A stretch of DNA of 64,000 nucleotides from a virus, in IMG/VR virus record IMGVR_UViG_3300021138_002011, positions 1 to 64,000 of that record; one strand, given 5' to 3'. Numbering within the stretch: position 1 is the stretch's first letter; each line of letters starts with the position of its first letter. The position numbers were made by a program, and so were the translations under genes. Of this stretch, positions 1 to 64,000 are shown one piece after another. The notes under the pieces were generated by a model, which saw only the letters and a program-made list of their open reading frames with translations, had not been told where the DNA came from and did not search any database.

Positions 1-99
1 AGTGGCGGTATCAGCAACCCAACCACCACCATATGAGTGTTGATGTGCTGCTACAGGTCCATTGCCGTCTTGAAAATCATACTTTGTTTCGTTAGTCAT
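1..99 (-). CDS. 5' part of a phage hypothetical protein (runs off window)
   Basis: ATG at 99 reads MTNETKYDFQDGNGPVAAHQHSYGGGWVADTAT, open to the window edge; not in the ORF track. Confidence 0.5.
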   Translation of the reverse strand, partial: MTNETKYDFQDGNGPVAAHQHSYGGGWVADTAT

Positions 100-100
100 A

Positions 101-316
101 TCACTTCTCCGGTAGATCGGAATAATAATCCGTAATGGCAGCAAGCAAACTCCCGATACCGAAGGCAATAACAAACATACTTAGAATAATAAAAGTGTAT
201 GTGCAAAAATATTCTAGACCGGAGTATTGTGGTGCTGATAGACCGGTCAAGAATGAAGTAACCCAGGCAGAGACCAAAACACTCCAAAAAATAATCCTAA
301 ACTTGAACTTGGTCAT
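101..316 (-). CDS. small membrane protein
   Basis: Two hydrophobic segments; start moved to MTKFKF. Confidence 0.45.
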   Translation of the reverse strand: MTKFKFRIIFWSVLVSAWVTSFLTGLSAPQYSGLEYFCTYTFIILSMFVIAFGIGSLLAAITDYYSDLPEK

Positions 317-587
317 CTTTACGCCTTTCGATTGATTGAATACCAGCAATAGACAGTGCAGCAATTTTCACAAGACGTGACTTGATAATTTCATGGTATT
401 GATTATCATCTCGTGCTTGTTGACCCTCGTGCATTAGTTTTCCCATTTGCCGATCAATGAACTTAATCCAGTCAAGAGAACTATTGTTGTCGTCACCGGC
501 ATCACCACCCCATTGCTGGGATTGATGCATACGTTCTCTAAGAATGCTGGTATATGCTGAGATACTAAACAAAGTATTTTCAGTCAT
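297..587 (-). CDS. MazG-like helical protein, degenerate acidic motif
   Basis: ERxHQxxxWG...W..FI...G...LVKIAALxIA pattern; the usual EExGE/EL glutamates are absent. Confidence 0.4.
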   Translation of the reverse strand: MTENTLFSISAYTSILRERMHQSQQWGGDAGDDNNSSLDWIKFIDRQMGKLMHEGQQARDDNQYHEIIKSRLVKIAALSIAGIQSIERRKDDQVQV

Positions 588-801
588 AGTTCCATTCTTT
601 CACAACATTAATCACCCTCATCACTCGCCCATGGCATAAGCATCCATCACTATTTGAACATGGTTTGCCCTCATAAGCGCGGCAATGTCCAGTTATAGCA
701 TTCGAGATCGCTACTTTAAAAGAAGGTTTGCGCTCATCGATAATATGTTTGATGAGCGTATTTAAACGTTGAATATCAAAAAAAACTATCATACCTATCA
801 A
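580..801 (-). CDS. hypothetical protein
   Basis: ORF in a co-directional cluster, Cys-rich. Confidence 0.35.
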   Translation of the reverse strand: MIGMIVFFDIQRLNTLIKHIIDERKPSFKVAISNAITGHCRAYEGKPCSNSDGCLCHGRVMRVINVVKEWNYD

Positions 802-858
802 TACAATATTTGATCAGTGCTTCTTCGTTCTTAGTCATTATTATATTCCTTCATGACA

Positions 859-1143
859 TTAACCACCAGTCATTTTAATTGCCTTGAACAACCTAACAAG
901 CGGTCCATACCAAATTGCGATAAAAACAACCAACAGCACAGCAACAGGCATTCCAGACCCATTAAACCAACGAGAAGCAACCTGAGTGCCAATATAAGCG
1001 GCGTTGCTATCACTCAATTGCTGTGCTGCCATAGGTCCGCTAACCAAGGGACTGACAATTTCGTGCATGGTATTCACTGCATGCACAGCCCAAAATGCAC
1101 CCACTGTGAGGAAGGCACGCGGTAGAAAGCTTGACATTTTCAT
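859..1143 (-). CDS. membrane protein
   Basis: Two hydrophobic segments; AAGG RBS; sigma70-like promoter upstream. Confidence 0.55.
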   Translation of the reverse strand: MKMSSFLPRAFLTVGAFWAVHAVNTMHEIVSPLVSGPMAAQQLSDSNAAYIGTQVASRWFNGSGMPVAVLLVVFIAIWYGPLVRLFKAIKMTGG

Positions 1144-1174
1144 TGTTTGTACCTTTTGTTTTGTCTATGTCACA

Positions 1175-1202
1175 GTTATAGCAGATATATGTTGGTTGTC
1201 AA
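1175..1202 (-). promoter_or_regulatory. sigma70-like early promoter
   Basis: TTGACA-16 nt-TATAAC with TG in the extended -10 position; a similar element lies at 8419-8446. Confidence 0.5.
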
Positions 1203-1209
1203 CAGCAAA

Positions 1210-1217
1210 TATAAATA
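1210..1217 (+). promoter_or_regulatory. T4-type late promoter
   Basis: TATAAATA upstream of the GAGG RBS and ORF 1245. Confidence 0.65.
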
Positions 1218-1244
1218 ATGGTGTAATCTAGAGGTAATAATTAA

Positions 1245-1979
1245 ATGCGTATAACAGAAATAACAACCGTAGGCCATTTGTTTGAAAGTGTTGAACTAGC
1301 AAGTACGTTACGTTCAATTGCAAGTGAAATAGGAAATCCTGTTACTGCGATATATGACAAACTAACCGAATTTGCAGAACGCTGGAGTGAAAATCACGAC
1401 AGCATGAAAAATTTTGGATTTTTAGAAAAGAACATCAATGACAGGTGGTACAACGAGCAAGGTGACAATCTTATTGCCGAGTTGTACCATCTAGCAGATC
1501 AAGCACCTAGTCAAGCCTCTGCACAGCTTCGCAGATTGTTGCTATCCAATACAACGACAAATTTTAGAACACTTGGTAAAAATCTTACACCAATATTGAT
1601 ACAAATTGGTTTAGACACTAACTACAACCATTTAGTAAGAAACGCGCAAGCATGGCAGCAGCAAGAAAAAAACTTTGCGCAAACCCTTGAAAAACTTGAC
1701 AAATATTCTGCATCTAGCTCAAAAAAACCAAGCAGCACATTAGGAGACACATCGGCTGCATCTATGTCTCCAACCCGTTCTGAAAAAATTGATCAAGCAG
1801 CGGCTGATAAAAAAATAGCTAGAGCGCAGCAACAGATCCAAATTGAACAACTTATAAATTCTGTTTTAACAAAAATTCCAAAAGGTGTAGCAGGCGAAAT
1901 TCGTAATGCAATTTCACGTGAGTCGAACAAGCTGATGGCACTTCAAAAAGAACTGACAAAACGAAATATTAAAATGTAG
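1245..1979 (+). CDS. late protein with MRITEI leader (putative head-packaged protein)
   Basis: Late promoter; N-terminus MRITEI...LFE|S. Confidence 0.6.
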   Translation: MRITEITTVGHLFESVELASTLRSIASEIGNPVTAIYDKLTEFAERWSENHDSMKNFGFLEKNINDRWYNEQGDNLIAELYHLADQAPSQASAQLRRLLLSNTTTNFRTLGKNLTPILIQIGLDTNYNHLVRNAQAWQQQEKNFAQTLEKLDKYSASSSKKPSSTLGDTSAASMSPTRSEKIDQAAADKKIARAQQQIQIEQLINSVLTKIPKGVAGEIRNAISRESNKLMALQKELTKRNIKM

Positions 1980-2048
1980 CAGGCAGGATAGTGTGGTATG
2001 TCTCAATTTTTGCAACTCTATCATGCCACAATTACATGTATAACGGTT

Positions 2049-2273
2049 TTAACAATATTTCAAAGAAAACTCAACAAATGCGTTGTCGTGTCTAAACCAT
2101 ACTAAAAGAAATCCATCTTTTTCATCAGTCCACCACAATCCTCCATTGCGATTGGGACGACCTAAATTTTCTTTAAACCAAGTGGCCATTTCTTTACGCT
2201 GTTTTTTGTTTATTAATTTAGACAGTTTGACACGAGCGAGTTTCGGCTCATCCATAGTTACATTTGTATTCAT
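2049..2273 (-). CDS. small protein of the W..G / F....F.L.W family
   Basis: ATWFKENLG...VWFRHDNAFVEFSLKY; start moved to MNTNV. Confidence 0.5.
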   Translation of the reverse strand: MNTNVTMDEPKLARVKLSKLINKKQRKEMATWFKENLGRPNRNGGLWWTDEKDGFLLVWFRHDNAFVEFSLKYC

Positions 2274-2396
2274 TTGAGTTATCCTGCACAAGGTTAATGA
2301 CTTATTTGTAACAGTTCTTAGTTTTTTTAAGATCTGTATATCACAGTGCAACCAAAGCAAAAGCACTCTTGATTAGTGAACTTTATACCGCAGCAT

Positions 2397-2648
2397 CTAG
2401 ACTTTTTTGTATTTTTGATAAGCGGACATGATGAGTTCTAGTGCTTTTGGATGATAGTCGCCGGTTACACTTTGATCAATTTGTTCAATTACCGCCATAC
2501 TTTGTTTAGATGACAGGTCAACATACAACTGATCACAAAGTTTTTGTATTTCTTTACGCGCAGCAGGGTTACCCCAGCCATGGTAATCTTGTGTCCAATT
2601 GATAGTTAGTTTGTAATCGGTTTTATTTTTGTTAGGGGTAGGTTCCAT
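2397..2648 (-). CDS. hypothetical protein
   Basis: AAGGAG RBS, 83-aa ORF. Confidence 0.55.
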   Translation of the reverse strand: MEPTPNKNKTDYKLTINWTQDYHGWGNPAARKEIQKLCDQLYVDLSSKQSMAVIEQIDQSVTGDYHPKALELIMSAYQKYKKV

Positions 2649-2822
2649 TGTGACTCTTGCTCCTTAAAAAGATATTAGCTGGTATGATAGATGTTGTCAA
2701 TAGTGGTTTGGTATATCAAATTGAAAAATACCAAATCCTCAACTGTGTGTCTTTGCTACAATCCGGTCAATTTGTTCGTTGGCATTCTCATAATACATAG
2801 CTAGTCGACGGACATGCCGACG

Positions 2823-2951
2823 TTATACAGCCCCTACTAGACTTAGAATCCAAAGAAAAATCAAGCCAAGAACGAGCAACTTGGCTATTTCAGCAATCTC
2901 TTCGGGACCGACTACAGCTAGTAGTACAATAAAAAAGAGTGCAAATATCAT
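2823..2951 (-). CDS. 42-aa two-helix membrane peptide
   Basis: MIFALFFIVLLAVVGPEEIAEIAKLLVLGLIFLWILSLVGAV with GGAGA RBS; below the ORF-track cutoff. Confidence 0.45.
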   Translation of the reverse strand: MIFALFFIVLLAVVGPEEIAEIAKLLVLGLIFLWILSLVGAV

Positions 2952-3023
2952 AATACTATAATCTCCGTTGGTTACAATCTATAAAAACTTTCTCTGCTTA
3001 CAAAATTTACAGATGTATGCAGG

Positions 3024-3461
3024 TCAGCTGAGAATTAATTTAACAACTTCACTGGCCATTTTGCCATCGTATCGTCCGGTGTAATTTTTCTTTAATTCTG
3101 CCATAACTGCTCCCATGGCTTTGACACCTTCGAGCTTCATATCGTGTACAATGCTGTGGACAACTGCGTCTAATGTGGCTCGATCCATTTGCTGTGGAAG
3201 ATAGGCATGCAAAATATCAGCTTCTCGCTGGTAAGTGGTAGCATCACGATCAATTGCTTGTAAATTTCGGATAGTATCATCTACATTTGCAGCAAATTTC
3301 TTAATCGTGGCAAGTACTTCGTCATCTGTTGGATTACCGTTACGGCGGTTTTTACCAACCATCAGCGCTTCTGAATACAATGTTACCAACAGGTTTTTAG
3401 CAACAATGTCTTTGCCCTGTCGAGCAGCGACCATATCTTTGTGTAATGTTTCAATAAGCAT
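3024..3461 (-). CDS. GatB/YqeY domain protein
   Basis: YLPQQM, MGAVMAELKK..GRYDGKMASEVVK motifs. Confidence 0.85.
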   Translation of the reverse strand: MLIETLHKDMVAARQGKDIVAKNLLVTLYSEALMVGKNRRNGNPTDDEVLATIKKFAANVDDTIRNLQAIDRDATTYQREADILHAYLPQQMDRATLDAVVHSIVHDMKLEGVKAMGAVMAELKKNYTGRYDGKMASEVVKLILS

Positions 3462-3606
3462 AAAATTAATCTCTCTCTTTGTAGATCTATACTATAGCTG
3501 AATTTAATATAATTGCAATAGTTTTAAGGCAAATGATGCGAGTACAAACCTCAACAAAGGTTCGGGGTTAGAATCTAACGGGCAGACACCGGTGTATACA
3601 GAAAGT

Positions 3607-3647
3607 TTCAACTGTTTGACATTCTGCTAGGAAGTCAAACAGTTGAA
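3607..3647. terminator. 14-bp stem hairpin just after the nadV stop (terminator or processing site)
   Basis: TTCAACTGTTTGAC / GTCAAACAGTTGAA perfect inverted repeat. Confidence 0.5.
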
Positions 3648-3657
3648 CTGGTTCTAT

Positions 3658-5064
3658 TCAATCAAGCACAGCACGGTTAGCTTGTTCTCGGATTTCGGCA
3701 AAGGTCCAATCCGTTAGCAGCCGGCCATTTTCAAACACAGTCTTGAGAACATTGGCCCAATCGTATCCGCTATGAAGCGGAAGTGTTTCCCACTTTCCTC
3801 GTTCACGCGTCAGGACAAACTGCCCAGCCTTGCTGCGCTTTCCTGGATCGGTAATCGGATTCTTAAACACGTCTCTCCATTCGCCGCCCACTTTGCCTGA
3901 GCTTGCTTTCATAGCAAACCGGAACGTGTCGCGATCCACTTTTTGCAGCAATCCACCTCCCTGTCCAAATGCCAAATTCTCGGCACTGAATCCTCGTGCA
4001 AGCAGATTTGTCAAGATCGTTGGAATAGTGTCAACCGTGATCCCGTCACCTTGAATAACACGAACACTCGGTGACAGTACTTTGAATCCCTTGCGGTTGA
4101 CAGTGTATCCGTATTTCTTACTCAACATTTCAACAATATCAACTGGAACGGTAGTAGGATCACCGCTGTCGGGTCGAACCACCAATGTACCGCCGCTGGA
4201 TTCGACGTCAGTCTTCAAATTGGTTCCCCAAATATTGTCAACTGCATTCCATACGTCGTATGTGTCACTTACACAAGCAAAGATGCTGCCCTTCTTACCA
4301 AACTTGCTGACCATATTCTTCATAGCATCTTGTTCGCCGTCTTTACCCCACATGCAGATCACACTGTGTTCGCTGGCAGGAATACTGAATCCTGCCATCC
4401 TTTCATGATACGCCCGTCGAACTGCCAGACACGCCACCGCAGTATCTGTGCCCATGAAATTCACCAGATGCGCTGCTCCGCCAATGGCTGCGCTTTCAAC
4501 ACTGCTTACTCCTCTGAATCCAAAATCGTGCATACGAAATGCAATTTCATTTTCCGGATTATCACAGCTTGCGTTGAGAGCTGAGCTAATCGCCAGCTTG
4601 CATCTCCAGCTGTTTGTGGCCACAGTTGTGGGATACCAAATAGCCTGTAGAAGGATAGTTTCAAGCCACGTGGTCAACCAATAACACTTGGGATCTGTGT
4701 TGACAATTGTAGCAAGTACATTGTGAAGAGGGATCAAGGTGCCTTCGGGTACTGCCATAATCTTAATAGGAAGCAATCCGTTGTGCTCACAGAGAATGTA
4801 ATCCCAGTTCTCACGGCAAAATGGTTCGCCATGTGCAGTCCAAAAATCTTCAGCCTCATCTATATCTTCCTTGGTAATCGGACGAAGTAGATAGTTCTTA
4901 ATAAACATTTGAAGTCCAAAGAACATAGTATGGCTTGCTGGACCTCCTCGAGACTCAATGTAGCTGTAGACATATTCTGTCTTTGGTGGATACATCTGTG
5001 ACATTGGTACTTTGTAGCTGTCGCACAAGATTAGAAGGTTGTTATAAAGTGGTGTATTACTCAT
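3658..5064 (-). CDS. nadV: nicotinamide phosphoribosyltransferase (NAMPT)
   Basis: DSYK, HDFGFRG, PASEHS, VSDTYD, RPDSGDP, IQGDG, FGQGGGLLQ motifs. Confidence 0.95.
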   Translation of the reverse strand: MSNTPLYNNLLILCDSYKVPMSQMYPPKTEYVYSYIESRGGPASHTMFFGLQMFIKNYLLRPITKEDIDEAEDFWTAHGEPFCRENWDYILCEHNGLLPIKIMAVPEGTLIPLHNVLATIVNTDPKCYWLTTWLETILLQAIWYPTTVATNSWRCKLAISSALNASCDNPENEIAFRMHDFGFRGVSSVESAAIGGAAHLVNFMGTDTAVACLAVRRAYHERMAGFSIPASEHSVICMWGKDGEQDAMKNMVSKFGKKGSIFACVSDTYDVWNAVDNIWGTNLKTDVESSGGTLVVRPDSGDPTTVPVDIVEMLSKKYGYTVNRKGFKVLSPSVRVIQGDGITVDTIPTILTNLLARGFSAENLAFGQGGGLLQKVDRDTFRFAMKASSGKVGGEWRDVFKNPITDPGKRSKAGQFVLTRERGKWETLPLHSGYDWANVLKTVFENGRLLTDWTFAEIREQANRAVLD

Positions 5065-5111
5065 GATGCAAAACTCCTTTGCGTGATATGGGCCTTGGTC
5101 TATCCTTAGCC
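5065..5111 (-). promoter_or_regulatory. two-hairpin leader, copy 1 (RBS-occluding)
   Basis: GG-ATAGA-CC hairpin followed by GCAAA-GGAGT-TTTGC over the RBS; identical cores upstream of nadM. Confidence 0.65.
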
Positions 5112-5151
5112 GTTGTGTTTATACTGCAATATAGCACAGTTGCAGCACCTG

Positions 5152-5361
5152 TCAGCCTTTCTTTAATCGAATCCACGCAGCAATATCAGTAGGACGAACT
5201 GATACTGCCCAGTAGTACTCGTCGACCGGTCCGTCATACACTTTGCGAATCTTGCCAACCATTTCTAGAGGTGCAGCTTCAAATCCGCGCACCTTAACAT
5301 GGCTTTGCCCAACAGTGTATTGGTAATCTTTGTTGTTGACGTTGATTTTTCTGTAAGACAT
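5152..5361 (-). CDS. hypothetical phage protein
   Basis: AAGGA RBS, MSYRKINVNNKDYQY. Confidence 0.6.
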   Translation of the reverse strand: MSYRKINVNNKDYQYTVGQSHVKVRGFEAAPLEMVGKIRKVYDGPVDEYYWAVSVRPTDIAAWIRLKKG

Positions 5362-5414
5362 TGGTTAGATCCTTGCAATCATATTCCGGAAGGTGAAAGA
5401 GATTGAGTCAGATA

Positions 5415-6482
5415 TCAAATACCAGTTAGGAATTCAATAATATCTACATGGTCCTCAAACATTTCGCTCCTCTTGACATTCGAAAGTGGAACCCATTTAG
5501 CCTTAGCCGCATCGTCGGATCCTTTGACCTTATCAAGAGGTCCGGTACCAAGATCAATCAAGTACGCAATAGTTATAACACGACCACGAGCGCTGCGATT
5601 GGGATCATCAAATACGTCATGGGCTGTAATACTGCCACGCAACACCTTGTCAGGAACCTTGAGTCCAGTTTCCTCTCGAAGCTCTCGAATCATTCCGTCA
5701 ACAGCTCGTTCGTTGACATTGAGATACCCTCCAGGAAGTGCCATCTGGCCTTTACCAGGAAAGGCTCCGCGTTTAATCATAAGCACATGCCCAGCTTTAA
5801 TCACAACCGCGTCAACGCATACAAGATTGACCGGATAAGGTGCAGAGGTCCAGGACAGACGGTATTTGGCTACAAACTCATACTCCTCGCGGATCAGCTG
5901 GTAGTCTGCTGTTTTGATGAATTCTGCAAGGAAATCACGCACCGGAACAGGTACCGTGGCATCACGGTCGAGATCGCCCGGCTTATGGCCATCGGCGTCA
6001 TTGACCCACATCTCACCGATATTGGAGAAATATGCGTTCCGCACCCGGGTGCTGTCCAAAAAGCGGAAATTTTCAACCTCAGTGCTGGACCACTGCGGGA
6101 ACATGTTGAGGTAGTAGCTAGAACTGTCCTTGCTGTGTCCGATCAGCGTAATGTTGGGTTCGGATGTATAGCCAAACTCCCAAGCAGCACGCATCACCTG
6201 CGTCTGAACGTTATGGATCCACTTGCTGTCGTTGTATGCAGCATCTTCTAGAGGTTTGATACGCAAGCGATTACGGAAATGACCCGGAATGCTTTCCCGG
6301 ATCATCTGGCTGCGTTCATCAAAGGTGAACGGATTGCGATGGTTTCTAGGTGCGCCTGAGCTGCCAATCAGTACAACAACGTGATCGGCTGTATCTAGCG
6401 CTTGGTTGATCACTGCAAGGTGACCGAGATGGAATGGTTGGAATCTTCCAATAAACAGGGCGATATCAAACTTGTTCGACAT
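5415..6482 (-). CDS. nadM: bifunctional NMN adenylyltransferase / ADP-ribose pyrophosphatase (NadM-Nudix)
   Basis: GRFQPFHLGH (HxGH) and NPF in the N-domain; Nudix box GGYLNVNERAVDGMIRELREETG; GSDDA. Confidence 0.95.
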   Translation of the reverse strand: MSNKFDIALFIGRFQPFHLGHLAVINQALDTADHVVVLIGSSGAPRNHRNPFTFDERSQMIRESIPGHFRNRLRIKPLEDAAYNDSKWIHNVQTQVMRAAWEFGYTSEPNITLIGHSKDSSSYYLNMFPQWSSTEVENFRFLDSTRVRNAYFSNIGEMWVNDADGHKPGDLDRDATVPVPVRDFLAEFIKTADYQLIREEYEFVAKYRLSWTSAPYPVNLVCVDAVVIKAGHVLMIKRGAFPGKGQMALPGGYLNVNERAVDGMIRELREETGLKVPDKVLRGSITAHDVFDDPNRSARGRVITIAYLIDLGTGPLDKVKGSDDAAKAKWVPLSNVKRSEMFEDHVDIIEFLTGI

Positions 6483-6597
6483 AGCAAAACTCCTTTGCTA
6501 GAATGTGACTTACAGGTCTATCCTGTAAGCTAAATGGGTATAAGCGCTACGATGTTTTAGCATTGTTAGGACCACTGTAGTGAATCCCGCGCTCATA
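6483..6597 (-). promoter_or_regulatory. structured ~115-nt leader including two-hairpin copy 2
   Basis: Follows TATAAATA (6602-6609): ATGAGCGC/GCGCTTAT-closed domain, GCTTACAGG-ATAGA-CCTGTAAGT, then TAGCAAA-GGAGT-TTTGCTA overlapping the ATG. Confidence 0.65.
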
Positions 6598-6643
6598 TGC
6601 GTATTTATACACTGAAGATCTATGTATGTCAAGCAATAAATCT

Positions 6644-7558
6644 TCAGTTAATTTTTTTTGATGGCATACCGGCTATTTGATGTCTAAATGGGCTGGGAGT
6701 TTGTTGATTTTGTTTATAATTTTGAAATTTTTGCCATTCTGCAGGATTAGTTTTAACAGCGTTAACTATATCGCGTGCATCTTGTATCTTCAACAGACCC
6801 TGTTTTTCTTTAGGATGGTATACATTAATATATTTGGTTTCGCCATTCCACATGCCTTTAATATCTATCGCAAAAGCAGCGGAACCTAATTTATTAGCAA
6901 ATATTTTCAATTGGGTTGGTTTTTTCATATACTGTGCAATAGTCCCCGAAATATGCTCGTCTTCCAGCTTATTAAACCGAATGTCTCTCGCAGGTGGTTT
7001 GAAGGTGCCAACAGGTATTTTATTTTCTTTAGCATATTCCAATAATCGCAGTAAATTTGGGTTATTAGGTCGTATGTTCGCGTTGTTCCAAATTATTTTT
7101 GCCACATAAGGAAACTTAACTGGAATATCGCCGCCACCTGGTTTGTAAATAATTTCTTCGCCGGCCTCTCTATACATATGATGAATATATGGCTCAACTT
7201 CAAACCCAGCAGATTTCAGCGCTGAAACACTTAAAACAAACTGTACATTACCCATATAAATGTCTGTCCTAGATATACTAGCACTGAGATGTGGAGGTAC
7301 ATGCTCATTAGCATACCAAAGTTCTACCTTTCTTTTTGGAGCATTTTGTTCCCAGTTGTCGCCAAAAGATCTTAGTAATTCATTACTATCTTTGGTATTA
7401 CATTTTAAGACTCCAGAATCAAGTATTTTATTAATTTTTTCTATACTGGTGGCATGATATAGATAATCTGGATTAGTACGTTTGATTTTTTGATCCGGAT
7501 CATCTTCTGCTCTACGCATAGCCGGGTGCGGCGCTTCTAAAATTTCATGTATTTTCAT
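6644..7558 (-). CDS. putative ADP-ribosyltransferase-fold protein with MKIHEILE leader
   Basis: YLYHAT...ILDSGVLK, SISR, EAGEEII; start reassigned to the ATG 5 nt after TATAAATA (7564-7571). Confidence 0.55.
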   Translation of the reverse strand: MKIHEILEAPHPAMRRAEDDPDQKIKRTNPDYLYHATSIEKINKILDSGVLKCNTKDSNELLRSFGDNWEQNAPKRKVELWYANEHVPPHLSASISRTDIYMGNVQFVLSVSALKSAGFEVEPYIHHMYREAGEEIIYKPGGGDIPVKFPYVAKIIWNNANIRPNNPNLLRLLEYAKENKIPVGTFKPPARDIRFNKLEDEHISGTIAQYMKKPTQLKIFANKLGSAAFAIDIKGMWNGETKYINVYHPKEKQGLLKIQDARDIVNAVKTNPAEWQKFQNYKQNQQTPSPFRHQIAGMPSKKIN

Positions 7559-7645
7559 AAAATTATTTATATTTTTATAAAAAAAATACTGCGAAATAAT
7601 CAACTTAACAGCGCTGCAATTAATGGGTTGGCTTTGACATATTTG

Positions 7646-7831
7646 TTAAGTAGCAGTGTTTGTACTGTATATGTTTTTCCACATAGTAGTCCAGGCTGTC
7701 ATCATGTTGTGATTCACTTTCCAAGGCTGTACCATAGCTTCCATTAAATCGGCTGTGGTGTTGAGTTGACGAGCACTGTTACGCAGTTGCACGATTGTTT
7801 CTTCTATTTGATCAAGATTCATTTTTTTCAC
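7646..7831 (-). CDS. small helical protein
   Basis: Overlaps the rlpA stop; amphipathic. Confidence 0.45.
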   Translation of the reverse strand: MKKMNLDQIEETIVQLRNSARQLNTTADLMEAMVQPWKVNHNMMTAWTTMWKNIYSTNTAT

Positions 7832-8169
7832 CGCGAACCAAGAATAGTATATTGTACTTTACTTACGCCTTTACCGACCATGCCAAGGCGCCTAGCGGCT
7901 GCATGGCTTAGGTCTAGGCTACGTCCGTTCACATACGGTCCGCGATCGTTAATACGTACAACAACACTTTTTGATCCTCGTCGTACCAACAAGCGTGTGC
8001 CCATTGGCAGTGTTTTACTTGCGGCAGTAAATGCATGCGGATTAAACCGCTCGCCATTGGCAGTATGCCGTCCGGCCCAATGAGCTCCATACCAGCTGGC
8101 TGTAGCTGTACGTGCATGTGCCGCCGGTACGAGAAAAATACCACATAGAATTATATAAACAAACTTCAT
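7828..8169 (-). CDS. rlpA: RlpA-family lytic transglycosylase (DPBB)
   Basis: ASWYG, TANGERF, TAASKTLPMGT, VRINDRGPY, LDLS; signal peptide. Confidence 0.9.
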   Translation of the reverse strand: MKFVYIILCGIFLVPAAHARTATASWYGAHWAGRHTANGERFNPHAFTAASKTLPMGTRLLVRRGSKSVVVRINDRGPYVNGRSLDLSHAAARRLGMVGKGVSKVQYTILGSR

Positions 8170-8183
8170 GCTTGTGTTCCTTT

Positions 8184-8390
8184 TTATGCAGCTTTTTGTT
8201 TGGTAAACATGTTGATGATACGAAGCTCTGATGCTGTAAGCGGTGGTTGATACATGACGTTAGCCTGCTGCAAACGTTGAGCAATTCGAGCAACACCTAC
8301 GCTTAAATGGTCCGATTTTGTGTTTGACGCAAATTTATTCATTTGCGCTACAATGGCATTAACATCAATGTCTGGTCTTTTATTACCCAT
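8184..8390 (-). CDS. small protein similar to a module inside ORF 58665-61430
   Basis: S...ARIAQRL.....LT.SE.RII; sigma70-like promoter at 8419-8446. Confidence 0.6.
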   Translation of the reverse strand: MGNKRPDIDVNAIVAQMNKFASNTKSDHLSVGVARIAQRLQQANVMYQPPLTASELRIINMFTKQKAA

Positions 8391-8459
8391 GTTGATATCC
8401 CTAAGTTGCTTCCTATTGATAATAGCATAATGTTACCATAAGTCAAGTAACATTTGTAA

Positions 8460-9095
8460 CTATTTTCGACAACTCGATATTCCCAATCTTGGTGCAGGAT
8501 CAACTGGCTCGTCATTTATACGCACTTCGAAATGCACATGCGGGCCAGTAGTATGACCACTTACTCCTACTTTACCTATTTTTTGTCCTCGAACTACAAT
8601 TTTGCCAGGAGCAATGTTAGTTGTAAACGAACTAAGATGAGCATACCGTGTGACACTACCATCTTCATGTTGAATATCTATCATGCGACCGTATCCGCTG
8701 TACCAGCCTGTGAATTTCACAACTCCTGCGCTTGCAGCAACAATCCAGCTACCAAACGGGGCAACCAAGTCTACCCCTGAGTGTACCTGACTGAAAGGTG
8801 TGCTCGTTCGTTCATACTCCATAACAGGAATAAGCAAACTGCCACATGATTGATTTAGAGTTGTGTATGCTAGTTTTGTCGGCTCAGCGACTGTGCGCAC
8901 AGTTGCGGCATTTATGGTAATATCACGATGTATAGTTGTTGTTGTAATTGGGTTAACGATATCTAGTAATTTGTCAGCAGCAGTATCTATTTCACTGTAT
9001 GCTGGTAAACTAACGTATTGGCTGCCAGGCCAACCGTACTTTTCATTAGCCGCAAGGACAGCGGCAATAACTAGTATTACTAATATAGGCCGCAT
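8460..9095 (-). CDS. M23 metallopeptidase
   Basis: HSGVD (HxxxD), YAHL, PHVHFE (HxH); N-terminal hydrophobic anchor. Confidence 0.9.
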   Translation of the reverse strand: MRPILVILVIAAVLAANEKYGWPGSQYVSLPAYSEIDTAADKLLDIVNPITTTTIHRDITINAATVRTVAEPTKLAYTTLNQSCGSLLIPVMEYERTSTPFSQVHSGVDLVAPFGSWIVAASAGVVKFTGWYSGYGRMIDIQHEDGSVTRYAHLSSFTTNIAPGKIVVRGQKIGKVGVSGHTTGPHVHFEVRINDEPVDPAPRLGISSCRK

Positions 9096-9132
9096 AACAA
9101 TACTTATCTGAAGATAATATATTTGTCAACAT

Positions 9133-9354
9133 TTATCCCCAGGCAAGCTTGAAAAATCCTGCATCAAGTTTATTGATAAAAGCAAAAATCATGCCTCGAT
9201 TATTATCCCAGCGCATTGTCCAATTGGTATCTAGTTGACCAACATGTAGATTACACCAATCTGAAATATAAATGTAATCTACATCTTTGCCAGATTCGAC
9301 CAAAGTTGAAACAGTGTATGGAAATCCTGTATTAGGTTCTATTTGTATGCTCAT
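9133..9354 (-). CDS. small protein of the W..G / F....F.L.W family
   Basis: SDWCNLHVG...FAFINKLDAGFFKLAWG. Confidence 0.6.
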   Translation of the reverse strand: MSIQIEPNTGFPYTVSTLVESGKDVDYIYISDWCNLHVGQLDTNWTMRWDNNRGMIFAFINKLDAGFFKLAWG

Positions 9355-9418
9355 TTAATTTTTCTTATTCACTGCGACCTCTGCGCATGTTTAGCTGCCA
9401 GCGGGCTAGCTAACCTTT

Positions 9419-10711
9419 TCAACCTGATGCTTTTGCTGCTTTTTCCAGTTGAGCTATAACGACCCCTGTCGGTATGCCGTGATGCCGGCTGTCACCTAGA
9501 CGACCTGGACGACCTGGACCTTTGCCATCTGCAAAGTTTTCACTTATGCTTTCCTTAGCCTTGCTCTTTCCCCAGTTAGCAGCACCTTTCTTTCTACACT
9601 GAACAAGCGCTCCACTAGCATAGGCGCTGGGCCATACATTGTATCGGCGCTTCACCTTGTAATAGCATGTATCTTTCTTTTCACGTAGGTCTTCCTCACT
9701 AACTAGTTCTCCTCCACAATGCGGACAAGCGGCTGGGTAATCTTCATTTTTGACACAGTTTGGAACTTTTTTACCAAAACGCTCTTTCATACCTTTTTTG
9801 TGATACCCAGGCCAACATTTTTCATCTAATATGCGAGATTTGTACTCACTTTCCGATACAGTTATTGCAACGTTTTTTACGTCGTCTGTCCTAATATGCA
9901 CTAATCTTAATGCCCCGTTGGAATTATTTCGCCAATAGCCTTGTGTATACAGATGCATCATCATATAATAAAGATACTTTGGATCTAACATTTGAGGATT
10001 TGTAACCTTTATACCAATCTGCTCCTTGTTAAATTCTCGTAATGGCCTACCGATTGTGTTGATATCCCCACGTCTAGTAATCCAAAAATCAGCGTCCGGC
10101 ATGTTAGTCGAAATATCGCACATGTCGCCTAATTTTCTAGCTATGCTTTCATTTGTGGCAACATTTTTAGCCTTGCCTTTGCGTTCTGGATTGGGATCTT
10201 GTCGCCGCTTGCGACGAGCTGCGGTAGCTCGACCTTTTTTTCCTAGGGCATGTGCTTTAGATTGGGGTAAACATTTTGGTTTGCCTTCTCTGTTGCTACC
10301 TCTAGCACATGCACCTCGTATTTTACCATCTGGTCCAAACCTTACCCATTTTTGTTGAAACCATTTACGTAGATTTTCATCTAAGTTATCGTTTATTTCT
10401 GTTAGAGCTTCTAACTCATGGAATCCGATAGAAGATAACGATTCCATGATATTTTCTATTAAAGAGTTCATGCGCGCTTCGTGTACAGACCTGCTCTTAG
10501 TATGTCCGTCAACCCGACGCTTACAGTCTATGCTTTTCTTGTATTTTTGGCTCCACGTTTCTTCAACATCTTTTTTGTTTTCATTCTCAACAGAGTTGGT
10601 TACCGTAACACCACCGTCGATCTTGGTGACGTTGTTGTGCCAATCGGGTTGATAATTAGAATCAACCCGATGTTTAATTTTTTTAGATTCTAGTAGCTCA
10701 GTTATCTTCAT
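9419..10711 (-). CDS. modular putative internal-head polyprotein (MKITELLES leader)
   Basis: Short basic/Cys modules (WSQKYKKSIDC; LRKWF..KWV; HsdS-like; CWPGY; CYYKVKRRY..WPSAYASG; NFADGK) separated by (L/I/V)xE sites. Confidence 0.65.
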   Translation of the reverse strand: MKITELLESKKIKHRVDSNYQPDWHNNVTKIDGGVTVTNSVENENKKDVEETWSQKYKKSIDCKRRVDGHTKSRSVHEARMNSLIENIMESLSSIGFHELEALTEINDNLDENLRKWFQQKWVRFGPDGKIRGACARGSNREGKPKCLPQSKAHALGKKGRATAARRKRRQDPNPERKGKAKNVATNESIARKLGDMCDISTNMPDADFWITRRGDINTIGRPLREFNKEQIGIKVTNPQMLDPKYLYYMMMHLYTQGYWRNNSNGALRLVHIRTDDVKNVAITVSESEYKSRILDEKCWPGYHKKGMKERFGKKVPNCVKNEDYPAACPHCGGELVSEEDLREKKDTCYYKVKRRYNVWPSAYASGALVQCRKKGAANWGKSKAKESISENFADGKGPGRPGRLGDSRHHGIPTGVVIAQLEKAAKASG

Positions 10712-10841
10712 TTAACTTTGTATTTTCTCTAAGTACTTTCTTGCCGTCGGGTAGCACAACCTGCGCAGATGGTAGTGTTTTACCTACCATCTCTGCTTCA
10801 AGTTCGTTTATAAGTTGCCGCATGCGTTCTGCGTTTGTCAT
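10698..10841 (-). CDS. 47-aa protein with MRQLINELE motif
   Basis: ATG overlaps the upstream stop (TAATG). Confidence 0.5.
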   Translation of the reverse strand: MTNAERMRQLINELEAEMVGKTLPSAQVVLPDGKKVLRENTKLNEDN

Positions 10842-12019
10842 TATTTTAACCCCGATAGTTGACGTATACGATCTAAAATTGCAGTCTCTTTTGAGTTGTC
10901 TGCTACAGGCGCTGCGGCCGCCGATTCGTCGATTTTGCCCCAATCGCTTTTGGCTCGAATAGCAAACGCTAATTCTTTCATTTTGGTATTATCGGCACTA
11001 CCGGCTTTGTGTGGCCCGGATGCTTTTAGCTTGTGATAGGCTTTTTGCAGTTCAGCTTTGGTTTTACCTGCGAACATTCCTTTTTTCTTTGTGTCAAGTT
11101 GTGTGTCACCTGCCCATTTTTCTGCTAGATCGGTATTGGCTTCTAATACCATTTCGTCCCAGTTGATGGACTCATTTGAGCCTTTTTTATCCCATGCACG
11201 CTGCTCGGATGCTGAATAGTTTTCGCTCGATTCGTTTTCAGACTCATTGCTCATGTAGCTGTCCCAGTCTTTAGTTTGTCCTTTGCTGTAATTTTGCGAT
11301 GTAGTACCCGCTTTATTCCAATTTGGTTTAGATTGGCTAGCATGACCTTTGGGTTCTTCAAACTGATTTGTTGTTACAGACTCGTTGACACTGTCTTCGC
11401 CAAACGTTTTACGATAGATATTAGGATCCATGCTACTACGGCTTCCAATTACAAGATGACCTTCACCACCTAGCAATAGGTCGTACATTAGTTTGATCAA
11501 CGCATTTGCGGTTTTTTTTGAATCTATTGATTGTGTCAAATACATGACTTTTTGCGGTTTCATAGGCCGACGGCTTGGTGTTGAAATCAGCTCCTTGGCA
11601 TATGCCTTCATGTCTTCCAAGTTTGGTAACGCTTCTAATTTTTTGATGTCGTCAATTGTAAAGTTGTCAGCCGGTCCTTCAGATAGTTCTTCATGTTTTG
11701 ACACTTTGTATGTTTTATCACCAACTGTGAACTCGTCTTTTCCAGCATCTATAGCAGCCTGCCGAGCTCCGCTAAATTCGTTGCCTTCGTCGGTTATGTC
11801 AGACTCTTCATTCATGCTGCGATGCTGCATTTCAGAATCTAATTGGTCTTGCTGGTCAGGACTAGCAATCTTTTGTTTAGTAGCTGGCATTTGTTGAAAT
11901 CTATCAAGCTCTTTGTCGCTTAACGCATGTGTTGGATCCATACCTACAGAGCTTTCTGCAGAAATAGATTCAAGCAATTGTTTATAACGCTTCATTTCGT
12001 CTGGCATATAAGTACTCAT
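10841..12019 (-). CDS. modular putative internal-head polyprotein
   Basis: MKRYKQLLES leader; modules EGNEF..GKDEFTV and W..K.G...T.AEL..FAIRAK..WGKI; C-terminal RIRQLSGL; ATAAATA at 12048-12054 plus AAGGAG. Confidence 0.65.
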   Translation of the reverse strand: MSTYMPDEMKRYKQLLESISAESSVGMDPTHALSDKELDRFQQMPATKQKIASPDQQDQLDSEMQHRSMNEESDITDEGNEFSGARQAAIDAGKDEFTVGDKTYKVSKHEELSEGPADNFTIDDIKKLEALPNLEDMKAYAKELISTPSRRPMKPQKVMYLTQSIDSKKTANALIKLMYDLLLGGEGHLVIGSRSSMDPNIYRKTFGEDSVNESVTTNQFEEPKGHASQSKPNWNKAGTTSQNYSKGQTKDWDSYMSNESENESSENYSASEQRAWDKKGSNESINWDEMVLEANTDLAEKWAGDTQLDTKKKGMFAGKTKAELQKAYHKLKASGPHKAGSADNTKMKELAFAIRAKSDWGKIDESAAAAPVADNSKETAILDRIRQLSGLK

Positions 12020-12123
12020 AGCAACTCCTTGTGCTCTAGCGGTACTGTATTTATGTACAGGCCAAAAATCGTAAATGTAATATTTGAAAATCAGTATTCA
12101 ATACCAAAATATCAAGGCGTATT

Positions 12124-12855
12124 ATGTATAGTTTTAATATAAACCAATCACTACAACCGATAAATAACAGCATGACAGCAATAAAACATAAAACCCATCC
12201 TGGATTTTTAAGCGTAATGTATCATGTTTTTGTCGGATCAGTGTTGCAGCTTGCTTACAAACTTGTTAAATCGTTGTGTGTATTGGTTGCAAAAACGATT
12301 TATAACTGTGCGGTATTTGTGTGGTATCTAGCTAAACAAGTTGTAATCTTACCCTTAACCGGTGGTAAGTTTATTGGAAATTTACTTTTTAAAAAACTAA
12401 AGATTAATTCTATAATGGCAGATTTGATGCAAACGCTAGCTATATGGACAGGGTTAAAAATCCTATCATGTTTAAAACTTGTGCTGCGATTCTTGTATAA
12501 TACCGGGTGGTTGATCATTCATCAATTTGCGTTAACATCGCTTAAGAACATTAGGGTGTTAGAGCAGAAACCAATTGTCAGTATAGGCTGGGAACTATAC
12601 GGCGAACTTTTTCCACGGCACAAACTTGATTATTGGATGGGCGATAGCCACATTACAGTAGAAATACGCAGCTGGTCGTACAATCAAAAATACAATCGGC
12701 TACGCTACGTTGAAACAGGAACGAAAAAGACTACGCATGTATGCTCACCACATGGAATTCCCTATATGGTGAGAAGAGTGCACTGGTGGGAGCCTTCTGT
12801 ACAAGCAAGCATCACACCGTACACACCTCTTCATAGCGTGTCTAAACAAGACTAG
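12124..12855 (+). CDS. hypothetical membrane-associated protein
   Basis: Long ORF with a hydrophobic N-half. Confidence 0.5.
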   Translation: MYSFNINQSLQPINNSMTAIKHKTHPGFLSVMYHVFVGSVLQLAYKLVKSLCVLVAKTIYNCAVFVWYLAKQVVILPLTGGKFIGNLLFKKLKINSIMADLMQTLAIWTGLKILSCLKLVLRFLYNTGWLIIHQFALTSLKNIRVLEQKPIVSIGWELYGELFPRHKLDYWMGDSHITVEIRSWSYNQKYNRLRYVETGTKKTTHVCSPHGIPYMVRRVHWWEPSVQASITPYTPLHSVSKQD

Positions 12856-12867
12856 ACACTGAATACT

Positions 12868-13800
12868 TTAATTAAACAAACTGCTTACGCTTTTCTCACG
12901 AGTAATACGGTCCATTGCATCGGCAATAAGCGGAGCAATTGTCAGTTGACGTATATTTGGTGATTGCATAATGGCATCTGTTGCTTGGATGCTGTCTGTA
13001 ACTGTAATCATTTCAATTTGACTGTTGGCGATTCGACTAACAGCCTGCCCGCTTAGTACGCCGTGTGTAACATATACACTTACAGATTTAGCACCGTTAC
13101 CCAACAATGCATTAGCTGCGTTGACTAGTGTGCCGCCACTGTCAACAATATCATCGATTAGAATACAATCTCTACCATTTACATCGCCAATTACATTCAT
13201 TACCTCTGATACACCTGCACGCTCTCGACGTTTGTCAATAATTGCAAGGTCGGTGTTTAGACGGGTAGCTAATGCTCGGGCACGTACAACACCACCTACG
13301 TCTGGTGAAACAATCATAACATCTCGGTCTTTGTATAGATCTTTAATGTTGTTAGCAAATAGGGGAGCAGCATAAAGATTATCAACCGGAATGTCAAAGA
13401 AGCCTTGAATTTGACCTGCATGTAAGTCTACTGTCAAAATCCGATTAGCACCTGCGTTGGTAATTAGATTGGCAACAAGTTTAGCAGAAATAGGAGTTCG
13501 AGGACCACTTTTGCGGTCTTGACGTGCATACCCAAAATAGGGCATAACAGCAGTTACTCGTTTAGCAGAACTTCGTTTTAATGCATCCAATGTTAGCAAC
13601 AATTCCATGAGTGTATGATTCGCTGGGTATGAAGTACTCTGAACCACAAATACATCCTCACCTCGGATATTCTCATGAATCTCGACACAAATCTCACTAT
13701 CTGCAAAAGTTCGCATGGTAGTATTGACTAATGGCACTTGCAAATGTTCAGATATAGCTTGAGCTAATAGTAGATTACTGCTTCCGGAAAGAATTTTCAT
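12868..13800 (-). CDS. prs: ribose-phosphate pyrophosphokinase
   Basis: [38 protein letters not shown]; start MKILSG after AAGGA; alphaproteobacterial-like sequence. Confidence 0.96.
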
Positions 13801-13813
13801 AAAGAAGTCCTTG

Positions 13814-14098
13814 CTACTTTTTGTTATTTTCATTATTTTTTGATTTTTGGTCTTTTTTATACCGATTCACGTCACCGTTGTAATTTCGCACATCCTTAAT
13901 GACACTACTCCAGTTATCGCCACCTAACATCCATAGATTAATTATGTCTTGATTCTCGTTGGCCCAGGATGTTTTTTTAAGATTTCGTACGACAGTATCT
14001 GCCACATCCATACTAAAGCCTCCCGGATTAAATCCTTGAGAAAGAACAGCACGATACATTCGTTCAATATATGGAAAGTTTGATTTTGGCAAGTCCAT
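13814..14098 (-). CDS. hypothetical protein
   Basis: AGGAGA RBS. Confidence 0.55.
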
Positions 14099-14241
14099 TT
14101 CTATCTCCTGTTATGTTGTACAATATGCTATTTTACGCCAGTTGTCAATTGGTTAAATAATACCAACGTTGATAATAAACATATAGTTTATCATTACGAA
14201 AATTTGTTTTAAATATTGTATATGTTAACTGGGCATTTAAA

Positions 14242-14529
14242 ATGGGAACTAACGAGATTTTCAAACTAATCGGTGATTTAGGATTTCCAGTTGTAGCTGC
14301 AATGGCAGGCGGGTATTTTGTTTATCTTACAATTAAACTGTTGTTAGGTGGGGTACTTGGTAGTGTAAAAGGCATGGCGGGTATAATCACATCACTTGAT
14401 AACAGAGTTAAAACAATGAATTCAGATGTAATAAGAATAGATACTGTTGTCAGTAATGCACTTGGGCTGCGTCCAGATGTTGATAGAATTGCCAGGGCTG
14501 ATGGCAAAACCGACGCACGTCGAGATTAA
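14242..14529 (+). CDS. single-TM protein (YvrJ/holin-like GFP motif)
   Basis: IGDLGFPVVAA..GYFVY then coiled coil LDNRVKTMNSDVIRID. Confidence 0.65.
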   Translation: MGTNEIFKLIGDLGFPVVAAMAGGYFVYLTIKLLLGGVLGSVKGMAGIITSLDNRVKTMNSDVIRIDTVVSNALGLRPDVDRIARADGKTDARRD

Positions 14530-14538
14530 AGGGGATTT

Positions 14539-14685
14539 ATGAATATTTCAAGTCTTAAACGGCTTTCAATTATGTTTAAACCATCTAATGAGGTTGGGTT
14601 TAACAAATGGATGCTACCAATAACAGGATACATAGTGTTTTGCACAGTTGCTATGTACTTGATAATGATATATAAAGGATTCTGA
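14539..14685 (+). CDS. 48-aa membrane peptide
   Basis: GGGGA RBS; C-terminal TM LPITGYIVFCTVAMYLIMIY. Confidence 0.45.
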   Translation: MNISSLKRLSIMFKPSNEVGFNKWMLPITGYIVFCTVAMYLIMIYKGF

Positions 14686-14688
14686 TTT

Positions 14689-15126
14689 ATGGGCGATATA
14701 GCAGACGCAATATCCAAATATGGTTTTCCAATTGTTATGGCCTTTGGTATGGGATTTATCATACACCATGTATGGGAATGGTGCACCAAAGAGGTGAAAC
14801 CGGTTCTTGGCGATGCAAATACTGTTCTTATAGCGCTGATTGATCGTATTAGATGTCTAGACAACGATCTAATAAGACTCAATCAAAAAGTCACCACGGT
14901 TCTGCATCTGCGGGGAAAAGCTATTGAATATGAAAGGGTTCTTGCTGAAAAAGAACTAAATGAAGTACATCATCATGCTCACAAGGATTCTTCTAATAAC
15001 GAAACTGCATCTGTTTCAACGATTAACCACGTGAATCGCGCAAAGACGAAAGAAGACAGTGAATCACCAATTGGTAAGCGTAAAGCTACTAAATCAGAAA
15101 TACAATCAGCGGCCGGCGACGATTAA
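14689..15126 (+). CDS. single-TM protein, paralog of 14242-14529
   Basis: ISKYGFPIVMAFGMGFII...LIDRIRCLDNDLIRLN. Confidence 0.65.
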   Translation: MGDIADAISKYGFPIVMAFGMGFIIHHVWEWCTKEVKPVLGDANTVLIALIDRIRCLDNDLIRLNQKVTTVLHLRGKAIEYERVLAEKELNEVHHHAHKDSSNNETASVSTINHVNRAKTKEDSESPIGKRKATKSEIQSAAGDD

Positions 15127-15693
15127 TTACTTGCTTGTGGCCACGCTCCTAGCTTTTGCATATCCGTCTCCATATACTTCCTTTTTAACATACCAGGCTG
15201 AGGTATTATTTTTTTTAGCCGCTTCTTCTATTGAATAATATTCTACATTACGAAATATCACAGGTACTGATATCTTCTTTTTAGTTTCTAAACTTTTAGG
15301 CTGTACACCTGTTTTACCTTTATTCCAAGGTTCTTTACCTAATTGAGATCTTCCATTATTCTCACTCATCTTTTTACGAGTTTCTAATGACTTAGGACTA
15401 GTTCCTTTTCCTTTGCGATTTTCACTTATCTTGCGTTTTGTTTCTTCGGTATGTTTTTTACCGTAAAAGAAATTACCTTCCCCTCTACGGGCCGCATACA
15501 TTATTTCTATGCGTTCTTCTTCCGTTATAAGCCCTTGCAATCCTCGATAAGCTACTAAATCTTGCCAGCGACCGTACTGTTCGTATAATTGTTTATGAGC
15601 TTCTGCGTGTTCTTCTATAGTAAGTTCTACTAGATTACTTGGATCATCTGTTCCGCCAGCGTGTCTAGGAATAATATGATGTGTATGTTTCAT
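15127..15693 (-). CDS. HNH homing endonuclease with NUMOD3 repeats
   Basis: HHIIPRHAGG.DD.SNLV.L...EH...H; GKKHTEETKRKIS and SLETRKKMS repeats. Confidence 0.9.
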   Translation of the reverse strand: MKHTHHIIPRHAGGTDDPSNLVELTIEEHAEAHKQLYEQYGRWQDLVAYRGLQGLITEEERIEIMYAARRGEGNFFYGKKHTEETKRKISENRKGKGTSPKSLETRKKMSENNGRSQLGKEPWNKGKTGVQPKSLETKKKISVPVIFRNVEYYSIEEAAKKNNTSAWYVKKEVYGDGYAKARSVATSK

Positions 15694-15726
15694 ACACTTA
15701 TTTATTAGATGTAGCGTAAAAGACCT

Positions 15727-17781
15727 TTATTTCGTCTGGGCACGGAAAACTCCATCCCAGTTGGTCTCTGGCGGATCTTCTTTTAAATGCTGGCAGCGGT
15801 TGATCATCATATTATAGTAATCTTTTAGCTGAGAGTTCCATCCAGTTGACAAGCTCTTGGCGAGTATTATAGCTCTATCCCAACGCTGGCCTTTGTACGA
15901 TTCTAAAAATTTCTGATGTTGGCTTTGTGCTGATTGTATGTGATGAGGTTTGTCAAATGTAGTATGATCGACTACAGTAAAAATTCTAACGCCTTCGGTT
16001 TTACCTTTTACTGCAATAGTGTCTAATTCTACCGTTATAAATTCGCTGCCAAGTGCTTGTGCTGTGTTGTTGCCAAGCACTATTTTAACTCCGTAATCTT
16101 TGCTTTGACCTTCTAATCTAGCTGCTAAGTTTACAGCATCACCTAGGCAACTATAATCAAACCGTTGATTGCTTCCCATGTTGCCCACAACTACTTCGCC
16201 TGTATTGATTCCGATGCCTATGTTAATTGGAAGTAAATTGTCTTTTGCAAGCGCGTCGTTTAACATGTTAAGATGTGACAACATTTCCATGGCCGATTTT
16301 ACAGCCATTTCTTGTTGACGATCGACATCAAGAGGGGCGTTCCAGAAAGCCATTATGCAATCGCCCATGTATTTGTCAATTGTGCCGTCATTTTTCATAA
16401 TGATGTCTGTCATAGGAGTGAGAAAGCGATTAATCAAGCTTGTCAGTCCTTGTGGATCTGTTTTATATTGCTCGCTTATAGGGGTAAATCCGCGAATATC
16501 GCAAAACAGTAATGTTAGCTCGCGTGTATCTCCACCTAGTTTAAGAAGGTTAGGATTTTTCTGAAGTTTTTTTACCATCGCAGGAGCCAGGTAATGTTCA
16601 AATTGCTTTTTAATCTGTTGCTTTTGAAAATACTCGCTTAGAAATTTTATCACATACGCATGCAATCCGACTAGTACAATGCCTACGCAAAATGCAGTAG
16701 CGTCAAACAACATGTTGTATTCATTGTATAAATATATGCTTCCACCTACAGATCCTGCAGCCAGCAACAGCATGGTTATTATGCCTACATAAAGCCATCT
16801 TGTAAGAATTATTAATAACAGTCCTGCAACAGCTAATGCAACAGCCTCAAGTCCGTTGGCCCAATCGGCTCGCTGTATGTTTACTTTATTCTCCAAGGTG
16901 GCAATAACAGATGCAACTACATCTTGTGGGTACACTGTACCTTTGGCTGTAGATACAGGATTAGCAATGCCTGCTGCGCTTGTGCCTACAATTACAACAG
17001 CACCGTTAAAATCTGATGGAAGCTTTGTAATGCTTACAGCATGTGCTGTTTGGCTCCAATCTATCCAAATTCTTCCAAGCGAATCTGTTGTAATTGGACC
17101 AAATTTTGGTATTCGTAACTTTTCAATCCCATTTTCGTTAAGTTTGAGTTGAAATCCTTTGTCACCTGATATAACGCGCAGTGTTTCTATAGCTATATTA
17201 GGATAGAGTTTTCCATTTGATGCAACAATTAACGGTAATCTACGATTAACACCATCAATCTCAGGCAAGGTGTTAGTTGTGCCTACACCAGTTGCAGCAT
17301 TTTCAATTTCTGGTATATTAGCTATAACTCCTGGATACGTTAACACTTTGTTGATAAAGTTGCTGTTAATGATTGCAGATCCTGGATTCCTTGGTATATT
17401 TTTTCCGTACGCAGCCGGGACGCTTGCTAATACTACTTTGTTGTTTGCAAGTGTATCAACTAATGCCGAATCACCGCCTTGCCGATCTTTTTCTGGCATC
17501 AATACGTCGAATACCACTAATCCTGCATGATGCTGATATAATTCTGTAATTATTTGTGCATATATACGCCTATCAAATGGCCATTGCCCGTATTTGTCTA
17601 AGGCTGCTTCATCTATGTTTGCTGTGTAGATGTTATTTTGAGTTAGAGGCTTGCTTGTTATTAGTGTATCAAAATATCGCAGTTTGATACTTTCTACAAA
17701 GGTCGGTCCTGATATTTCTGCCGCTAGTACTAGCAGCAATGTAGCTATTGCAGTCCAGGGCGAAATGAGAATCTTTTTCAT
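15727..17781 (-). CDS. CHASE2-domain class III adenylate cyclase
   Basis: IDEAALDKYGQWPFDR (CHASE2), 3 TMs, FCDIRGFT, DKYMGD, GDAVNLAARLE. Confidence 0.93.
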   Translation of the reverse strand: MKKILISPWTAIATLLLVLAAEISGPTFVESIKLRYFDTLITSKPLTQNNIYTANIDEAALDKYGQWPFDRRIYAQIITELYQHHAGLVVFDVLMPEKDRQGGDSALVDTLANNKVVLASVPAAYGKNIPRNPGSAIINSNFINKVLTYPGVIANIPEIENAATGVGTTNTLPEIDGVNRRLPLIVASNGKLYPNIAIETLRVISGDKGFQLKLNENGIEKLRIPKFGPITTDSLGRIWIDWSQTAHAVSITKLPSDFNGAVVIVGTSAAGIANPVSTAKGTVYPQDVVASVIATLENKVNIQRADWANGLEAVALAVAGLLLIILTRWLYVGIITMLLLAAGSVGGSIYLYNEYNMLFDATAFCVGIVLVGLHAYVIKFLSEYFQKQQIKKQFEHYLAPAMVKKLQKNPNLLKLGGDTRELTLLFCDIRGFTPISEQYKTDPQGLTSLINRFLTPMTDIIMKNDGTIDKYMGDCIMAFWNAPLDVDRQQEMAVKSAMEMLSHLNMLNDALAKDNLLPINIGIGINTGEVVVGNMGSNQRFDYSCLGDAVNLAARLEGQSKDYGVKIVLGNNTAQALGSEFITVELDTIAVKGKTEGVRIFTVVDHTTFDKPHHIQSAQSQHQKFLESYKGQRWDRAIILAKSLSTGWNSQLKDYYNMMINRCQHLKEDPPETNWDGVFRAQTK

Positions 17782-17856
17782 GCGTTTATTTATAGAATAG
17801 GGTTTGCAACACTTTACTGTCGTTTATTGCAACGCGCAACATCTATATCGCATGCG

Positions 17857-18084
17857 TTACCTATCCCATGTCATACGCCACATCATAAACTGTCCTTTTG
17901 ATGGAAACCAAATCATAGTATCGTGTTTTTCTGGTTTTGCCAGGGGACAATTTCTATCAAACCAATCGTTGATTGTAGTTCTGTTATTGTCCCACCAATC
18001 AATATCTTTTATCAAAACAATGAAAGGCCCTTTTTCGTTTGGATTTTCAAACGAGGTCCATTTTTCTAATTTATTAGATTCCAT
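17857..18084 (-). CDS. small protein of the W.. / F....W.M.W family
   Basis: INDWFDRNC...IWFPSKGQFMMWRMTW. Confidence 0.55.
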   Translation of the reverse strand: MESNKLEKWTSFENPNEKGPFIVLIKDIDWWDNNRTTINDWFDRNCPLAKPEKHDTMIWFPSKGQFMMWRMTWDR

Positions 18085-18196
18085 ATATTTTTATATCCAA
18101 GTTTGTTACAATATTTATATGATGTTTTAACTCGTAAACAATGCCATGCCAGTTAAAAACTTTGATTTTAATAGTATTGATAATATAAATACTATT

Positions 18197-19048
18197 ATGT
18201 GTATAATCATGGCTAAACATTTACCAGAGCTTGGATGGGTCGGCGTAAAAAATCGTGACAGAGGCTACTATCCTGTTATTAATATTAAAAAAAGTAGGAA
18301 AAACGGTATAGAGCGAATTTACATCTGGGACGAAACGACAGGGTATACTGAAGGCTTAAACGAGCACGGCATCAGCATAATGAGTGCAAGTATGGCTACT
18401 ATTTCAGACGAAAAAGGGCAAGGCACTACCACACACGAAGGAACACGCAGCAACTATCTCAGTCCGGATGGTAAAAAAATTCGTACTGCTATGCTTGAGC
18501 GCAACTGTCGCGATGCATTGTTATCTCTTATAGAGAACGAACTAACAGGTCATACACTGGTATTTGATGCAACCAGGTGTTACATGCTGGAATCTGGACA
18601 CAGAAACGGTGAATTTATACATAAAATTGAAGAAATAGTTAAACCAAATACTTGTGTGCGAACTAATCACGGAGTTTTACTTCCGTGGGCAGGTTACCAA
18701 CGTGTTGCTGACGACCCAGGGCACAGTCGTAAACGTGTAAGCTCAGAAGTTAGGAAAATTAAAGCTGAACTTGGTTTGCAAAAAGCAAACAGTTTAGACG
18801 AATGCATGGAATCCATATTAGATCATAGCGATTCCAACCCACAATTGAATCCATGTCGTCGCGATGACAGAGAAGGTTATATGAAAACAACTGGACAAAT
18901 TGCGTTAGTGCCGAGTCAAAAAACTTTGTACTATCGACCAATTTGGAGTGGTATTAAGTTTGACTATGACAAACTAAATGGGGCAGACGAACGTTGTTTC
19001 TTTGAAATACTTAGCCAACGTGCACTGCACAAACTTGGACCAGACTAA
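18197..19048 (+). CDS. Ntn-hydrolase-like protein (N-terminal Cys nucleophile)
   Basis: Start M-C-IIMA 5 nt after TATAAATA (18184-18191); KNRD, EGLNEHG, RTNH motifs. Confidence 0.7.
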   Translation: MCIIMAKHLPELGWVGVKNRDRGYYPVINIKKSRKNGIERIYIWDETTGYTEGLNEHGISIMSASMATISDEKGQGTTTHEGTRSNYLSPDGKKIRTAMLERNCRDALLSLIENELTGHTLVFDATRCYMLESGHRNGEFIHKIEEIVKPNTCVRTNHGVLLPWAGYQRVADDPGHSRKRVSSEVRKIKAELGLQKANSLDECMESILDHSDSNPQLNPCRRDDREGYMKTTGQIALVPSQKTLYYRPIWSGIKFDYDKLNGADERCFFEILSQRALHKLGPD

Positions 19049-19353
19049 GCTGGCCGGATTTCACATTTTAGCGGGAATCCATTTATCCTAGCTGCATTGA
19101 TAGTATCGTCGCGCTTTTGAGTAGCAATTTCAAAACTGTATGTACCAGCAATTCCTACCCCAAATTCATGGATATGCAGTGTAATATTACTTGCTTCTTC
19201 AAAAGTTTTTTGAAAAAACGTCATAAGAATTAAGATTACAAATTCCATGGTAGTTTTATCATCGTTGTGCAATATCACATTAAACTGTTGAGGGACACGC
19301 ATGACAACTTTTGTCACCGTTGCAACGTCATTAATTGTTTCGGTAGTTGCCAT
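19045..19353 (-). CDS. clpS: N-degron adaptor ClpS
   Basis: VILHNDDKTTMEFV, IH..G.GIAGTY..EIA..K, FPL. Confidence 0.93.
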   Translation of the reverse strand: MATTETINDVATVTKVVMRVPQQFNVILHNDDKTTMEFVILILMTFFQKTFEEASNITLHIHEFGVGIAGTYSFEIATQKRDDTINAARINGFPLKCEIRPA

Positions 19354-19398
19354 GCGTTTAATCTCCTTACAACATATTACTGCGATATACTAGCTATG

Positions 19399-19887
19399 TC
19401 AAGCAGTAATATCGGTGGTAACACTGCTATCTAACACATTAGTAGGTGCTGTTGTTTCAATAACAATTTTTCGCGGCTTCATGCTTTCTGGAATTTCTTG
19501 AACAAAGTTAACTGTAAGAATTCCATTGGCAAGGTTGCTACCTGTTACATTCACCCATGTATTAAGATAGAATGTTCTGCGGAAACTACGTCCTGCAATA
19601 CCTTTGTGAAGATATGTTCGAGTATCATCCTGCTTTACTTTACCTTCAATTGTTAACACACCATCTTGTAGTGTGATATCCAATTCACTGGATGTAAAAC
19701 CGGCTACGGCCATACTAAGACAATATGTATTATCGCCGGTTGATTCAAGATCGTATGGTGGATACCCGCCATTCTGTGTTGTACGTGCTTGATCGAGCAT
19801 ACGTAGTGTTGGTTCGAATCCAACCGCAAAGCGGTTAAGATCGCGGAACATTTCGTCAAGTTGTGATGTAAGTGTAATGCTTCGCAT
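19399..19887 (-). CDS. small heat shock protein (IbpA-like)
   Basis: VGFE, YPPYD, AVAGF, YLHKGIAGRSF, NGIL, IPESMKPRKI. Confidence 0.95.
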   Translation of the reverse strand: MRSITLTSQLDEMFRDLNRFAVGFEPTLRMLDQARTTQNGGYPPYDLESTGDNTYCLSMAVAGFTSSELDITLQDGVLTIEGKVKQDDTRTYLHKGIAGRSFRRTFYLNTWVNVTGSNLANGILTVNFVQEIPESMKPRKIVIETTAPTNVLDSSVTTDITA

Positions 19888-19969
19888 AATTTTATACCTC
19901 CTCTATGAGCAAAGTTTAGTAGATTTTGAGACCCTATATAGGCGTCTCATGTTAGCTGTTAAACTAACA
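19888..19969 (-). promoter_or_regulatory. ROSE-like RNA thermometer in the hsp20 leader
   Basis: Three hairpins after TATAAATA (19974-19981); the last is CUUUGCUC-AUA-GAGGAGG with UUGCU anti-SD and a bulged G. Confidence 0.7.
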
Positions 19970-19999
19970 ATACTATTTATACGCAATCTTCTGTTAAAG

Positions 20000-20314
20000 T
20001 CAAGTAGATGATGCGTCTGAATTTGAAGTAATAACTGATCGATTAACTGGTTTGTAGTCTTTCTTAACCTTCTTCTTTGGCGCATCAAGTTCCATGATTT
20101 GCGCGTACTTTTTCTTCCACCGCAATTTAGCCTCGGCTAGCTTTTGTCGACGAACAATACTTGGCGGAGTGTAATGCTTGCGCTTACGCAATTCTTTATT
20201 AATACCTTCGCTGTTCATACGGCGTTTCAATTGTATAATTGCACCATCAACATTGTTATTAAACACTTTAACAGTCATGCCCTTTTTACGCAGCACAAAG
20301 TCGTCGCTATCCAT
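20000..20314 (-). CDS. rpsU: ribosomal protein bS21
   Basis: VKVFNNNVDGAI..LKRRM..EG..KELRKRKHY.PPS..RR. Confidence 0.88.
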   Translation of the reverse strand: MDSDDFVLRKKGMTVKVFNNNVDGAIIQLKRRMNSEGINKELRKRKHYTPPSIVRRQKLAEAKLRWKKKYAQIMELDAPKKKVKKDYKPVNRSVITSNSDASST

Positions 20315-20367
20315 TTGTTTGTTCCTTGTTGTATATTGTATATTGTATATAATCGTGTCGGACTACG

Positions 20368-20946
20368 TCAAGATTTCTTGTCGTTAGGGGCAATAATTGC
20401 AAGAATTGACCTGCCATTTAATTCGGGCATCTTTTCAATCTTGCATGGGCCCAATCCGTTTATAAAGGTTTCAATTAGTTCAAACCCTTTTTGTCGAAAG
20501 CTCAGTTCGCGACCTCTAAACTTAATTAATACTTTAACCTTATTATTTTCTTCAAGAAATTCGCGTGCATGTGCTTGCTTTACCTCGATGTCGTGCTTAT
20601 CTGTAACAGGACGCAGGTGTATCTCTTTGATAATGATTGTATTTTCTCGCGCTTTTTTATCTTTTTGTTTTTTTTCTCGGCGCAAGTTATACACCCACTT
20701 ATTCAAGTCGACAATACGCACTACTGGTGGAGTAGCATTAGCAGTAATTTCAATTAGATCTAATCCGAGATCTCTAGCTTGCCACAATGCTTGTTTGCTG
20801 GGCATTATTCCAAGTTGTTCGCCATCAATACCCACTACACGTACTTCGTTGTAACGAATACGATCGTTGCAAACAAGACTAGATTTGATAGGGTCTTCGG
20901 GACGTCGTGGTCCTCGATTGTTTTCTTTTGTCCATGTACCGCTCAA
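20368..20946 (-). CDS. infC: translation initiation factor IF-3
   Basis: NDRIR..EVRVV..DGEQLG, PPVVRIVD, KEIHLRP....HD, KVKV..FRGRE. Confidence 0.95.
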   Translation of the reverse strand: MSGTWTKENNRGPRRPEDPIKSSLVCNDRIRYNEVRVVGIDGEQLGIMPSKQALWQARDLGLDLIEITANATPPVVRIVDLNKWVYNLRREKKQKDKKARENTIIIKEIHLRPVTDKHDIEVKQAHAREFLEENNKVKVLIKFRGRELSFRQKGFELIETFINGLGPCKIEKMPELNGRSILAIIAPNDKKS

Positions 20947-22184
20947 GATGCAAGTCCTTGCTCTTGGTTATATACTTTTAGTGGTTCAGCCATGTTTTCT
21001 ACAGTTTCCTTTGTTATACATAGTTTTTTTACGCCAGCCTTGGCAAGATCTGGAAGCTCAAAGTGAACGCCCAGTAGTATGTTTTCCACAATGCTTCGAA
21101 GTCCTCTGGCACCAGTGGCACGCAGTAATGCTTCTCGGGCAATTGCCTTTAAACTATCTGTTGTAAATTCCAATTGCACATTATCAAGCTCAAACATTTT
21201 TTGGAATTGTTTTATAATTGCGTTTTTTGGTTCAGTTAAAATCTTTATCAACGCTGCTTCGTCAAGATCTTCAAATGTAACAATGATAGGAAGGCGACCA
21301 ATAAGTTCCGGAATAATGCCAAATTTGATCAAATCTTCGCCTTGGACGTCTTTAATTAACTCGTAATTTTTCACAGTTTGGGTGGGCGATTTTATAGTAG
21401 CATTAAACCCTATGCCAGCGCTATCAACTGACGTACGACTTCCAATAATTTTATTAAGGCCTTCAAATGCTCCGCCGACAATAAACAAAATGTTACGTGT
21501 ATTTACAGTAACGAACTCGCCGTTGGGATTCTTCCTTCCACCTTGTGGCGGAATTTTAACATCACAACCTTCAATCATTTTTAACAATGCTTGTTGCACG
21601 CCCTCGCCGCTGACATCTCGTGTTACAGATGTATTTTCTCCCTTTCGACTCTTTTTGTCAATCTCGTCTATGTATACAATACCGCGTTCGGTTTTTGCAA
21701 CATCGTGTTCAGCTGCATGATATAGCTTGGCTATAGCATCTTCAACATCCAACCCAACATACCCACTTTCTGTTAGACTTGTTGCGTCGACAATTGAAAA
21801 AGGCACATCGAGAATTTTAGCAATATTTTGAATTGTATAAGTTTTACCAGTGCCTGACCCACCAATAAAAAGCATGTTGCTTTTGTCGATTTCAACACCG
21901 TCAATTACCGGATTGTTAATTCGTTTGGTATGATTATATACAGCCACAGCCAACATACGCTTGGCTCTGTCCTGACCAATTACGTATTCATCTAGTCGTG
22001 CTTTTACTTTGGCCGGTGTGATATTTGTGTCGGGTAATGCTTTTGGAATGTCCTGTTTAAGGATGTCGAAGCATAAAGTTATACATTCGTCACAAATGTA
22101 TACATCGTTACCTGCTACAAGTTTTTTCACCTCTTGCTGGGTCTTGTCACAGAAGCTACACTGATGGTATGTTTTTGCGGTCAT
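20943..22184 (-). CDS. clpX: ATP-dependent Clp protease ATPase ClpX
   Basis: CSFC zinc domain, GGSGTGKT, GYVG, IDEIDK, RDVSGEGVQQ, IGF loop, GARGLR. Confidence 0.96.
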   Translation of the reverse strand: MTAKTYHQCSFCDKTQQEVKKLVAGNDVYICDECITLCFDILKQDIPKALPDTNITPAKVKARLDEYVIGQDRAKRMLAVAVYNHTKRINNPVIDGVEIDKSNMLFIGGSGTGKTYTIQNIAKILDVPFSIVDATSLTESGYVGLDVEDAIAKLYHAAEHDVAKTERGIVYIDEIDKKSRKGENTSVTRDVSGEGVQQALLKMIEGCDVKIPPQGGRKNPNGEFVTVNTRNILFIVGGAFEGLNKIIGSRTSVDSAGIGFNATIKSPTQTVKNYELIKDVQGEDLIKFGIIPELIGRLPIIVTFEDLDEAALIKILTEPKNAIIKQFQKMFELDNVQLEFTTDSLKAIAREALLRATGARGLRSIVENILLGVHFELPDLAKAGVKKLCITKETVENMAEPLKVYNQEQGLAS

Positions 22185-23428
22185 TTCCTGCTGCTATATG
22201 TTATGTGAGTAGGCTTAAAATGTTCAAGATTATGATGAACTTCAATTTCTTGATTGTTGGCTTGTGTATCACTAGTGTTGTTGTTTTCTGACTCAACTAT
22301 GTCATCTGTATTGCTGTCTTCTTTAGTTAACGGTTGTTGACTACTTGATAGTATATCTATGTCAGGTTGACTTGCAAGAGGCTCTTGAAAGTTTTTTTGA
22401 TTAGTTTCGGTTTGATCTGATAACGTATCTGACAGCCATTTGTCCATACTTTGTGCTATTACCGATTTTATTAGGTCGGCATCAATTGCAGCATAAGGGT
22501 TACGTATTAGCTCTTGATTATCAACGGTATTTTTACTTGTATTTGTGTCAACCATTGGTCTCCATAAGTCGCCGTTCCACCATGTTAGTGTATTTGTTGA
22601 TTGATCATAACATGTTTGTCCATATGTCGGAGCTGCATTGTGCTGCTCGTTTTCGGGTACGCTAACATTATTGTCAATAGTTGTCTGCTGTGTCTTTTCT
22701 TTCAACATGCTGATATTAGCAGCAATCAACATTAGAACTGCTAGAGGATCAAAAACCATGACAATGATAACAATCATCCACCGAACAGCTTTGTCTAAAT
22801 CAACATCCTTGCCATCGGCAAAAAATTCAGCTATGTATTTTATAGGGCCGACCTTGCTTTCAATTACGGTTATTTTTTGTTTTAAATCAATCTTTTGCCG
22901 TTGTAAGTCTTGTAAAGTCTTTTGCTCTGTGTCTAGCTTGTTGCGAATGTCAGTTCGTTCTGCCTCTTGTGCTTTGCGAGCTGCAATTGCCTGTGTTGCA
23001 CGGTTGGCATCTAACTGAATGTTTATTGATTTGTCTAATTGTGCAAGTTGTGTTTGATATCTATTAACAACACCATTATGTTGCAAAGTTTCTGATTCTA
23101 TTTGTTCAATTTTTAGTATAGCATCTGCATTTCCTAGTCCTGCGTCAACATGAGCTTTACTCAAAAATCCAAAAATACCAAGACTTGTTATAAACATAAG
23201 AACAACTACAGATGTTGTTAGATATACCTTTAAAAGAGCAGGAATTATATTCCATTTTTGATAGAGCCAGCTTGAAACAACAAGCTTACTGATTTCTAAA
23301 ATTGTTGCCATAGCAACTACAGGCCAAAACGCACTTGCAAAAATTGTGGCTAGGCCTGCAATACTATAGTAAGCTGCTGTGCCGCTGAGACACAACGCAC
23401 AAAGTAAAAGTAACGTGCTGATCTTCAT
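22181..23428 (-). CDS. membrane protein with coiled coil
   Basis: Several TMs, GIFGFLSKAH, VGPIKYIAE, VFDPLAV. Confidence 0.7.
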   Translation of the reverse strand: MKISTLLLLCALCLSGTAAYYSIAGLATIFASAFWPVVAMATILEISKLVVSSWLYQKWNIIPALLKVYLTTSVVVLMFITSLGIFGFLSKAHVDAGLGNADAILKIEQIESETLQHNGVVNRYQTQLAQLDKSINIQLDANRATQAIAARKAQEAERTDIRNKLDTEQKTLQDLQRQKIDLKQKITVIESKVGPIKYIAEFFADGKDVDLDKAVRWMIVIIVMVFDPLAVLMLIAANISMLKEKTQQTTIDNNVSVPENEQHNAAPTYGQTCYDQSTNTLTWWNGDLWRPMVDTNTSKNTVDNQELIRNPYAAIDADLIKSVIAQSMDKWLSDTLSDQTETNQKNFQEPLASQPDIDILSSSQQPLTKEDSNTDDIVESENNNTSDTQANNQEIEVHHNLEHFKPTHITYSSRK

Positions 23429-23838
23429 GCCGTCAGACGGCAGTAGTTGCCGTTGTCAATCTCTGCAAAGCCAGTTTCACGATCAAGGAACTTGAAACTG
23501 GCTTTATGTATTTGAAAATGGTCAGATAGATACGACATTACTTCTTTTACATCAAACTGCGCACAACTATATAAGTCAAACTGCATGACACTTAGATTGG
23601 GTGCAGGTAAATTCCATATATGCATGGCACAATGACTTGTTGTTAAAATTACAGTGCTGGTAATTCCTTCATTACCAGGATCTGTACAAAATGCCGAAAC
23701 AGGGTCCAGCATTACTCGCATTCTAACATGGTCTACCATTCCTCGCATTATTTTATTAATCTTTTCACAATCTTCAGGGCCCGGAGGATCGGACAGTTCT
23801 GCTCTGATAAGTAGGTGCAGATGTGCAGTTGGTTTCAA
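23425..23838 (-). CDS. speD: pyruvoyl-dependent decarboxylase proenzyme (AdoMetDC family)
   Basis: GITSTVILTT|SHCAMHIW, FDLYSC, FLDR. Confidence 0.85.
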   Translation of the reverse strand: MKPTAHLHLLIRAELSDPPGPEDCEKINKIMRGMVDHVRMRVMLDPVSAFCTDPGNEGITSTVILTTSHCAMHIWNLPAPNLSVMQFDLYSCAQFDVKEVMSYLSDHFQIHKASFKFLDRETGFAEIDNGNYCRLTA

Positions 23839-23856
23839 TATTTTTGCATCCTGTGT

Positions 23857-25023
23857 TTACACACCTGGTATTTGTGTGACAACAATATTATTGCTGACAG
23901 TTTGTATATTTGCAACCACGTCAATACCTTGTGCTGTAATGTTTATGATTTGCGCAGGATTATTGTAGATGGCGGTGCTGCCGTATTGAGACGCACATGG
24001 TGCAAATACTTTTCGGTTACTGCTCCATGTATTGGTCATTGCGCGAGCTACCCAGCGCTGAATAGCCGCTGTTCCAACAAAAGTATTGCCATAATCAGGT
24101 TCGGTAGGTAGAGCCTCTGTACGAAGCTGGGAGTACTGCTCATACCCAACTGTCCATGTAATTGTGTTCAATGCAGCGTTTCCTATGTTACCGGTGCGTA
24201 CAATGCTACCAAAGTAGTTGGGAGTTGCAGTTGATTCCATTTGTGACACAGTTTGGAACCAACGCATATTGGCACGCTCTTTGTCTTCGCTTAGTGTGAT
24301 ATTGCTGGGATATGCAGTATATATTCCAGCGGGGAATCCAAGTGCTGTTAATGCGTTACCGTTGTTGATTACCCATGGCTGTGTCCACCCTGCACTTTCT
24401 AGTTGAAGATATGGACCTGCAACTTCTGCAGCAACACCTGTTTGGTTTGTGTAGTTGTTGATTTGACTCACAGCACTCTGGATATTGCCAGATGCAAACG
24501 TAATTGTAACACCGTTTATTGTAACATTTGACCCTGTGTTTACATTGGAGTATGCAGTTGCAGCAACTTGACTGAAATAGTTTTGATACTGACCGCTGGG
24601 ATAGTAACCCGGATTGTTCAGTCCAAGCGTGGCTAACGCAGTGCCGTTACCTTCTTTAAGATAAAAGGGTACACCTTCGTAACCTGGCGCGTTTTGCAAA
24701 GTTATGTAAGTTGCTGCCACACTCTGATCAGCATAGACACCTGTGAATTTTGTCATTAGGTTAATTTTGACAATTGCAGATGCTAATGTGTCAGTCGACG
24801 CAAATGTAACAGTATAGTTGTTGATTATAATAGTGGCTCCGTTTACAAAAGGTGTGCCTGTTACTGCTGAGCCACCGGTTGTCTTAATCAGACTTTGTAT
24901 CTGCCAGGCTGTTTCGCTGTCTAGTCCACCGGCTTGATTTCCAGTAAGTGCGGAATAGTCGGTGGGTGTATTGTTATTCCAAGTGACCTGGTAGTAAGTT
25001 GGATTAAATGAGTAGCTGGTCAT
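23857..25023 (-). CDS. putative virion structural protein
   Basis: T/N/G-rich, duplicated I.IN..T.TF modules, ATAAATA upstream. Confidence 0.6.
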   Translation of the reverse strand: MTSYSFNPTYYQVTWNNNTPTDYSALTGNQAGGLDSETAWQIQSLIKTTGGSAVTGTPFVNGATIIINNYTVTFASTDTLASAIVKINLMTKFTGVYADQSVAATYITLQNAPGYEGVPFYLKEGNGTALATLGLNNPGYYPSGQYQNYFSQVAATAYSNVNTGSNVTINGVTITFASGNIQSAVSQINNYTNQTGVAAEVAGPYLQLESAGWTQPWVINNGNALTALGFPAGIYTAYPSNITLSEDKERANMRWFQTVSQMESTATPNYFGSIVRTGNIGNAALNTITWTVGYEQYSQLRTEALPTEPDYGNTFVGTAAIQRWVARAMTNTWSSNRKVFAPCASQYGSTAIYNNPAQIINITAQGIDVVANIQTVSNNIVVTQIPGV

Positions 25024-25103
25024 GTATGATCCCCTGCATGCGGTATGTGGCTTTATTTATCCTGATTGAGTTACAGACCACGCCAACCCGTATGCACAAG
25101 AGC

Positions 25104-25841
25104 CTACCCGTGCCAAAACATATGCTGTCCTAAGGTGAATTTTCGACTTTGTGGAGCCCAACTATACATCAAATGTGTACTGTGAAAATATGTTGCCCCT
25201 CGGCCAGTATCTGGTATATGCCTAAGGTAAACGTCAATTGCTAGCCGCTGCATTTTTTCCCATACATCATCTTCGCGAGCCCACCTTGGGCCAAACGATC
25301 TACCTACCCAGCTAAATTGCTGCTTTCGTACACCTCGATATACATTATATTGAAACACATTTGTACAAACGTCATTTCCAAAATCCTCTTTGCCAATTCT
25401 GTTAAGGGGGACGTATGCTATGGCAACTTGTTCGTTGTGCTGGCCGTCGCGTACTTCAAAGTACAAATTCCATGCCATACATTCAACTTCTTTACGTTGA
25501 ACATCGTTGAGTAATAATGCCTCGGGAACATTTAATGGCAGATGGCTACGTAAAACAGGGATTGATCTAAAGTCGGCTGTGGCTTTTGATATTTTATCTA
25601 ATGTTGGGGCTGGCATTGTAACAGTAGGCACTGGCTTTTTTGTGGCTGTTTGTGCAGAGTTATTTGCAACAACAGGCAGTTGCTCTACAGGGGTGGGCTG
25701 TGTAAGGTTAACGGCAATGGATGCCTCAACCTCGTTGTATGGGATGGCATTTGCTGATTTAATAGCAGATACCGGTATTAGGCCAGCCTGGCTACCACAT
25801 AACAATATGCCCAGAGACAAGGCTATATATCGGATTTGCAT
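25104..25841 (-). CDS. SleB-like cell wall hydrolase (Hydrolase_2)
   Basis: CMAWNLYFEVR, NR, QFSW, GATYFH, GQHMF; signal peptide. Confidence 0.88.
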   Translation of the reverse strand: MQIRYIALSLGILLCGSQAGLIPVSAIKSANAIPYNEVEASIAVNLTQPTPVEQLPVVANNSAQTATKKPVPTVTMPAPTLDKISKATADFRSIPVLRSHLPLNVPEALLLNDVQRKEVECMAWNLYFEVRDGQHNEQVAIAYVPLNRIGKEDFGNDVCTNVFQYNVYRGVRKQQFSWVGRSFGPRWAREDDVWEKMQRLAIDVYLRHIPDTGRGATYFHSTHLMYSWAPQSRKFTLGQHMFWHG

Positions 25842-25859
25842 TACGTCGTACTCTCCTTA

Positions 25860-25973
25860 TTTTGTTGTTTATACGGCTTAGACACAGGTGTGTCAATGCT
25901 TTGATTGCAAGCCGTTGATAGATATGAATTTAATCTATCAAAACGCCACAGTATTGAGTCTGGCGCAGCGTGA
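25860..25973 (-). promoter_or_regulatory. structured leader of the SleB-like gene
   Basis: After TAAATA (25974-25979): CGCCA/TGGCG, TTGATAGAT/ATCTATCAA, and CGGCTT/AAGCCG enclosing GACAC/GTGTC. Confidence 0.4.
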
Positions 25974-26126
25974 TATTTAGGCAATGCATGGCCCATTTAA
26001 AACGCATTTTAAGTTTGAAGCTCTTGTGGATACAGAACTTCGTGTGCATGTGCACAATACTATATAGCATCTAGATAACCGATAGTGCAACCATAAAAAC
26101 ATTTTCTAGACTTTTTCTAGTCGCTA

Positions 26127-26366
26127 ATGCATAATGACAGCATGGACAACAACATTATCGAAACGCTATCATCATGTGAAACGTTGGTTACACGTATTGA
26201 AGATTCTGTTAGCAATCTTAACAGCCTTCTGCAATCTGCTTCAAAGCAAGGTCTTTATATTCTACTCAACAAGGAAGAAATCGATGGCGGCGGCAAAACC
26301 CTCCAACACAAAATTACACTCACCCATGCATCCTACACAACAGTCTTTGTCAAGTCCGCAACTTAG
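26127..26366 (+). CDS. hypothetical protein
   Basis: 79-aa ORF overlapping the Smr reading frame. Confidence 0.4.
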   Translation: MHNDSMDNNIIETLSSCETLVTRIEDSVSNLNSLLQSASKQGLYILLNKEEIDGGGKTLQHKITLTHASYTTVFVKSAT

Positions 26367-26709
26367 TTATGATGATGAAAAAACATGGAACAATTACATA
26401 AAAAATTTATATAACAAACCGGAACATACATTTCGTCCCAAAAAAGGCAAAGACTATAGCCTCAGTGATTCTCTTGATTTGCACGGCTTAACAATACAAC
26501 AAGCATTTAATACCACTCGTCAGTTTTTAGAGGAGCATTGTATTAACAAATCTCGTAGTGTGATTGTGATAACCGGCAAAGGTGGAAAAATATCTGATGA
26601 GTTTCCTGCTTGGATAGAAAATCTTGGTTTTGTTCGTACGTGCGAACCTATTTTAGACAGCACGGGCAGCGCCGGCGCATATCTTGTTAGTTTATACGCC
26701 CAACGTTAG
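26134..26709 (+). CDS. Smr-domain endonuclease (true start probably further downstream)
   Basis: LDLHGLT (DxH), VITGKG (GxG), GSAGAYLV. Confidence 0.85.
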   Translation: MTAWTTTLSKRYHHVKRWLHVLKILLAILTAFCNLLQSKVFIFYSTRKKSMAAAKPSNTKLHSPMHPTQQSLSSPQLSYDDEKTWNNYIKNLYNKPEHTFRPKKGKDYSLSDSLDLHGLTIQQAFNTTRQFLEEHCINKSRSVIVITGKGGKISDEFPAWIENLGFVRTCEPILDSTGSAGAYLVSLYAQR

Positions 26710-27087
26710 CCACATTAACATAGCAACACTGTATATGGTATTGAGATCGCCTGTGTACAACGCAGTAACATTACCACTGGTGGTATAGCCTGGATACCTT
26801 GGATTTTGAAAACTGTTGGGAGACATTAGTTGGTTGTTCCATAACCAATGCGTGTTAGTGGTTGGCCACGTTTCTTCATATAAAATAAAAAACTCTGGAT
26901 GCGTAATTTCATACACAATATAGTTTTTTATGCCGTAATGTTTAAAACGATCCAGTGTAATTTCATATTCAAATAGATTAAACGTGAGCCATTTTTCACG
27001 TTTACTGCCGTGCAGATGCTCTGTACGAGCTGTCAGCTCTACAATTTGACCCACTGCATGTTGATATTCAACTGGTAACTCTATCAT
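26692..27087 (-). CDS. hypothetical protein
   Basis: ORF; start moved to MIELP. Confidence 0.5.
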   Translation of the reverse strand: MIELPVEYQHAVGQIVELTARTEHLHGSKREKWLTFNLFEYEITLDRFKHYGIKNYIVYEITHPEFFILYEETWPTTNTHWLWNNQLMSPNSFQNPRYPGYTTSGNVTALYTGDLNTIYSVAMLMWLTLGV

Positions 27088-27219
27088 GACGATAATGTAC
27101 GATGTACACTTACCAGTGTCTACTATTTTTTTTTTGGAAAATGGTGCTGATATGCATAATTTTATGTTGCAGTGCAGCATAAATATGCTAAATAATAGAT
27201 AATAAGAAGGAGGCCAACT

Positions 27220-27393
27220 ATGTTGTTCAAAAACGCAGTTAACAATCTAAAAAAATGGTGGGCAGAATACACCATGAGTGCCGATGAGCGCTGGTTAAGC
27301 CAAAGCGCTGACGTAGTAGAGTTGGAAAACAAGCTACGTCAAATTTGGAATCCAAACTACAACAATTTTCGCAAATTAGGAGGAACTAAATGA
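27220..27393 (+). CDS. DUF3563-like small protein
   Basis: AAGGAGG RBS; ERWLSQSADVVELENKLRQI; ATGA-coupled to the next ORF; not in the ORF track. Confidence 0.65.
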   Translation: MLFKNAVNNLKKWWAEYTMSADERWLSQSADVVELENKLRQIWNPNYNNFRKLGGTK

Positions 27394-27584
27394 TTAACAA
27401 TACAGTGTTTAAGGAAGCTAACCAAGCCGTGCTAGATTACGCCACACAAGCCACACGCAAGAACGTTGATTTGCATACAACTTTGTTTAAAGATTGGGTG
27501 GAACTCAATAACAAGCTAGTTGACATGTGTCATGTTAAGGACATGGTCAATATGTTCACTTCATTTGCCACTCCAAAGAAGTAA
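27390..27584 (+). CDS. small amphipathic protein (phasin-like?)
   Basis: AGGAGG RBS; helical, ends TPKK. Confidence 0.55.
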   Translation: MINNTVFKEANQAVLDYATQATRKNVDLHTTLFKDWVELNNKLVDMCHVKDMVNMFTSFATPKK

Positions 27585-27611
27585 TAATCACAAATTGTTA
27601 TTAAATGACAA

Positions 27612-28037
27612 TTAGCTCCAAGCATTACAGCAGCCTTGTGGGCTAACTGTGCTGCCTAATTTAAACGTATCTGGGATCTTTTCGTCTAACATTGCGAAAA
27701 GATCACAGGTACCATTTTTAAACCAACTGCAATTTTCGCAACGAACCTGACCAAGGACATAACCCGATTCATCCGGGGTTACAATGTCTTGTATAGGCTG
27801 GTCGTCGTGCGGCTTACCTTGTATATATAAACCGCAACTGGCGTTGGCAACAACTTTGTCATCTTTGCCAAATATGCCGCAGCGCTCCTTACCTGGTAAG
27901 AATAGCTCACATGTACTACATTGTGCAAATTGGTCGATGGGCGTTTTTGATTCAAGATACAAAAACGCCCATCGACCAATTTTATCACCTTTTTTATACG
28001 CTTGTTCAAGAAGGCTAATTAACGATCGCATGTCCAT
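27612..28037 (-). CDS. tandem HiPIP-like Cys4 protein with MRSLISLLE leader
   Basis: Two CxxCxxF-x(4-6)-C...V....C..(Y/W) units; ATAAATA 4 nt upstream. Confidence 0.6.
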   Translation of the reverse strand: MDMRSLISLLEQAYKKGDKIGRWAFLYLESKTPIDQFAQCSTCELFLPGKERCGIFGKDDKVVANASCGLYIQGKPHDDQPIQDIVTPDESGYVLGQVRCENCSWFKNGTCDLFAMLDEKIPDTFKLGSTVSPQGCCNAWS

Positions 28038-28129
28038 ACTATATTTATTACTGGGTTAGCTTTACAACATGTTATTTTTCATGTTCTGCTATGTGCTTAC
28101 CTAGCAAATACCAACGACTTGCGGTATAA

Positions 28130-28819
28130 TTACCGACGCATTGCAGCATTATACTTATCGATAAAGTTTTTAGCTGCAATTCGTAATTCTTCTATGTCGA
28201 CATCAACTATGCTTGCATCTAGTTCTTTGCCTAGTACATAAATGTATGTTTGCATACCACTGTTTTCGCCGTTAGGGTCGGTGGCCTGTGTCATTTTTGA
28301 AAAATTACGTAGAACTAACATATCTTCCCAGTTGTTAGTCATTTCTTTAAACAAATTAGTAATTGTTGGCGGAGTTTGTTGAGGAGCAGCAATTGGCGGA
28401 GAAGGTATAATATCCCAATTATCTGACATAGTCATGTCTTTTATGGTTTTTAACAATGCCAATGCAGCGTTTGATTCGCTGTGATCGCATAATTTAAAAA
28501 GTGTTAATGTGTCCTGATCTATCTTATAAAACAGTATCACTCGTCCTTTGATAAGATGTGCATGCATAATTCCCGGAATGGCAACTTTGAGCATTCTGCC
28601 ATACGGAGCATCTTTTTTGCCAAATCTAATAGGAGGGTCAAACCATGCCTTATCTTTAAGGAATTCAGTGAAAGGTATGGTAAACTGCTCGCCGTTATTT
28701 TTTTTATAAAATTCTTGTTCTTTTTTAAAGCTGCCTTTTGTAGCTTTAATAGTTCGCGGAACAGCTCTTTGTACAGATTTGATATCTTCCTGTAATCTCA
28801 AAATTTCTTTTATTCGCAT
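28130..28819 (-). CDS. YafQ/RelE-like ribonuclease domain protein with MRIKEIL leader
   Basis: SFKK...KDAP.G...HAHL...VILFYKI....LTLFKLCDHSE. Confidence 0.6.
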   Translation of the reverse strand: MRIKEILRLQEDIKSVQRAVPRTIKATKGSFKKEQEFYKKNNGEQFTIPFTEFLKDKAWFDPPIRFGKKDAPYGRMLKVAIPGIMHAHLIKGRVILFYKIDQDTLTLFKLCDHSESNAALALLKTIKDMTMSDNWDIIPSPPIAAPQQTPPTITNLFKEMTNNWEDMLVLRNFSKMTQATDPNGENSGMQTYIYVLGKELDASIVDVDIEELRIAAKNFIDKYNAAMRR

Positions 28820-28989
28820 ATTGCAACCGCATTTTTAAACTTCTGCCATTCAGCAAGCTCTTCTGCGCTAGGCTGCAAAATTTGTTTATTAGTAGACACG
28901 CGCTGTTTTGCATTTTCTTCCCTTGCCTTTTTGCAAATACTTGCATAGACATTTTCTGTAGAAGTGTCATCGGTGTTCATGCTCATCAT
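28810..28989 (-). CDS. 59-aa protein overlapping the YafQ-like start (possible partner)
   Basis: MMSMNTDD...PSAEELAEWQKFK; ATAAATA at 29004-29010. Confidence 0.4.
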   Translation of the reverse strand: MMSMNTDDTSTENVYASICKKAREENAKQRVSTNKQILQPSAEELAEWQKFKNAVAICE

Positions 28990-29112
28990 ACCCTATTTTT
29001 TAATATTTATCTTTGACTAGATATTATGTAACATGACATTACATGTTGGTCAACCAATTTATTGTAGTCTTTGCGCAAACGCCCGTGGACAGCTTGCTGC
29101 GCATCAGTTGGT

Positions 29113-29760
29113 TTACAAAATTAGAGTCTTTTCATGACCAACTTTAATAGAAGGGTCTATCCAAATTTCGTGTCCTAGTTCTTGTGCTGACCAACAGAAC
29201 CCAACGTCTTCAGCACAGAAATCATGAAAATTACCGTCGGTTATCCATCGTGGGCGAAACCACGGATACTCCATAGTCTCTATTATACCTGCTTTAATTG
29301 CCAGAAATCCAAACCCTGTATAATTAGCAATAAACGGAGAGGTTTTTTGTTGCATAGTTTCACGATCCATAAATTTAAATGTACCAGTAGACGATAAAAA
29401 TTTAAAATCAAGGTTCTCAACTATTGGATACGAATTGCCGTCTGACATGAGATACGTACCAGAAACAATAGGTTTGTCGTGGTTGATAAGTGACATAATG
29501 TCGTCCGGTTTCCATACCATATCGCTGTCAATCCACACCATAACGTCGTAGTTAATCTGGCTATTCCACGGTTTTTGATTGCGTCCTTGCGTGTTGTTTC
29601 CGCCAAGTAGACGATTGCGAGTATAATACACAACAGGGTCGTATGTCATTGAATATGCATAACTGATTTTATTGTTCTGTAATTCTAACAGGGTAGAATT
29701 CCAGGAATTAAAATAGTTACTGCTGAATGTTTTTCCGGGCAAGCAAAACACAATTCTCAT
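29113..29760 (-). CDS. GT-A fold glycosyltransferase
   Basis: RN, WIDSD (DxD), TGFGF, EDVGFC, VGHEK. Confidence 0.85.
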   Translation of the reverse strand: MRIVFCLPGKTFSSNYFNSWNSTLLELQNNKISYAYSMTYDPVVYYTRNRLLGGNNTQGRNQKPWNSQINYDVMVWIDSDMVWKPDDIMSLINHDKPIVSGTYLMSDGNSYPIVENLDFKFLSSTGTFKFMDRETMQQKTSPFIANYTGFGFLAIKAGIIETMEYPWFRPRWITDGNFHDFCAEDVGFCWSAQELGHEIWIDPSIKVGHEKTLIL

Positions 29761-29861
29761 TTAATATCTTCCAAATATATCATACAATTTAAATTGTAGC
29801 AGGTATGTATGCCAATATACGATAACAAAAACAACGACGGCAGCCACAGGTAAATACCATT

Positions 29862-30242
29862 ATGCATAGAATATTATTAGTTACACTTTTAATCCTACCT
29901 GGGTGTGCAGTTAAATTTAGCCAAGCTAACTATGAACGTATTGTTAATGTAGCTGTAACTAGTAGAGACCAGGATGTTGTATGTGCGACTAAAGATTCTA
30001 CCAAAATTTATTTTGAAATGATGCATAAAGATACTGTATATGCACTTGAAGACAGTGCAGGCAGAGGCGATACAGATCTAGTTAAGATGCTGTCAGGTCA
30101 GTTAGAAGAAATTGAACGATTTCAAACCATGCTTGCAAAAGGTCCAGTGAGTATGTTTTTTTGCAAACAAAAGGTTCGCAACATATACGATACAGCTAGA
30201 CTAATTTCGATAGAAGAAGGGAATAAGTTGAAACTACCATGA
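29862..30242 (+). CDS. putative lipoprotein
   Basis: Signal peptide with lipobox LPGC; TAAATA 5 nt upstream. Confidence 0.65.
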   Translation: MHRILLVTLLILPGCAVKFSQANYERIVNVAVTSRDQDVVCATKDSTKIYFEMMHKDTVYALEDSAGRGDTDLVKMLSGQLEEIERFQTMLAKGPVSMFFCKQKVRNIYDTARLISIEEGNKLKLP

Positions 30243-30493
30243 GTCAAATAATGAATAATTTGAGTGTTCTTGCAGCAAGTTCATCACAAATGGTTGCTAG
30301 AAATGCAATGCAGGCAATTCAATATCAACAGGCATTAGACCAACAACAAATATCTCAAACAGAATATCTAGATTTGATGCAAGACCTTGCTGCAATGGTT
30401 CGTGTTGCAGAAGCAGCAGATGATCTAAATAATAAGATATTGCTAGAGCAATGTTTAAATGCTGCTATCACAGTTGCTGGTGCTGTATACTGA
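30239..30493 (+). CDS. small helical protein coupled to the lipoprotein
   Basis: ATGA overlap; ISQTEYLDLMQDL. Confidence 0.6.
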   Translation: MSQIMNNLSVLAASSSQMVARNAMQAIQYQQALDQQQISQTEYLDLMQDLAAMVRVAEAADDLNNKILLEQCLNAAITVAGAVY

Positions 30494-30563
30494 CACATTT
30501 GAATTTCCGTAACTATAGCTTAGATACCGTCATAGTTGAGTCTGTAACCGGGGATGATACAGG

Positions 30564-30845
30564 TCATTTAATGTATGGGGAATAAAATACAGTAGTAAGA
30601 GTTGGTGTCTCAGCAAATGTCAGTAGATAGTCAACCAAATCTTCTTGCTGCTGAAAATATATCAACGTATATGGCCAGAATATGGAGTTGCTGCTACTGT
30701 ACCCAGGGTCTGTTTTTATTACGACCGACCCGGCTCTGTGTTCAAGCCATGCAGTGAATTCGTTGGACAGTTGTCTAGACCCGTTGTTTTCCAAATATGT
30801 TCCATTGCGTATAGCGCTGGCATACCAGCCTGTTATGTCCTCCAT
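30564..30845 (-). CDS. small protein of the W..G / F....Y.L.F family
   Basis: TAWLEHRAG...IYFQQQEDLVDYLLTF. Confidence 0.55.
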   Translation of the reverse strand: MEDITGWYASAIRNGTYLENNGSRQLSNEFTAWLEHRAGSVVIKTDPGYSSSNSIFWPYTLIYFQQQEDLVDYLLTFAETPTLTTVFYSPYIK

Positions 30846-31549
30846 GGAAAGCCTCCCGGATACCGTTGTTGCATTATTTGATTTCCTTGAATAAAAAACT
30901 CAGCATTTACTGAGTTAGGATTTCCATCTAGCCTGTAGCAAACGGTCGATTTGCCAGTGCATCCAAAGTTTGGTACATGATGCGTAATAATAGAATAGAA
31001 CCTGCGATCGCCGCCCCAACCACTATACCAAGCAGATGCAAGATTAACAATTACATCTTTACGTATACAGTATGTTGATGTGTCTACCAAATGATGTTGA
31101 TCACTTACATATATTGGCCAGCGTCCGAGACTTTCACAGTCGTCTTCGCATATGTATCTCCCTCGAGCATCATGAATTTTACGTAGTCCGTGACACCATT
31201 GCCAGTTATTTTTTTCACAACACTCAACCATGGTGTTGACATGGTGCGGCTCAAACCAATTGTCTTGATCTAGATACAAAATGTAATCATGATCAAACAA
31301 ATAACTAACAGCCGCATAAATTCTGTGGCCGTACCAGCCGTTGCGGCCGGTATTGGCAGGCAAGACCATGGTTTTAACTGTGGGATATTTTACAAGTATG
31401 CTCTCGGCATTGTTTTTAAAGTTTGGCCCATCTATTATCACCCATACTTCGGTGTTGCGGTATGTTTGAGATACCGCACTACATACAGCATCTTCAAGAG
31501 TAGACGATCCTGTGGTAGGAATTACAATTAACGCGGATTTTTCTGACAT
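30833..31549 (-). CDS. GT2 glycosyltransferase
   Basis: IVIPT, SQTY, IDG, YLDQDN, VDTS, GGDRRF. Confidence 0.88.
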   Translation of the reverse strand: MSEKSALIVIPTTGSSTLEDAVCSAVSQTYRNTEVWVIIDGPNFKNNAESILVKYPTVKTMVLPANTGRNGWYGHRIYAAVSYLFDHDYILYLDQDNWFEPHHVNTMVECCEKNNWQWCHGLRKIHDARGRYICEDDCESLGRWPIYVSDQHHLVDTSTYCIRKDVIVNLASAWYSGWGGDRRFYSIITHHVPNFGCTGKSTVCYRLDGNPNSVNAEFFIQGNQIMQQRYPGGFPWRT

Positions 31550-31579
31550 GTACTAAGATAATTGAAAATACAATTAAGG

Positions 31580-32545
31580 TCAAGCTGCTTGTTGGTGGCA
31601 CCGTTCAATAATAACACGGTTACCTATTTTGTTTAAAACCAGGCCTTTTACTGAGAGTTGATTTCTATTGTCTAGGCTGGCGTTCAGCAAGCCGTTGGCA
31701 AACTGCTCTACTTGTCCAATACTGAAGCTGTACACTTGGGCCTGTCCAAGCAATCTCAACAGCATATTTTTGATTCGCAGATATCCAAGATCCTTAATTT
31801 TATACCAATCCATTGAGCCGTCTGCTAAGGTTACAGCAGACAAGTCAATATCTGCCAGCGCAGTAGTTAGTTGCCATGCTTCTTCTAGATGTTTGATACT
31901 GCGAATTGTATTGATATCTGCAATTCCAAACTTGTCCATAATGGCTGGCCAAACACAATTGCGGATATAATTTCTATCGTATTTGTTATCTAAATTGCTT
32001 GGATCCTCAACCCCTACCACATGGTTCTCTTCTGCCCAAAGCTCAATTTGAGACCTAGGCACGTCTAACATAGGCCGAATAACTGCGATGTTGGTATCGT
32101 ACCAACACGGCGAGTTAGCAACCATGCTTTTAAGCCCACGAATACCACTGCCTCGAAAAAGTTTAAGAAAGAAATTTTCACATTGATCATTTGCATGATG
32201 CGCTAAAATAATGCTGTCTGCATTGCTTTCGCAAAAAGCTTTATATCTTGCTTTTCGCGCTGCATACTCAAGATTGTTACCAAGCCCGTCGAGACTAACT
32301 TTAACAACAGTGCATTGAAATCCCAACGCTTTGCACTCTTTTTTTACAAACTCGGCCCATTTATCACTGTCTTGATGAATACCATGGTCGATATGCATAG
32401 CTGTTAATTCGCATTGCAATAGCTTGCGATTGGCTGCAAACCAATGCAACATAGTGATGCTATCTATGCCACCGCTTACCCCGATTACAGCTTTTTTGCA
32501 GTTAGCCAGCAACGCAGACACATGGGTAATATCTAACAGGTCCAT
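31580..32545 (-). CDS. tilS: tRNA(Ile)-lysidine synthetase
   Basis: SGGIDS PP-loop, DHG, ARKARY, AHHANDQCE, RGSG..GL, RPML, DPSN, RNYIR. Confidence 0.93.
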   Translation of the reverse strand: MDLLDITHVSALLANCKKAVIGVSGGIDSITMLHWFAANRKLLQCELTAMHIDHGIHQDSDKWAEFVKKECKALGFQCTVVKVSLDGLGNNLEYAARKARYKAFCESNADSIILAHHANDQCENFFLKLFRGSGIRGLKSMVANSPCWYDTNIAVIRPMLDVPRSQIELWAEENHVVGVEDPSNLDNKYDRNYIRNCVWPAIMDKFGIADINTIRSIKHLEEAWQLTTALADIDLSAVTLADGSMDWYKIKDLGYLRIKNMLLRLLGQAQVYSFSIGQVEQFANGLLNASLDNRNQLSVKGLVLNKIGNRVIIERCHQQAA

Positions 32546-32619
32546 TTAGTCCTCCTGTTTATAATTTAGCATTAATTTGTTAAAGTGTCAACAGTTGATG
32601 TACATAACCGCAAATTGCT

Positions 32620-33090
32620 TTAGTGTCTGTTTCTGTGTATATCTTTTTGTTCTTCCACAAACTTCTTAAGCAGTTCTGCGGACAAATCGTGGTTGATTAG
32701 CTGCTCAACACCCCAGTGCAGCGGTGAAGGGAGATTTGACAAATCGCACCAAGTATAATTTGAACTTTCGTAATTTAACTGTGGTTTAAATTCGTGTTTT
32801 ACAGTACAAGCAAATGTGTAAAATTTAAAGCGAGGGGCATGCATCTCGTTTGTATAGATAAGTTTGAAAGGATTATCGCCTACATCAAACCCTATTTCTT
32901 CGTGAATCTCTCTGCGCGCTGCTTCTTCTGGTGTTTCTCCGTAATCAACTCCGCCGCCAGGCAAACTCCACGTAAGTGGCACTGGTACGTATTCGCTGCG
33001 CTCGATTAATAAAAATCGATCAGTCTCTCGGCAGAATATAAGACACCCTGCTCCTTCTTTTTTTTGGGTTCGTAAATCTTTAGCTTTCAT
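32620..33090 (-). CDS. Nudix hydrolase
   Basis: GGGVDYGETPEEAARREIHEEIG. Confidence 0.9.
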   Translation of the reverse strand: MKAKDLRTQKKEGAGCLIFCRETDRFLLIERSEYVPVPLTWSLPGGGVDYGETPEEAARREIHEEIGFDVGDNPFKLIYTNEMHAPRFKFYTFACTVKHEFKPQLNYESSNYTWCDLSNLPSPLHWGVEQLINHDLSAELLKKFVEEQKDIHRNRH

Positions 33091-33098
33091 ATTAATAT

Positions 33099-34457
33099 TT
33101 ACCGCTCGACGTTGTGAAGCTTTTTGAGTGCAGAAACTTCTTGTCGATATATTGCACGCATTTTAGCAGGATCGTCTAGTATTGCTTGATAATCTTTTAT
33201 TGTAGAACTAAGTTCTGCAATGGTTGACAGTACATCATTGTATGCATCTTGTGCCCACCGATAGCTAGGTAGTGCAGCAAGCCTGTCTTGTTGATGTTCG
33301 TCGATTACAATTTTAGCTGTTATCTCTTTTATTTTAGTAATGATTTCAGCTCGATTTTTTGCCTTAGGAAGGAATGCTGGCAATCCTTTATCATAGCACA
33401 ACTTTAGTGCTTGATTCCAGTTTAATTGGTATGTTGCGTCGGCTATTAGCTTTTTATAACGAACTGCATAAAATGACACACGCCATTCTACAAAGTCTCG
33501 TACCAACTTTTCTACACTGTCGTATTGCTTGATGTTGTTGCCATCCCAATCGAGCACAACTATTCGTTCTGTTTTTTTGCTACGTAGTTTGAGAAACTCG
33601 ATCGCCTTGCTTTCAGTCCACCCGTTGATCATTCCACGTTTAAACCGCACTTCAATTTTAATATCTTTGGTGCTGCGATCTACATAGGTTTGTATCAGTT
33701 CCTCATCTTCCATTTTATTCAATCGATCTTTGAATTTTTCAAGAGAAAGATCTGGTGGCAACTCGTGTACAATTACACTGCTGCCGTCAACTACAACCTT
33801 ACCAACAAACTCGTATGCATTATCACCTATACCTCTTACATTACAGCTAAGGTAGTCATAGTTAGGCAATATATCGGGGAATTTCTTCTTATTATCAATT
33901 GCAGCTAGTGTTGCTTCAATTAAATCGGACATGCTACGCGGCAGTATTTCAGTACTCCACCCAACTGCAATGCCGCTTACACCATTTAACAGCACAAGCG
34001 GAATTAGCGGGAGAAAATGTTTTGGTTCGAGTACCGATCCGTCGTAGTTTTCCTTAAGTGGGATAATATCGTAATCCTGATAAATCAATGCTTCGGTATG
34101 CGCGTTCTTTTTGACATATGTATAGCGAGGAGCACCCCAATCACTTGGACCAACTCTTGTACCAAACGCACCAATACCGCTTAACAACGGAACGTTGTTG
34201 CAATATGGTGCAGCCATGAGAGAAATGGTATCGCATGCGGCCGCGTCGCCGTGCAGGTAGATGTTCTCGCTTATAAGACGGCCTGCCAGTGAGATTGTTT
34301 TAAGTTTTTCATTTTGGGTTTTCATCACAAATAGTGCTTTACGCTGGGCATCTTTAAGTCCATCGCTAACGGATGGAATTCCCCGGCTTTGACAGACATA
34401 GATTGAGTATTCTCTACTGGTGTCTTTGATAAAGGTGGTTGTGTCTGCATAAGTCAT
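33099..34457 (-). CDS. type II topoisomerase cleavage subunit (T4 gp52-like)
   Basis: RGIPSVSDGLK..QRK, YLHGD, APRY catalytic Tyr, NG.SGIAVGW. Confidence 0.93.
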   Translation of the reverse strand: MTYADTTTFIKDTSREYSIYVCQSRGIPSVSDGLKDAQRKALFVMKTQNEKLKTISLAGRLISENIYLHGDAAACDTISLMAAPYCNNVPLLSGIGAFGTRVGPSDWGAPRYTYVKKNAHTEALIYQDYDIIPLKENYDGSVLEPKHFLPLIPLVLLNGVSGIAVGWSTEILPRSMSDLIEATLAAIDNKKKFPDILPNYDYLSCNVRGIGDNAYEFVGKVVVDGSSVIVHELPPDLSLEKFKDRLNKMEDEELIQTYVDRSTKDIKIEVRFKRGMINGWTESKAIEFLKLRSKKTERIVVLDWDGNNIKQYDSVEKLVRDFVEWRVSFYAVRYKKLIADATYQLNWNQALKLCYDKGLPAFLPKAKNRAEIITKIKEITAKIVIDEHQQDRLAALPSYRWAQDAYNDVLSTIAELSSTIKDYQAILDDPAKMRAIYRQEVSALKKLHNVER

Positions 34458-34618
34458 AATTCGTTCCTTAAAATTTCTTCATTGCACATAATAAAATGCA
34501 CCATTGCGTCTTGTGTTTGAAACACAGCATAACAGGTTACACATGTTGTCAGCCATTCAATGCAACCCAGATCTTCCTGTCATCTGCTCGCGATCCATTA
34601 AAACAACTAAATAAAAAT

Positions 34619-35563
34619 ATGAAAGAATTATCCAACTGTTTATCTTCTAATGATCAATACAATGAGCGTACTCGCATCTTCATTGAAAAAGCAATAGAGG
34701 TCCATCAAAATCTTTATTCATATGACACTACAGTTTATGTCCATAGTCATAAGAAGGTTGAAATAACCTGTCGTATCCATGGGGTATTTTCGCAAGTAGC
34801 GTCTAATCATATACAAGGGTTCGGTTGCCGAATGTGTCAATATGCTGCAAAAAGAATGAACTATACCAAATATAGAACTATAGATGAGATAAAATCTGTA
34901 ATCAACAAAAAGTTTCCAATCTTTTTAATTTTGGATATACAAGGTATCAATTTCAAATCAAAGGTGCATCTAGAATGTCCGCATCATGGAAAGTTTCAGT
35001 GCACAGTTTCTGCGATCCATCATAGCTCACGATTTTTGTGCAAACGATGTTCTCATGAATATGCGAGCAAAAACGCAACTATGAAGCAGGATGAGTTTAT
35101 TAAAAGATGTGTTGAGAAACATGGCGATACGTATGATTACTCAAAAACGGTATATCGCCATTCTCATAAAAAAGTCATTTTCATTTGTAGAAAACACGGT
35201 GAGTTTGAGCAATATGTTAGCGCCCATTTGACTGGGTCAGGCTGTCCTCAGTGTCGATACCGGGTTTCAAAGAACTCTACAAAATGGTTAGACAGCTTGA
35301 ACAATCAGAATATCAAATGTGAACAACACGTTGAAGGTAAATTTGTGGATGGACTTGACCCATCCACGAATACGATATACGAATTTTATGGTGATTACTG
35401 GCACGGAAATCCAAAAGTGTTTGATACTCAACTCTACAATAAAAGAACCAAATGTACGATGGGAGAACTCTACCAAAGAACTGTTGATCGTAGATCGTAC
35501 CTGGAATCAAAAGGATACACTGTGATAGAGATATGGGAATCTGACTTCATTTGTGTAACTTGA
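34619..35563 (+). CDS. free-standing homing endonuclease (Vsr-like) with CxxHGxF repeats
   Basis: Three CxxHGxF..H...CxxC units; YEFYGDYWHG...GY.VIEIWESD; start 5 nt after TAAATA. Confidence 0.85.
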   Translation: MKELSNCLSSNDQYNERTRIFIEKAIEVHQNLYSYDTTVYVHSHKKVEITCRIHGVFSQVASNHIQGFGCRMCQYAAKRMNYTKYRTIDEIKSVINKKFPIFLILDIQGINFKSKVHLECPHHGKFQCTVSAIHHSSRFLCKRCSHEYASKNATMKQDEFIKRCVEKHGDTYDYSKTVYRHSHKKVIFICRKHGEFEQYVSAHLTGSGCPQCRYRVSKNSTKWLDSLNNQNIKCEQHVEGKFVDGLDPSTNTIYEFYGDYWHGNPKVFDTQLYNKRTKCTMGELYQRTVDRRSYLESKGYTVIEIWESDFICVT

Positions 35564-36275
35564 TCCACTCTTTTCTCTCATCAGCTTTGTTGTGATTAAA
35601 AATAAGGTCTAGCGCCTCTGACAATTTCCCATCATCCAACAAGGGCACTAGTTTTGGATTGGCAAGGCTATGTATCCAATCAGTTTCCTCAAGGCTACCA
35701 AGTCCTTTGGCACGTGTTGGTTTTGGTGCACCTTTCCAATCATCTGCATTATAAGTTTGATAGTCATCTGCATACCAATAATAACGCTTTTTACCTTTTT
35801 CTTGGATGATAAATGGAGTTTGAAAGACATAGAATACTGGAGGTAGTTTAGGATCGAACAGCTCGGGCCAATGAAGATAGAAAAAGTTTACCAGCAGTGC
35901 TGTAATGTTTGCGCCATCGGGATCTTGGTCTGCAGCTAGATATACATTGCCATAGCGCATGTCTTTTCGATTGGCTTTTTGTCCTAGACCTACTCCTACA
36001 GCAGTCATAATGTCTGCAATAATTTGATTATCAATGACAGTCTTGGGCAATTCTCCTCTAACATTAAGGATTTTACCTCGCAAAGGTAGTGCTCCGTGAA
36101 TTTCCGGATTTCTTACCGCAGCTACCATGCTCTTAGCACTATTGTGACTGAGTAGACCATTTGATAACACAAACGTTTCGTCATCTAATACTTGTATGTC
36201 GTACATGTTTGTTTTTCCTATCGGAGAGATATCTGCAATGTCTTCCATTAAAAACAAACTTTCATTAACATTCAT
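35547..36275 (-). CDS. topoisomerase large subunit C-fragment preceded by IntC
   Basis: 45-aa IntC ending SHN, then SAK...PLRGKILNV, DQDPDG, KGLGS (TOPRIM). Confidence 0.92.
   Translation of the reverse strand: MNVNESLFLMEDIADISPIGKTNMYDIQVLDDETFVLSNGLLSHNSAKSMVAAVRNPEIHGALPLRGKILNVRGELPKTVIDNQIIADIMTAVGVGLGQKANRKDMRYGNVYLAADQDPDGANITALLVNFFYLHWPELFDPKLPPVFYVFQTPFIIQEKGKKRYYWYADDYQTYNADDWKGAPKPTRAKGLGSLEETDWIHSLANPKLVPLLDDGKLSEALDLIFNHNKADERKEWIKLHK
36141..36275 (-). mobile_element. split intein C-fragment (topoisomerase)
   Basis: MYDIQV..DETFVLSNGLLSHN|S, blocks F/G. Confidence 0.9.
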
Positions 36276-37573
36276 TTTTGTATAGCTCCGTTTATAATAT
36301 CAGTTATTGTTTTTTTATAGTCTTTTGGATCAAGTATTATTGATCCAAATGTATGTTCTTTTTTCTTCATATGATCTTTGTATTCTTGCGAATCGCCGCC
36401 GGCAATTTCAATATAAATATTCTGCGATACCATCCATATATCATAAAATAAGCTACTATTTGGATATTTTCCATTAATCATAAAATCATCAAATTCCGTT
36501 AACCCTAGAGAACATAAATAATCATAGATTCTAATCTCATTAAAACTCTTGAGAATCGTTCCTTTATCTGTGTATGAATAGCAGCTATAATTATTATGAA
36601 ATATTTTACGAAGATTTTTTCTATAATCTGGCAGTATTTCTCTAATATTGTTTTCAATTTCAACTACAGACACTCCAAAAAAATCTTTTGCAACTTCGTA
36701 AAATTTATAGAATTTCAATTCTTTTTCTAAATTGAACATATGATATTGATACGTTTGACAGTCCTCAACTATGTTAGCAACTCGTTCGATGAATGTATCA
36801 AACAATTCGATATTATATTCATAATCATCTCTTTTAATATGTGCTCGTAAGTAATACTCAGTTCCTTTAATTTTTCCGTATTTTTTGATATAAGAAATAA
36901 GGCTGATATTTGTGCCGTCTTTCCATTTGTTATATTTTAGTAACCCTTCTTGTGCTCCATATTTTTTTATGAAATTGTCTAAAGTGATCGCCTTTCTTTG
37001 CTGAACAGCATTCCACATCGATTCTCTGTTGCTATCGATATATCCTTGATAGCTACGAGAATAATTGGCTTTATTAATCCACGCATTACGATCTTTATCA
37101 TTCTCTTCGAACCATTTCTTTGAACGACTTTGCGATTTCTTATAATCATTTATATTTTGATGATTTTCTTTATAGAATGGGCTGCTATTTCGACCATGAA
37201 TTTTTTCTAATGCTGCTGTTTCATTGATTCCATATGCTTTTCTTACAAATTCTATACTGTTTTTGTTTAATTTCTTACTTTCACAATTGTTTTTTGCAAA
37301 ACAAAGGAACTGCGCAGTGTGTCTGCGTCTCACTCCAGTTGGTATGATACAACCGTTGTTCACATAATGATTTATACCGATAATATCATGATTAAAATCA
37401 CCGCACCATGCACATCTTAATTCATGATGTTTTATATCCCATATCTTAAGATAACTGAATATTGATATATTTTTTCTTGTCAATGTTGCTCGTAACCGAA
37501 TACTTCTATCATGTTCAGTATTCTTTGATCGAAAACTGATATTCAATTTTTCACATGTAAATTCACATAACAT
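36272..37573 (-). CDS. putative homing endonuclease between the topoisomerase fragments
   Basis: AT-rich; (F/Y)IKKYG..G repeats; C-terminal KSFNE...YDI......IEIAG PD-(D/E)xK-like. Confidence 0.75.
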   Translation of the reverse strand: MLCEFTCEKLNISFRSKNTEHDRSIRLRATLTRKNISIFSYLKIWDIKHHELRCAWCGDFNHDIIGINHYVNNGCIIPTGVRRRHTAQFLCFAKNNCESKKLNKNSIEFVRKAYGINETAALEKIHGRNSSPFYKENHQNINDYKKSQSRSKKWFEENDKDRNAWINKANYSRSYQGYIDSNRESMWNAVQQRKAITLDNFIKKYGAQEGLLKYNKWKDGTNISLISYIKKYGKIKGTEYYLRAHIKRDDYEYNIELFDTFIERVANIVEDCQTYQYHMFNLEKELKFYKFYEVAKDFFGVSVVEIENNIREILPDYRKNLRKIFHNNYSCYSYTDKGTILKSFNEIRIYDYLCSLGLTEFDDFMINGKYPNSSLFYDIWMVSQNIYIEIAGGDSQEYKDHMKKKEHTFGSIILDPKDYKKTITDIINGAIQK

Positions 37574-37625
37574 GGTATTATATCGCCCTCTGTCATTATT
37601 GTTTATTTAGTATAGAGGGTGACAA

Positions 37626-38147
37626 TTATGATAAATTATGCGCTATTAATAAATGAATTTCAGAATCTAGATATTTGGTAGGAATTTTTTCAATAATACC
37701 AGAAGAAATATTTAACACTGAAAATAAATGGTTTTCAGAAATTATACATGTTTGATTGATTATACCATTCGTAAATGATACAGATTTATTAAACTTTTCA
37801 TCATCAAAGTCATCTACCCTTACAATTTCAAAAAACGAAGATTCCATGTTAATGATAGATGAGAGTAATTTATGTTGAGTTTTAACAATATCTTTGGCTT
37901 TCACCACTTCATACATATTGTTTTCAACATTGAAAACAGGCATTTTGTGATCTGTGCTTATTTTTATAACTTTACCAGTTGATGTTGTTATCGACACACC
38001 ATCAGTAATTTTTGCCTGCTTGTTACATATTGGTTTGATCGCGCCTGTGTGCGTTAAAACAAGATCTCCAAGATTTACGTCTTTTACTTTTTTATTGATA
38101 AATTCACCATCTTCGAAAATTGCGATTTGTGTGTCTTCAGCTATGCA
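37626..38147 (-). mobile_element. split intein N-fragment (topoisomerase), 173 aa
   Basis: CIAEDTQI (block A), LGDLVLT, STDH (block B) plus a second block-B-like SENH. Confidence 0.88.
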
Positions 38148-39443
38148 GTCGCCTTCACAGATTAGAAGAATGCACTTGCTGCGATCCTTGCCGTTTGCAT
38201 CCAGCAGCTTTGGAACCTTATTTCTCATAAGTTTGCGATTGGCTTTGGCTATATCCGCATCGTCGCGTTTTTGGGTACGAGCTGCACAACGTTTGTATAT
38301 TGCGTCAACCCATGTCTTGTGTGTGCGAAGTATGCTCTTAAATGTAATTTCGTTTTCAAGGCTTGTTTTGATGTAGCGATCAACTTCGTCGTTGATCAAC
38401 CGAGTTTTGCTTTGGCTATCAAAGTTAGGCGCATGCATTGTGGTTGTATTATAAATTAATAATCCGTCGGCAATGTCGCTGCGATTGGGGGCTAACCCTC
38501 TGCGCTTGCTTTCTCGTTCCATAGCTTTAAGCATGCCGCTAAAGAATAATCTTTTAAACGTGTCAATGTGTTGACCTCCGTTAAAAGCTGGGATGTCATT
38601 TACAGTACTGTGTACAAACTCGCCTTCGATTCCAAATTCAGGAACCAAATAATATGTGCTGGCAAACTTATCTTCGTTAATGCTGATAATTACAGGATCA
38701 CTATCGGCAAACATGGTTTTGTCAATGCTTTTACCTACAGTGACCTTTTCGCCGTTGAATGTAAATCGAATTTTAGGATGGTTGGCGGCTACCTCAAATA
38801 TACGAGATTTGACAAAAGATAAAGGAATCTTTGCGTTTGGAAATACAGTTGGGCTAAGTGAAAAATTGATTTCTGTACCGGATTTCATTGCGCTGGAAAA
38901 AATGCGTGGTTCACTGATATCCAAATCGGGCATCAGTTCAGACCCTTCTTTAAAGGTCTGTTGAAATCGTTTGCCAGCTCTCTTGATATCAATGACGAAT
39001 TCTTTTGAGCAACTTACTACAACTGATGCTCCAATACCATTTGTTCCGCGTACTTCTTCCCTCTCACCAAAATTGCGACCAGCACGAGCTTGGGTAAGTG
39101 CCATAGTTGCTTTGTGCATTTTTTCATTTTCGTCCCAGTCAATTGGAATGCCTCGGCCATCGTCGGCAACACTAAAGGTTAATGTTTTTGGATCGTATGT
39201 TACATCAATTTTACTACCATGTCCGTGGCCTACAACTTCGTCAAGACTGTTATCAAATATTTCTCTAAAAGCACAGTATGCAGCAGGCGTCCATGCAACG
39301 TTTTCGGCTACTAGTTTCTTTCCGTCCCAATTAATTACAGTCTGTGTATGTAAATTACGGCTGCCAAGATACATTTCGGTACGCAGGCGATGATGCTGGG
39401 TATCGGTTAGTTTGACAATTTCTTCGCTTGATTTTTTAGCCAT
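37626..39443 (-). CDS. topoisomerase large subunit N-fragment (GHKL ATPase) followed by IntN
   Basis: EIFDNSLDE, DDGRGIP, GTNGIG, FDSQSK, LICEGD|C. Confidence 0.93.
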   Translation of the reverse strand: MAKKSSEEIVKLTDTQHHRLRTEMYLGSRNLHTQTVINWDGKKLVAENVAWTPAAYCAFREIFDNSLDEVVGHGHGSKIDVTYDPKTLTFSVADDGRGIPIDWDENEKMHKATMALTQARAGRNFGEREEVRGTNGIGASVVVSCSKEFVIDIKRAGKRFQQTFKEGSELMPDLDISEPRIFSSAMKSGTEINFSLSPTVFPNAKIPLSFVKSRIFEVAANHPKIRFTFNGEKVTVGKSIDKTMFADSDPVIISINEDKFASTYYLVPEFGIEGEFVHSTVNDIPAFNGGQHIDTFKRLFFSGMLKAMERESKRRGLAPNRSDIADGLLIYNTTTMHAPNFDSQSKTRLINDEVDRYIKTSLENEITFKSILRTHKTWVDAIYKRCAARTQKRDDADIAKANRKLMRNKVPKLLDANGKDRSKCILLICEGDCIAEDTQIAIFEDGEFINKKVKDVNLGDLVLTHTGAIKPICNKQAKITDGVSITTSTGKVIKISTDHKMPVFNVENNMYEVVKAKDIVKTQHKLLSSIINMESSFFEIVRVDDFDDEKFNKSVSFTNGIINQTCIISENHLFSVLNISSGIIEKIPTKYLDSEIHLLIAHNLS

Positions 39444-39508
39444 TATAATTCCTGATTGTATAACATAATGATAAGCATACGTGAATACGCGGCGATGTCA
39501 ACCTTGAC

Positions 39509-39541
39509 AAAAAAACGGAAGATGTTGCCACCTTCCGTTTT
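39509..39541 (-). terminator. intrinsic terminator
   Basis: AAAACGGAAG/CTTCCGTTTT stem with a U-run on the minus strand. Confidence 0.7.
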
Positions 39542-39691
39542 ATTAGTATTTTGCAATTAATTGTTAGCACATTAATTTGATTATTCCAGTAATTCTAGCA
39601 CACAAGGTGGTGATACTGGAGTAGTTAGATAACAGTTTTCATTTATAGACAAGTTATTTATCAGTATTGATTTTTATTTGTACGATATTAC

Positions 39692-39719
39692 GAAGATGAG
39701 AGCATATGCTCTCATCTTC
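39692..39719. repeat. perfect 28-bp palindrome after an ORF stop
   Basis: GAAGATGAGAGCATATGCTCTCATCTTC. Confidence 0.7.
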
Positions 39720-39722
39720 TAT

Positions 39723-39962
39723 TTATGCTCTTTTACTCACAAATTCGTTCAGTTTACTAGCAAGTTCCGTAATGTCAACACTCGAAGGAACAGCCGGCAG
39801 TGCAGGATATTCTATAACTTCTTGGTTGTATTCCTGAGTCATGGCAATGTCACGTGTCTGGAAGTAGACAAGTTCCAGTGCTTGACGTTGGCAATTCCAA
39901 TCTTCCATAAGGATATCTTTAGCCATCTTCAGTAGTTCTAGTCTAATTTCATACGCGTCCAT
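39723..39962 (-). CDS. conserved phage hypothetical protein
   Basis: YEIRLELLKMAK...YP...A..LNEFVS; AAGGAGA RBS. Confidence 0.7.
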   Translation of the reverse strand: MDAYEIRLELLKMAKDILMEDWNCQRQALELVYFQTRDIAMTQEYNQEVIEYPALPAVPSSVDITELASKLNEFVSKRA

Positions 39963-39992
39963 TTTTAGTCTCCTTGTGTGTGTGTAGTGTTA

Positions 39993-40335
39993 AATGGACC
40001 CGTTATTTAACAGGGTGGAGCCCATACCCTGGACGCTAAACCTCAGGCAGCAATTTTCATTGCTTCAACAGGTGTATTGTCGTTAGCTGCGTGAAATACG
40101 TCAACTATGTTTTTTGAACTAATTATGGGTCGTATCTTACCCAACACCTACTTCAACCCTTACTGCTATCAGTCTATCCTATTTCACCCCCACAAGTAAG
40201 CCTACCCATCTCAACCTGTCTTTGCAGTACAGGGTGCCGATTGGTTACGGCTGAGAGTAGGCTTACTGGTGGAGGTGCGGTGGTGCTGCCCCTCCGGTCC
40301 TGCCTAACTTATTTAATTGCTATCAACAGTGTCAA
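39993..40335 (-). ncRNA. ssrA: circularly permuted two-piece tmRNA (alphaproteobacterial type)
   Basis: Acceptor piece ending CACCTCCACCA (40267), 75-nt hairpin spacer, coding piece from GGGGGTGAAATAGGATAGAC (40191); G3.U70 pair; tag ANDNTPVEAMKIAA-stop (40043-40087); 3' pseudoknot. Outer ends approximate. Confidence 0.92.
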
Positions 40336-40338
40336 CCG

Positions 40339-40346
40339 TATTTATA
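40339..40346 (-). promoter_or_regulatory. late promoter for tmRNA
   Basis: TATAAATA directly upstream of the acceptor piece. Confidence 0.7.
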
Positions 40347-40365
40347 AACTATGAAACAGGCAATG

Positions 40366-40563
40366 TCAAGCATATGTTGATGTAGGTTTGCTGTGACTAC
40401 TGTGTTTTAATCCATCGTTGTGATCAAAAATTTTGAAATTATCGCAATCGTATGCATTAGCAAACTCTAATGCATCTTCAAATGTAGTGAATATATGATC
40501 GATGTATTTTAATGCACCGTTTAACCAACGATGTGTTCGAACTCTGTGAAACTCGTCTGCCAT
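40366..40563 (-). CDS. hypothetical protein
   Basis: AAGGAG RBS; F.TFEDALEFA motif. Confidence 0.6.
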   Translation of the reverse strand: MADEFHRVRTHRWLNGALKYIDHIFTTFEDALEFANAYDCDNFKIFDHNDGLKHSSHSKPTSTYA

Positions 40564-40631
40564 GATGTTAGCTCCTTATAACCTATTTATTTTTCGCGTG
40601 TAAGACCAACACAGCTTGCTGCGTGGGTAAT

Positions 40632-41681
40632 TCACTTAAAATAATCTAACCAGTACTTACGAGTAGTACTAGTGTAAGATGTTAGCATCAGTTGATTTAT
40701 TTTTACATTTAGCTGCGGAAAATGCCAAGTTCTGCGTAGCTTTTTGCACATATCGTCACTGCTAACTGGATCGGCACAAAACCATTCCATAGCCCATGGT
40801 ATTTCTTTACTGCCAACAATAGGTACACCTTGACTAATGTGGTCAGCTCCTACTATGTTAAATGTTTCGGTAAAACTTACCTGCATTGCAATATCAATAG
40901 TGGAACATGTTGTGAGAAATTCTTCTCTCGGACTCCATTCATGATTTATCAGTTCATGACCTTTGTCTGCCATATGTTGAAACAAACCTGTAAGATTGTT
41001 CAGCACCGGCTCGCCTTTCATTTCTATTCGGCCAGAATTTACATGGAAACGTAATTTTCTTCCTATAGAGTTGGCAAATTTAATAGCTGCAAGTGCTTGT
41101 AATAAATGATTCTTAAGAGGTCTAATGGCACCGAAACAGGAAACATTAATTACTTCACTTGAAGGATCGAACTTTTTTGTTTTGTATTCTTGAGGATAGA
41201 AGTTTGGCATATAGATTATGCGCTTATTTGCTTCAGTATCTGACCAATTGTGCATATGCTGTAGATAAAACCGTGTTTCATCCATCATTCTTGGCGCATT
41301 AACTCCAAATACAATGTTAGGAAACCTAGCGTAATCACCGATCCAGTCCATTGCAATACCTTCGCTAGCAATAAATGGCATTTCACTGTGTAGACGTATA
41401 ATCCATGTAACAGTCGGGTGTAATCTACTTAAAACATCAAATTTTGTTGGTACTACCCATAGTGCTTCAATTATAACATGCGTAGGCTTGAAGGCAGTAA
41501 CTTCGCGATCAATGCAGTTGTTATCAATAGCTACTACGAGCTTACTTTCAACTCCGGCATCTTGCAGCATTTGATACATAAAACTAGCACTGTTATAAAG
41601 GCCTGTACTTAATCCTATTTTGTTGTGTATGGTTTGATTGTAATCTGGTCTACGCTTTAAAATGAATAGAACTCTTGACAT
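40632..41681 (-). CDS. GT-B (GT4-like) glycosyltransferase
   Basis: FGAIRPLKN, SFTETFNIVGAD...GVPIV. Confidence 0.8.
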   Translation of the reverse strand: MSRVLFILKRRPDYNQTIHNKIGLSTGLYNSASFMYQMLQDAGVESKLVVAIDNNCIDREVTAFKPTHVIIEALWVVPTKFDVLSRLHPTVTWIIRLHSEMPFIASEGIAMDWIGDYARFPNIVFGVNAPRMMDETRFYLQHMHNWSDTEANKRIIYMPNFYPQEYKTKKFDPSSEVINVSCFGAIRPLKNHLLQALAAIKFANSIGRKLRFHVNSGRIEMKGEPVLNNLTGLFQHMADKGHELINHEWSPREEFLTTCSTIDIAMQVSFTETFNIVGADHISQGVPIVGSKEIPWAMEWFCADPVSSDDMCKKLRRTWHFPQLNVKINQLMLTSYTSTTRKYWLDYFK

Positions 41682-41760
41682 GGTAATCCTTGAGGAATAA
41701 TATGCGTATTTAATTCAATAAACTGAGTGAGAATTACTAATTATTTGTTACATTCAAATA

Positions 41761-42666
41761 TTAATGACACGTTGTCTGAGCAATGTTCATGGAAAGGTAT
41801 TGCCATACAAATGTTGCAGCAGCAAGCGATGTAATTTGAGATTGGTCATACGCCGGATTCACTTCTACACAGTCCATACCGATCCAGTTGATATGCTGTA
41901 ATTCGTCTATTAATTCACTTAGCCACATTGTCGATAGCCCACCGATTTCCGGAGTGCCTGTGCCCGGTGCATACGCAGGATCCAGACAATCTATGTCAAG
42001 GCTAAGATATGTCGGAAGATTACCTACTTTTGTTTTAATAATAGAGGCCATTGCACTAGGACCATATTTAACTGCTTGTCTTGCCGATATGGTAGTACCG
42101 CCATTAACCTCTAAAAAATTTCTAGCAGCAGCGTCAGCAGGACTGCGTATACCAACGCTAATTACATGCGATGCGTCTACAACGTTCTCGTCTATTGCAT
42201 CAAACAGCCATGTACCATGCCCGTGCAATTCATCAAAATGATTTGGCCAGGTGTCGCAATGTGCATCAAAATGCACAACCGCTATTTGTTTATGCTTGCT
42301 AGCATGTGCCCGCAATATTCCTGTTGTGATGCTGTGATCGCCTCCTAATGTGACAATATTTGCATCACTATAACGTCTAACAGTTGATTCTACCATTTGC
42401 AACATTGCGGACGTATTTCCACTGGGCAATGGCATGTCACCAGCATCACCTACATGTTGTTGTATATCAACTGGATACAGCGGATGAACTCCGTCTGTGA
42501 GCATCATGCTTGCATCTCTAATGGCATTTGGAGCCATTCTAGCGCCGCTGCGAAATGTTGTAGCACAATCCACAGGAGCACCTAGAATTAAAAATGAATG
42601 ATTAGCATAATTTGGTATACCGCAAAAATTACGTGTAAAGGCGTACTGATACGGAAGATGGCTCAC
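41761..42666 (-). CDS. speB: agmatinase (ureohydrolase family)
   Basis: GAR.AP, GGDHS, DAHCD, HGT, DIDCLDP..APGTGTPE.GG. Confidence 0.9.
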   Translation of the reverse strand: MSHLPYQYAFTRNFCGIPNYANHSFLILGAPVDCATTFRSGARMAPNAIRDASMMLTDGVHPLYPVDIQQHVGDAGDMPLPSGNTSAMLQMVESTVRRYSDANIVTLGGDHSITTGILRAHASKHKQIAVVHFDAHCDTWPNHFDELHGHGTWLFDAIDENVVDASHVISVGIRSPADAAARNFLEVNGGTTISARQAVKYGPSAMASIIKTKVGNLPTYLSLDIDCLDPAYAPGTGTPEIGGLSTMWLSELIDELQHINWIGMDCVEVNPAYDQSQITSLAAATFVWQYLSMNIAQTTCH

Positions 42667-42998
42667 AATATCAAACCTGCTCCTGTGCTAGGCATTGCCA
42701 GCCCTGTTGTTTGAGATATGTAGCTACTAGCAGCGTCCGTGTTTGATTTGGTAACAACTATAACGTGAGACCGATTGATAGCATACTTTGATGAAGGATC
42801 GCTACCCATCATCCAAAATGGTGCCATTTGTACTCCTGGCTGGCCAGTGCGCGGATCTTGACTGAGTACCATTAGCAATGGTTTTGTTACAGTAATTTTG
42901 CTTTCGGTTATTTCAGCTAACTTGGCAATTATTTCGTCACCGTTGCTTAACTTAATTGACACGATGTCGTTTTCAGTGATTGGCTTGTCTATTAACAT
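42663..42998 (-). CDS. Sm-like fold phage protein
   Basis: IVSIKLSNGDEIIAK...KP...Y...TTG. Confidence 0.6.
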   Translation of the reverse strand: MLIDKPITENDIVSIKLSNGDEIIAKLAEITESKITVTKPLLMVLSQDPRTGQPGVQMAPFWMMGSDPSSKYAINRSHVIVVTKSNTDAASSYISQTTGLAMPSTGAGLIL

Positions 42999-43050
42999 TG
43001 TTGTTCTCCTGCTTTGAACAGCTTACTAGATGACTAAATCGGTTGCAATA

Positions 43051-43932
43051 TCAGTCAGATATCGATGGTAACGGACGGCCGGTGTCTGGCCATGCACGGC
43101 CTACATATAGAAACGAGGTAAGTTGATACCCACTAATCTTTACATCTCCTGGCGTGTCACCTTGATTGCCACCAAGACACCGATACCAGCCGCCGTGCGG
43201 TGCGCCGTAGATAAATGTCACATGTGTTCCCGAACTTGTATTTCCGATAGAGCTAACAACTGCAACATCGCCTTGTCGCCATAAATTTGGTTGCCGCAGA
43301 TCGATAGCTTGACCATATCGTGTGTAGTCTGCTGCAGAAGCTGTAACAAATCCGCTTTTAGCACCAACAAGATATTGCAACCCGCTTATTTTTAGCATCC
43401 ACCCCATAAATGCTGCACACCAGTAACTGTGACCTCTAGGAAAAACGCTACCAGAACTTATACCTACTGTAGCTAACATACTCTGTATATTCGTGTTGCT
43501 TGCACCGCCGGCCCAGTCGCCGCGCTTGCCTTCTTGTAGTACTTTGGCAAGGTTGCCAATAAATGCTTGATAGCCGCCTTGGCCTACAGCCGCTGCATCT
43601 GTTACTCCAGTAATTTGGCCAGACATCTGCCCAGGTGCAGAATCTGGGCTAGGGGCAGTTCCTTCAGAGCTAGCACCAGGAGTTCCTGGTGGTACTGATA
43701 TTACGTTGCCAGCTGCATCTGTAATATACCACTCGGTATTTTGTGCAGAGGTGGCAGCTGAAATTTGCTCTTGTGTGAGACTGTATTGAGGCGACGGTAT
43801 AGCCGGAAGCGAGTGTAACGCCGATGGTTGCGGAAGTGCAGGCTGCCATAATGCAGCCTGCACTTGATTTATATAAACATTTGGACTATACCAAACATCG
43901 GATCCTTGATACGATGGGGGGTTAAGTGGCAC
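43051..43932 (-). CDS. CHAP/TIGR02594-like peptidoglycan hydrolase (possibly tail-associated)
   Basis: YWCAAF, GDVAV, HVTF, LGGNQ. Confidence 0.8.
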   Translation of the reverse strand: MPLNPPSYQGSDVWYSPNVYINQVQAALWQPALPQPSALHSLPAIPSPQYSLTQEQISAATSAQNTEWYITDAAGNVISVPPGTPGASSEGTAPSPDSAPGQMSGQITGVTDAAAVGQGGYQAFIGNLAKVLQEGKRGDWAGGASNTNIQSMLATVGISSGSVFPRGHSYWCAAFMGWMLKISGLQYLVGAKSGFVTASAADYTRYGQAIDLRQPNLWRQGDVAVVSSIGNTSSGTHVTFIYGAPHGGWYRCLGGNQGDTPGDVKISGYQLTSFLYVGRAWPDTGRPLPSISD

Positions 43933-44065
43933 TTTATATCTCCTTTAAATTCAGTGGATTGAGATTATCACGTGTCCATCTATTACTACGCTTATAATGA
44001 TCGATTAACTTAATTACACAATCCTGTTCTACCCAAGGTTTATCAAAACTTATTATATTTATGGG

Positions 44066-44329
44066 TTACTTTGCCGCGAAATGTGCCGCCAGCTCCGTAT
44101 AACCACCAATATGCTTTCCGTCCAACCAGATCTGCGGAACCGTTTTAGCAGTCGGATACTTTTCCAATAGGTCAGCTTTTGTCACATATTGCTGGTTGGC
44201 AGCAGCCTGCTTTTCTCCTAGACCTGTGCTGACGATGTATTCACGATAGGGAATACCTTTTTCAGTTAGCAACGCTTTTGCCTTGACACAGTAAGGACAG
44301 TCCAATTTAGAGTAGATTTCTGCTTGCAT
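44066..44329 (-). CDS. glutaredoxin
   Basis: CPYC, TVPQI, IGGY. Confidence 0.93.
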   Translation of the reverse strand: MQAEIYSKLDCPYCVKAKALLTEKGIPYREYIVSTGLGEKQAAANQQYVTKADLLEKYPTAKTVPQIWLDGKHIGGYTELAAHFAAK

Positions 44330-44339
44330 TTTTGCTCCT

Positions 44340-45029
44340 TTATCTATCGATGTGCTTGGTTTGTATCAACCTTCCGTCAATGGTTTTGGCAATCCAAACA
44401 CTGTTAGGTGGTGGAACTGCGCCTGCATGTTCGTAATGCCACGCCCATTGAGAATGGTAGTTCACGGTTGGTGTTTTTATATGTAATCGAGATACGCTTG
44501 GAATAGCAATCGATGCCCAAAAATGCCTGTCGCTCCACAGCCTATGTTCCGGTGCTGTTATCCAATTGGTCAACTGATGGAGGATTGATTTCGTGATGAA
44601 CAGACAATTTGTGTCACAAAACGTGCTACCGTCGCTTTCAAAATCATCCACGTACAAAAATCGTCCTGCTGTGGTGCAAATATTGCGGGTGGCCGTAACA
44701 ACATCGTGCGTCCCAATGGCTGCTGCCATTGTTTCAAGATGATTTGCAAGATAGGTGTTATCGGCATCCAAGAATGCTACTGCATCAAAATTCCTGCTGA
44801 ACGCGGATATTGCCGCCAGCGCCCTAGGTGTTGCTCCAGCGTCATCATGACACCTTGGCAGCACCATGTGTTCGACATCGGGCAATGTTCTAACCATAGG
44901 ATGCGGCTCGCCGTCGGCTATCATCATATGCACATGATTCTTGTAGGTTTGACCCTGTACAGAGTTGTGACACCTTTTCAGGGTATCGGCGCTTTCTCTA
45001 TGGTATGGTGTGATAACTGCTATTTTCAT
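44340..45029 (-). CDS. GT2 glycosyltransferase
   Basis: VITP, SV.GQT, IADG, FLDADN, DTNC, SDR. Confidence 0.85.
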   Translation of the reverse strand: MKIAVITPYHRESADTLKRCHNSVQGQTYKNHVHMMIADGEPHPMVRTLPDVEHMVLPRCHDDAGATPRALAAISAFSRNFDAVAFLDADNTYLANHLETMAAAIGTHDVVTATRNICTTAGRFLYVDDFESDGSTFCDTNCLFITKSILHQLTNWITAPEHRLWSDRHFWASIAIPSVSRLHIKTPTVNYHSQWAWHYEHAGAVPPPNSVWIAKTIDGRLIQTKHIDR

Positions 45030-46129
45030 CAGATCTGTGGTAGCTCGGAATAATCTATTACCTCCGACATAATTCCTATTACATAGTTAGTGCTTTCGGT
45101 TTCCTGGAGAGCTGATTGCTTGTTGCTGGTGTTGCTGTGCTTATTGAACCAAGGTATTGGTGTGGTCTTTGGAGCAGGCAATGTGTACTTTATACCGATT
45201 TCCTTTAGTGCAGCAGCAGCAGTAAAATCCATAAAGTCCTTGAGTATTTGAGAATTAAGTCCGATTACAGGACCAAATTTGAACAAATAATCTGCCCAGT
45301 CTTTTTCTTCTTGTATAACATCCATGTAGATTTGATAAACTTCGGCTGTGCATTCTTGTTTGATTTCTGCAAAACGCGAGTCATCTTTTGCACACTGATT
45401 AATGAGGTATGCAGTCCAGTCTCTATGCAACAGCTCGTCTTGCAAAATAAGACTGATGATGTTACCGTTGCCAATGAAAATTTTGTTCTCTACCATTGCA
45501 AGACTGGTTGCAAACGATACCATAAATCGCAGTGCTTCGAGTGCATAGCTAGTATGTAATGCTAACCATATCGACTTAACATGGTCCTTTTCATCAACGT
45601 CAACGCCAAGTTCTTTTTTGCAATTAATGACGTGCAGGTCGTCGTAGTATTTGCCAATCTGTGCAGCCATTTCAATGATTGGTGCTGTCTCGTGAATTTT
45701 ATTAAATTCATCCTTTGGTACATTATAGATGTTTCTAATGATATGACTATAGCTTTTTGAATGTAGATTTGTTTCAAAGAAGCTCCAGTTGCTAACCAAC
45801 GACTCAAGTTCTGGAATTGAAATAACAGGACTAAATATCTGTGCCGGTGCACGACCTTGCAAACTGTCTAATGCTGTTTGTCGAAGTAGATTGCTGGTAA
45901 AAATATGTCTAACAGTTTCGCTGGCATTTTTGAAATCGCCAGCGTCTTTGGTTAGGCTGATTTCTTCAGGAATCCAAAAAAATCCTCTTGCGTTCTCTTC
46001 GAACCTGGCTATCTTTGGATATCTAAATTCTTCAAATCGTTGAACTGTAACTGGCCCGGCAGGATCTAAAAACATTTTACGGGCGAGATAGTCTGTTTTT
46101 TTAGATAAATCGTATTGTGCGATCGCCAT
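45029..46129 (-). CDS. nrdB: class Ia ribonucleotide reductase beta subunit
   Basis: FWIPEE, QTALDSLQGR, ETNLHSKSY, LEALRFMVSF, DELLH. Confidence 0.95.
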   Translation of the reverse strand: MAIAQYDLSKKTDYLARKMFLDPAGPVTVQRFEEFRYPKIARFEENARGFFWIPEEISLTKDAGDFKNASETVRHIFTSNLLRQTALDSLQGRAPAQIFSPVISIPELESLVSNWSFFETNLHSKSYSHIIRNIYNVPKDEFNKIHETAPIIEMAAQIGKYYDDLHVINCKKELGVDVDEKDHVKSIWLALHTSYALEALRFMVSFATSLAMVENKIFIGNGNIISLILQDELLHRDWTAYLINQCAKDDSRFAEIKQECTAEVYQIYMDVIQEEKDWADYLFKFGPVIGLNSQILKDFMDFTAAAALKEIGIKYTLPAPKTTPIPWFNKHSNTSNKQSALQETESTNYVIGIMSEVIDYSELPQI

Positions 46130-46168
46130 GATTATATCTCTTTCTTAACTGTTATTTTGTTATTATTA

Positions 46169-47257
46169 TTATAAAACGCAAGATTCGCAATGCTCTTCGT
46201 CATCGTAATTGATAGATTCAATCATAGCTGGAGTATTTTCTGCATCCATTTTGCTACCTTGTTTTTCAACAAGTGAGTAATATATGGTTTTCAATCCCCA
46301 TACGTGTGCCTGCATTAGGTTCTTCGCAATTAATGTAGTCGGCACTTTACGATCTGGAAAGTGTTTTGGTGAATAGAAGGTATTGGTACTGATAGATTGA
46401 TCTATATACGCTGCTAATACAGCAGCAGTTTTTAAGTAGCTATCACAGTTTTTTTGATCCCACAGCAATTGATACTTACTTTTTAGCTTTTGATATTCTG
46501 GCACAACTTGTATAAATGACCCAGCTTTTGATTCTTTAACACTAATCAAACTCATCGGTATTTCAATTCCGTTTGTTGAGTTAATGACAACACTTGAACT
46601 TTCAACTGGTGCGATTGCCATTAGTGTTGAATTACGAACACCATATTGTTTCATATTAGCACGAAGATTTTCCCAATCTAACTCTGGTGTAAAATCTGCA
46701 AGTTCATTAACACCAGTTGCACGCAATTCCCAAGGGAACACTCCTTGTCCGTAACGTGTTTGACCACTATGCAAACATGCGCCGCGTTCTTTTGCTAATT
46801 CGACGGTGGCTTCTGTAAGATAGAATGCTTGATGTTCCATCCAAGATTTAACTTCTTGTAGAGCGTCTTTTTCACCATATTTGAAGTTGCGTTTTGCATG
46901 CCAATATGCAAGGTTTGTGACACCAATTCCAAGTGGTTGAATCTCATCATTACTAAGCTTGCTTTGTATGCTTAGGAAATCTTGATAATCAAGTATATTG
47001 CATAAGCTACGTTGTAGAATTCTGCAAGCACGTCGCATGTCTTCTGGGTTTCTAAATGCGCCCCAATTGATCGACCCCAGAGTACACAACGATATGCGAC
47101 CGGTATCATCGTCAAGTCGCTTAAATGATTTGGTCGGCAAAAGTATCTCGCAATTATGGACTAATATATTATTAGCAAAAAAGGAGTGTGTTCTATCTAC
47201 TGTGATATCATATACCGCTTCTGGTTTCGATATTTTTATTTTTCTAATTTTAATCAT
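46169..47257 (-). CDS. nrdA: NrdA fragment 3 (IntC2 + C-terminal extein)
   Basis: 35-aa IntC ending VHN, then CEILLP..., LCTLGS, GLKTIYY, terminal CESC. Confidence 0.93.
   Translation of the reverse strand: MIKIRKIKISKPEAVYDITVDRTHSFFANNILVHNCEILLPTKSFKRLDDDTGRISLCTLGSINWGAFRNPEDMRRACRILQRSLCNILDYQDFLSIQSKLSNDEIQPLGIGVTNLAYWHAKRNFKYGEKDALQEVKSWMEHQAFYLTEATVELAKERGACLHSGQTRYGQGVFPWELRATGVNELADFTPELDWENLRANMKQYGVRNSTLMAIAPVESSSVVINSTNGIEIPMSLISVKESKAGSFIQVVPEYQKLKSKYQLLWDQKNCDSYLKTAAVLAAYIDQSISTNTFYSPKHFPDRKVPTTLIAKNLMQAHVWGLKTIYYSLVEKQGSKMDAENTPAMIESINYDDEEHCESCVL
47153..47257 (-). mobile_element. split intein 2 C-fragment
   Basis: MIKIRKIK...VYDITV..THSFFANNILVHN|C. Confidence 0.92.
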
Positions 47258-48222
47258 AATATACGTCCATGTTTATATGTTATATTTTCTTTCAAGAATT
47301 GATCTAATTGGTCTGCATTAAGTCTAACATTCTTAACTCCGTTTGTTACCCATCTATATATCGATGATGCAGATGACAGCTTCTTCTTTTGCTCATCACC
47401 CCTATAGTAAGGATTATAACTTACTACTGCTAATCCTGCATTAATAAGTGTATTATTCACTTCTGATACTAGTTCTTCACGACCATTAGTAAATCTATTT
47501 TTTATAATCGTAACACTAACATTCAACACATTCTTCAATGCATCATCCATCTCTTTACGAAGTATATAATTACCATACCTGTTATTTGTAATCACATAGT
47601 TTACAATAACATCTATAACCATCTGCCTAGTAATATCAGGTTTAGCATTTGAGTTATTCACACCAATTGATCTTGCCGACTGTAACTTAGACTGCTCTTT
47701 AGTATTCTTACGACCCGCGTTCCAATGTACCCATTCCTTTGATATTACTTTCTCGTGATTTGTTGGTACCCTGCCTATCTTCTCACCAGTGATAGAATCT
47801 TTTACCAACATAGTATTGACCATAGACTCGCGAATACCTTCTATAGCTAACTTACGATATTTCTCATATTTTTTTGAGCGTGATAAGTTATACCATTCTT
47901 CCCGCGGATGCGATGACTTGTCTAATAACGTAAAGAACCATACTAACGATTTTTTCGCTGACTGTTCATATCGTGTCCCACTGTAAATTTTTGTTAATAG
48001 CAAATGCGACAAGAAATGCTCGCGAATTGTTAATAATACCAAATTGTTCTTATCATTACAATCCCCATCTAAGTTTCCGATTGGGCCTGTTCTACCTCTG
48101 CGATTTTTAAACATAAAGGTAGGGATGATATGATGCAACTCATAATAAATCTTTCCACCTTTCACTCTATTTTCTTCTTTAGCACGATTTATAATATTTT
48201 GATAAATTTTTCTATAGTTCAT
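47254..48222 (-). CDS. HNH homing endonuclease between nrdA fragments 2 and 3
   Basis: MNY.KIY..II, ELHHIIP, NLVLLT.REHF..H.LL; own ATAAATA promoter. Confidence 0.88.
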   Translation of the reverse strand: MNYRKIYQNIINRAKEENRVKGGKIYYELHHIIPTFMFKNRRGRTGPIGNLDGDCNDKNNLVLLTIREHFLSHLLLTKIYSGTRYEQSAKKSLVWFFTLLDKSSHPREEWYNLSRSKKYEKYRKLAIEGIRESMVNTMLVKDSITGEKIGRVPTNHEKVISKEWVHWNAGRKNTKEQSKLQSARSIGVNNSNAKPDITRQMVIDVIVNYVITNNRYGNYILRKEMDDALKNVLNVSVTIIKNRFTNGREELVSEVNNTLINAGLAVVSYNPYYRGDEQKKKLSSASSIYRWVTNGVKNVRLNADQLDQFLKENITYKHGRIL

Positions 48223-48279
48223 AGTGTTATTTCCTTTCTATTATTTATGTAAGTAATAGTATTTCTGTAAATAACGCTA

Positions 48280-48597
48280 CTATTTTATCAGTAACTCGTC
48301 AGTCTCCTCTAAATCTTGTGCTTCTACCCATCCTCTGTTAGTGGTGAATATCTTGTGATCAACCGTGCAACGTATGATTTGCCCCGATTCTGTTTCAATC
48401 TCTACTAATTCATCTACCTTTTTGGTTAGTATAGCATTTGAAATATTCTCCCATACTATTTTTTTGCCGTCCCACGACTTCGCTAATACAGTATCGTCAT
48501 AATACCCGTTAGTCCAGCTTTCTGTGAAGGTAGCAATATTTGTCTTAAGAATTTGTCCTGCATACTGTATCTCTATTTCTGTCTCACCTGTTAAACA
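48280..48597 (-). mobile_element. split intein 2 N-fragment, 105 aa
   Basis: CLTGETEI, CTVDHKIFT.NRGWVEA.DL...D. Confidence 0.92.
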
Positions 48598-49422
48598 ACA
48601 AAGATTGCTTTGATATATGGTATGATATTCTGGATCAAACGGGCCTTGATTCTGAACGTTGTCAATAAACACAAGATAGATACGTCCAGTATCTGTGCGT
48701 TCTTTAAGTATGCCACCTTTGAACACTTCTTCTGCACTCATAGTTTTTGTTCTTAGGTCTGTGCGTTTTTCATATTGAACATACAGTTCTTCAAACAGTG
48801 CAGTGTTTTTATAAAACGCTTCATAGAGATCTGGAACTTCGTTTGGATCAAAGAATGTAATGTTTTCTTGGTTCTTAAATCTACGCCAGAAAAATGCATT
48901 TAGAACTACACCATAGTCCATGTGACGAACTCTAGTCTCTTCTGTACCTTGGTTATTTTTCAACACAATTAGATCATCAAACTGGTGATGCCATAATGGG
49001 TAGAACACTGTTGCACTATTGTGGGCCAATAATAATTTGTCTGGTTCCATCCCTGCATAATAATTTTCATGTTCATCAATGCTAAAATCGGCATATTGAG
49101 TTGATACGTTAGGAGAAGTTACTTCTTTAACTTTATCTTTTTTGTTGATAACAGACACTACATAATCTCCTGTAGTAATATCACCACCCTTTACATATTT
49201 GATTTTTCCAAATTCATTGATTGCAGTAGGATGTGTGTCGCTCGTAATTAATTTAGCATCCGATGTTGATGTAATTTTTACTTGGTGTTCATGTGGAACT
49301 ATCGGTCTCATGACATTTAATACTTTACGATATACATCCGTTTGTGTTTCAATATCACAAGATAGTACCAAATCTCCCAATTTTACTTCATCAATTTTAA
49401 CTCTGTTCGATAAAAATTTCAT
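48280..49422 (-). CDS. nrdA: NrdA fragment 2 (IntC1 + 140-aa extein + IntN2)
   Basis: AHN|SATVFYPLWH...ERTDTGRIY...QSNLC|CLTGET; AAGGA RBS. Confidence 0.93.
   Translation of the reverse strand: MKFLSNRVKIDEVKLGDLVLSCDIETQTDVYRKVLNVMRPIVPHEHQVKITSTSDAKLITSDTHPTAINEFGKIKYVKGGDITTGDYVVSVINKKDKVKEVTSPNVSTQYADFSIDEHENYYAGMEPDKLLLAHNSATVFYPLWHHQFDDLIVLKNNQGTEETRVRHMDYGVVLNAFFWRRFKNQENITFFDPNEVPDLYEAFYKNTALFEELYVQYEKRTDLRTKTMSAEEVFKGGILKERTDTGRIYLVFIDNVQNQGPFDPEYHTIYQSNLCCLTGETEIEIQYAGQILKTNIATFTESWTNGYYDDTVLAKSWDGKKIVWENISNAILTKKVDELVEIETESGQIIRCTVDHKIFTTNRGWVEAQDLEETDELLIK
49018..49422 (-). mobile_element. split intein 1 C-fragment, 135 aa (atypical, contains block B)
   Basis: KIDEVKLGDLVLS, TSDTHP, YADFSIDEHENYY, AHN|S. 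Confidence 0.88.
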
Positions 49423-50326
49423 TTATTCTGTCCTTCAAGTCGGATGATATTTCTTTGTCGTCTAATATTGTTTTATAACCAAGAACCTCTTCGATTGCAA
49501 CAATACAATATTGACCTTTTCTGCAATTTTCTTTTTTTGGTATTAGTTGTAAATTTTGATAACTTCCTATAATTAATGGATGTATCTTGTTGACAAATCC
49601 GCCATATTTGGAAAATTTGTGATCAACAGCGTATCCATTCTTACCATAAATTATACCTAATTTGTTTTTTTCCGGATCGATGATATTTCCATATACAGCA
49701 ATCGATATTTTGGTAGCTGTTCTTACTGCATCACAATAACTGTCGTAATTATCATAACTAAATTTCTTCAAAACAGGCCCGTGTTCTGTCCGACTATTTT
49801 TAAACCAACGAATTAATTTTGCCTCGTGTTTAACAGTAGATGCCCGCGATAAAAAAGTTTCTTGACGATTTTTAATTTTAGATTGGTATTCATTCCATTT
49901 GTCTTTGCCGATTGTTTCTCCAAACCTCGTTATATATGATTCCAATGAAGGGAGACGACCTATATCAGACCTATATTGTTGTGCTCGTATTTCAGCATCT
50001 TCTAACGAATACCCTTTAGATACCCAGTGATTTGAATTTGACGGGGTTGTTTTTTGTTTTTTTCGTGTTTTTCGTTTTTCATTAATTAAAAGAACTGCTT
50101 CTTCTTCAGTTTTACCCCGAGATATATAATATTCAATTGACCACGGGCTATTTTTTGCCCTATCTTTTCGAAGGTTTTTGTCGATTTTGTTAAACTCTTC
50201 GCCACACTTGAATTCTTTGAGATACTCATTTAAATTCATTCTGTTATGTCTCATAGTCAGATGTCGTTGTAACTGGCTCACGTTAGCCGAGCAAATTTTG
50301 CAAATATGCATCTCTTTCATCATCAC
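49397..50326 (-). CDS. putative HNH-type endonuclease between nrdA fragments 1 and 2
   Basis: C2H2-like N-terminus, YITRFG..G..KW, VDHKFS...NLQLIP..EN..KG. Confidence 0.8.
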   Translation of the reverse strand: MMMKEMHICKICSANVSQLQRHLTMRHNRMNLNEYLKEFKCGEEFNKIDKNLRKDRAKNSPWSIEYYISRGKTEEEAVLLINEKRKTRKKQKTTPSNSNHWVSKGYSLEDAEIRAQQYRSDIGRLPSLESYITRFGETIGKDKWNEYQSKIKNRQETFLSRASTVKHEAKLIRWFKNSRTEHGPVLKKFSYDNYDSYCDAVRTATKISIAVYGNIIDPEKNKLGIIYGKNGYAVDHKFSKYGGFVNKIHPLIIGSYQNLQLIPKKENCRKGQYCIVAIEEVLGYKTILDDKEISSDLKDRINEIFIEQS

Positions 50327-50468
50327 TTCCCATATAGGCTAAAATAGTTAGCACATCAGTTATATTTATCACTTTGTCATCTTTTTTAATTATGTCACCT
50401 TGATAATAATTTTTGCCGTTAAATTCAAATCCAGTTAATTTGTCTACATATGAGTCTATGTGTACACA
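50283..50468 (-). mobile_element. split intein 1 N-fragment, 61 aa (block A only)
   Basis: CVHIDSYV follows the extein junction; no TxxH. Confidence 0.8.
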
Positions 50469-51401
50469 TGCGTTCCTGATTCCGCCCTGACTGCATGATC
50501 TTAGATCGCCAAACCATTTCTTTAAAAATGGAATCATACCAGTGTGCATGATTTCACCGCCTCTGATAGGACTTCCCAATGGTCGCAATCTGCCAATTTC
50601 CAACCCAATGCCAGCACGTTTGCTAGCATATTTTGCCATCATTTCTCCTGATGCAAAGATACTGTCTAGGTCATCGTCACTACGTATAAGCACACACGAA
50701 CTAAACTGTTTGGTTGGTGTCCCTAGTCCTGCTAATACAGGCGTGGCAAGAGTAAACAAGCCCTCTGAAGCAGACTGATAGTATTCTTTGATGTATCGCA
50801 TACGAGCATTATTTGGTTCCTCTTTATGAAAAACCGTAGCCGCAGCTATCATATACCGTATTTGTGGTGTTTCATAAATATTTTTCGTTGCACGATTTCG
50901 AACTAGATACTTTTCGATCAACTGCTCAATTGCTGCGTAACTATACTGTTCATCTTTTTCATGATCCAGCATTTCATTCATTTTGTTCCAGTCATCTTCA
51001 GTATACCAATCAAGAAGATCTGCAGTGTATAATCCCGTATCTACATTTTTTTTAACAACTGAATATAGATGAGGAACTTCATACGTACCGTATACGTCTT
51101 TTCGTAGCATACTTAAACGTTGCTTTCCTGCAACGTACTGATAGTTGGTATGCCCAATTCCTGGGTTGATGTCTACGTCAATTAAATCAACTATAGCTCG
51201 CAGTGTTATACCATCAATTTCAACAGTTGATATTCCGTTATAAAAATGCGGCTGCGCTTTGATTTCGATCATTGATTGGCTAACGTCTGCTATGTTTTTG
51301 CAAACTTTGGCAATTTGTGCTTGCCATTTACCAATGTTAAGTAACTCTCGGTGTCCGTCGCGCTTGGTGACGTAAATTTCTCCCTGTCTTTGGGCGGCCA
51401 T
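50283..51401 (-). CDS. nrdA: NrdA fragment 1 (ATP cone + N-extein + short IntN1)
   Basis: VTKRDG, ETPQ, TPVLAG, QFSSCVL, CSQGGIRNA|CVHID. Confidence 0.93.
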   Translation of the reverse strand: MAAQRQGEIYVTKRDGHRELLNIGKWQAQIAKVCKNIADVSQSMIEIKAQPHFYNGISTVEIDGITLRAIVDLIDVDINPGIGHTNYQYVAGKQRLSMLRKDVYGTYEVPHLYSVVKKNVDTGLYTADLLDWYTEDDWNKMNEMLDHEKDEQYSYAAIEQLIEKYLVRNRATKNIYETPQIRYMIAAATVFHKEEPNNARMRYIKEYYQSASEGLFTLATPVLAGLGTPTKQFSSCVLIRSDDDLDSIFASGEMMAKYASKRAGIGLEIGRLRPLGSPIRGGEIMHTGMIPFLKKWFGDLRSCSQGGIRNACVHIDSYVDKLTGFEFNGKNYYQGDIIKKDDKVINITDVLTILAYMGSDDERDAYLQNLLG

Positions 51402-51487
51402 GTTTTGTCCTCTTTCAAATATTTTGATAACTGTTATGAGCAGCTAAGCTCGAGAGCTGAGTATTTACGCGTCATAAAGTCGCATCG

Positions 51488-52012
51488 TTATTTTTTTATT
51501 ATATTACCAACCGATGCAATAGTCCTAGATTTTAATAGGAAATGATGGTTGTCTTGGTAATCATATATCTGCTGTATGTTGTATGTTTTTGTAACTGTTT
51601 GATTATCAATTACTTTTTGATACTCTAAATTTAATAACCATCTGTTATCAACACTCAAAATAATTCTCTGTATTGCGCGAATTTGATCGCTTACAAGAAT
51701 AAGTTGTAGTCTATTGCCGATCCATCTAGCATCTTGTGACAACAGCAACGTATAAAACATTCCTACTGCAACGGCACTTTCGTCAAATATGTTATTGTGT
51801 ATAAAAGTCCAAGGATCGGGCCAAGATTTCGGCTCATCCCAGTCAAGTGTTCTCACTGATATTGGAGCATTACTCCAAAACTGTGTAACTAATTCCAAAT
51901 GTTGTTTATCCGACAAACCATCTGTTAAATTTTTGCGTAATTCTTTCCAACAACTCATAAAAGATTTAGAATTATCATTCATAAACTTAATATGTTCCAG
52001 AAAATCTTCCAT
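51488..52012 (-). CDS. conserved phage hypothetical protein
   Basis: WPDPW...A.GMFYTL motif. Confidence 0.65.
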   Translation of the reverse strand: MEDFLEHIKFMNDNSKSFMSCWKELRKNLTDGLSDKQHLELVTQFWSNAPISVRTLDWDEPKSWPDPWTFIHNNIFDESAVAVGMFYTLLLSQDARWIGNRLQLILVSDQIRAIQRIILSVDNRWLLNLEYQKVIDNQTVTKTYNIQQIYDYQDNHHFLLKSRTIASVGNIIKK

Positions 52013-52158
52013 ATGTCACCTATTGTATAGTAATAACTTAATGCACTATTTTTATGAGTGAATCAATTAATTGTTAGTGGTTGGATTCTAAACGACTTTA
52101 GACCAGGATCTACAGTTTTTGACAGCATTGACAACAATTTATAGATGTGAAAAAGGTG

Positions 52159-54756
52159 TCATGTTACGTTTACCAACGATGTTGCATCGGCTGTAGGAGT
52201 ATCTATACCGTTGCCTGTATGCGAACCTACGGTACCGATGATCAACGACAACTGGACAGAGTCGTAACTATAGGTTGTGTTATTGGTTGATACAGCACCA
52301 TTTGCGTTTAGTACAGCGCTGCCTTTGGCCAAATAACCAGATCCGGTTGAATGGTCACTTTCTGCCAAGTAGCAGTTAAGATATCCTTTGTTTGTTGACG
52401 CATAATTTGCAGTCTCTGTGGTTGTGCCATTATACGACCCGGTGGAGGATGTAGCATCTACAGAACCGCCATTTAATGCCAAATAGCCATATTGCAAGTT
52501 GTGAGAACCATTTGTGTTCATGGCCCACATACTGCCGTTAGTCTCGGCTGCAAACCCCGCTATATAGTTGTAAATGGCAAATCCATTGTTGGCAACTATG
52601 CTGCCCATTTCTGCCAAAAATCCATATCCAAGATTTTGTGAACTATCTCCACAATAGGCAGCATGAGCGTATCTTGCTTCAATTGCACCGCCGTTAAATG
52701 CGTGGAAACCTACGTCGCCTGCATCTGCAACATATGGTCCAGTTGATCCGTTATTTTGGCAATAGATATGACCACCAAGTTCTGCGCGCATACCGTAATA
52801 AAATTTATTGATATAAATGTTAGCCCCTACAACAATATTGCCACCTGCGTAGGCCCAGATTCCAAAACCATATGGATTTATTCCAGCATTCCAGGTATAA
52901 GTCCCTGTCCATCCATCTAGTGCGTTTATTGTAAAGCCATCTAGCAATCCAAGACTTTTGTCGTTTTTAATCAAGAATGCTGGGCTATAGTTGGCCTGAT
53001 AAAACTGAAGAACCACGTTTGCCGGCGTGGTTGTGTTGCCAATAATTTGTATTTGCGCACCTTGAGGATGTGTTATTTCAATTGGAACAGGCGATCCCGA
53101 GCTACCATATGTATATGTTCCATCTGCTACTTGTATTGTAACAACAGCACCGTTGTTAATCACTCTGTCATTTAGGTAATTAAGAGCTACTTTTATATCA
53201 GAAAACTGTGCAGGTACATGTAGTGTGCATGATGCACTTACATCGCCTATAGGTATTAGGCCACCGGCATAGCTAAAACTGCCAGGTCCATATAGCTGTG
53301 TTCCATAACTTAATGCGGAACTTGTTACAAGATATATAGTCTGTGGCGCATAAACTAGCGACCCGGTAGCTGCTGCTGCAACAAATGCCGCAGTATCGTC
53401 AGTGGTGCCGTCTCCAACAGCTCCGTAATCTTTAACATTTACAACATCGGCAAATCTGTTGGCCAGGGTTCTGGCCACAGCGGTACCTGTAGTAATAACA
53501 GTTGCAGAACTGGCATTACTGGAGGAATTGAATACTCCACTGTAACCTGAATATCCACTTGTACCCGATACACCCGTTAAATTAGTTTGCTGCGCGTCAA
53601 CAATTATATTTGTTGTTCCACTATCTATCACGCCTGGTGCAGTAGAAAATACGTCGCCCATACTGCCATTGAGTACAGATGCTGTGCCCCAATAAATGCT
53701 TTTAACGGATGTTGGTGTTCCTACGCTTTTAAATGTGTTGCCAATGCTTGTAACGCCCGGATTACTGCTGGCATCGCCTACATAAATTCCGTAATTGCTA
53801 ATGCTATAAAATTTTGTTTGTGTAACAGTTGTGTACTCAGGTCCGTTGTGTACAGGTGTTAAGCCAGCTACAATGCCTCTATACAGTTGATGTAGCGTAC
53901 AACGACTTAGGGTTGTGTATGCAACAGGGTCATTCATTAAAACGGCATTGGTAAACCCTTGTATATCACAATCTACAAGCTGCAAATCATGAGTGAATAC
54001 TGCATTGCCTATGCTGCTGCAGGTAAACGCAGAATCTGTTCCGGCAGAATTGCCGGCTACCCATCCACCTATTGCATTTACTCTCTCGTATCTAATGTGC
54101 GAGTATCTGGTTGAGTGCACCGCGCTAATTTGTTGTGAATTTGTACTGATAGTGATGTCACGTATGTGTATCTTGGTCGGAAGAACTGCGCCATTTAAAC
54201 CGATATTGGCTCCAGTTTGTCCGAGGCTGTCTACTGTTTCTAGCATATATTGCATAGATGTATCTGCCGCAGCAAGAATTGTTGTTCCGTTGTTGCCGTC
54301 ACCTATTATGCTCAAATACGGATACAGCAACAGTGTACTGTTTATTAGATAAGTACCTGCTGGAAAAAAGATCGAAACCGCAGTGTTGTTGGAAGCAGGG
54401 TATCCTTTAAGAAGTTCTGAAATGGCAGCATTAATCGCAGGGGCGTCGTCTGTTATGCCGTCGCCTGTTGCACCAAAGTCTTTAATGCTAGCAATATCGT
54501 CTAATTTTGCATGCAGCGTGCGCGAGATAGCAGATGAAAGATTTATGCCATTAGCACTATAAATTGTAGTTATCAATTCGTCGTTTTGGCTGTAGGCAGT
54601 TAACACCTCGGTGTTTGCTCCATACCCATTAGAATTGCCTATAAACAACTGCCGCGTATCAAGGCACCAACCAAACTCGCCTTCTGCTAGAGAAGCTGGT
54701 AAATCAGCATATAAACCTCTACGGTTTTGTAGTCTTGCAATTGTTTGGATGGCCAT
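52159..54756 (-). CDS. tail fibre/baseplate protein with Mtd-N-like head and two beta-helix (pectate-lyase-3-like) domains
   Basis: QNRRG...LP.LAEGEFGW..DT..LFIG; SIKDFGATGDG.TDD and NVKDYGAVGDG.TDD; SGYSGYSG linker. Confidence 0.8.
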   Translation of the reverse strand: MAIQTIARLQNRRGLYADLPASLAEGEFGWCLDTRQLFIGNSNGYGANTEVLTAYSQNDELITTIYSANGINLSSAISRTLHAKLDDIASIKDFGATGDGITDDAPAINAAISELLKGYPASNNTAVSIFFPAGTYLINSTLLLYPYLSIIGDGNNGTTILAAADTSMQYMLETVDSLGQTGANIGLNGAVLPTKIHIRDITISTNSQQISAVHSTRYSHIRYERVNAIGGWVAGNSAGTDSAFTCSSIGNAVFTHDLQLVDCDIQGFTNAVLMNDPVAYTTLSRCTLHQLYRGIVAGLTPVHNGPEYTTVTQTKFYSISNYGIYVGDASSNPGVTSIGNTFKSVGTPTSVKSIYWGTASVLNGSMGDVFSTAPGVIDSGTTNIIVDAQQTNLTGVSGTSGYSGYSGVFNSSSNASSATVITTGTAVARTLANRFADVVNVKDYGAVGDGTTDDTAAFVAAAATGSLVYAPQTIYLVTSSALSYGTQLYGPGSFSYAGGLIPIGDVSASCTLHVPAQFSDIKVALNYLNDRVINNGAVVTIQVADGTYTYGSSGSPVPIEITHPQGAQIQIIGNTTTPANVVLQFYQANYSPAFLIKNDKSLGLLDGFTINALDGWTGTYTWNAGINPYGFGIWAYAGGNIVVGANIYINKFYYGMRAELGGHIYCQNNGSTGPYVADAGDVGFHAFNGGAIEARYAHAAYCGDSSQNLGYGFLAEMGSIVANNGFAIYNYIAGFAAETNGSMWAMNTNGSHNLQYGYLALNGGSVDATSSTGSYNGTTTETANYASTNKGYLNCYLAESDHSTGSGYLAKGSAVLNANGAVSTNNTTYSYDSVQLSLIIGTVGSHTGNGIDTPTADATSLVNVT

Positions 54757-54840
54757 GTTGATTTACGCTCCGATATGTAGAATATTTACCTGCAAAATCT
54801 TTATACTTGACTTGAATGTTAAACTTGTTATAAAACAACT

Positions 54841-56007
54841 ATGCCATGTGAACCCGCAACACATACCGTAGATATAAGCAATCTGACTAATGCAGAACTG
54901 GTCGGTCTACATACATTGTTTGTGGATAAAGGATTTGATATCCGGTTCGTAGGTGGGTGTGTTAGAGATTTTCTTGTAGGACACACACCCAATGACATCG
55001 ATCTCTGCACAGATGCCAATCCGACAGAACAAATTGAAATTTATCAAGCTGCGAATATTCGTTATATTACAACAGGATTGCAACACGGCACTGTTTCTGT
55101 TGTGTTGAATAACATAACTTATGAAATTACCAGCTTGCGTCGAGATGAGAAAACTGATGGACGACATGCCACTGTGGCGTATACCCGCGATTGGTACACA
55201 GATTCAGAGAGGAGAGACTTTACTATCAATGCTATGAGCTTGACATTTAATGGCAAGCTAATTGACTACTTTAATGGTCTCGACGACCTGCACAATGGCC
55301 TTGTTGTATTCGTAGGCAATGCCGAGCAACGCATCCAGGAAGACTATCTTCGTATATTGAGGTGGTTTCGCTTCAGGGGGCGTTTTGGTATGAGCATGAG
55401 TTATTCTGCAAGGCGTGCTGTTGAAAAACACGCATCAGGTCTTGCATCCATTAGTCGCGAACGTGTATGGAGCGAGATTAGCAGTATTTTGTCCGGCAAT
55501 GACGGTCCCTACATTGTGATTGAAATGAAATCTCTTGGGATTTATCCACATATAAACCTAGGCGACATGCATGGCGACATTCTAGTATCGCAAAAAACAC
55601 ATGCCATTACCAGGAATCCTGTCACTCTCATGGTAAGCTTGTTCCACGACCAAGCATACAGAGTACTTGAAAATTGGAAAGCCAGCCGAGACGATCAGGA
55701 CTTGGCAAGATGGTTAGCTCTTGAAGAATGGTCTAACATCTCTCCATACAACTGGATGGCAGTTTCGGGTATTAGTAGAGAATGGGCAATGGAACTTGCT
55801 GCGCTTAGAGAGATGGATGCGTTTGATAGAGCTGTATTAGCAGAATGGGAGGTCCCAACGTTTCCTGTGTCTGGCAATGATATTATTGCTCTAGGAGTAG
55901 CTCAGGGTCCAGAAGTTGGTAAAATTCTAAGTGCTCTTAAATTATTATGGTCACAAAACAACTACGTACCAACGAAGCAGGAATTGCTCGATACTGTTAA
56001 TATCTAG
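54841..56007 (+). CDS. cca: CCA tRNA nucleotidyltransferase
   Basis: VGGCVRD, DIDL, RRDFTINAM, EDYLRILR.FRF, SRERV. Confidence 0.9.
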   Translation: MPCEPATHTVDISNLTNAELVGLHTLFVDKGFDIRFVGGCVRDFLVGHTPNDIDLCTDANPTEQIEIYQAANIRYITTGLQHGTVSVVLNNITYEITSLRRDEKTDGRHATVAYTRDWYTDSERRDFTINAMSLTFNGKLIDYFNGLDDLHNGLVVFVGNAEQRIQEDYLRILRWFRFRGRFGMSMSYSARRAVEKHASGLASISRERVWSEISSILSGNDGPYIVIEMKSLGIYPHINLGDMHGDILVSQKTHAITRNPVTLMVSLFHDQAYRVLENWKASRDDQDLARWLALEEWSNISPYNWMAVSGISREWAMELAALREMDAFDRAVLAEWEVPTFPVSGNDIIALGVAQGPEVGKILSALKLLWSQNNYVPTKQELLDTVNI

Positions 56008-56342
56008 TTGATTTAACAGACTTTTAATATTGTAATCCAGCAATTATTGAGTACATGCTGCTATACAGTTAAACCGTCTCATTCAATACTATGTGCCCAT
56101 GCAGCAATTAACAGAGGATCTTCACGGTCCTGTGTTTTGTGCTGTATTTGATTCTAGACAGTTGGCAGAGTCTGTGCAACATCTATACGCTGTTATACGG
56201 AAATTAAAGTTGTCAAACAAAGGTGACAAAAATTAGATGACGTACCAAAGTCGATAGTCGGCTGGGCGTCATATATTGCAAACAAGCCAGTATCTATAAA
56301 CGATGTTAACGAAACATTAGATACGTTTGAAGATTGGTTAGA

Positions 56343-57029
56343 TCATAATAAATTGTAATACTGCGCCACTCGCTGCCACCAACGAGCAGTAAATTCTTCA
56401 AACTCGGCACCGTGTAACACCCAATGTTGAGGAGCATAGTCTTTTGAACACATTAGAATTACCCCCTGTTTAATATCTGTTCCGTATATTGCATTGTGCG
56501 CTGCGGCATAGGCTACTAACTGTGTTTTATAGTCAACTACTCGGTCATCTGTTTTAGGCCGATTAGTTTGTTTAAAATCAACAATGCTGGGCACACCTTT
56601 ATACACACCAAGCACGTCGGTAGTTCCTGCATACAACTCTGGATAGTAAAGATTAACTTCTAGACCCCACACTTCGTCTAGACACGGCCTAAGATAGTTT
56701 TCCAATATGACTTCTGCCATTTTAGAACTCTGCTTGTGATAAAAATTTGTACCAGGCTTAGGATTTTCGCCCTTTAGGTATCTTTCTAAAAACGAATGCA
56801 TAAGTGTGCCTCGAAATGCAGCTTCCTTGGTAATTTCGTCTGCCTTTTTTTCACCTATGCTGCGTCGCCACGCATCGAGTGCTTTTTTAGACTCTTCTGA
56901 TTTTGTTTTATCTAAAATAGTTGTAACCGACGGCAGTTTGCTTCCATGTGGGTCTACATACTTGCGACCGTCTTGACCACCGTCTTCTCTAACAAGTGGA
57001 GTATACTGGAATTTGTTTGATAGTATCAT
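56343..57029 (-). CDS. PD-(D/E)xK exonuclease
   Basis: PSVTTIL, RGT..H, YAGTTD, IVDFKQ, QLVAYA. Confidence 0.88.
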   Translation of the reverse strand: MILSNKFQYTPLVREDGGQDGRKYVDPHGSKLPSVTTILDKTKSEESKKALDAWRRSIGEKKADEITKEAAFRGTLMHSFLERYLKGENPKPGTNFYHKQSSKMAEVILENYLRPCLDEVWGLEVNLYYPELYAGTTDVLGVYKGVPSIVDFKQTNRPKTDDRVVDYKTQLVAYAAAHNAIYGTDIKQGVILMCSKDYAPQHWVLHGAEFEEFTARWWQRVAQYYNLL

Positions 57030-57062
57030 GTTTCTAATATTGTTGGTGTACCTGTCGAATAA

Positions 57063-57566
57063 CTATATTGTTTTCCCTAGTTTGTTAAGCCGTTCATGTT
57101 CTAATTTGTGCAAATCTGCAACAGTACCATCTGTAACATACACGCTGCACGCAATCATTTTTTTGTCAATGTCTCCTGTTACTTTTAACAGATTATTGCT
57201 TATTAAAATTTTGTTGTTGTACAGGTGCGCCCAGTACCAGCCGCACCTGGCGTTTAGCTCAGTGCTGCCTACCGGAATCCAAAAATCGTCTGTTGAAATT
57301 GTATAAATTTTACAAGGCACGTCTAGCCCGCTGTTAGTTGTCTTGCTAACAGCTTCCATTTTATCTGCTATTTTTTCAGCTATGGTAACTTTCTTTTGCT
57401 CAGCACCAAACTGATTGATCAAAAGTAGCCCGCGAATTACGTCAGGCTTTTCGTTTAATAGTTTAATCTCATCTTCGGTCATATATACCGATTTTGCAAC
57501 AAGTTCCTTTATTCTAGGTTTTTTGCTAGCCAGCAGCAGGGTGTCAGGGCTGTACATGCTTCTCAT
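57063..57566 (-). CDS. hypothetical protein
   Basis: ORF in a co-directional cluster. Confidence 0.55.
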   Translation of the reverse strand: MRSMYSPDTLLLASKKPRIKELVAKSVYMTEDEIKLLNEKPDVIRGLLLINQFGAEQKKVTIAEKIADKMEAVSKTTNSGLDVPCKIYTISTDDFWIPVGSTELNARCGWYWAHLYNNKILISNNLLKVTGDIDKKMIACSVYVTDGTVADLHKLEHERLNKLGKTI

Positions 57567-57576
57567 ATAATATATT

Positions 57577-58260
57577 TCACCATTGTAGAACCCAAGTGAA
57601 AGTATTGCCAGTACTGGTGTTGACTATACGATTGACAATATAACCCATTGATGCAAAATAGTTAATTACAGCGTTCATTTGGGTATTGTACGGAGGCGAC
57701 AACAACGGATTACTCATATTTGTTCCTTGCCATGCACCATAGTAATCTTGACTAGGATAGTATGCGTAAACGTAAAATGTTCCCGAGCCGACAGTAGTTA
57801 ATGTAATTGCAATTGGTCTTGGTTGAATTGCATTAGCATAGCTGGATGCTAGCATAATGGTATTTGTGTCTACGTAGATAACATAGTAGTATGTTGCCTG
57901 AGCTAGTGGAGACGGCAAACTGACTGTGCTGCTAACTGTGACAATATCCCCTGTGTTAAAAGGATGGTTAGTAATAGTCAGCATATTACCCGAAACAGTC
58001 CAGGTAAGTGGCGTAAACGGAGTGCTATAAGTCATAAGTGTGCCGTTTGACACCTGAGTCTGATACACCCCTTGCCCTATTGCAGCAAACACAGCTTGTT
58101 GAAGAGCATTGGTCTCCTTATTAATTGCTTCCTCTCCAGGCAGCGAACTTCTGGCGTCTATTGCATTATAAAATACCGGACTTGGCGGCGGGGATGGGTT
58201 ATATGCATAGTTATAGTAAAAACTAGTTTGATAATTGGCATTATTAAGCGCGCAAGACAT
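57577..58260 (-). CDS. putative virion structural protein
   Basis: NHPFNTGD.V...YYVI.VD.NTI.LA.S motif. Confidence 0.65.
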   Translation of the reverse strand: MSCALNNANYQTSFYYNYAYNPSPPPSPVFYNAIDARSSLPGEEAINKETNALQQAVFAAIGQGVYQTQVSNGTLMTYSTPFTPLTWTVSGNMLTITNHPFNTGDIVTVSSTVSLPSPLAQATYYYVIYVDTNTIMLASSYANAIQPRPIAITLTTVGSGTFYVYAYYPSQDYYGAWQGTNMSNPLLSPPYNTQMNAVINYFASMGYIVNRIVNTSTGNTFTWVLQW

Positions 58261-58295
58261 TTTATTCGGTCCTCATAATATGGTTACAATTGTTT

Positions 58296-58661
58296 TTACA
58301 ACGACAGTTCACCGGATTTCACTGCTTTGTCTGCTGCTTTTTCTGCAGTCTTATCAATCTTTTGTTGTTCCTTTTCCTCAGCTTTGTCGCTTAAAGGATC
58401 GGGAATGGTAGTTTTGAGCTTGATATGCTCAGGCCCACTTCGTTCTACTACGTCGATAAAAGGTGGTTTTGACAACACATTCATCAAGTTGTCGGCATCA
58501 ACGTCGTGATCTAAGCTGCGCATATATCTAACCGCGCCGTTGGGCCCGCTCATAGGAGCCCAAGGACTGTTTTTGTTGCGATACATAACAATGAAATCCA
58601 TAAGATCATTGTTGATATCTTGTATAACTGCACTTTCAAAAAGTATTTCTTTAATTAACAC
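58296..58661 (-). CDS. protein with (M)LIKEILFES leader
   Basis: Leader motif; GTG start; follows the 921-aa gene. Confidence 0.65.
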   Translation of the reverse strand: MLIKEILFESAVIQDINNDLMDFIVMYRNKNSPWAPMSGPNGAVRYMRSLDHDVDADNLMNVLSKPPFIDVVERSGPEHIKLKTTIPDPLSDKAEEKEQQKIDKTAEKAADKAVKSGELSL

Positions 58662-58664
58662 GTA

Positions 58665-61430
58665 TCAAGCCTTTAACTTTTTGTTTATAGCAGCGTCAAA
58701 TGTTTCAGGTTCGACTAAACGAATATTTGAAATTTTGATACCATGCAGATCTAACCAATAGCTTCGTGTTGCAGCATTTTCAAACATTTTTTTAGCTTTA
58801 CGTCCAGATTTTGTTTCGTATATAATGCCATAAGGTGTTTGATTTTTGACTGTAGTCAAATCTTTGGCTTTGTTAAGCATTTCTATGCTCTTCAACATTC
58901 CAATTACACCTTCTTGCATGAGTTGACGCACAACGCTGGTTTGCTCGGTTATTTTCTTTTGTGCAGCAATCATTTGTTGACGAATTGCCTCACCTTCTAA
59001 GCCATAACCTACATTCAACGGATCAGTTGTTTTGCCTTCTGCAATCATCTTTTTAAAATTAGTTTTGTGTGCAGCCATGCTATCTGACAGCGCACTAAAA
59101 ACCTGCTTGGCTTCACTTAATGCTGCAACAGCCTGGCTATAGCCTTCTTTTTTTGGTCCAAATTCTTTCCATGCTGTAGCATAAAGGACTTTTTCCCAGT
59201 TTTTGCCATAGCGTTTTTTAAAAGCAGCCTTTTGATCACGTATAAACTTTTCGGCGGTTTTACCTGGAGGAGCTACTTCTTCTATAGTATTCTCAACAAC
59301 TGGAGCATCGCTGTAAATTTTTGTTATGTCTTCCCACTTCTTATCAGCATCGCTTGGCTTAGCCTTTTGATTTGCCATGTTCTTTTTGTATCCTGGCCAT
59401 GTTTCAGATACTTGCTGGTCTTTTATCTTTCCCCACGAGTCTTTTTGTTTTGCACGAATAGCAAAATTCAGTTGTTTAACTGTTTTTTGTTCAGCGGCAC
59501 TACGTTCTTCTTTTTTCATAAGTTTAGCTTTTTTAGCTTTTAGTTCAGCTATGGTATAGCCATCCCATTTTCCCATATCTTTCTTAGCAGTGTGCATTTC
59601 TGTGCCCCAAGCCTCTTGCATTATTTGCATAGTAGCACCGCACTCATTGCAACACATCTTGCCGTTAGATGCTTCCATGTATGTACCTACTCCACATTCG
59701 TTGCAGGTCATCTTGCCTTCGGATACTGGCTTTTTAGCCCGGCCTAATGCAGCCTCGGGAGCAACTGGCTCTTCCTCTGTGTTTTTTGGACCTAGTGCAG
59801 ACATGTCTGCACTTATATCTGTATCATCTGGCGGAGACTCTGGAGAACCTGCTTGCTCTATATCTGATTTTTCAGCTGGTACGCCTCCACCTTGTAAGGT
59901 GGTTATGGCAGCATCAATAGTTTCTTTGGTGTCAGTTGTTACACTGAGCAAGTTGTCAAGTGCTGCTTTTACAGTATCATTAAAACCCGACGCAGCCTCA
60001 ACACCAAACTGTGTACGCATGCTGTCAACTAACGGCATTAGTTCGTTTACTCCAAGTTTAGCTGTATCTTCGGCCATATCTTGAACTTTGCCTGCCATAG
60101 TTTTGGCATTGATTATCAGCGTAGCCTTGGCCAGCTCTTCGTTATTTGGATCAGCATCTTCTACCAACTGCGATTCGGCTATGGCATTTCTTTTGGCACG
60201 GCGTGCTTCAGTAAAATGATCATCTAGTGCATGTTGTTCAAATTGAACGTAATCCATGTAATGCTTGCTGCTACTGATACATTCACTTGCAGTGGTGAGT
60301 TTCATTGCTACCCACCCTTCGAGTTTGTCGCCGGGCTGAATAAGATTAAACAGCTTTGTGCTATATTCAACTATAAGCATTAGGTTTTCTCTGGCAATAC
60401 TGCCACTGGTCTCTCCTAATTCTACATCGTTGTCAATGTCTTCTGGTAACTGATCAGGTTCAAATTTTTTGTAGTAGTCTAGATAATGGTATACTTTATC
60501 TAACATGTTTGCAGATTTTGTAAGGCACGCAGCAATCCATGGTTGAATTTCAGCATTAGGATCAACTTGCTTCAACATGCTCATTGCATATTTTGCATTT
60601 CGGTAAAGTTCGCTTCTAGCCATGCTAGCTTGATATTCGTAATGATGTGCCTGACTAAATGTTGCGTTTCCCGGCATGACCGGTGTGTCAATTACCTGCG
60701 GCTCTAATGTATTGCGTTCGTTTAGTTGCTCGTGAACGTTGTCCATACCTGGGTTAGCGGTTTTGCTTGGTTTGGCTGTCATTATTGACAGTGTTTCATC
60801 TGTGTCAACCGTTGGCAGCGTAGCAACATGTGCCATTCTTTTTGTTAACAAATTTTGGCCAAATTGTTTGATACCATCATTTATCATGTTAGTAACATTG
60901 ATTGGACGAGTAAGCCCTTTGATCCACAGCATGATATCCTTTTCGTCTGGAGTTAGGTCACTTACTCCAGAGGCAAATGGTGTTCCTTTGCTGGATAACT
61001 TATCTGCAATACTAGACAGTGCATTTGAAAATGCAGTTGCAGCGTGGGTTGTCTGTGGTATTTTAGCTGATATATCTGCTAACTGGGTTGAAATTGTTGG
61101 TTTACCTTGCATGGATTCTTCCGTTGTGGATTCGTTCATCTTTAACTTACGTCTACGTTTTGGCCCAATCTCTGTGAGCATAATTTTCATAGCTTCCAAT
61201 ATCAACATTGCCTTTGTATATTGTGGATTTTGTTGATATGAATTAAAGCTGCTTTCGGAAACAATCTTGTTTCTAGTTGATTCCCATGCTGACTGGCATT
61301 CTTTAATTGCAAATTCTGCTGTTGGGCTGCCAAGATCTATTTTAATATGGACACCATGAACATCCTTCAGAGTTGCCAGGACTTGTTGCAGTCTTACCTG
61401 GGATGTGGATTCAAACTGATTTAGATACAT
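58665..61430 (-). CDS. large modular putative prohead core/internal polyprotein
   Basis: Over 20 xxE|(S/A/G/T/D) sites, tandem SMAR/SIAR..W...LT repeat, CNEC x2, FAIRAK module, APPG..YATAWK module; ATAAATA upstream. Confidence 0.7.
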   Translation of the reverse strand: MYLNQFESTSQVRLQQVLATLKDVHGVHIKIDLGSPTAEFAIKECQSAWESTRNKIVSESSFNSYQQNPQYTKAMLILEAMKIMLTEIGPKRRRKLKMNESTTEESMQGKPTISTQLADISAKIPQTTHAATAFSNALSSIADKLSSKGTPFASGVSDLTPDEKDIMLWIKGLTRPINVTNMINDGIKQFGQNLLTKRMAHVATLPTVDTDETLSIMTAKPSKTANPGMDNVHEQLNERNTLEPQVIDTPVMPGNATFSQAHHYEYQASMARSELYRNAKYAMSMLKQVDPNAEIQPWIAACLTKSANMLDKVYHYLDYYKKFEPDQLPEDIDNDVELGETSGSIARENLMLIVEYSTKLFNLIQPGDKLEGWVAMKLTTASECISSSKHYMDYVQFEQHALDDHFTEARRAKRNAIAESQLVEDADPNNEELAKATLIINAKTMAGKVQDMAEDTAKLGVNELMPLVDSMRTQFGVEAASGFNDTVKAALDNLLSVTTDTKETIDAAITTLQGGGVPAEKSDIEQAGSPESPPDDTDISADMSALGPKNTEEEPVAPEAALGRAKKPVSEGKMTCNECGVGTYMEASNGKMCCNECGATMQIMQEAWGTEMHTAKKDMGKWDGYTIAELKAKKAKLMKKEERSAAEQKTVKQLNFAIRAKQKDSWGKIKDQQVSETWPGYKKNMANQKAKPSDADKKWEDITKIYSDAPVVENTIEEVAPPGKTAEKFIRDQKAAFKKRYGKNWEKVLYATAWKEFGPKKEGYSQAVAALSEAKQVFSALSDSMAAHKTNFKKMIAEGKTTDPLNVGYGLEGEAIRQQMIAAQKKITEQTSVVRQLMQEGVIGMLKSIEMLNKAKDLTTVKNQTPYGIIYETKSGRKAKKMFENAATRSYWLDLHGIKISNIRLVEPETFDAAINKKLKA

Positions 61431-61499
61431 GTGATTAGATCTCCTGGCCGCGCGGGCCTTCCGCTGTTTGGTTATTTATGTCAAACAGCTATAGAGTAA

Positions 61500-61817
61500 C
61501 TAGATTGAAAATGAAGTTCCACATCCGCAGGTGCTAATTGCACTAGGGATATCTACAGTAAAGTAAGATCCGCTGAGATTATTTTTGTAATCTATAACAG
61601 CGTCATCTATAATATCGAGACTAACAGGGTCAACAACTAATTTACCCACACCCATTTCCAAAATTATGTCATCGTCTGCTATATCGGTTGTTAGATCCCA
61701 CGATTTTGAAAAACCCTGGCAGCCGCCGCTGTTAATTGCTAAACGTACTGCACTGCCAGTGGTTTCACATAACGTGTTTATCTGTTTAATAGCAGACTCT
61801 GTTACTTTAACGGGCAT
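61500..61817 (-). CDS. IscA/HesB-family Fe-S carrier
   Basis: GGCQGF, DY...L.GS.F, CGCGTSF. Confidence 0.92.
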   Translation of the reverse strand: MPVKVTESAIKQINTLCETTGSAVRLAINSGGCQGFSKSWDLTTDIADDDIILEMGVGKLVVDPVSLDIIDDAVIDYKNNLSGSYFTVDIPSAISTCGCGTSFSI

Positions 61818-62466
61818 TTCCGGCCAACATTTTAATTGACTTTTTGGCAATCATGCAACGATCCATACTTGCTTGTAATCGACTTTCATAAATGTCTCTT
61901 TTTGAAGCATCTTTAACTGTAAGCAGTCGACGTTTGTATGTAATTGCATCAACCTTGTGGCTTGTATATGTAGTGTCAGCTTCAAATAGTTTTCTTACAG
62001 CAATGTCATTTGTAAACTTACCTGAGTTGAGTAGTCTTATTACAGCAAGCGCAGTTTCATACAAACTTATGTCGTCGGCTATAGTATCATTTGTCAGGCT
62101 GTTATAAATGCTGTAAAACTGTTTGCCGGCAATACGAGTTGTATCTTCTTTTATTAAAATTTGATAGCGTCCGACTTTAACACCGTTGGTTAACCGTTCA
62201 GTGGTTAATGCTTCTGCAACATCGTTACGCTGGGTTGATTCAGTTATCATATCGTCTACAACATGATTACTTAGATTGTTCAGTCGAGATAATACAGATG
62301 CCATTGCAGTAACATCTGCAGATGTAACTTGTCCTGGCCCTGCTAACTCAACAGAACTGTATGTTTCTGTAATCTGAGTTGAATTGCGAGAAGGTGGTAG
62401 AGGGTTGCCTTCCATAATGCTTTTAAGCCGCTGCATTGCGTCTCGGTCTTCCTGTGTTACTGCCAT
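61807..62466 (-). CDS. conserved phage protein (probable head-associated)
   Basis: IME|G, ITE|S sites; D.SLYETA motif. Confidence 0.65.
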   Translation of the reverse strand: MAVTQEDRDAMQRLKSIMEGNPLPPSRNSTQITETYSSVELAGPGQVTSADVTAMASVLSRLNNLSNHVVDDMITESTQRNDVAEALTTERLTNGVKVGRYQILIKEDTTRIAGKQFYSIYNSLTNDTIADDISLYETALAVIRLLNSGKFTNDIAVRKLFEADTTYTSHKVDAITYKRRLLTVKDASKRDIYESRLQASMDRCMIAKKSIKMLAGNAR

Positions 62467-62467
62467 A

Positions 62468-62698
62468 TTAGCTCTCCCATAGATCCTCAAGATCGTTTAC
62501 TACAAAACATAGATTACCTTCGTAAACGAGTCTGGTCAATAAACCTCTTTTTACAAGATTCCTTGCAAGCTCTTGCTCGCGTTCATCTAGTATTGCTTTA
62601 GGAAGTGGACCATCATACCCTCTAACTCGTTCTACAATAACGTTTTCTTCATTGCTCACAGGTTGTAAAAAGCCACCTCGCACTTCAATAAATTTCAA
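62468..62698 (-). CDS. conserved phage hypothetical protein
   Basis: SNEE...LDEREQELA..LV.RG.L; GGAGA RBS. Confidence 0.7.
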   Translation of the reverse strand: MKFIEVRGGFLQPVSNEENVIVERVRGYDGPLPKAILDEREQELARNLVKRGLLTRLVYEGNLCFVVNDLEDLWES

Positions 62699-62711
62699 GT
62701 GGTATTCTCCG

Positions 62712-63395
62712 TTACTTGGCTTGAGTCATGCTTTTAGCAGCAGTCATTAGTGCTGCTCCTAATCCAACTGCCATATTAATTTTGTTTTCAAGATCAGATG
62801 TAACCTTGCCGCGTAATGGTTCGACTTGACTTTCGAGCCCTACCATAATTTGGCCAATAGTTGCAAGACGAGCTGCATCTGGATTGTTGCGATACTCGCC
62901 GTTTAAGTTTGCGTTAAATAGTTGCTGAAACATGTTTGTAGAGTCTGCTTCTTCTATTTCTTCAGTTTCAACTACAGGTTCTACAATGGTTGGTGTGCCG
63001 ATTCCAGCAAGCTGCATTATTCTGTTAATTGGATTAAGCGGTTGCATACCACCTAACACACCCTCATCAAGACGTTCTAGTCTAGATACTAACACCATTT
63101 TTGTACGCCCTTCAAATAGTATGCCAATGGTTCCGTTTGGTCCTTTTGGTACTGTAACTTCAACTGCATGAGATTCGTAAACAGCGATGTCGCCCTTTTC
63201 CCAGGTTATGCATTGTTCGGTATCTACTTCGTTTATGCGTAATTGGTGTTTGGCCTTACGACTCCAACGATCGTTTTCTGTATTCCATAAAACTAAATCT
63301 TCGTTGGTTTGTTCAGCTACTATTTTCATAGGTTTCATGTCAGTGTCCTCCGTTGTTCCACGCACTTGTGCAATGTAATCTAAAAATGTCTTCAT
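62712..63395 (-). CDS. protein with T4-CTS-like leader MKTFLDYI
   Basis: Leader resembles T4 IP MKTYQEFI; RIMQLAGI motif. Confidence 0.65.
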   Translation of the reverse strand: MKTFLDYIAQVRGTTEDTDMKPMKIVAEQTNEDLVLWNTENDRWSRKAKHQLRINEVDTEQCITWEKGDIAVYESHAVEVTVPKGPNGTIGILFEGRTKMVLVSRLERLDEGVLGGMQPLNPINRIMQLAGIGTPTIVEPVVETEEIEEADSTNMFQQLFNANLNGEYRNNPDAARLATIGQIMVGLESQVEPLRGKVTSDLENKINMAVGLGAALMTAAKSMTQAK

Positions 63396-63550
63396 GATCG
63401 GTCCTTGCTTATTGGAAACATTGGTTTTTCAGACTGATCGTTGTCGGTAGTCTGCATAAGTTCACGCGCAACATGAATAAGCTTACCATCCTTGCGAAGG
63501 ATAGCTATTTCTGTTGGTATATTTGATTTGAAAAAATGATCTAATAACAT
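63392..63550 (-). CDS. 52-aa protein
   Basis: ATAAATA at 63558-63564; ATGA-coupled to the next gene. Confidence 0.4.
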   Translation of the reverse strand: MLLDHFFKSNIPTEIAILRKDGKLIHVARELMQTTDNDQSEKPMFPISKDRS

Positions 63551-63575
63551 GATTCGATATTTATTACTATATCAC

Positions 63576-63602
63576 AAAGAAAGGCGCATTGCTGCGCCTT
63601 TC
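63576..63602 (-). terminator. intrinsic terminator
   Basis: GAAAGGCGCA-GCAA-TGCGCCTTTC followed by TTT. Confidence 0.75.
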
Positions 63603-63630
63603 CTGAATAATATGTGCGTTAAAGGCAATA

Positions 63631-64000
63631 TTACGGAGTTGGTAGTGCGTTCTGATTTGGAACGTTTGGTGACCCAGCGTTTGCCAATGTTGCAACATAG
63701 GCAACTGTGTTGATGATTGTCTGAGAAGAACCATTAACAGTTGCTGGATTAACAATGAACGAGTTTGTGTTAACGTTCACAGTCTGTCCGCTTAGCGATG
63801 TTACTGTACCTGTTGTTGTTGACAGGTCAAGAACTTCACTTTGTAAGTCAAATACTGGTACGCCAGCTGCTGTAGCACTGTTCAATGCATCTAGGAACTG
63901 ATAGCCAGTTGTGTTGCTGTCCCAGCTTGCGCTGTCAACAGTTGATCCACTTACATACCAATAACCAGTGCGCTCAGTGATAAATTTGATGTAATAAACA
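63631..64000 (-). CDS. 3' part of a probable virion protein
   Basis: Frame open to the window end (VYYIKFITERTGYW...); T/N/S-rich. Confidence 0.6.
   Translation of the reverse strand, partial: VYYIKFITERTGYWYVSGSTVDSASWDSNTTGYQFLDALNSATAAGVPVFDLQSEVLDLSTTTGTVTSLSGQTVNVNTNSFIVNPATVNGSSQTIINTVAYVATLANAGSPNVPNQNALPTP

What the first reader, a model, noticed from the sequence alone, without database searches (positions are those of the whole stretch)
9419..12019. Beads-on-a-string polyproteins punctuated by prohead-protease-like sites
Seen: in 9419-10711 compact modules start right after xxE sites: VEE|TWSQKYKK, LDE|NLRKWF, TNE|SIARKL, LDE|KCWPGY, LRE|KKDTCYYK, ISE|NFADGK. In 10841-12019: TDE|GNEF, LSE|GPAD, LAE|KWAG. 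Modules are basic or Cys-rich and linkers are acidic. Inference: virus-style polyproteins matured inside the capsid into many 25-100-aa peptides, a little-described way to encode an arsenal of injected mini-proteins.
Basis: partly seen in the sequence, partly recalled or inferred. Interest (0 to 1): 0.8.

Follow-up and report, generated by a model that had tools for sequence, protein, structure and literature searches.

The report
Protease-jointed phage head cargo proteins
Two neighbouring genes of an uncultured giant T4-related phage encode strings of small, mostly basic protein modules behind a T4-style head-loading tag and joined at the motif that T4-type head proteases cut, so they are probably packed into the capsid and cut into many small proteins, although no cut has been measured.

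Summary
Both ORFs exist on the minus strand: 9419-10711 (430 aa) and 10841-12019 (392 aa). All nine quoted xxE sites are present.

Comparison with several hundred metagenomic homologs shows that every recognisable mini-module is preceded by (L/I/V/M/F)-x-E, whatever lies upstream. Counts are 47/47, 69/73, 58/58, 57/57, 11/11, 112/121 and 8/8, against a background of about 2.5% per position.

Module order is shuffled: 37 orders among 239 homologs. Many homologs, and both window proteins, start with a leader resembling the T4 capsid-targeting sequence.

In the closest complete relative (453 kb), which has a gp21-type protease, three of the modules are separate leader-tagged genes. A non-T4-like roseophage without that protease carries two modules with neither leader nor motif. 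A cyanophage homolog (S-CREM2 ORF160) is listed in a published virion proteome.

Best reading: T4-type internal head proteins extended to multi-module, protease-jointed cargo. Cleavage itself is untested. Two of the nine sites (TNE, TDE) are non-canonical. The "arsenal" function is unsupported.

I class it as a new variant of a known kind. This scan has already noted the same architecture on other phage DNA.

The parts
12048..12055 (-). late-promoter-like CATAAATA upstream of ORF2 (one mismatch to TATAAATA)
   Evidence: Read. Exact TATAAATA sits just upstream of two other leader-tagged genes, at 7564-7571 and 1210-1217. Across the window as a whole, TATAAATA is not enriched: 10 found against 6.3 expected.
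12025..12030 (-). Shine-Dalgarno AAGGAG, 5 nt before the ORF2 ATG
10841..12019 (-). ORF2, 392 aa, multi-module protein
11969..12019 (-). ORF2 leader, residues 1-17, ending LLE|S
   Evidence: The leader is conserved in orthologs P0122-P0126 and P0146, all ending [LF][LF]E. The inner part MKRYKQLLE matches the leader pattern.
11678..11968 (-). ORF2 residues 18-114: acidic segment (pI 4.5) containing the small GNEF..KTYKV module (79-108), ending LSE114
   Evidence: (pLDDT 76-89 for 80-108, dips at 73-79 and 109-113)
11396..11677 (-). ORF2 residues 115-208: four-helix module NFTIDDIK...KLMYDLLL...FGE
   Evidence: pLDDT is 91-98 for 121-185. The module occurs at variable positions in proteins of 112-1595 aa. 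112/121 occurrences are preceded by [LIVMF]xE. It is a separate 114-aa leader-tagged gene in G002.
11120..11395 (-). ORF2 residues 209-300: acidic, low-confidence spacer (pI 4.4) with sites FGE208, VNE213, FEE222, VLE293, LAE300
   Evidence: Orthologs insert or delete whole modules here.
10925..11119 (-). ORF2 residues 301-365: basic helical module KWAGD...WGKIDE
   Evidence: pLDDT is 88-97 for 311-358. 8/8 homologous copies follow [LIVMF]xE-x-W. Copies occur in tandem in other proteins.
10844..10924 (-). ORF2 residues 366-392: C-terminal tail ending ..RIRQLSGLK, conserved in orthologs
10698..10841 (-). 47-aa ORF that overlaps the ORF2 stop (TAATG) and the ORF1 start (14 nt). It has a leader-like MRQLINELE near its start. 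Its status as a gene is uncertain.
   Evidence: No homolog among the stored proteins.
9419..10711 (-). ORF1, 430 aa, multi-module protein (module order a-b-d-z-f-g, plus module c)
10688..10711 (-). ORF1 leader MKITELLE|S, residues 1-8
   Evidence: Compare T4 IPII/IPIII MKTYQEFIAE|A.
10376..10558 (-). ORF1 residues 52-112: module a (WSQKYKKSIDC..) plus a helical segment, between VEE51 and LDE112
   Evidence: (47/47)
10148..10375 (-). ORF1 residues 113-188: basic module b (LRKWF..KWVRFG..NVAT), ending TNE188
   Evidence: 69/73. E112 is invariant in alignment A1. The module is a separate small gene in G002. The TNE position aligns with V[RK]E in many homologs.
9821..10147 (-). ORF1 residues 189-297: module c, ending LDE297, function unknown
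   Evidence: phrog_9737, phrog_4359, weak; mostly low pLDDT
9680..9820 (-). ORF1 residues 298-344: Cys-rich module d (CWPGY..PNC) plus CPHCGG knuckle (z), ending LRE344
   Evidence: 58/58; beta-hairpin 303-321, pLDDT about 85
9539..9679 (-). ORF1 residues 345-391: module f (DUF5872-like, ..CYYKVK.RY.VWPSAYA..), ending ISE391
   Evidence: (57/57). E344 is invariant in A1.
9422..9538 (-). ORF1 residues 392-430: module g (NFADGKGPGRPG..)
   Evidence: 11/11. It is a separate 66-aa leader-tagged gene in G002.

Best explanation
ORF2, possibly a 47-aa ORF, and ORF1 form a translationally coupled, probably late-expressed unit of an uncultured jumbo phage of about 450 kb. The phage belongs to the T4 superfamily; its nearest named relatives are Sinorhizobium phage Phosso and Agrobacterium phage Atu_ph07.

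Each protein starts with a short leader of the T4 capsid-targeting-sequence type: 8 aa in ORF1 and 17 aa in ORF2, both ending hydrophobic-x-Glu. The proposed mechanism has four steps, all inferred for these two proteins:
1. The leader takes the protein into the scaffolding core of the prohead.
2. The gp21-family prohead protease removes the leader.
3. The protease also cuts at the same hydrophobic-x-Glu motif that precedes every module. This would release about six pieces from ORF1 (39-185 aa, mostly basic, some Cys-rich) and about five from ORF2 (27-97 aa, alternating acidic and basic).
4. The basic pieces stay with the packaged DNA, as T4 IPI-III do, and enter the cell with it. The acidic spacers are probably lost or act as internal peptides.

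The unit 'hydrophobic-x-Glu | module' behaves as an exchangeable cassette. It can stand alone behind its own leader or be strung with others.

What is shown: the sequence grammar, the module shuffling, the protease in relatives, and the virion presence of one homolog.
For: (1) Motif grammar. [LIVMF]xE precedes each of seven unrelated modules in homologs whatever lies upstream: 47/47, 69/73, 58/58, 57/57 and 11/11, 112/121, and 8/8. Background is 0.0225-0.0255 per position.

(2) Leaders. 55 of 136 distinct N-termini of homologs fit M[KRN]x2-3[DE][LIVMF][LIVMFAT]x0-1E, against 0.09 expected (maximum 1 in 200 shuffles). Examples are MRANEFVAE|N and MKAKEFITE|K. T4 IPII and IPIII start MKTYQEFIAE|A. 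Residues 8 and 10 of that sequence govern processing (PMC9026906 section 2.6).

(3) Shuffling. There are 37 module orders among 239 homologs. ORF2 orthologs differ by whole modules inserted or deleted at the joints.

(4) Closest complete relative, G002 (452,799 bp, CheckV 100%, topoisomerase II 81% identical):
- It has Peptidase_S77 at 90 bits.
- It has a Gp23 capsid protein with an LxE-rich propeptide and a scaffold with more than 35 such sites.
- Modules b and g of ORF1 and the central ORF2 module are separate genes with their own leaders: MRAWEFIKE|N.., MRIFEILE|A...
- 7 first-ATG leader matches occur genome-wide, against 0.49 +/- 0.69 expected.

(5) Natural control. Roseobacter phage CRP-901 (53 kb) has no Peptidase_S77 hit at E<=1. 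It encodes modules f and b as small ORFs with neither leader nor motif.

(6) Virion evidence. S-CREM2 ORF160 (128342-129235) matches ORF1 residues 297-387 (E 1.8e-24, 70% identity) and 113-185. It is listed in the CsCl-purified virion proteome with 7 unique peptides and 13.1% coverage (PMC10665884 Table 3). Cyanophage homologs (T4-GC119) sit just after gp16 in the late structural block, and two depositors label them 'structural protein'.

(7) Structure. In the ORF2 model, confident modules (pLDDT 88-98) are separated by dips below 50 at 73-79, 109-113, 209-231, 304-307 and 362-374. These lie at or within 4 residues of sites 71/78, 114, 208/213/222, 300 and 365.

(8) Expression. ORF2 has a near-consensus late-promoter motif plus an SD. 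Exact TATAAATA precedes two other leader-tagged genes.
Against: - No cleavage or packaging has been measured for these proteins. The S-CREM2 table says nothing about cutting.
- The window's own assembly is not held, so its protease was not seen. The evidence comes from relatives.
- Atu_ph07 has the protease but no homolog of either ORF.
- The ORF2 site count is not above chance (168/2000).
- TNE188 and TDE78 have Thr at P3. Orthologs keep T/A at that ORF2 position in 5 of 6 cases.
- Many motif matches lie inside modules: FKE in module b of homologs, MKE349 in a pLDDT-96 helix, and LRE226 and MKE310. The motif alone therefore does not predict cutting.
- Module z is almost always directly followed by f, so the L.E between them could be structural.
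- Cyanophage homologs lack a clear T4-like leader: S-SM1 starts MPLVNQ.. and S-CREM2 starts MSSLSE...
- The natural control is one phage.
- The ORF1 model is poor (mean pLDDT 55.5).
- The homolog sets are top hits and are related to each other.
Confidence: 0.6

Rival explanations
1. The proteins act as intact multi-domain proteins, virion-borne or not. The hydrophobic-x-Glu before each module is a structural cap or linker feature, or a functionless relic of former leaders left when separate leader-tagged genes fused. It is not cut.
For: Internal relic-like leaders exist, for example MNSLIENIME inside ORF1. The same modules are separate leader-tagged genes in G002, so fusion would automatically leave the motif at the joints. 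Module pair z-f is nearly always adjacent. No cut has been measured.
Against: A relic would decay, yet the Glu is invariant in the alignment (E112 and E344) and present in 246/246 distinct contexts across five modules. Seven unrelated folds are unlikely to share one cap. The two CRP-901 copies lack it. The sites fall in predicted flexible linkers.
Confidence: 0.2
2. The proteins are prohead core or scaffold-like components. They are targeted to the core and chopped at many sites like T4 gp22, gp67 and gp68. Most fragments are expelled during maturation, so the proteins serve assembly rather than delivery.
For: ORF2 has long acidic, low-confidence segments (pI 4.4-4.5). The G002 scaffold and an acidic 309-aa neighbour show the same dense motif. 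T4 core proteins are cut into short fragments that leave the capsid (PMC5694885 passages).
Against: The folded modules are basic (pI 8.9-10.3) and 39-185 aa, the size class of retained T4 internal proteins. The genes are not in the head-gene block of the window; their neighbours are NAD-salvage and cell-wall enzymes. The genes are gained, lost and shuffled between close relatives, which is unlike essential scaffold parts. S-CREM2 ORF160 peptides are found in mature virions.
Confidence: 0.12
3. The conserved joint and leader are mainly a recombination grammar: short shared DNA that lets modules be swapped between phages. Protease cutting would be incidental or absent.
For: Modules are reordered, inserted and deleted exactly at the joints. 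For T-even phages, a conserved leader flanking variable internal-protein genes has been discussed as a recombination aid. This is recalled and was not seen in a call.
Against: At the 13 sites of the window the codons differ (CTA CTA GAA, GTT GAA GAA, TTA GAT GAA, CTA CGT GAA, ATA AGT GAA ...). They share nothing beyond GAA. P2 is variable. Three codons are too short for homologous exchange.
Confidence: 0.05

Closest known systems
Phage T4 internal proteins IPI, IPII, IPIII (and Alt) with the capsid targeting sequence, processed by the gp21 prohead protease
   Same: Both have a short N-terminal leader ending hydrophobic-x-Glu (T4 MKTYQEFIAE|A; here MKITELLE|S and ..MKRYKQLLE|S). The mature parts are small and basic. 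The lineages encode a gp21-family protease. Gene content is variable between relatives. The T4 review notes that the CTS may let T4-like phages incorporate various proteins (PMC9026906 section 2.6; PMC3012670 passages).
   Different: T4 internal proteins are single units. In the T4 papers I read, cutting is described at the termini only: the N-terminal leader, and for Alt also the C-terminus. Here up to seven unrelated modules are strung in one ORF with the cut motif at every joint, and the modules recur in shuffled order in thousands of metagenomic proteins. There is no sequence similarity to IPI-III beyond the leader. Processing is untested.
T4 prohead core and scaffold proteins gp22, gp67, gp68 (cut at many sites into short peptides)
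   Same: One polypeptide carries many hydrophobic-x-Glu sites and is cut inside the prohead (PMC5694885 passages). The G002 scaffold shows more than 35 such motifs.
   Different: Those products are mostly discarded helical fragments of an assembly protein. Here the pieces are discrete, conserved, independently occurring modules.
Ejection / inner-body proteins of phiKZ-like giant phages (phiKZ, 201phi2-1, SPN3US) processed by their prohead protease
   Same: These are head-packaged proteins with propeptides and sometimes several cleavage sites ending in Glu. Their protease is related to gp21 (PMC5694885, PMC10052503 passages).
   Different: Their motif is small-residue-x-Glu. Their propeptides are long (over 100 aa). 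The reported cuts remove propeptides rather than separate strings of autonomous modules. The lineage is different.
Polyvalent proteins of phages and conjugative elements (Iyer et al. 2017, PMC5512222)
   Same: Many unrelated domains sit in one polypeptide. They are proposed to be virion-borne and delivered with the DNA, and processing into separate domains is proposed (passages).
   Different: Polyvalent proteins are large, enzyme-rich and often carry their own metallopeptidase for autoprocessing. Here the modules are tiny and non-enzymatic, there is no embedded peptidase (Pfam: 0 families), and the proposed cutter is the prohead protease acting on a fixed three-residue grammar. The passages I read do not mention that grammar.
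Pfam DUF5872, DUF6321, DUF5661 and PHROG families 727, 3477, 38880, 23735 (all of unknown function)
   Same: Individual modules of ORF1 or its homologs match these families.
   Different: The families describe single modules. None carries a function or the leader and joint logic.

Membership tests
T4-type internal head protein (CTS-targeted, gp21-processed) | N-terminal leader of about 10-19 aa resembling the T4 CTS and ending hydrophobic-x-Glu | tested here: met
   ORF1 has MKITELLE|S (8 aa). ORF2 has a 17-aa leader ending LLE|S that is conserved in 6 orthologs. T4 IPII/IPIII are MKTYQEFIAE|A. This is similarity only; there is no functional test.
T4-type internal head protein (CTS-targeted, gp21-processed) | Phage encodes a gp21-family (Peptidase_S77) prohead protease | tested here: inconclusive
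   The window's own assembly is not held and the 30-kb nearest fragment G001 has no hit. The protease is present in the closest complete relative G002 (90 bits), in Atu_ph07 and in S-RIM2.
T4-type internal head protein (CTS-targeted, gp21-processed) | Protein present inside the mature head | tested here: inconclusive
   Only a homolog was found: S-CREM2 ORF160 is in a published virion proteome. Nothing is known for the window's own proteins or for the ORF2 family, which has no phage-record match.
T4-type internal head protein (CTS-targeted, gp21-processed) | Cleavage after the Glu of the leader by the prohead protease | not testable with these tools
   This needs mass spectrometry or an in vitro protease assay.
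T4-type internal head protein (CTS-targeted, gp21-processed) | Late expression together with head genes | tested here: inconclusive
   CATAAATA plus AAGGAG lie upstream of ORF2. Exact TATAAATA precedes two other leader-tagged genes, but the motif is not enriched in the window (10 against 6.3 expected). Cyanophage homologs sit in the late structural block.
Polyvalent proteins (Iyer et al. 2017) | Large polypeptide combining several known effector or enzyme domains, often with an embedded peptidase or a MuF/portal-type head anchor | tested here: not met
   Pfam finds 0 families in ORF1 and ORF2. Some homologs do carry enzymes (Pterin_4a, dCMP deaminase, ParB_N, cytidylyltransferase, GGACT). No peptidase or MuF domain was seen in the 10 homologs scanned.
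Prohead scaffold/core protein (gp22/gp67/gp68-like) | Encoded in the head-gene block next to protease and capsid genes; conserved and essential | tested here: not met
   In the window the neighbours are an M23 peptidase, a DPBB protein, NAD-salvage genes and PRPP synthetase. The genes are absent or split in relatives.

The most novel reading that the evidence does not exclude
Marine and freshwater T4-superfamily phages, from 170-kb cyanophages to 450-kb jumbo phages, share a plug-in cargo system. Its only grammar is 'T4-like leader, then hydrophobic-x-Glu before every module'. Any module placed behind that three-residue joint, alone or strung with others, is loaded into the prohead and released by the head protease. 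On this reading, genes are freely fused, split and reshuffled at the joints, and each phage injects its own mixture of dozens of small conserved basic or zinc-knuckle proteins and, in relatives, enzymes. The joint would then be a natural, portable 'cut here' signal, usable to predict virion cargo from sequence alone.
Probability: 0.45. Interest if true: 0.75.

Novelty: new variant of a known kind. Interest (0 to 1): 0.65.

Why it matters
If the joints are cut, one short rule (leader plus hydrophobic-x-Glu) would identify the head-packaged, co-injected proteins of a very abundant group of ocean and lake phages from sequence alone. It would also explain thousands of orphan 'hypothetical' multi-module proteins: 7074 of 8000 candidates scored and 4792 of 5451 shorter candidates matched ORF1.

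It would extend the T4 internal-protein paradigm from single proteins to combinatorial strings. It would give a natural design rule for loading several proteins into T4-type capsids.

It is directly testable in cultured cyanophages that carry homologs.

Tried and rejected
Function by homology or fold:
- Pfam finds nothing in either ORF. PHROG families matched by ORF1 are all of unknown function.
- PDB sequence searches gave no hit for ORF1 and only two hits at E 0.14-0.21 for ORF2.
- Foldseek of the ORF2 model gave no PDB match at E<=0.001, and one BFVD match to an uncharacterised uncultured-phage protein.
- The ORF1 model was too poor (mean pLDDT 55.5) to search with, so I did not.

Own-genome protease: the assembly is not held, G001 has no hit, and the search for related loci with ORF2 gave only a 4.7-kb contig end. 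I therefore used relatives found through topoisomerase II.

Megablast of 9000-13000 against phage records gave no match. tblastn of ORF2 against phage records gave no match.

Frameshift fusion of ORF2, the small ORF and ORF1 was considered and not pursued. Each has its own start, and ORF2 orthologs end at the same conserved tail.

Recombination-signal reading: rejected as the main explanation because the codons at the joints differ.

Literature: searches found no paper describing hydrophobic-x-Glu-jointed multi-module internal proteins. The library lacks most subscription journals. The supplements were closed, including Table S8 of PMC3037559, which may list T4-GC119 among the detected virion proteins. 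The claim is therefore limited to what those searches cover.


Full report
WHAT IS THERE.
The two coordinate ranges are two open frames on the minus strand: ORF1 at 9419-10711 (430 aa) and ORF2 at 10841-12019 (392 aa). Between them lies a 47-aa ORF (10698-10841). It overlaps the ORF2 stop (TAATG) and the ORF1 start by 14 nt, so the three look translationally coupled. ORF2 has AAGGAG 5 nt before its ATG and CATAAATA about 30 nt upstream.

The window belongs to a large T4-superfamily phage. It has topoisomerase II subunits, a ribonucleotide reductase interrupted by inteins, NAMPT, NMNAT-Nudix, PRPP synthetase, a ClpX-like ATPase and a CCA-adding enzyme. Its topoisomerase II is 56% identical to that of Sinorhizobium phage Phosso (469 kb) and 53% to that of Agrobacterium phage Atu_ph07 (490 kb). 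It is 81% identical to that of an IMG/VR contig of 452,799 bp rated 100% complete, called G002 here. The window's own assembly is not held.

THE OBSERVATION.
Seven fit hydrophobic-x-Glu. TNE188|S and TDE78|G have Thr at P3.

ORF1 has 16 [LIVMF]xE against 6.0 +/- 2.0 in shuffles (0 of 2000 reach 16). ORF2 has 10 against 6.5 +/- 2.2 (168 of 2000), which is not significant alone. If the joints supported by homologs were cut, ORF1 would give pieces of 8, 43, 61, 185, 47, 47 and 39 aa, with the last four at pI 10.2, 7.9, 10.0 and 10.3. ORF2 would give pieces of 17, 97, 94, 92, 65 and 27 aa with alternating acidic and basic charge.

COMPARATIVE TEST.
ORF1 has an enormous family. 7074 of 8000 scored candidates of 236-753 aa have E<=0.001, as do 4792 of 5451 candidates of 30-235 aa. 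ORF2 has 518 representatives at E<=0.001. Architectures vary widely. Some homologs carry Pterin_4a, ParB_N, dCMP deaminase, cytidylyltransferase or GGACT domains, and modules match DUF5872, DUF6321 and DUF5661.

I anchored five ORF1 modules by their core motifs in the 119 best long homologs and counted distinct upstream contexts. The three residues before the module are [LIVMF]-x-E as follows:

| module | [LIVMF]xE before module |
|---|---|
| a | 47/47 |
| b | 69/73 (Glu in 73/73) |
| d | 58/58 |
| f | 57/57 |
| g | 11/11 |

The background is 0.0255 per position, and most shifted registers give near zero. A second, tandem site 5 residues upstream is common for d and f.

For the central ORF2 module, 121 occurrences were found in 149 proteins. 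112 of them have the motif 0-9 residues upstream, with background 0.0225 per position, which by my arithmetic gives about 20% for ten positions. For the KW.. module the count is 8/8. E112 and E344 are invariant columns in a 40-sequence alignment.

Module order is not fixed: there are 37 orders among 239 homologs. ORF2 orthologs at 55-75% identity keep the leader and a conserved C-terminal tail, but they differ by whole modules inserted or deleted at the joints.

These sets are top hits and are related to one another, so the counts overstate independence.

LEADERS.
ORF1 begins MKITELLE|S. ORF2 begins with 17 residues ending ..MKRYKQLLE|S.

Among homologs, 55 of 136 distinct N-termini fit a strict leader pattern, against 0.09 expected (maximum 1 in 200 shuffles). 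Many fuse the leader directly to a module, for example MRANEFVAE|N-LRDWF and MKAKEFITE|K-WSQKYK. T4 IPII and IPIII, read from the T4 record, begin MKTYQEFIAE|A.

Section 2.6 of PMC9026906, which I read in full, says the first 10 residues suffice for head targeting. Residues 4 and 7 matter for targeting and residues 8 and 10 for processing, and Asp at position 10 blocks processing. That gp21 prefers (L/I)-x-Glu in general is my recollection. One search supports it only through those residues and the phrase 'cleavage logo (LIE-9)'.

THE PROTEASE AND THE LINEAGE.
Peptidase_S77 is found above its cut-off in G002, in Atu_ph07 and in cyanophage S-RIM2.

In G002 the protease gene sits beside three others:
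- a 403-aa scaffold-like protein with more than 35 [LIVMF]xE;
- the Gp23 capsid protein, whose N-terminal 55 residues hold five such motifs before the conserved mature part;
- directly downstream, a gene starting MRISEILE|A.

G002 has no collinear ORF1 or ORF2. Instead, module g is a 66-aa gene starting MRAWEFIKE|N, and module b lies in a cluster of four consecutive small leader-tagged genes. The central ORF2 module is a 114-aa gene starting MRIFEILE|A. Genome-wide, G002 has 7 first-ATG matches to the strict leader against 0.49 +/- 0.69 in shuffles. The window has 2 against 0.11. Atu_ph07 has no homolog of either ORF.

A NATURAL CONTROL.
Roseobacter phage CRP-901 is 53 kb and has no Peptidase_S77 hit even at E<=1. 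It encodes module f as an unannotated 54-aa ORF that starts directly with basic residues. The following ORF is module-b-like and its LRKWF core is preceded by Ser-Ser-Asp. Neither has a leader or hydrophobic-x-Glu. So the motif is not needed for these folds. This is one phage only.

VIRION EVIDENCE.
Cyanophage homologs belong to T4-GC119. They lie just after gp16, among late structural genes (S-RIM2; S-SM1). The depositors of S-B43 and S-B68 call them 'structural protein'.

Passages of PMC3037559 say 41 S-SM1 virion proteins were detected, but the list is in Table S8, which I could not open.

In S-CREM2, ORF1 matches the 300-aa frame 128342-129235 (gp160) at E 1.8e-24 (70% identity over residues 297-387) and at 1.3e-5 (residues 113-185). 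Table 3 of PMC10665884, seen as a passage, lists ORF 160 at those coordinates in the CsCl-purified virion proteome, with 7 unique peptides and 13.1% coverage. The paper does not discuss it. Its joints read LEE|K before CWPGY and ISE|G before the f module. This shows that a family member is in virions. It does not show cutting.

STRUCTURE.
The ORF2 model has mean pLDDT 70.9 and pTM 0.33. It has confident islands at 80-108, 121-185 and 311-358. Dips below 50 occur at 73-79, 109-113, 187-197, 209-231, 304-307 and 362-374. Sites 71/78, 114, 208/213/222, 300 and 365 lie in or within 4 residues of a dip. Sites 17, 293 and 349 lie in helices.

The ORF1 model is poor (55.5, pTM 0.24), with small confident islands for modules d and f. 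No structural or sequence relative with a known function was found.

INTERPRETATION.
The best reading is that these are T4-type internal head proteins in a multi-module form: targeted by the leader, then cut at every joint by the gp21-family protease. I put this at about 0.6.

Against it:
- nothing has been measured;
- the two non-canonical sites;
- motif matches inside modules;
- the constant z-f pairing;
- the lack of a clear leader on cyanophage homologs;
- the missing genome of this phage.

Rivals are uncut multi-domain proteins whose joints are fusion relics (0.2), a scaffold-like assembly role (0.12), and a recombination grammar (0.05; the codons at the joints differ).

The 'arsenal' idea is not supported. 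The modules are far more conserved across distant phages than is typical for anti-defence proteins. A DNA-associated role in the head is my preferred guess, and it is an inference.

WHAT IS KNOWN.
The following are established:
- The T4 capsid-targeting sequence, internal proteins and gp21 (PMC9026906, PMC3012670).
- Multi-site cutting of core proteins, and processing in phiKZ-like phages (PMC5694885, PMC10052503).
- The polyvalent-protein concept (PMC5512222).

For all but section 2.6 of PMC9026906 I read passages only. Six searches and passages of PMC9503650 and PMC7824862 gave no description of strings of autonomous modules joined by the protease motif. Hence the class 'new variant of a known kind'.

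Earlier notes of this scan describe the same architecture on DNA of other uncultured T4-like and jumbo phages. They agree with what I found independently. One of them gave me the lead to look for virion proteomes, which I then checked myself.

Noticed in passing
10698-10841 (-): A 47-aa ORF bridges ORF2 and ORF1. It overlaps the ORF2 stop as TAATG and the ORF1 start by 14 nt, and it has a leader-like MRQLINELE near its N-terminus. It has no homolog among the 396 stored proteins.
   Followed up: partly
6644-7558 (-), with TATAAATA at 7564-7571: A 304-aa protein starts MKIHEILE|A directly behind an exact T4-type late-promoter motif, next to the NAD-salvage genes. Pfam and PHROGs found nothing. 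Another note of this scan calls it ART-like.
   Followed up: no
1245-1979 (+), 27612-28037 (-), 28130-28819 (-), 62712-63395 (-): More genes have leader-like N-termini: MRITEIT.. (with TATAAATA at 1210-1217), MDMRSLISLLE, MRIKEILRLQE and MKTFLDYIAQ. They may be further head-cargo candidates.
   Followed up: no
ORF2 residues 366-392 (10844-10924) and orthologs P0122-P0126, P0146: All ORF2 orthologs end in a conserved ..R[IVL]R.L[SA]G[LI]K tail, whatever modules lie between leader and tail. It could be a second targeting or anchoring signal.
   Followed up: no
L047/L033 (G002:198892-204832): The head block of the relative G002 runs, in order: an acidic 309-aa protein, a gp21-like protease, a 403-aa scaffold with more than 35 [LIVMF]xE, the Gp23 capsid protein, and then immediately a gene starting MRISEILE|A.
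   Followed up: partly
L035 (G002:126103-129327): Four consecutive small genes each start with a T4-like leader (MMRISEILE, ..MRISDIDPLFE, MKIRDLIAE). The arrangement is reminiscent of the variable internal-protein locus of T-even phages.
   Followed up: partly
46169-51401 (-): The ribonucleotide reductase large subunit is in several pieces, with intein-splicing and HINT domains and an unassigned 322-aa ORF (47254-48222) between them.
   Followed up: no
15727-17781 (-): A CHASE2-sensor adenylate/guanylate cyclase lies behind TATAAATA (17787-17794). This is unusual cargo for a phage.
   Followed up: no
L038 (Roseobacter phage CRP-901, 41332-41460 region): Two small ORFs homologous to modules f and b are unannotated in the deposited record.
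   Followed up: partly

Follow-up and report, generated by a model that had tools for sequence, protein, structure and literature searches.

A class Ia nrdA gene in three pieces, probably joined through two unrelated split inteins, in an uncultured freshwater phage

The nrdA locus described here comes from an uncultured freshwater phage and lies within a stretch of 64,000 nucleotides (positions 1 to 64,000 of IMG/VR record IMGVR_UViG_3300021138_002011, hereafter the window), in which the open reading frame listing places five genes on the minus strand between 46169 and 51401. In gene order these are F1 (51401-50283, 372 aa), HEG1 (49397..50326, 309 aa), F2 (49422-48280, 380 aa), HEG2 (47254..48222, 322 aa) and F3 (47257-46169, 362 aa). 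F1, F2 and F3 (calculated masses 42.2, 44.0 and 41.3 kDa) each carry a segment of NrdA, while HEG1 and HEG2 are free-standing and separate the halves of a first and a second intein, respectively. A sequence-only reading had already described three nrdA genes here, and its gene parts, extein lengths and total of 778 aa are all borne out. At each of the two breaks one frame ends in a stop codon and the next has its own start. The overlap of HEG1 is 44 nt with F1 and 26 nt with F2, in differing frames, while the break in intein 2 contains a 57-nt non-coding gap before its separate start, and the HEG2 stop and F3 start overlap as ATGA. Shine-Dalgarno-type sequences precede the ATG of F2 (AAGGA) and that of HEG2 (AAAGGAA), and that of F3 is weak; no terminator-like sites were found on the minus strand between the genes, an arrangement in which co-transcription seems likely. 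Directly downstream of F3 on the same strand, outside the fracture, lies nrdB (45029..46129), encoding a small subunit of 366 aa (PF00268, E 8.2e-41).

The three exteins together make up a complete NrdA. The N-extein (50469..51401, F1 residues 1-311) comprises the ATP-cone, the all-alpha domain and the start of the barrel (PF03477, PF00317 and PF02867) and ends in SCSQGGIRNA; the middle extein (48598..49017, 140 aa) runs from SATVFYPLWH to YQSNLC; and the C-extein (46172..47152, 327 aa, stop codon 46169-46171) runs from CEILLP to a C-terminal CESC tail, with PF02867 reaching profile position 522 of 523. On NF006578, the NCBIfam model for class Ia NrdA (761 positions), they cover 4-301, 301-440 and 440-757, without gap or overlap, and score 323.9, 163.9 and 292.8 bits; each piece alone stays below the cut-off of 813 set for the whole protein, as fragments should. 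The class Ia residues checked in the translations comprised N437/E441 and Y730/Y731 (E. coli numbering) and the C-terminal cysteine pair. C225, C439 and C462 were also checked, with E. coli numbering as given in the account of NrdA in PMC3045599. Active-site residues are kept as FSSCVLI in F1, as QSNLC where the middle extein ends, and as CEI, LCTLGS, IYYS and CESC in F3. The middle extein aligns with residues 300-440 of E. coli R1, its last residue falling on Cys439, the thiyl-radical cysteine.

Splicing at the two sites would give the junctions QGGIRNA-SATVFYPLWH and QSNLC-CEILLP, as the earlier reading had proposed. Among relatives of the locus every occupancy state is represented, and in 56 of 80 related phage loci both sites are empty, reading ...LRSCSQGGIRNASATVFYPIW... 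and ...QSNLCCEILLPTK... without interruption. As these are exactly the two predicted junctions, the match is not a matter of chance. The calculated mass of the spliced protein is 89.1 kDa, slightly above the approximately 88 kDa first suggested.

Intein 2 is the more conventional of the two. Its N-half, IntN2 (48283..48597, 105 aa, stop codon 48280-48282), is a canonical one, and its C-half, IntC2 (47153..47257, 35 aa), carries block F and is followed by the +1 Cys; between them they hold the complete class 1 (canonical) residue set, with Cys1 in the block A motif CLTGET, block B RCTVDH, VYDITVDRTHSFFAN, ILVHN and the +1 Cys. The Pfam Intein_splicing profile matches the C-terminal end of F2 and the N-terminal end of F3, IntC2 taking profile positions 122-155, and TIGR01445 (F2 residues 276-360) and TIGR01443 (F3 residues 15-36) both score above their cut-offs. 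IntN2 matches the NrdJ-1 intein (PDB 8ubs) with E 3.2e-9, and in an AF2 model that is mediocre overall (mean pLDDT 68, pTM 0.37, with the middle extein poorly modelled) residues 276-380 superpose on residues 1-97 of the Npu DnaE IntN with Z 11.4. The two halves tile the second inteins of two related proteins, P0159 and P0134, which are contiguous and occupy the same site, and IntC2 aligns with the C-terminal ends of these at z 9.7 and 14.9. The halves are also complementary in charge, IntN2 carrying a net -10 and the basic N-terminal end of IntC2 (residues 1-15) a net +4. Intein 2 is a canonical, NrdJ-1-like intein split at the DnaE/NrdJ-1 position.

Intein 1 is split quite differently. IntN1 (50286..50468, 61 aa, stop codon 50283-50285) lacks a T-x-x-H motif, and its residues 1-36 form the N-terminal strand and hairpin, with Cys1 first; IntC1 (49018..49422, 135 aa) is a long C-half followed by the +1 Ser. 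Here too the class 1 residue set is complete across the halves, comprising C1 (CVHIDS), block B TSDTHP, block F YADFSIDEHENYYAG, the terminal LLLAHN and the +1 Ser. The halves lie at the same site as a contiguous intein of P0159 and tile it without overlap: IntN1 residues 1-36 align gaplessly with its positions 1-36 (z 7.3), and IntC1 residues 5-135 with positions 38-170 (z 19.7). The IntN1 alignment is significant with this one of five contiguous inteins only, the other four giving z of -0.0 to 0.9. Residues 37-61 form a tail of 25 aa that has no counterpart in the contiguous relatives, and all 61 IntN1 residues are conserved in the 10 variants that reach the end, with Cys1 kept in 12 of 12 aligned F1-type ends. 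Pfam PT-HINT covers residues 8-124 of IntC1 (profile 9-123 of 137), and modelled residues 3-136 superpose, at Z 12-15.7 and an rmsd of about 2 A, on all but the beginning of whole inteins, the match starting at residue 11-14 of the latter, so that the IntC1 model amounts to a whole intein minus its first 10-13 residues. Nearly the whole HINT fold is contained in IntC1, and intein 1 is atypically split. IntN1 and the N-terminal end of IntC1 are both slightly acidic, showing none of the complementarity of intein 2.

AceL-TerL, GOS-TerL and VidaL are atypically split inteins in which IntN is very short, at 16-25 aa. As in the AceL-TerL/VidaL kind, blocks B, F and G all fall in IntC1, together with nearly all of the HINT fold, and IntN1 is without block B. 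The IntC1 model aligns with VidaL (6vgv) from chain residue 19 (Z 12.7, rmsd 2.9 A, 117 aligned), which puts the start of IntC1 at about the VidaL split. In contrast to AceL-TerL, GOS-TerL and VidaL, IntN1 is 61 aa long, with an extra hairpin and the conserved tail, and the host protein, NrdA, is neither a terminase nor any other host of the AceL-TerL/VidaL kind. A sequence search of solved inteins in the PDB, a set in which VidaL is the only one of these three known to be present, gave nothing for intein 1 below E 0.02, the best match being the KlbA intein at E 0.02.

Both genes between the halves had been read as endonucleases, the second of HNH type. HEG2 is a predicted HNH-type homing endonuclease, matching PHROG 655 ('homing endonuclease') at E 2.8e-25 and, weakly, the AHH/HNH superfamily in Pfam. 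HEG1 is a putative endonuclease: no Pfam or NCBIfam family matches it above threshold, with weak zinc-finger matches below cut-off, and its best relation is to PHROG 5104, of unknown function (E 4.8e-7). Its Atlas neighbours are viral hypotheticals, with HNH families found solely below 0.9, which is a lead only. Inspection by eye shows an N-terminal C2H2-like CxxC...HxxxxH motif and a C-terminal DH...N...N motif, the latter of which looks HNH-like.

Across 15 aligned middle pieces of 49-72% identity, H64/P65, Y110/D112, H134/N135/S136, C352/T353/H356 and the Cys1 column (numbered C276) are invariant. Both inteins appear to be under purifying selection, with Ka/Ks of 0.10-0.37 for the halves (0.14 for IntN1, against the related locus L017, and 0.10-0.12 for IntC1), ratios that are rough because dS is saturated in the comparisons. 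The IntN1-HEG1-IntC1 cassette is 98.3-100% identical at the nucleotide level to those of related loci L001-L009, whereas the first exteins share only 77-88% and the second 78-84%, which indicates that the intein 1/HEG1 cassette moved laterally in recent times.

We consider it very probable, in line with the sequence-only reading, that the three pieces are joined into one NrdA by double protein trans-splicing through two unrelated split inteins. What this predicts for the sequence is borne out throughout: both inteins are intact in their splicing residues, and the halves of each cover contiguous relatives that occupy the same position. On this explanation two unrelated intein/homing-endonuclease elements would have invaded a phage class Ia nrdA at two conserved sites, each intein then being split by its free-standing endonuclease gene, so that one gene became three. 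The three polypeptides, made by separate translation, would pair through IntN1 with IntC1 and IntN2 with IntC2, and two trans-splicing reactions would yield the 778-aa, 89.1-kDa NrdA with both joints as in intein-free alleles. Intein 1 would assemble from an N-half made of the Cys1 strand and hairpin (about 36 aa) plus its 25-aa tail, and a C-half supplying the remaining HINT fold. The differing split topology of the two inteins, together with their lack of sequence similarity, may prevent a reaction between the two termini of the middle piece. The endonucleases would spread their cassettes by homing.

A first alternative is that an active large subunit forms from the three polypeptides without covalent joining, with the intein halves serving only as docking tags, a role that the tails of NrdA-a and NrdA-b play in phage Aeh1. 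The split NrdA of Aeromonas phage Aeh1 is described as fully active without splicing (PMC3045599), and in a close relative of our locus (L001) the C-extein is broken once more, past its start, with tails at that break that lack intein residues. Docking alone, however, would not require the splicing residues that are all kept in both inteins and invariant across divergent middle pieces; moreover, the breaks fall inside the conserved ...SCSQGGIRNASAT... stretch and beside the thiyl cysteine, where there would probably be little room for some 140-196 additional residues. We regard this explanation as improbable.

It is less probable still that nrdA is decaying, destroyed by mobile elements in a phage that relies on the host enzyme. 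Dwivedi et al. 2013 read the nrdA of Campylobacter phages, laden with inteins, as degenerating, in the account given in PMC3653736, and several relatives of the present locus bear still more insertions. Against decay, the three exteins are open and full-length and cover the NrdA model from one end to the other, with Ka/Ks of 0.016-0.09 against relatives where dS is estimable; nrdB follows directly, many clusters share a conserved middle piece, and the same arrangement recurs in independent samples with zero mismatches.

The window is part of an assembly of metagenome type, and HEG1 overlaps both its neighbours as frameshift errors in one long frame would. The earlier reading had named assembly error and RNA-level splicing as possible refutations, but a chimeric assembly, frameshift errors in ordinary endonuclease-containing inteins or joining at the RNA level are largely refuted and the least likely of all, given that zero-mismatch contigs of independent runs bridge both breaks (X6 record 20, 48658-50723; X5 record 9, 47013-48363), that seven IMG/VR loci of 98-100% identity show the same distribution of IntN1, HEG1 and IntC1 over three frames, that intein 2 has its non-coding gap and separate start, and that no Rfam family, and hence no intron model, matches 45000-52500 (E <= 1) or nine related loci (gathering score). 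Among the listed runs that hold this DNA, none is on record as RNA.

In the literature searched, natural intein-fractured genes were found only as two-piece cases, and three-piece proteins with an IntC-extein-IntN middle only among engineered ones, in keeping with the sequence-only reading. Fractured genes including NrdA-1 to NrdA-7 and NrdJ-1/2 were identified in ocean metagenomes by Dassa, London, Stoddard, Schueler-Furman and Pietrokovski in 2009 (PMC2677866). Their loci share with ours a split intein in a conserved nucleotide-metabolism enzyme and a same-strand, free-standing endonuclease gene between the halves, and our site 2, after the thiyl Cys, is their NrdJ insertion point. They are described there as 'fractured in two', however, whereas here two fractures leave three pieces with an IntC-extein-IntN middle, and intein 1, with its atypical split, occupies another site. 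The endonucleases also differ, being GIY-YIG or Vsr-like in that account compared to PHROG 655 HNH-type for HEG2 and no assignment for HEG1, and the 27-51 nt of non-coding DNA reported 5' of their endonuclease genes contrasts with the overlap of HEG1 with both neighbours (PMC2677866).

The Aeh1 system (nrdA-a / mobE / nrdA-b) described by Crona et al. 2011 likewise involves a phage class Ia nrdA in which a homing endonuclease gene of HNH type interrupts the coding sequence near the active site and the pieces are translated separately; as presented there, the pieces are two in number, lack intein residues and assemble non-covalently by short tails, unlike the three pieces with complete splicing motifs found here (PMC3045599). 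Engineered tandem or three-fragment trans-splicing with orthogonal split inteins (e.g. PMC7210297, PMC7090010) offers the closest parallel in design, with a middle fragment flanked by the IntC of one intein and the IntN of the other, and two partners. The present arrangement differs from the designs reported in those papers in being natural, polymorphic in wild phages and carried on homing elements. IBB_35 and SUMAE have nrdA inteins at the same two sites. In IBB_35 the site 2 intein is also split (...NLC-CLAGDT... and ...VHN-CEI...), but that at site 1 is contiguous, giving two pieces, and a third contiguous intein is present, while SUMAE has a single ORF of 1147 aa with contiguous inteins; a free-standing IntC-extein-IntN gene occurs in neither.

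The sense of novelty in the earlier reading holds for the literature searched, where the natural three-piece layout was not found, but not for phage metagenomes, in which the IntC-extein-IntN layout is common: a further 34 protein clusters match it in length and coverage, and it was seen in all 14 of those aligned. One close relative carries nrdA in four pieces.

The nrdA region of the window comprises five consecutive minus-strand ORFs at 46169-51401, as the sequence-only reading had laid out. F1 (51401-50283, 372 aa) carries a 311-aa extein (...QGGIRNA) followed by the 61-aa N-terminal half of intein 1 (IntN1, CVHIDS...). After the free-standing ORF HEG1 (50326-49397, 309 aa) comes F2 (49422-48280, 380 aa), composed of the 135-aa C-terminal half of intein 1 (IntC1, ...LLLAHN), a 140-aa extein (SATVFYPLWH...YQSNLC) and the 105-aa N-terminal half of intein 2 (IntN2, CLTGET...). 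A second free-standing ORF, HEG2 (48222-47254, 322 aa), separates this from F3 (47257-46169, 362 aa), which consists of a 35-aa IntC2 (...ILVHN) and a 327-aa extein (CEILLP...). HEG1 shares 44 nt with F1 and 26 nt with F2, read in different frames, AAGGA lies nine bases 5′ of the F2 ATG, and HEG2 is preceded by a 57-nt gap and shares ATGA between its stop and the start of F3. Downstream, F3 adjoins nrdB (46129-45029, PF00268), beyond which lie a 229-aa ORF and then a glutaredoxin-like CPYC protein. The five genes and nrdB probably form one transcript, for which the absence of minus-strand terminator-like sites between them is weak evidence; promoter-like sites (27 versus 30.2 expected) were uninformative.

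Together the three exteins make up one NrdA. Against the class Ia NrdA equivalog NF006578 (761 positions), F1 covers 4-301, F2 301-440 and F3 440-757, and the Pfam domains run across the pieces in the expected order of ATP-cone, all-alpha domain and barrel. The middle extein aligns with residues 300-440 of Escherichia coli R1, so that its last residue corresponds to the thiyl-radical Cys439, and applying this offset places intein 1 between the equivalents of Gly300 and Ala301. The summed exteins give the 778 aa predicted earlier for the spliced product, with a calculated mass of 89.1 kDa in place of the ~88 kDa then proposed.

Intein-free relatives show what the joints should look like. With F2 as query, IMG/VR gave 384 matching stretches, a relative being encoded in 383 of them, and the best 80 loci were all sorted by the residues flanking the middle extein; as they were picked by likeness to F2, the proportions that follow are not population frequencies. 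Both sites are empty in 56, only site 2 is filled in six and only site 1 in seven, while four (L001, L002, L003 and L006) have inteins at both. One further locus (L010) is occupied at site 2 and at a position eight residues upstream of site 1, C/SQGG (site 0; the slash marks the insertion point), another (L018) at site 0 only, and the remaining five, truncated on the upstream side, have nothing at site 2. Alleles without inteins have the sequences ...LRSCSQGGIRNASATVFYPIW... and ...QSNLCCEILLPTK... there, and removal of the window's two inteins in silico thus yields exactly the uninterrupted protein of these relatives, down to the Cys-Cys pair of site 2; the proposed junctions QGGIRNA-SATVFYPLWH and SNLC-CEI are those of natural alleles.

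Judged by their residues, both inteins look splicing-competent. Intein 1 has Cys1, TSDTHP in block B, YADFSIDEHENYYAG in block F, a terminal His-Asn and a +1 Ser, and intein 2 has Cys1, RCTVDH, VYDITVDRTHSFFAN, His-Asn and a +1 Cys. In an alignment of F2 with 14 other middle pieces (49-72% identical to F2), block B, block F, His-Asn and the +1 Ser of the first intein are invariant, as are C352, T353 and H356 of the second. Ka/Ks values (Nei-Gojobori) are 0.14 for IntN1, 0.10-0.12 for IntC1, 0.23-0.26 for IntN2 and 0.14-0.37 for IntC2; with dS above 1.1 in every comparison except IntC2 versus L001 (0.86), these ratios show only that amino-acid change is restrained.

RNA-level splicing and assembly error had been raised as other explanations of the broken gene. 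For splicing at the RNA level, a search of Rfam found no family in 45000-52500 at E ≤ 1, and only one tRNA at gathering score in nine related loci. As to expression, no RNA-type run is among the listed runs containing this DNA. Hairpins 5′ of the endonuclease genes, a feature described by Dassa et al. in 2009, were not significant in any of four 91-nt folds (z −1.66, 0.85, 0.99 and 1.55). Independent contigs speak against assembly error. At least half of the stretch's sampled words occur in 20 listed runs from 17 named studies, four of which runs may be the source, and assembled contigs (as distinct from reads) were compared from four runs not so marked: a single mismatch-free contig of run X6 (48658-50723) spans the middle extein, IntC1, HEG1 and IntN1 into the N-extein, another of run X5 (47013-48363) spans the start of F3, HEG2 and the end of F2, and further contigs tile the rest without mismatch. 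The same three frames for IntN1, HEG1 and IntC1 also recur in seven IMG/VR loci. The record nearest to the window, a 30-kb fragment (G001), contains no RNR match. On these sequences, the arrangement is very probably neither an artefact nor a case of RNA splicing.

The split points of the two inteins follow from alignment with contiguous inteins and with structures. With IntC1 as query, HMMER run over all 1.84 billion representatives returned 79 matches at E ≤ 0.001. In 35 of them the match starts no later than residue 17 (proteins of 116-1083 aa, e.g. P0123, P0124, P0131 and P0152), where a free-standing long IntC would be expected, and this suggests that atypically split inteins with a long IntC are frequent in many host proteins. 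Other matches are internal, in proteins of RNR length. Two of these, P0159 (1116 aa) and P0134 (1049 aa), are large subunits of RNR in which the two sites used in the window are each filled by a contiguous intein. An earlier word search for a contiguous intein 1 among long proteins had scored none of 172 candidates. The first 36 residues of IntN1 align ungapped with those of the first of the two P0159 inteins (z 7.3, 200 shuffles), and IntC1 5-135 with residues 38-170 of that intein (z 19.7); against four other contiguous relatives IntN1 was not significant (z −0.0 to 0.9), whereas IntC1 always was (z 22.7-33.5). The second inteins of P0159 and P0134 are tiled by IntN2 and IntC2 (z 9.7-20.8).

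Among solved structures, IntC1 had no significant sequence relative (best E 0.02). F2 was modelled with AlphaFold2 (mean pLDDT 68; IntC1 and IntN2 70-95, the isolated extein poor) and the model was compared using VIA-align, a structural aligner that reports aligned ranges. Residues 3-136 align with complete inteins and hedgehog HINT domains from residue 11-14 to the end, e.g. with the Ssp DnaB mini-intein at 12..155 (Z 14.7, rmsd 1.8 Å, 122 aligned), and also with gp41-1 at 11..125, NrdJ-1 at 14..149 and VidaL at 19..143, while residues 276-380 align with the N-half of Npu DnaE at 1..97 (Z 11.4). Intein 2 is thus split at the canonical position. In intein 1 the break directly follows the first strand and a family-specific hairpin, at an atypical and very early point.

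The end of IntN1 is less readily placed. Its residues 37-61 (window 50286-50360; 25 aa, consensus ...VLxTLAYMGxDxERExYLQNLF) have no counterpart in the contiguous relatives, and are conserved in all variants that reach the end (10 of 11 aligned). As the final 14 codons double as the start of HEG1, whose likely ribosome-binding site falls in the codons before them, this overlap may explain part of the conservation. Two resemblances were discarded: a duplicate of the IntC1 start, seen in a MAFFT fragment alignment, was unsupported by pairwise alignment with shuffles, and a dockerin-like appearance, noticed by eye, had no such Pfam match at E ≤ 0.1.

In the mechanism that we propose, the paired halves would undergo two canonical class 1 splicing reactions, and the product would be the 778-aa protein. 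Reaction of the F2 ends with each other is not expected, since IntC1 and IntN2 each have block B and most of the HINT fold and would not complement one another; nor are the two significantly similar (best local match E 0.018, 35 residues). The net charge of IntN2 is −10 and that of IntC2 residues 1-15 is +4, the same polarity as in NrdJ-1 according to the available text of Dassa et al. (PMC2677866); no such contrast exists between IntN1 and IntC1. Double trans-splicing is a proposal supported at the levels of sequence, comparison and modelled structure, and the observation behind it, the NrdA in three genes, is confirmed.

The cassettes appear to move between alleles. Across the window and the related loci L001-L009, nucleotide identity is 98.3-100% over IntN1, HEG1 and IntC1, but 77-88% over the N-extein and 78-84% over the middle extein, a contrast such as homing would leave, or recombination that transfers the cassette from one allele to another. 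In L017 and L021 a 68%-identical intein 1 sits inside an NrdA that is only 44-47% identical. HEG2 belongs to PHROG 655, a homing endonuclease family (E 2.8e-25); its only matches in the PDB, to Q-beta coat proteins, were taken as chance. HEG1 could be assigned to no characterised family: it matches only an unannotated PHROG and, in Atlas, viral hypothetical clusters, and its C2H2-like and DH...N...N motifs were read by eye.

A search with the F2 protein gave 1884 matches at E ≤ 0.001 among 3281 candidates. Within the best 120, which were examined, 34 proteins of 377-398 aa cover at least 97% of F2 and have RNR-barrel and intein Pfam domains, and all 14 that were aligned show the IntC-extein-IntN layout. 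Counting the window, the first intein of these 15 middle pieces is at site 1 in five and at site 0 in ten (...THN/SQGGIRNASAT..., with a different long IntC). The second lies one residue earlier (...SNL/C...) in P0007, P0019, P0096 and P0116, the NrdA site of Dassa et al., 2009, and after the thiyl Cys, their NrdJ site, in the other 11.

Sites 0 and 1 can be filled together. In the close relative L001 (2433-9535), and also in L002, both are occupied; nrdA of L001 is in four genes, one encoding a 204-aa protein in which the eight-residue extein SQGGIRNA stands between IntC0 and IntN1. At site 0 of L001, an IntN0 of just 19 aa after ...LRSC is accompanied by a 387-aa ORF, and site 2 has a contiguous intein. 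Proteins of the 204-aa type form five clusters, one of them on 16 contigs, and run X11 contains a variant of the window sequence in which 1600 additional letters stand at 50493/50505, the position of site 0. The last break of L001 (7260-8620) has a 44-aa C-terminal tail and a new N-terminus without intein residues (Cys1, His-Asn), with an HNH gene between them on the opposite strand, and looks more like the non-covalent split of Aeh1 than like an intein.

Deposited phages offer few parallels, with at least 80% of F2 covered in four of 50,697 records: two copies of Campylobacter phage IBB_35, and the Vibrio phages SUMAE and VPALA. In IBB_35 the intein of site 1 is contiguous and that of site 2 split, hence two pieces, and in SUMAE nrdA is one 1147-aa ORF; no free-standing middle piece occurs in either IBB_35 copy or in SUMAE. 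The IBB_35 record annotates nrdA only as 'similar to', with three inteins; we find two intact ORFs, the split intein at the thiyl-Cys site and two contiguous inteins. Judging from these ORFs, the gene may well be functional, although a 2013 paper treats it as degenerating.

Published accounts, as far as their available text goes, describe simpler cases. Dassa et al., 2009, reported 26-27 loci, each 'fractured in two', with seven NrdA loci broken just before the thiyl Cys and two NrdJ one residue after it (PMC2677866); Crona et al., 2011, found split nrdA in none of 1200 sequences outside Aeh1 and metagenomic cases (PMC3045599); the split RNR genes of 16 phages in Dwivedi et al., 2013, include none with two split inteins (PMC3653736); and Iyer et al., 2021, mention phage inteins once (PMC7824862). 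Three-piece inteins, as opposed to exteins, were engineered in a 2023 preprint (10.1101/2023.01.30.526203), and tandem trans-splicing appears, in the text available, as an engineered method only. In full-text literature outside subscription journals no natural three-piece case was found, in agreement with the initial impression that none had been described.

We would give slightly less than an even chance to the following reading, taken as a whole: that freshwater phages run natural multi-step protein-ligation cascades, with nrdA as a landing pad on which at least three distinct split-intein/endonuclease cassettes, at C/SQGG, at NA/SAT eight residues later and at the thiyl Cys, combine freely into two-, three- and four-piece enzymes, including the 204-aa protein with its eight-residue extein; that the differing fold split points of neighbouring inteins prevent cross-reaction and cyclisation of the middle piece; and that in IntN1, an intein half with only one catalytic strand, the conserved 25-aa tail acts as a new docking element.

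Split inteins are a main tool of protein semisynthesis, where three-fragment ligation needs pairs that do not cross-react. This locus and those related to it would provide the first IntC-extein-IntN middle pieces found in nature, and would offer pre-tested orthogonal pairs, side by side in one cell and on one essential enzyme, one of them an atypical Cys1/+1-Ser intein with a catalytic N-part of ~36 residues. For phage biology, they show how far homing elements can break up an essential gene that is still kept, and, as alleles with no, one and two occupied sites occur side by side in the same lakes, homing and its cost could be studied in the wild.

A third split intein was seen in the window, from translations only, in a type II topoisomerase/GyrB-like gene on the minus strand (35547-39443). 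The N-piece (39443-37626) reads ...LICEGD/CIAEDT... into a long IntN, a 433-aa ORF follows (37573-36272), and the C-piece (36275-35547) has an IntC ending ...LLSHN/SAKS.... At least three pairs would therefore need to be orthogonal in one infected cell.
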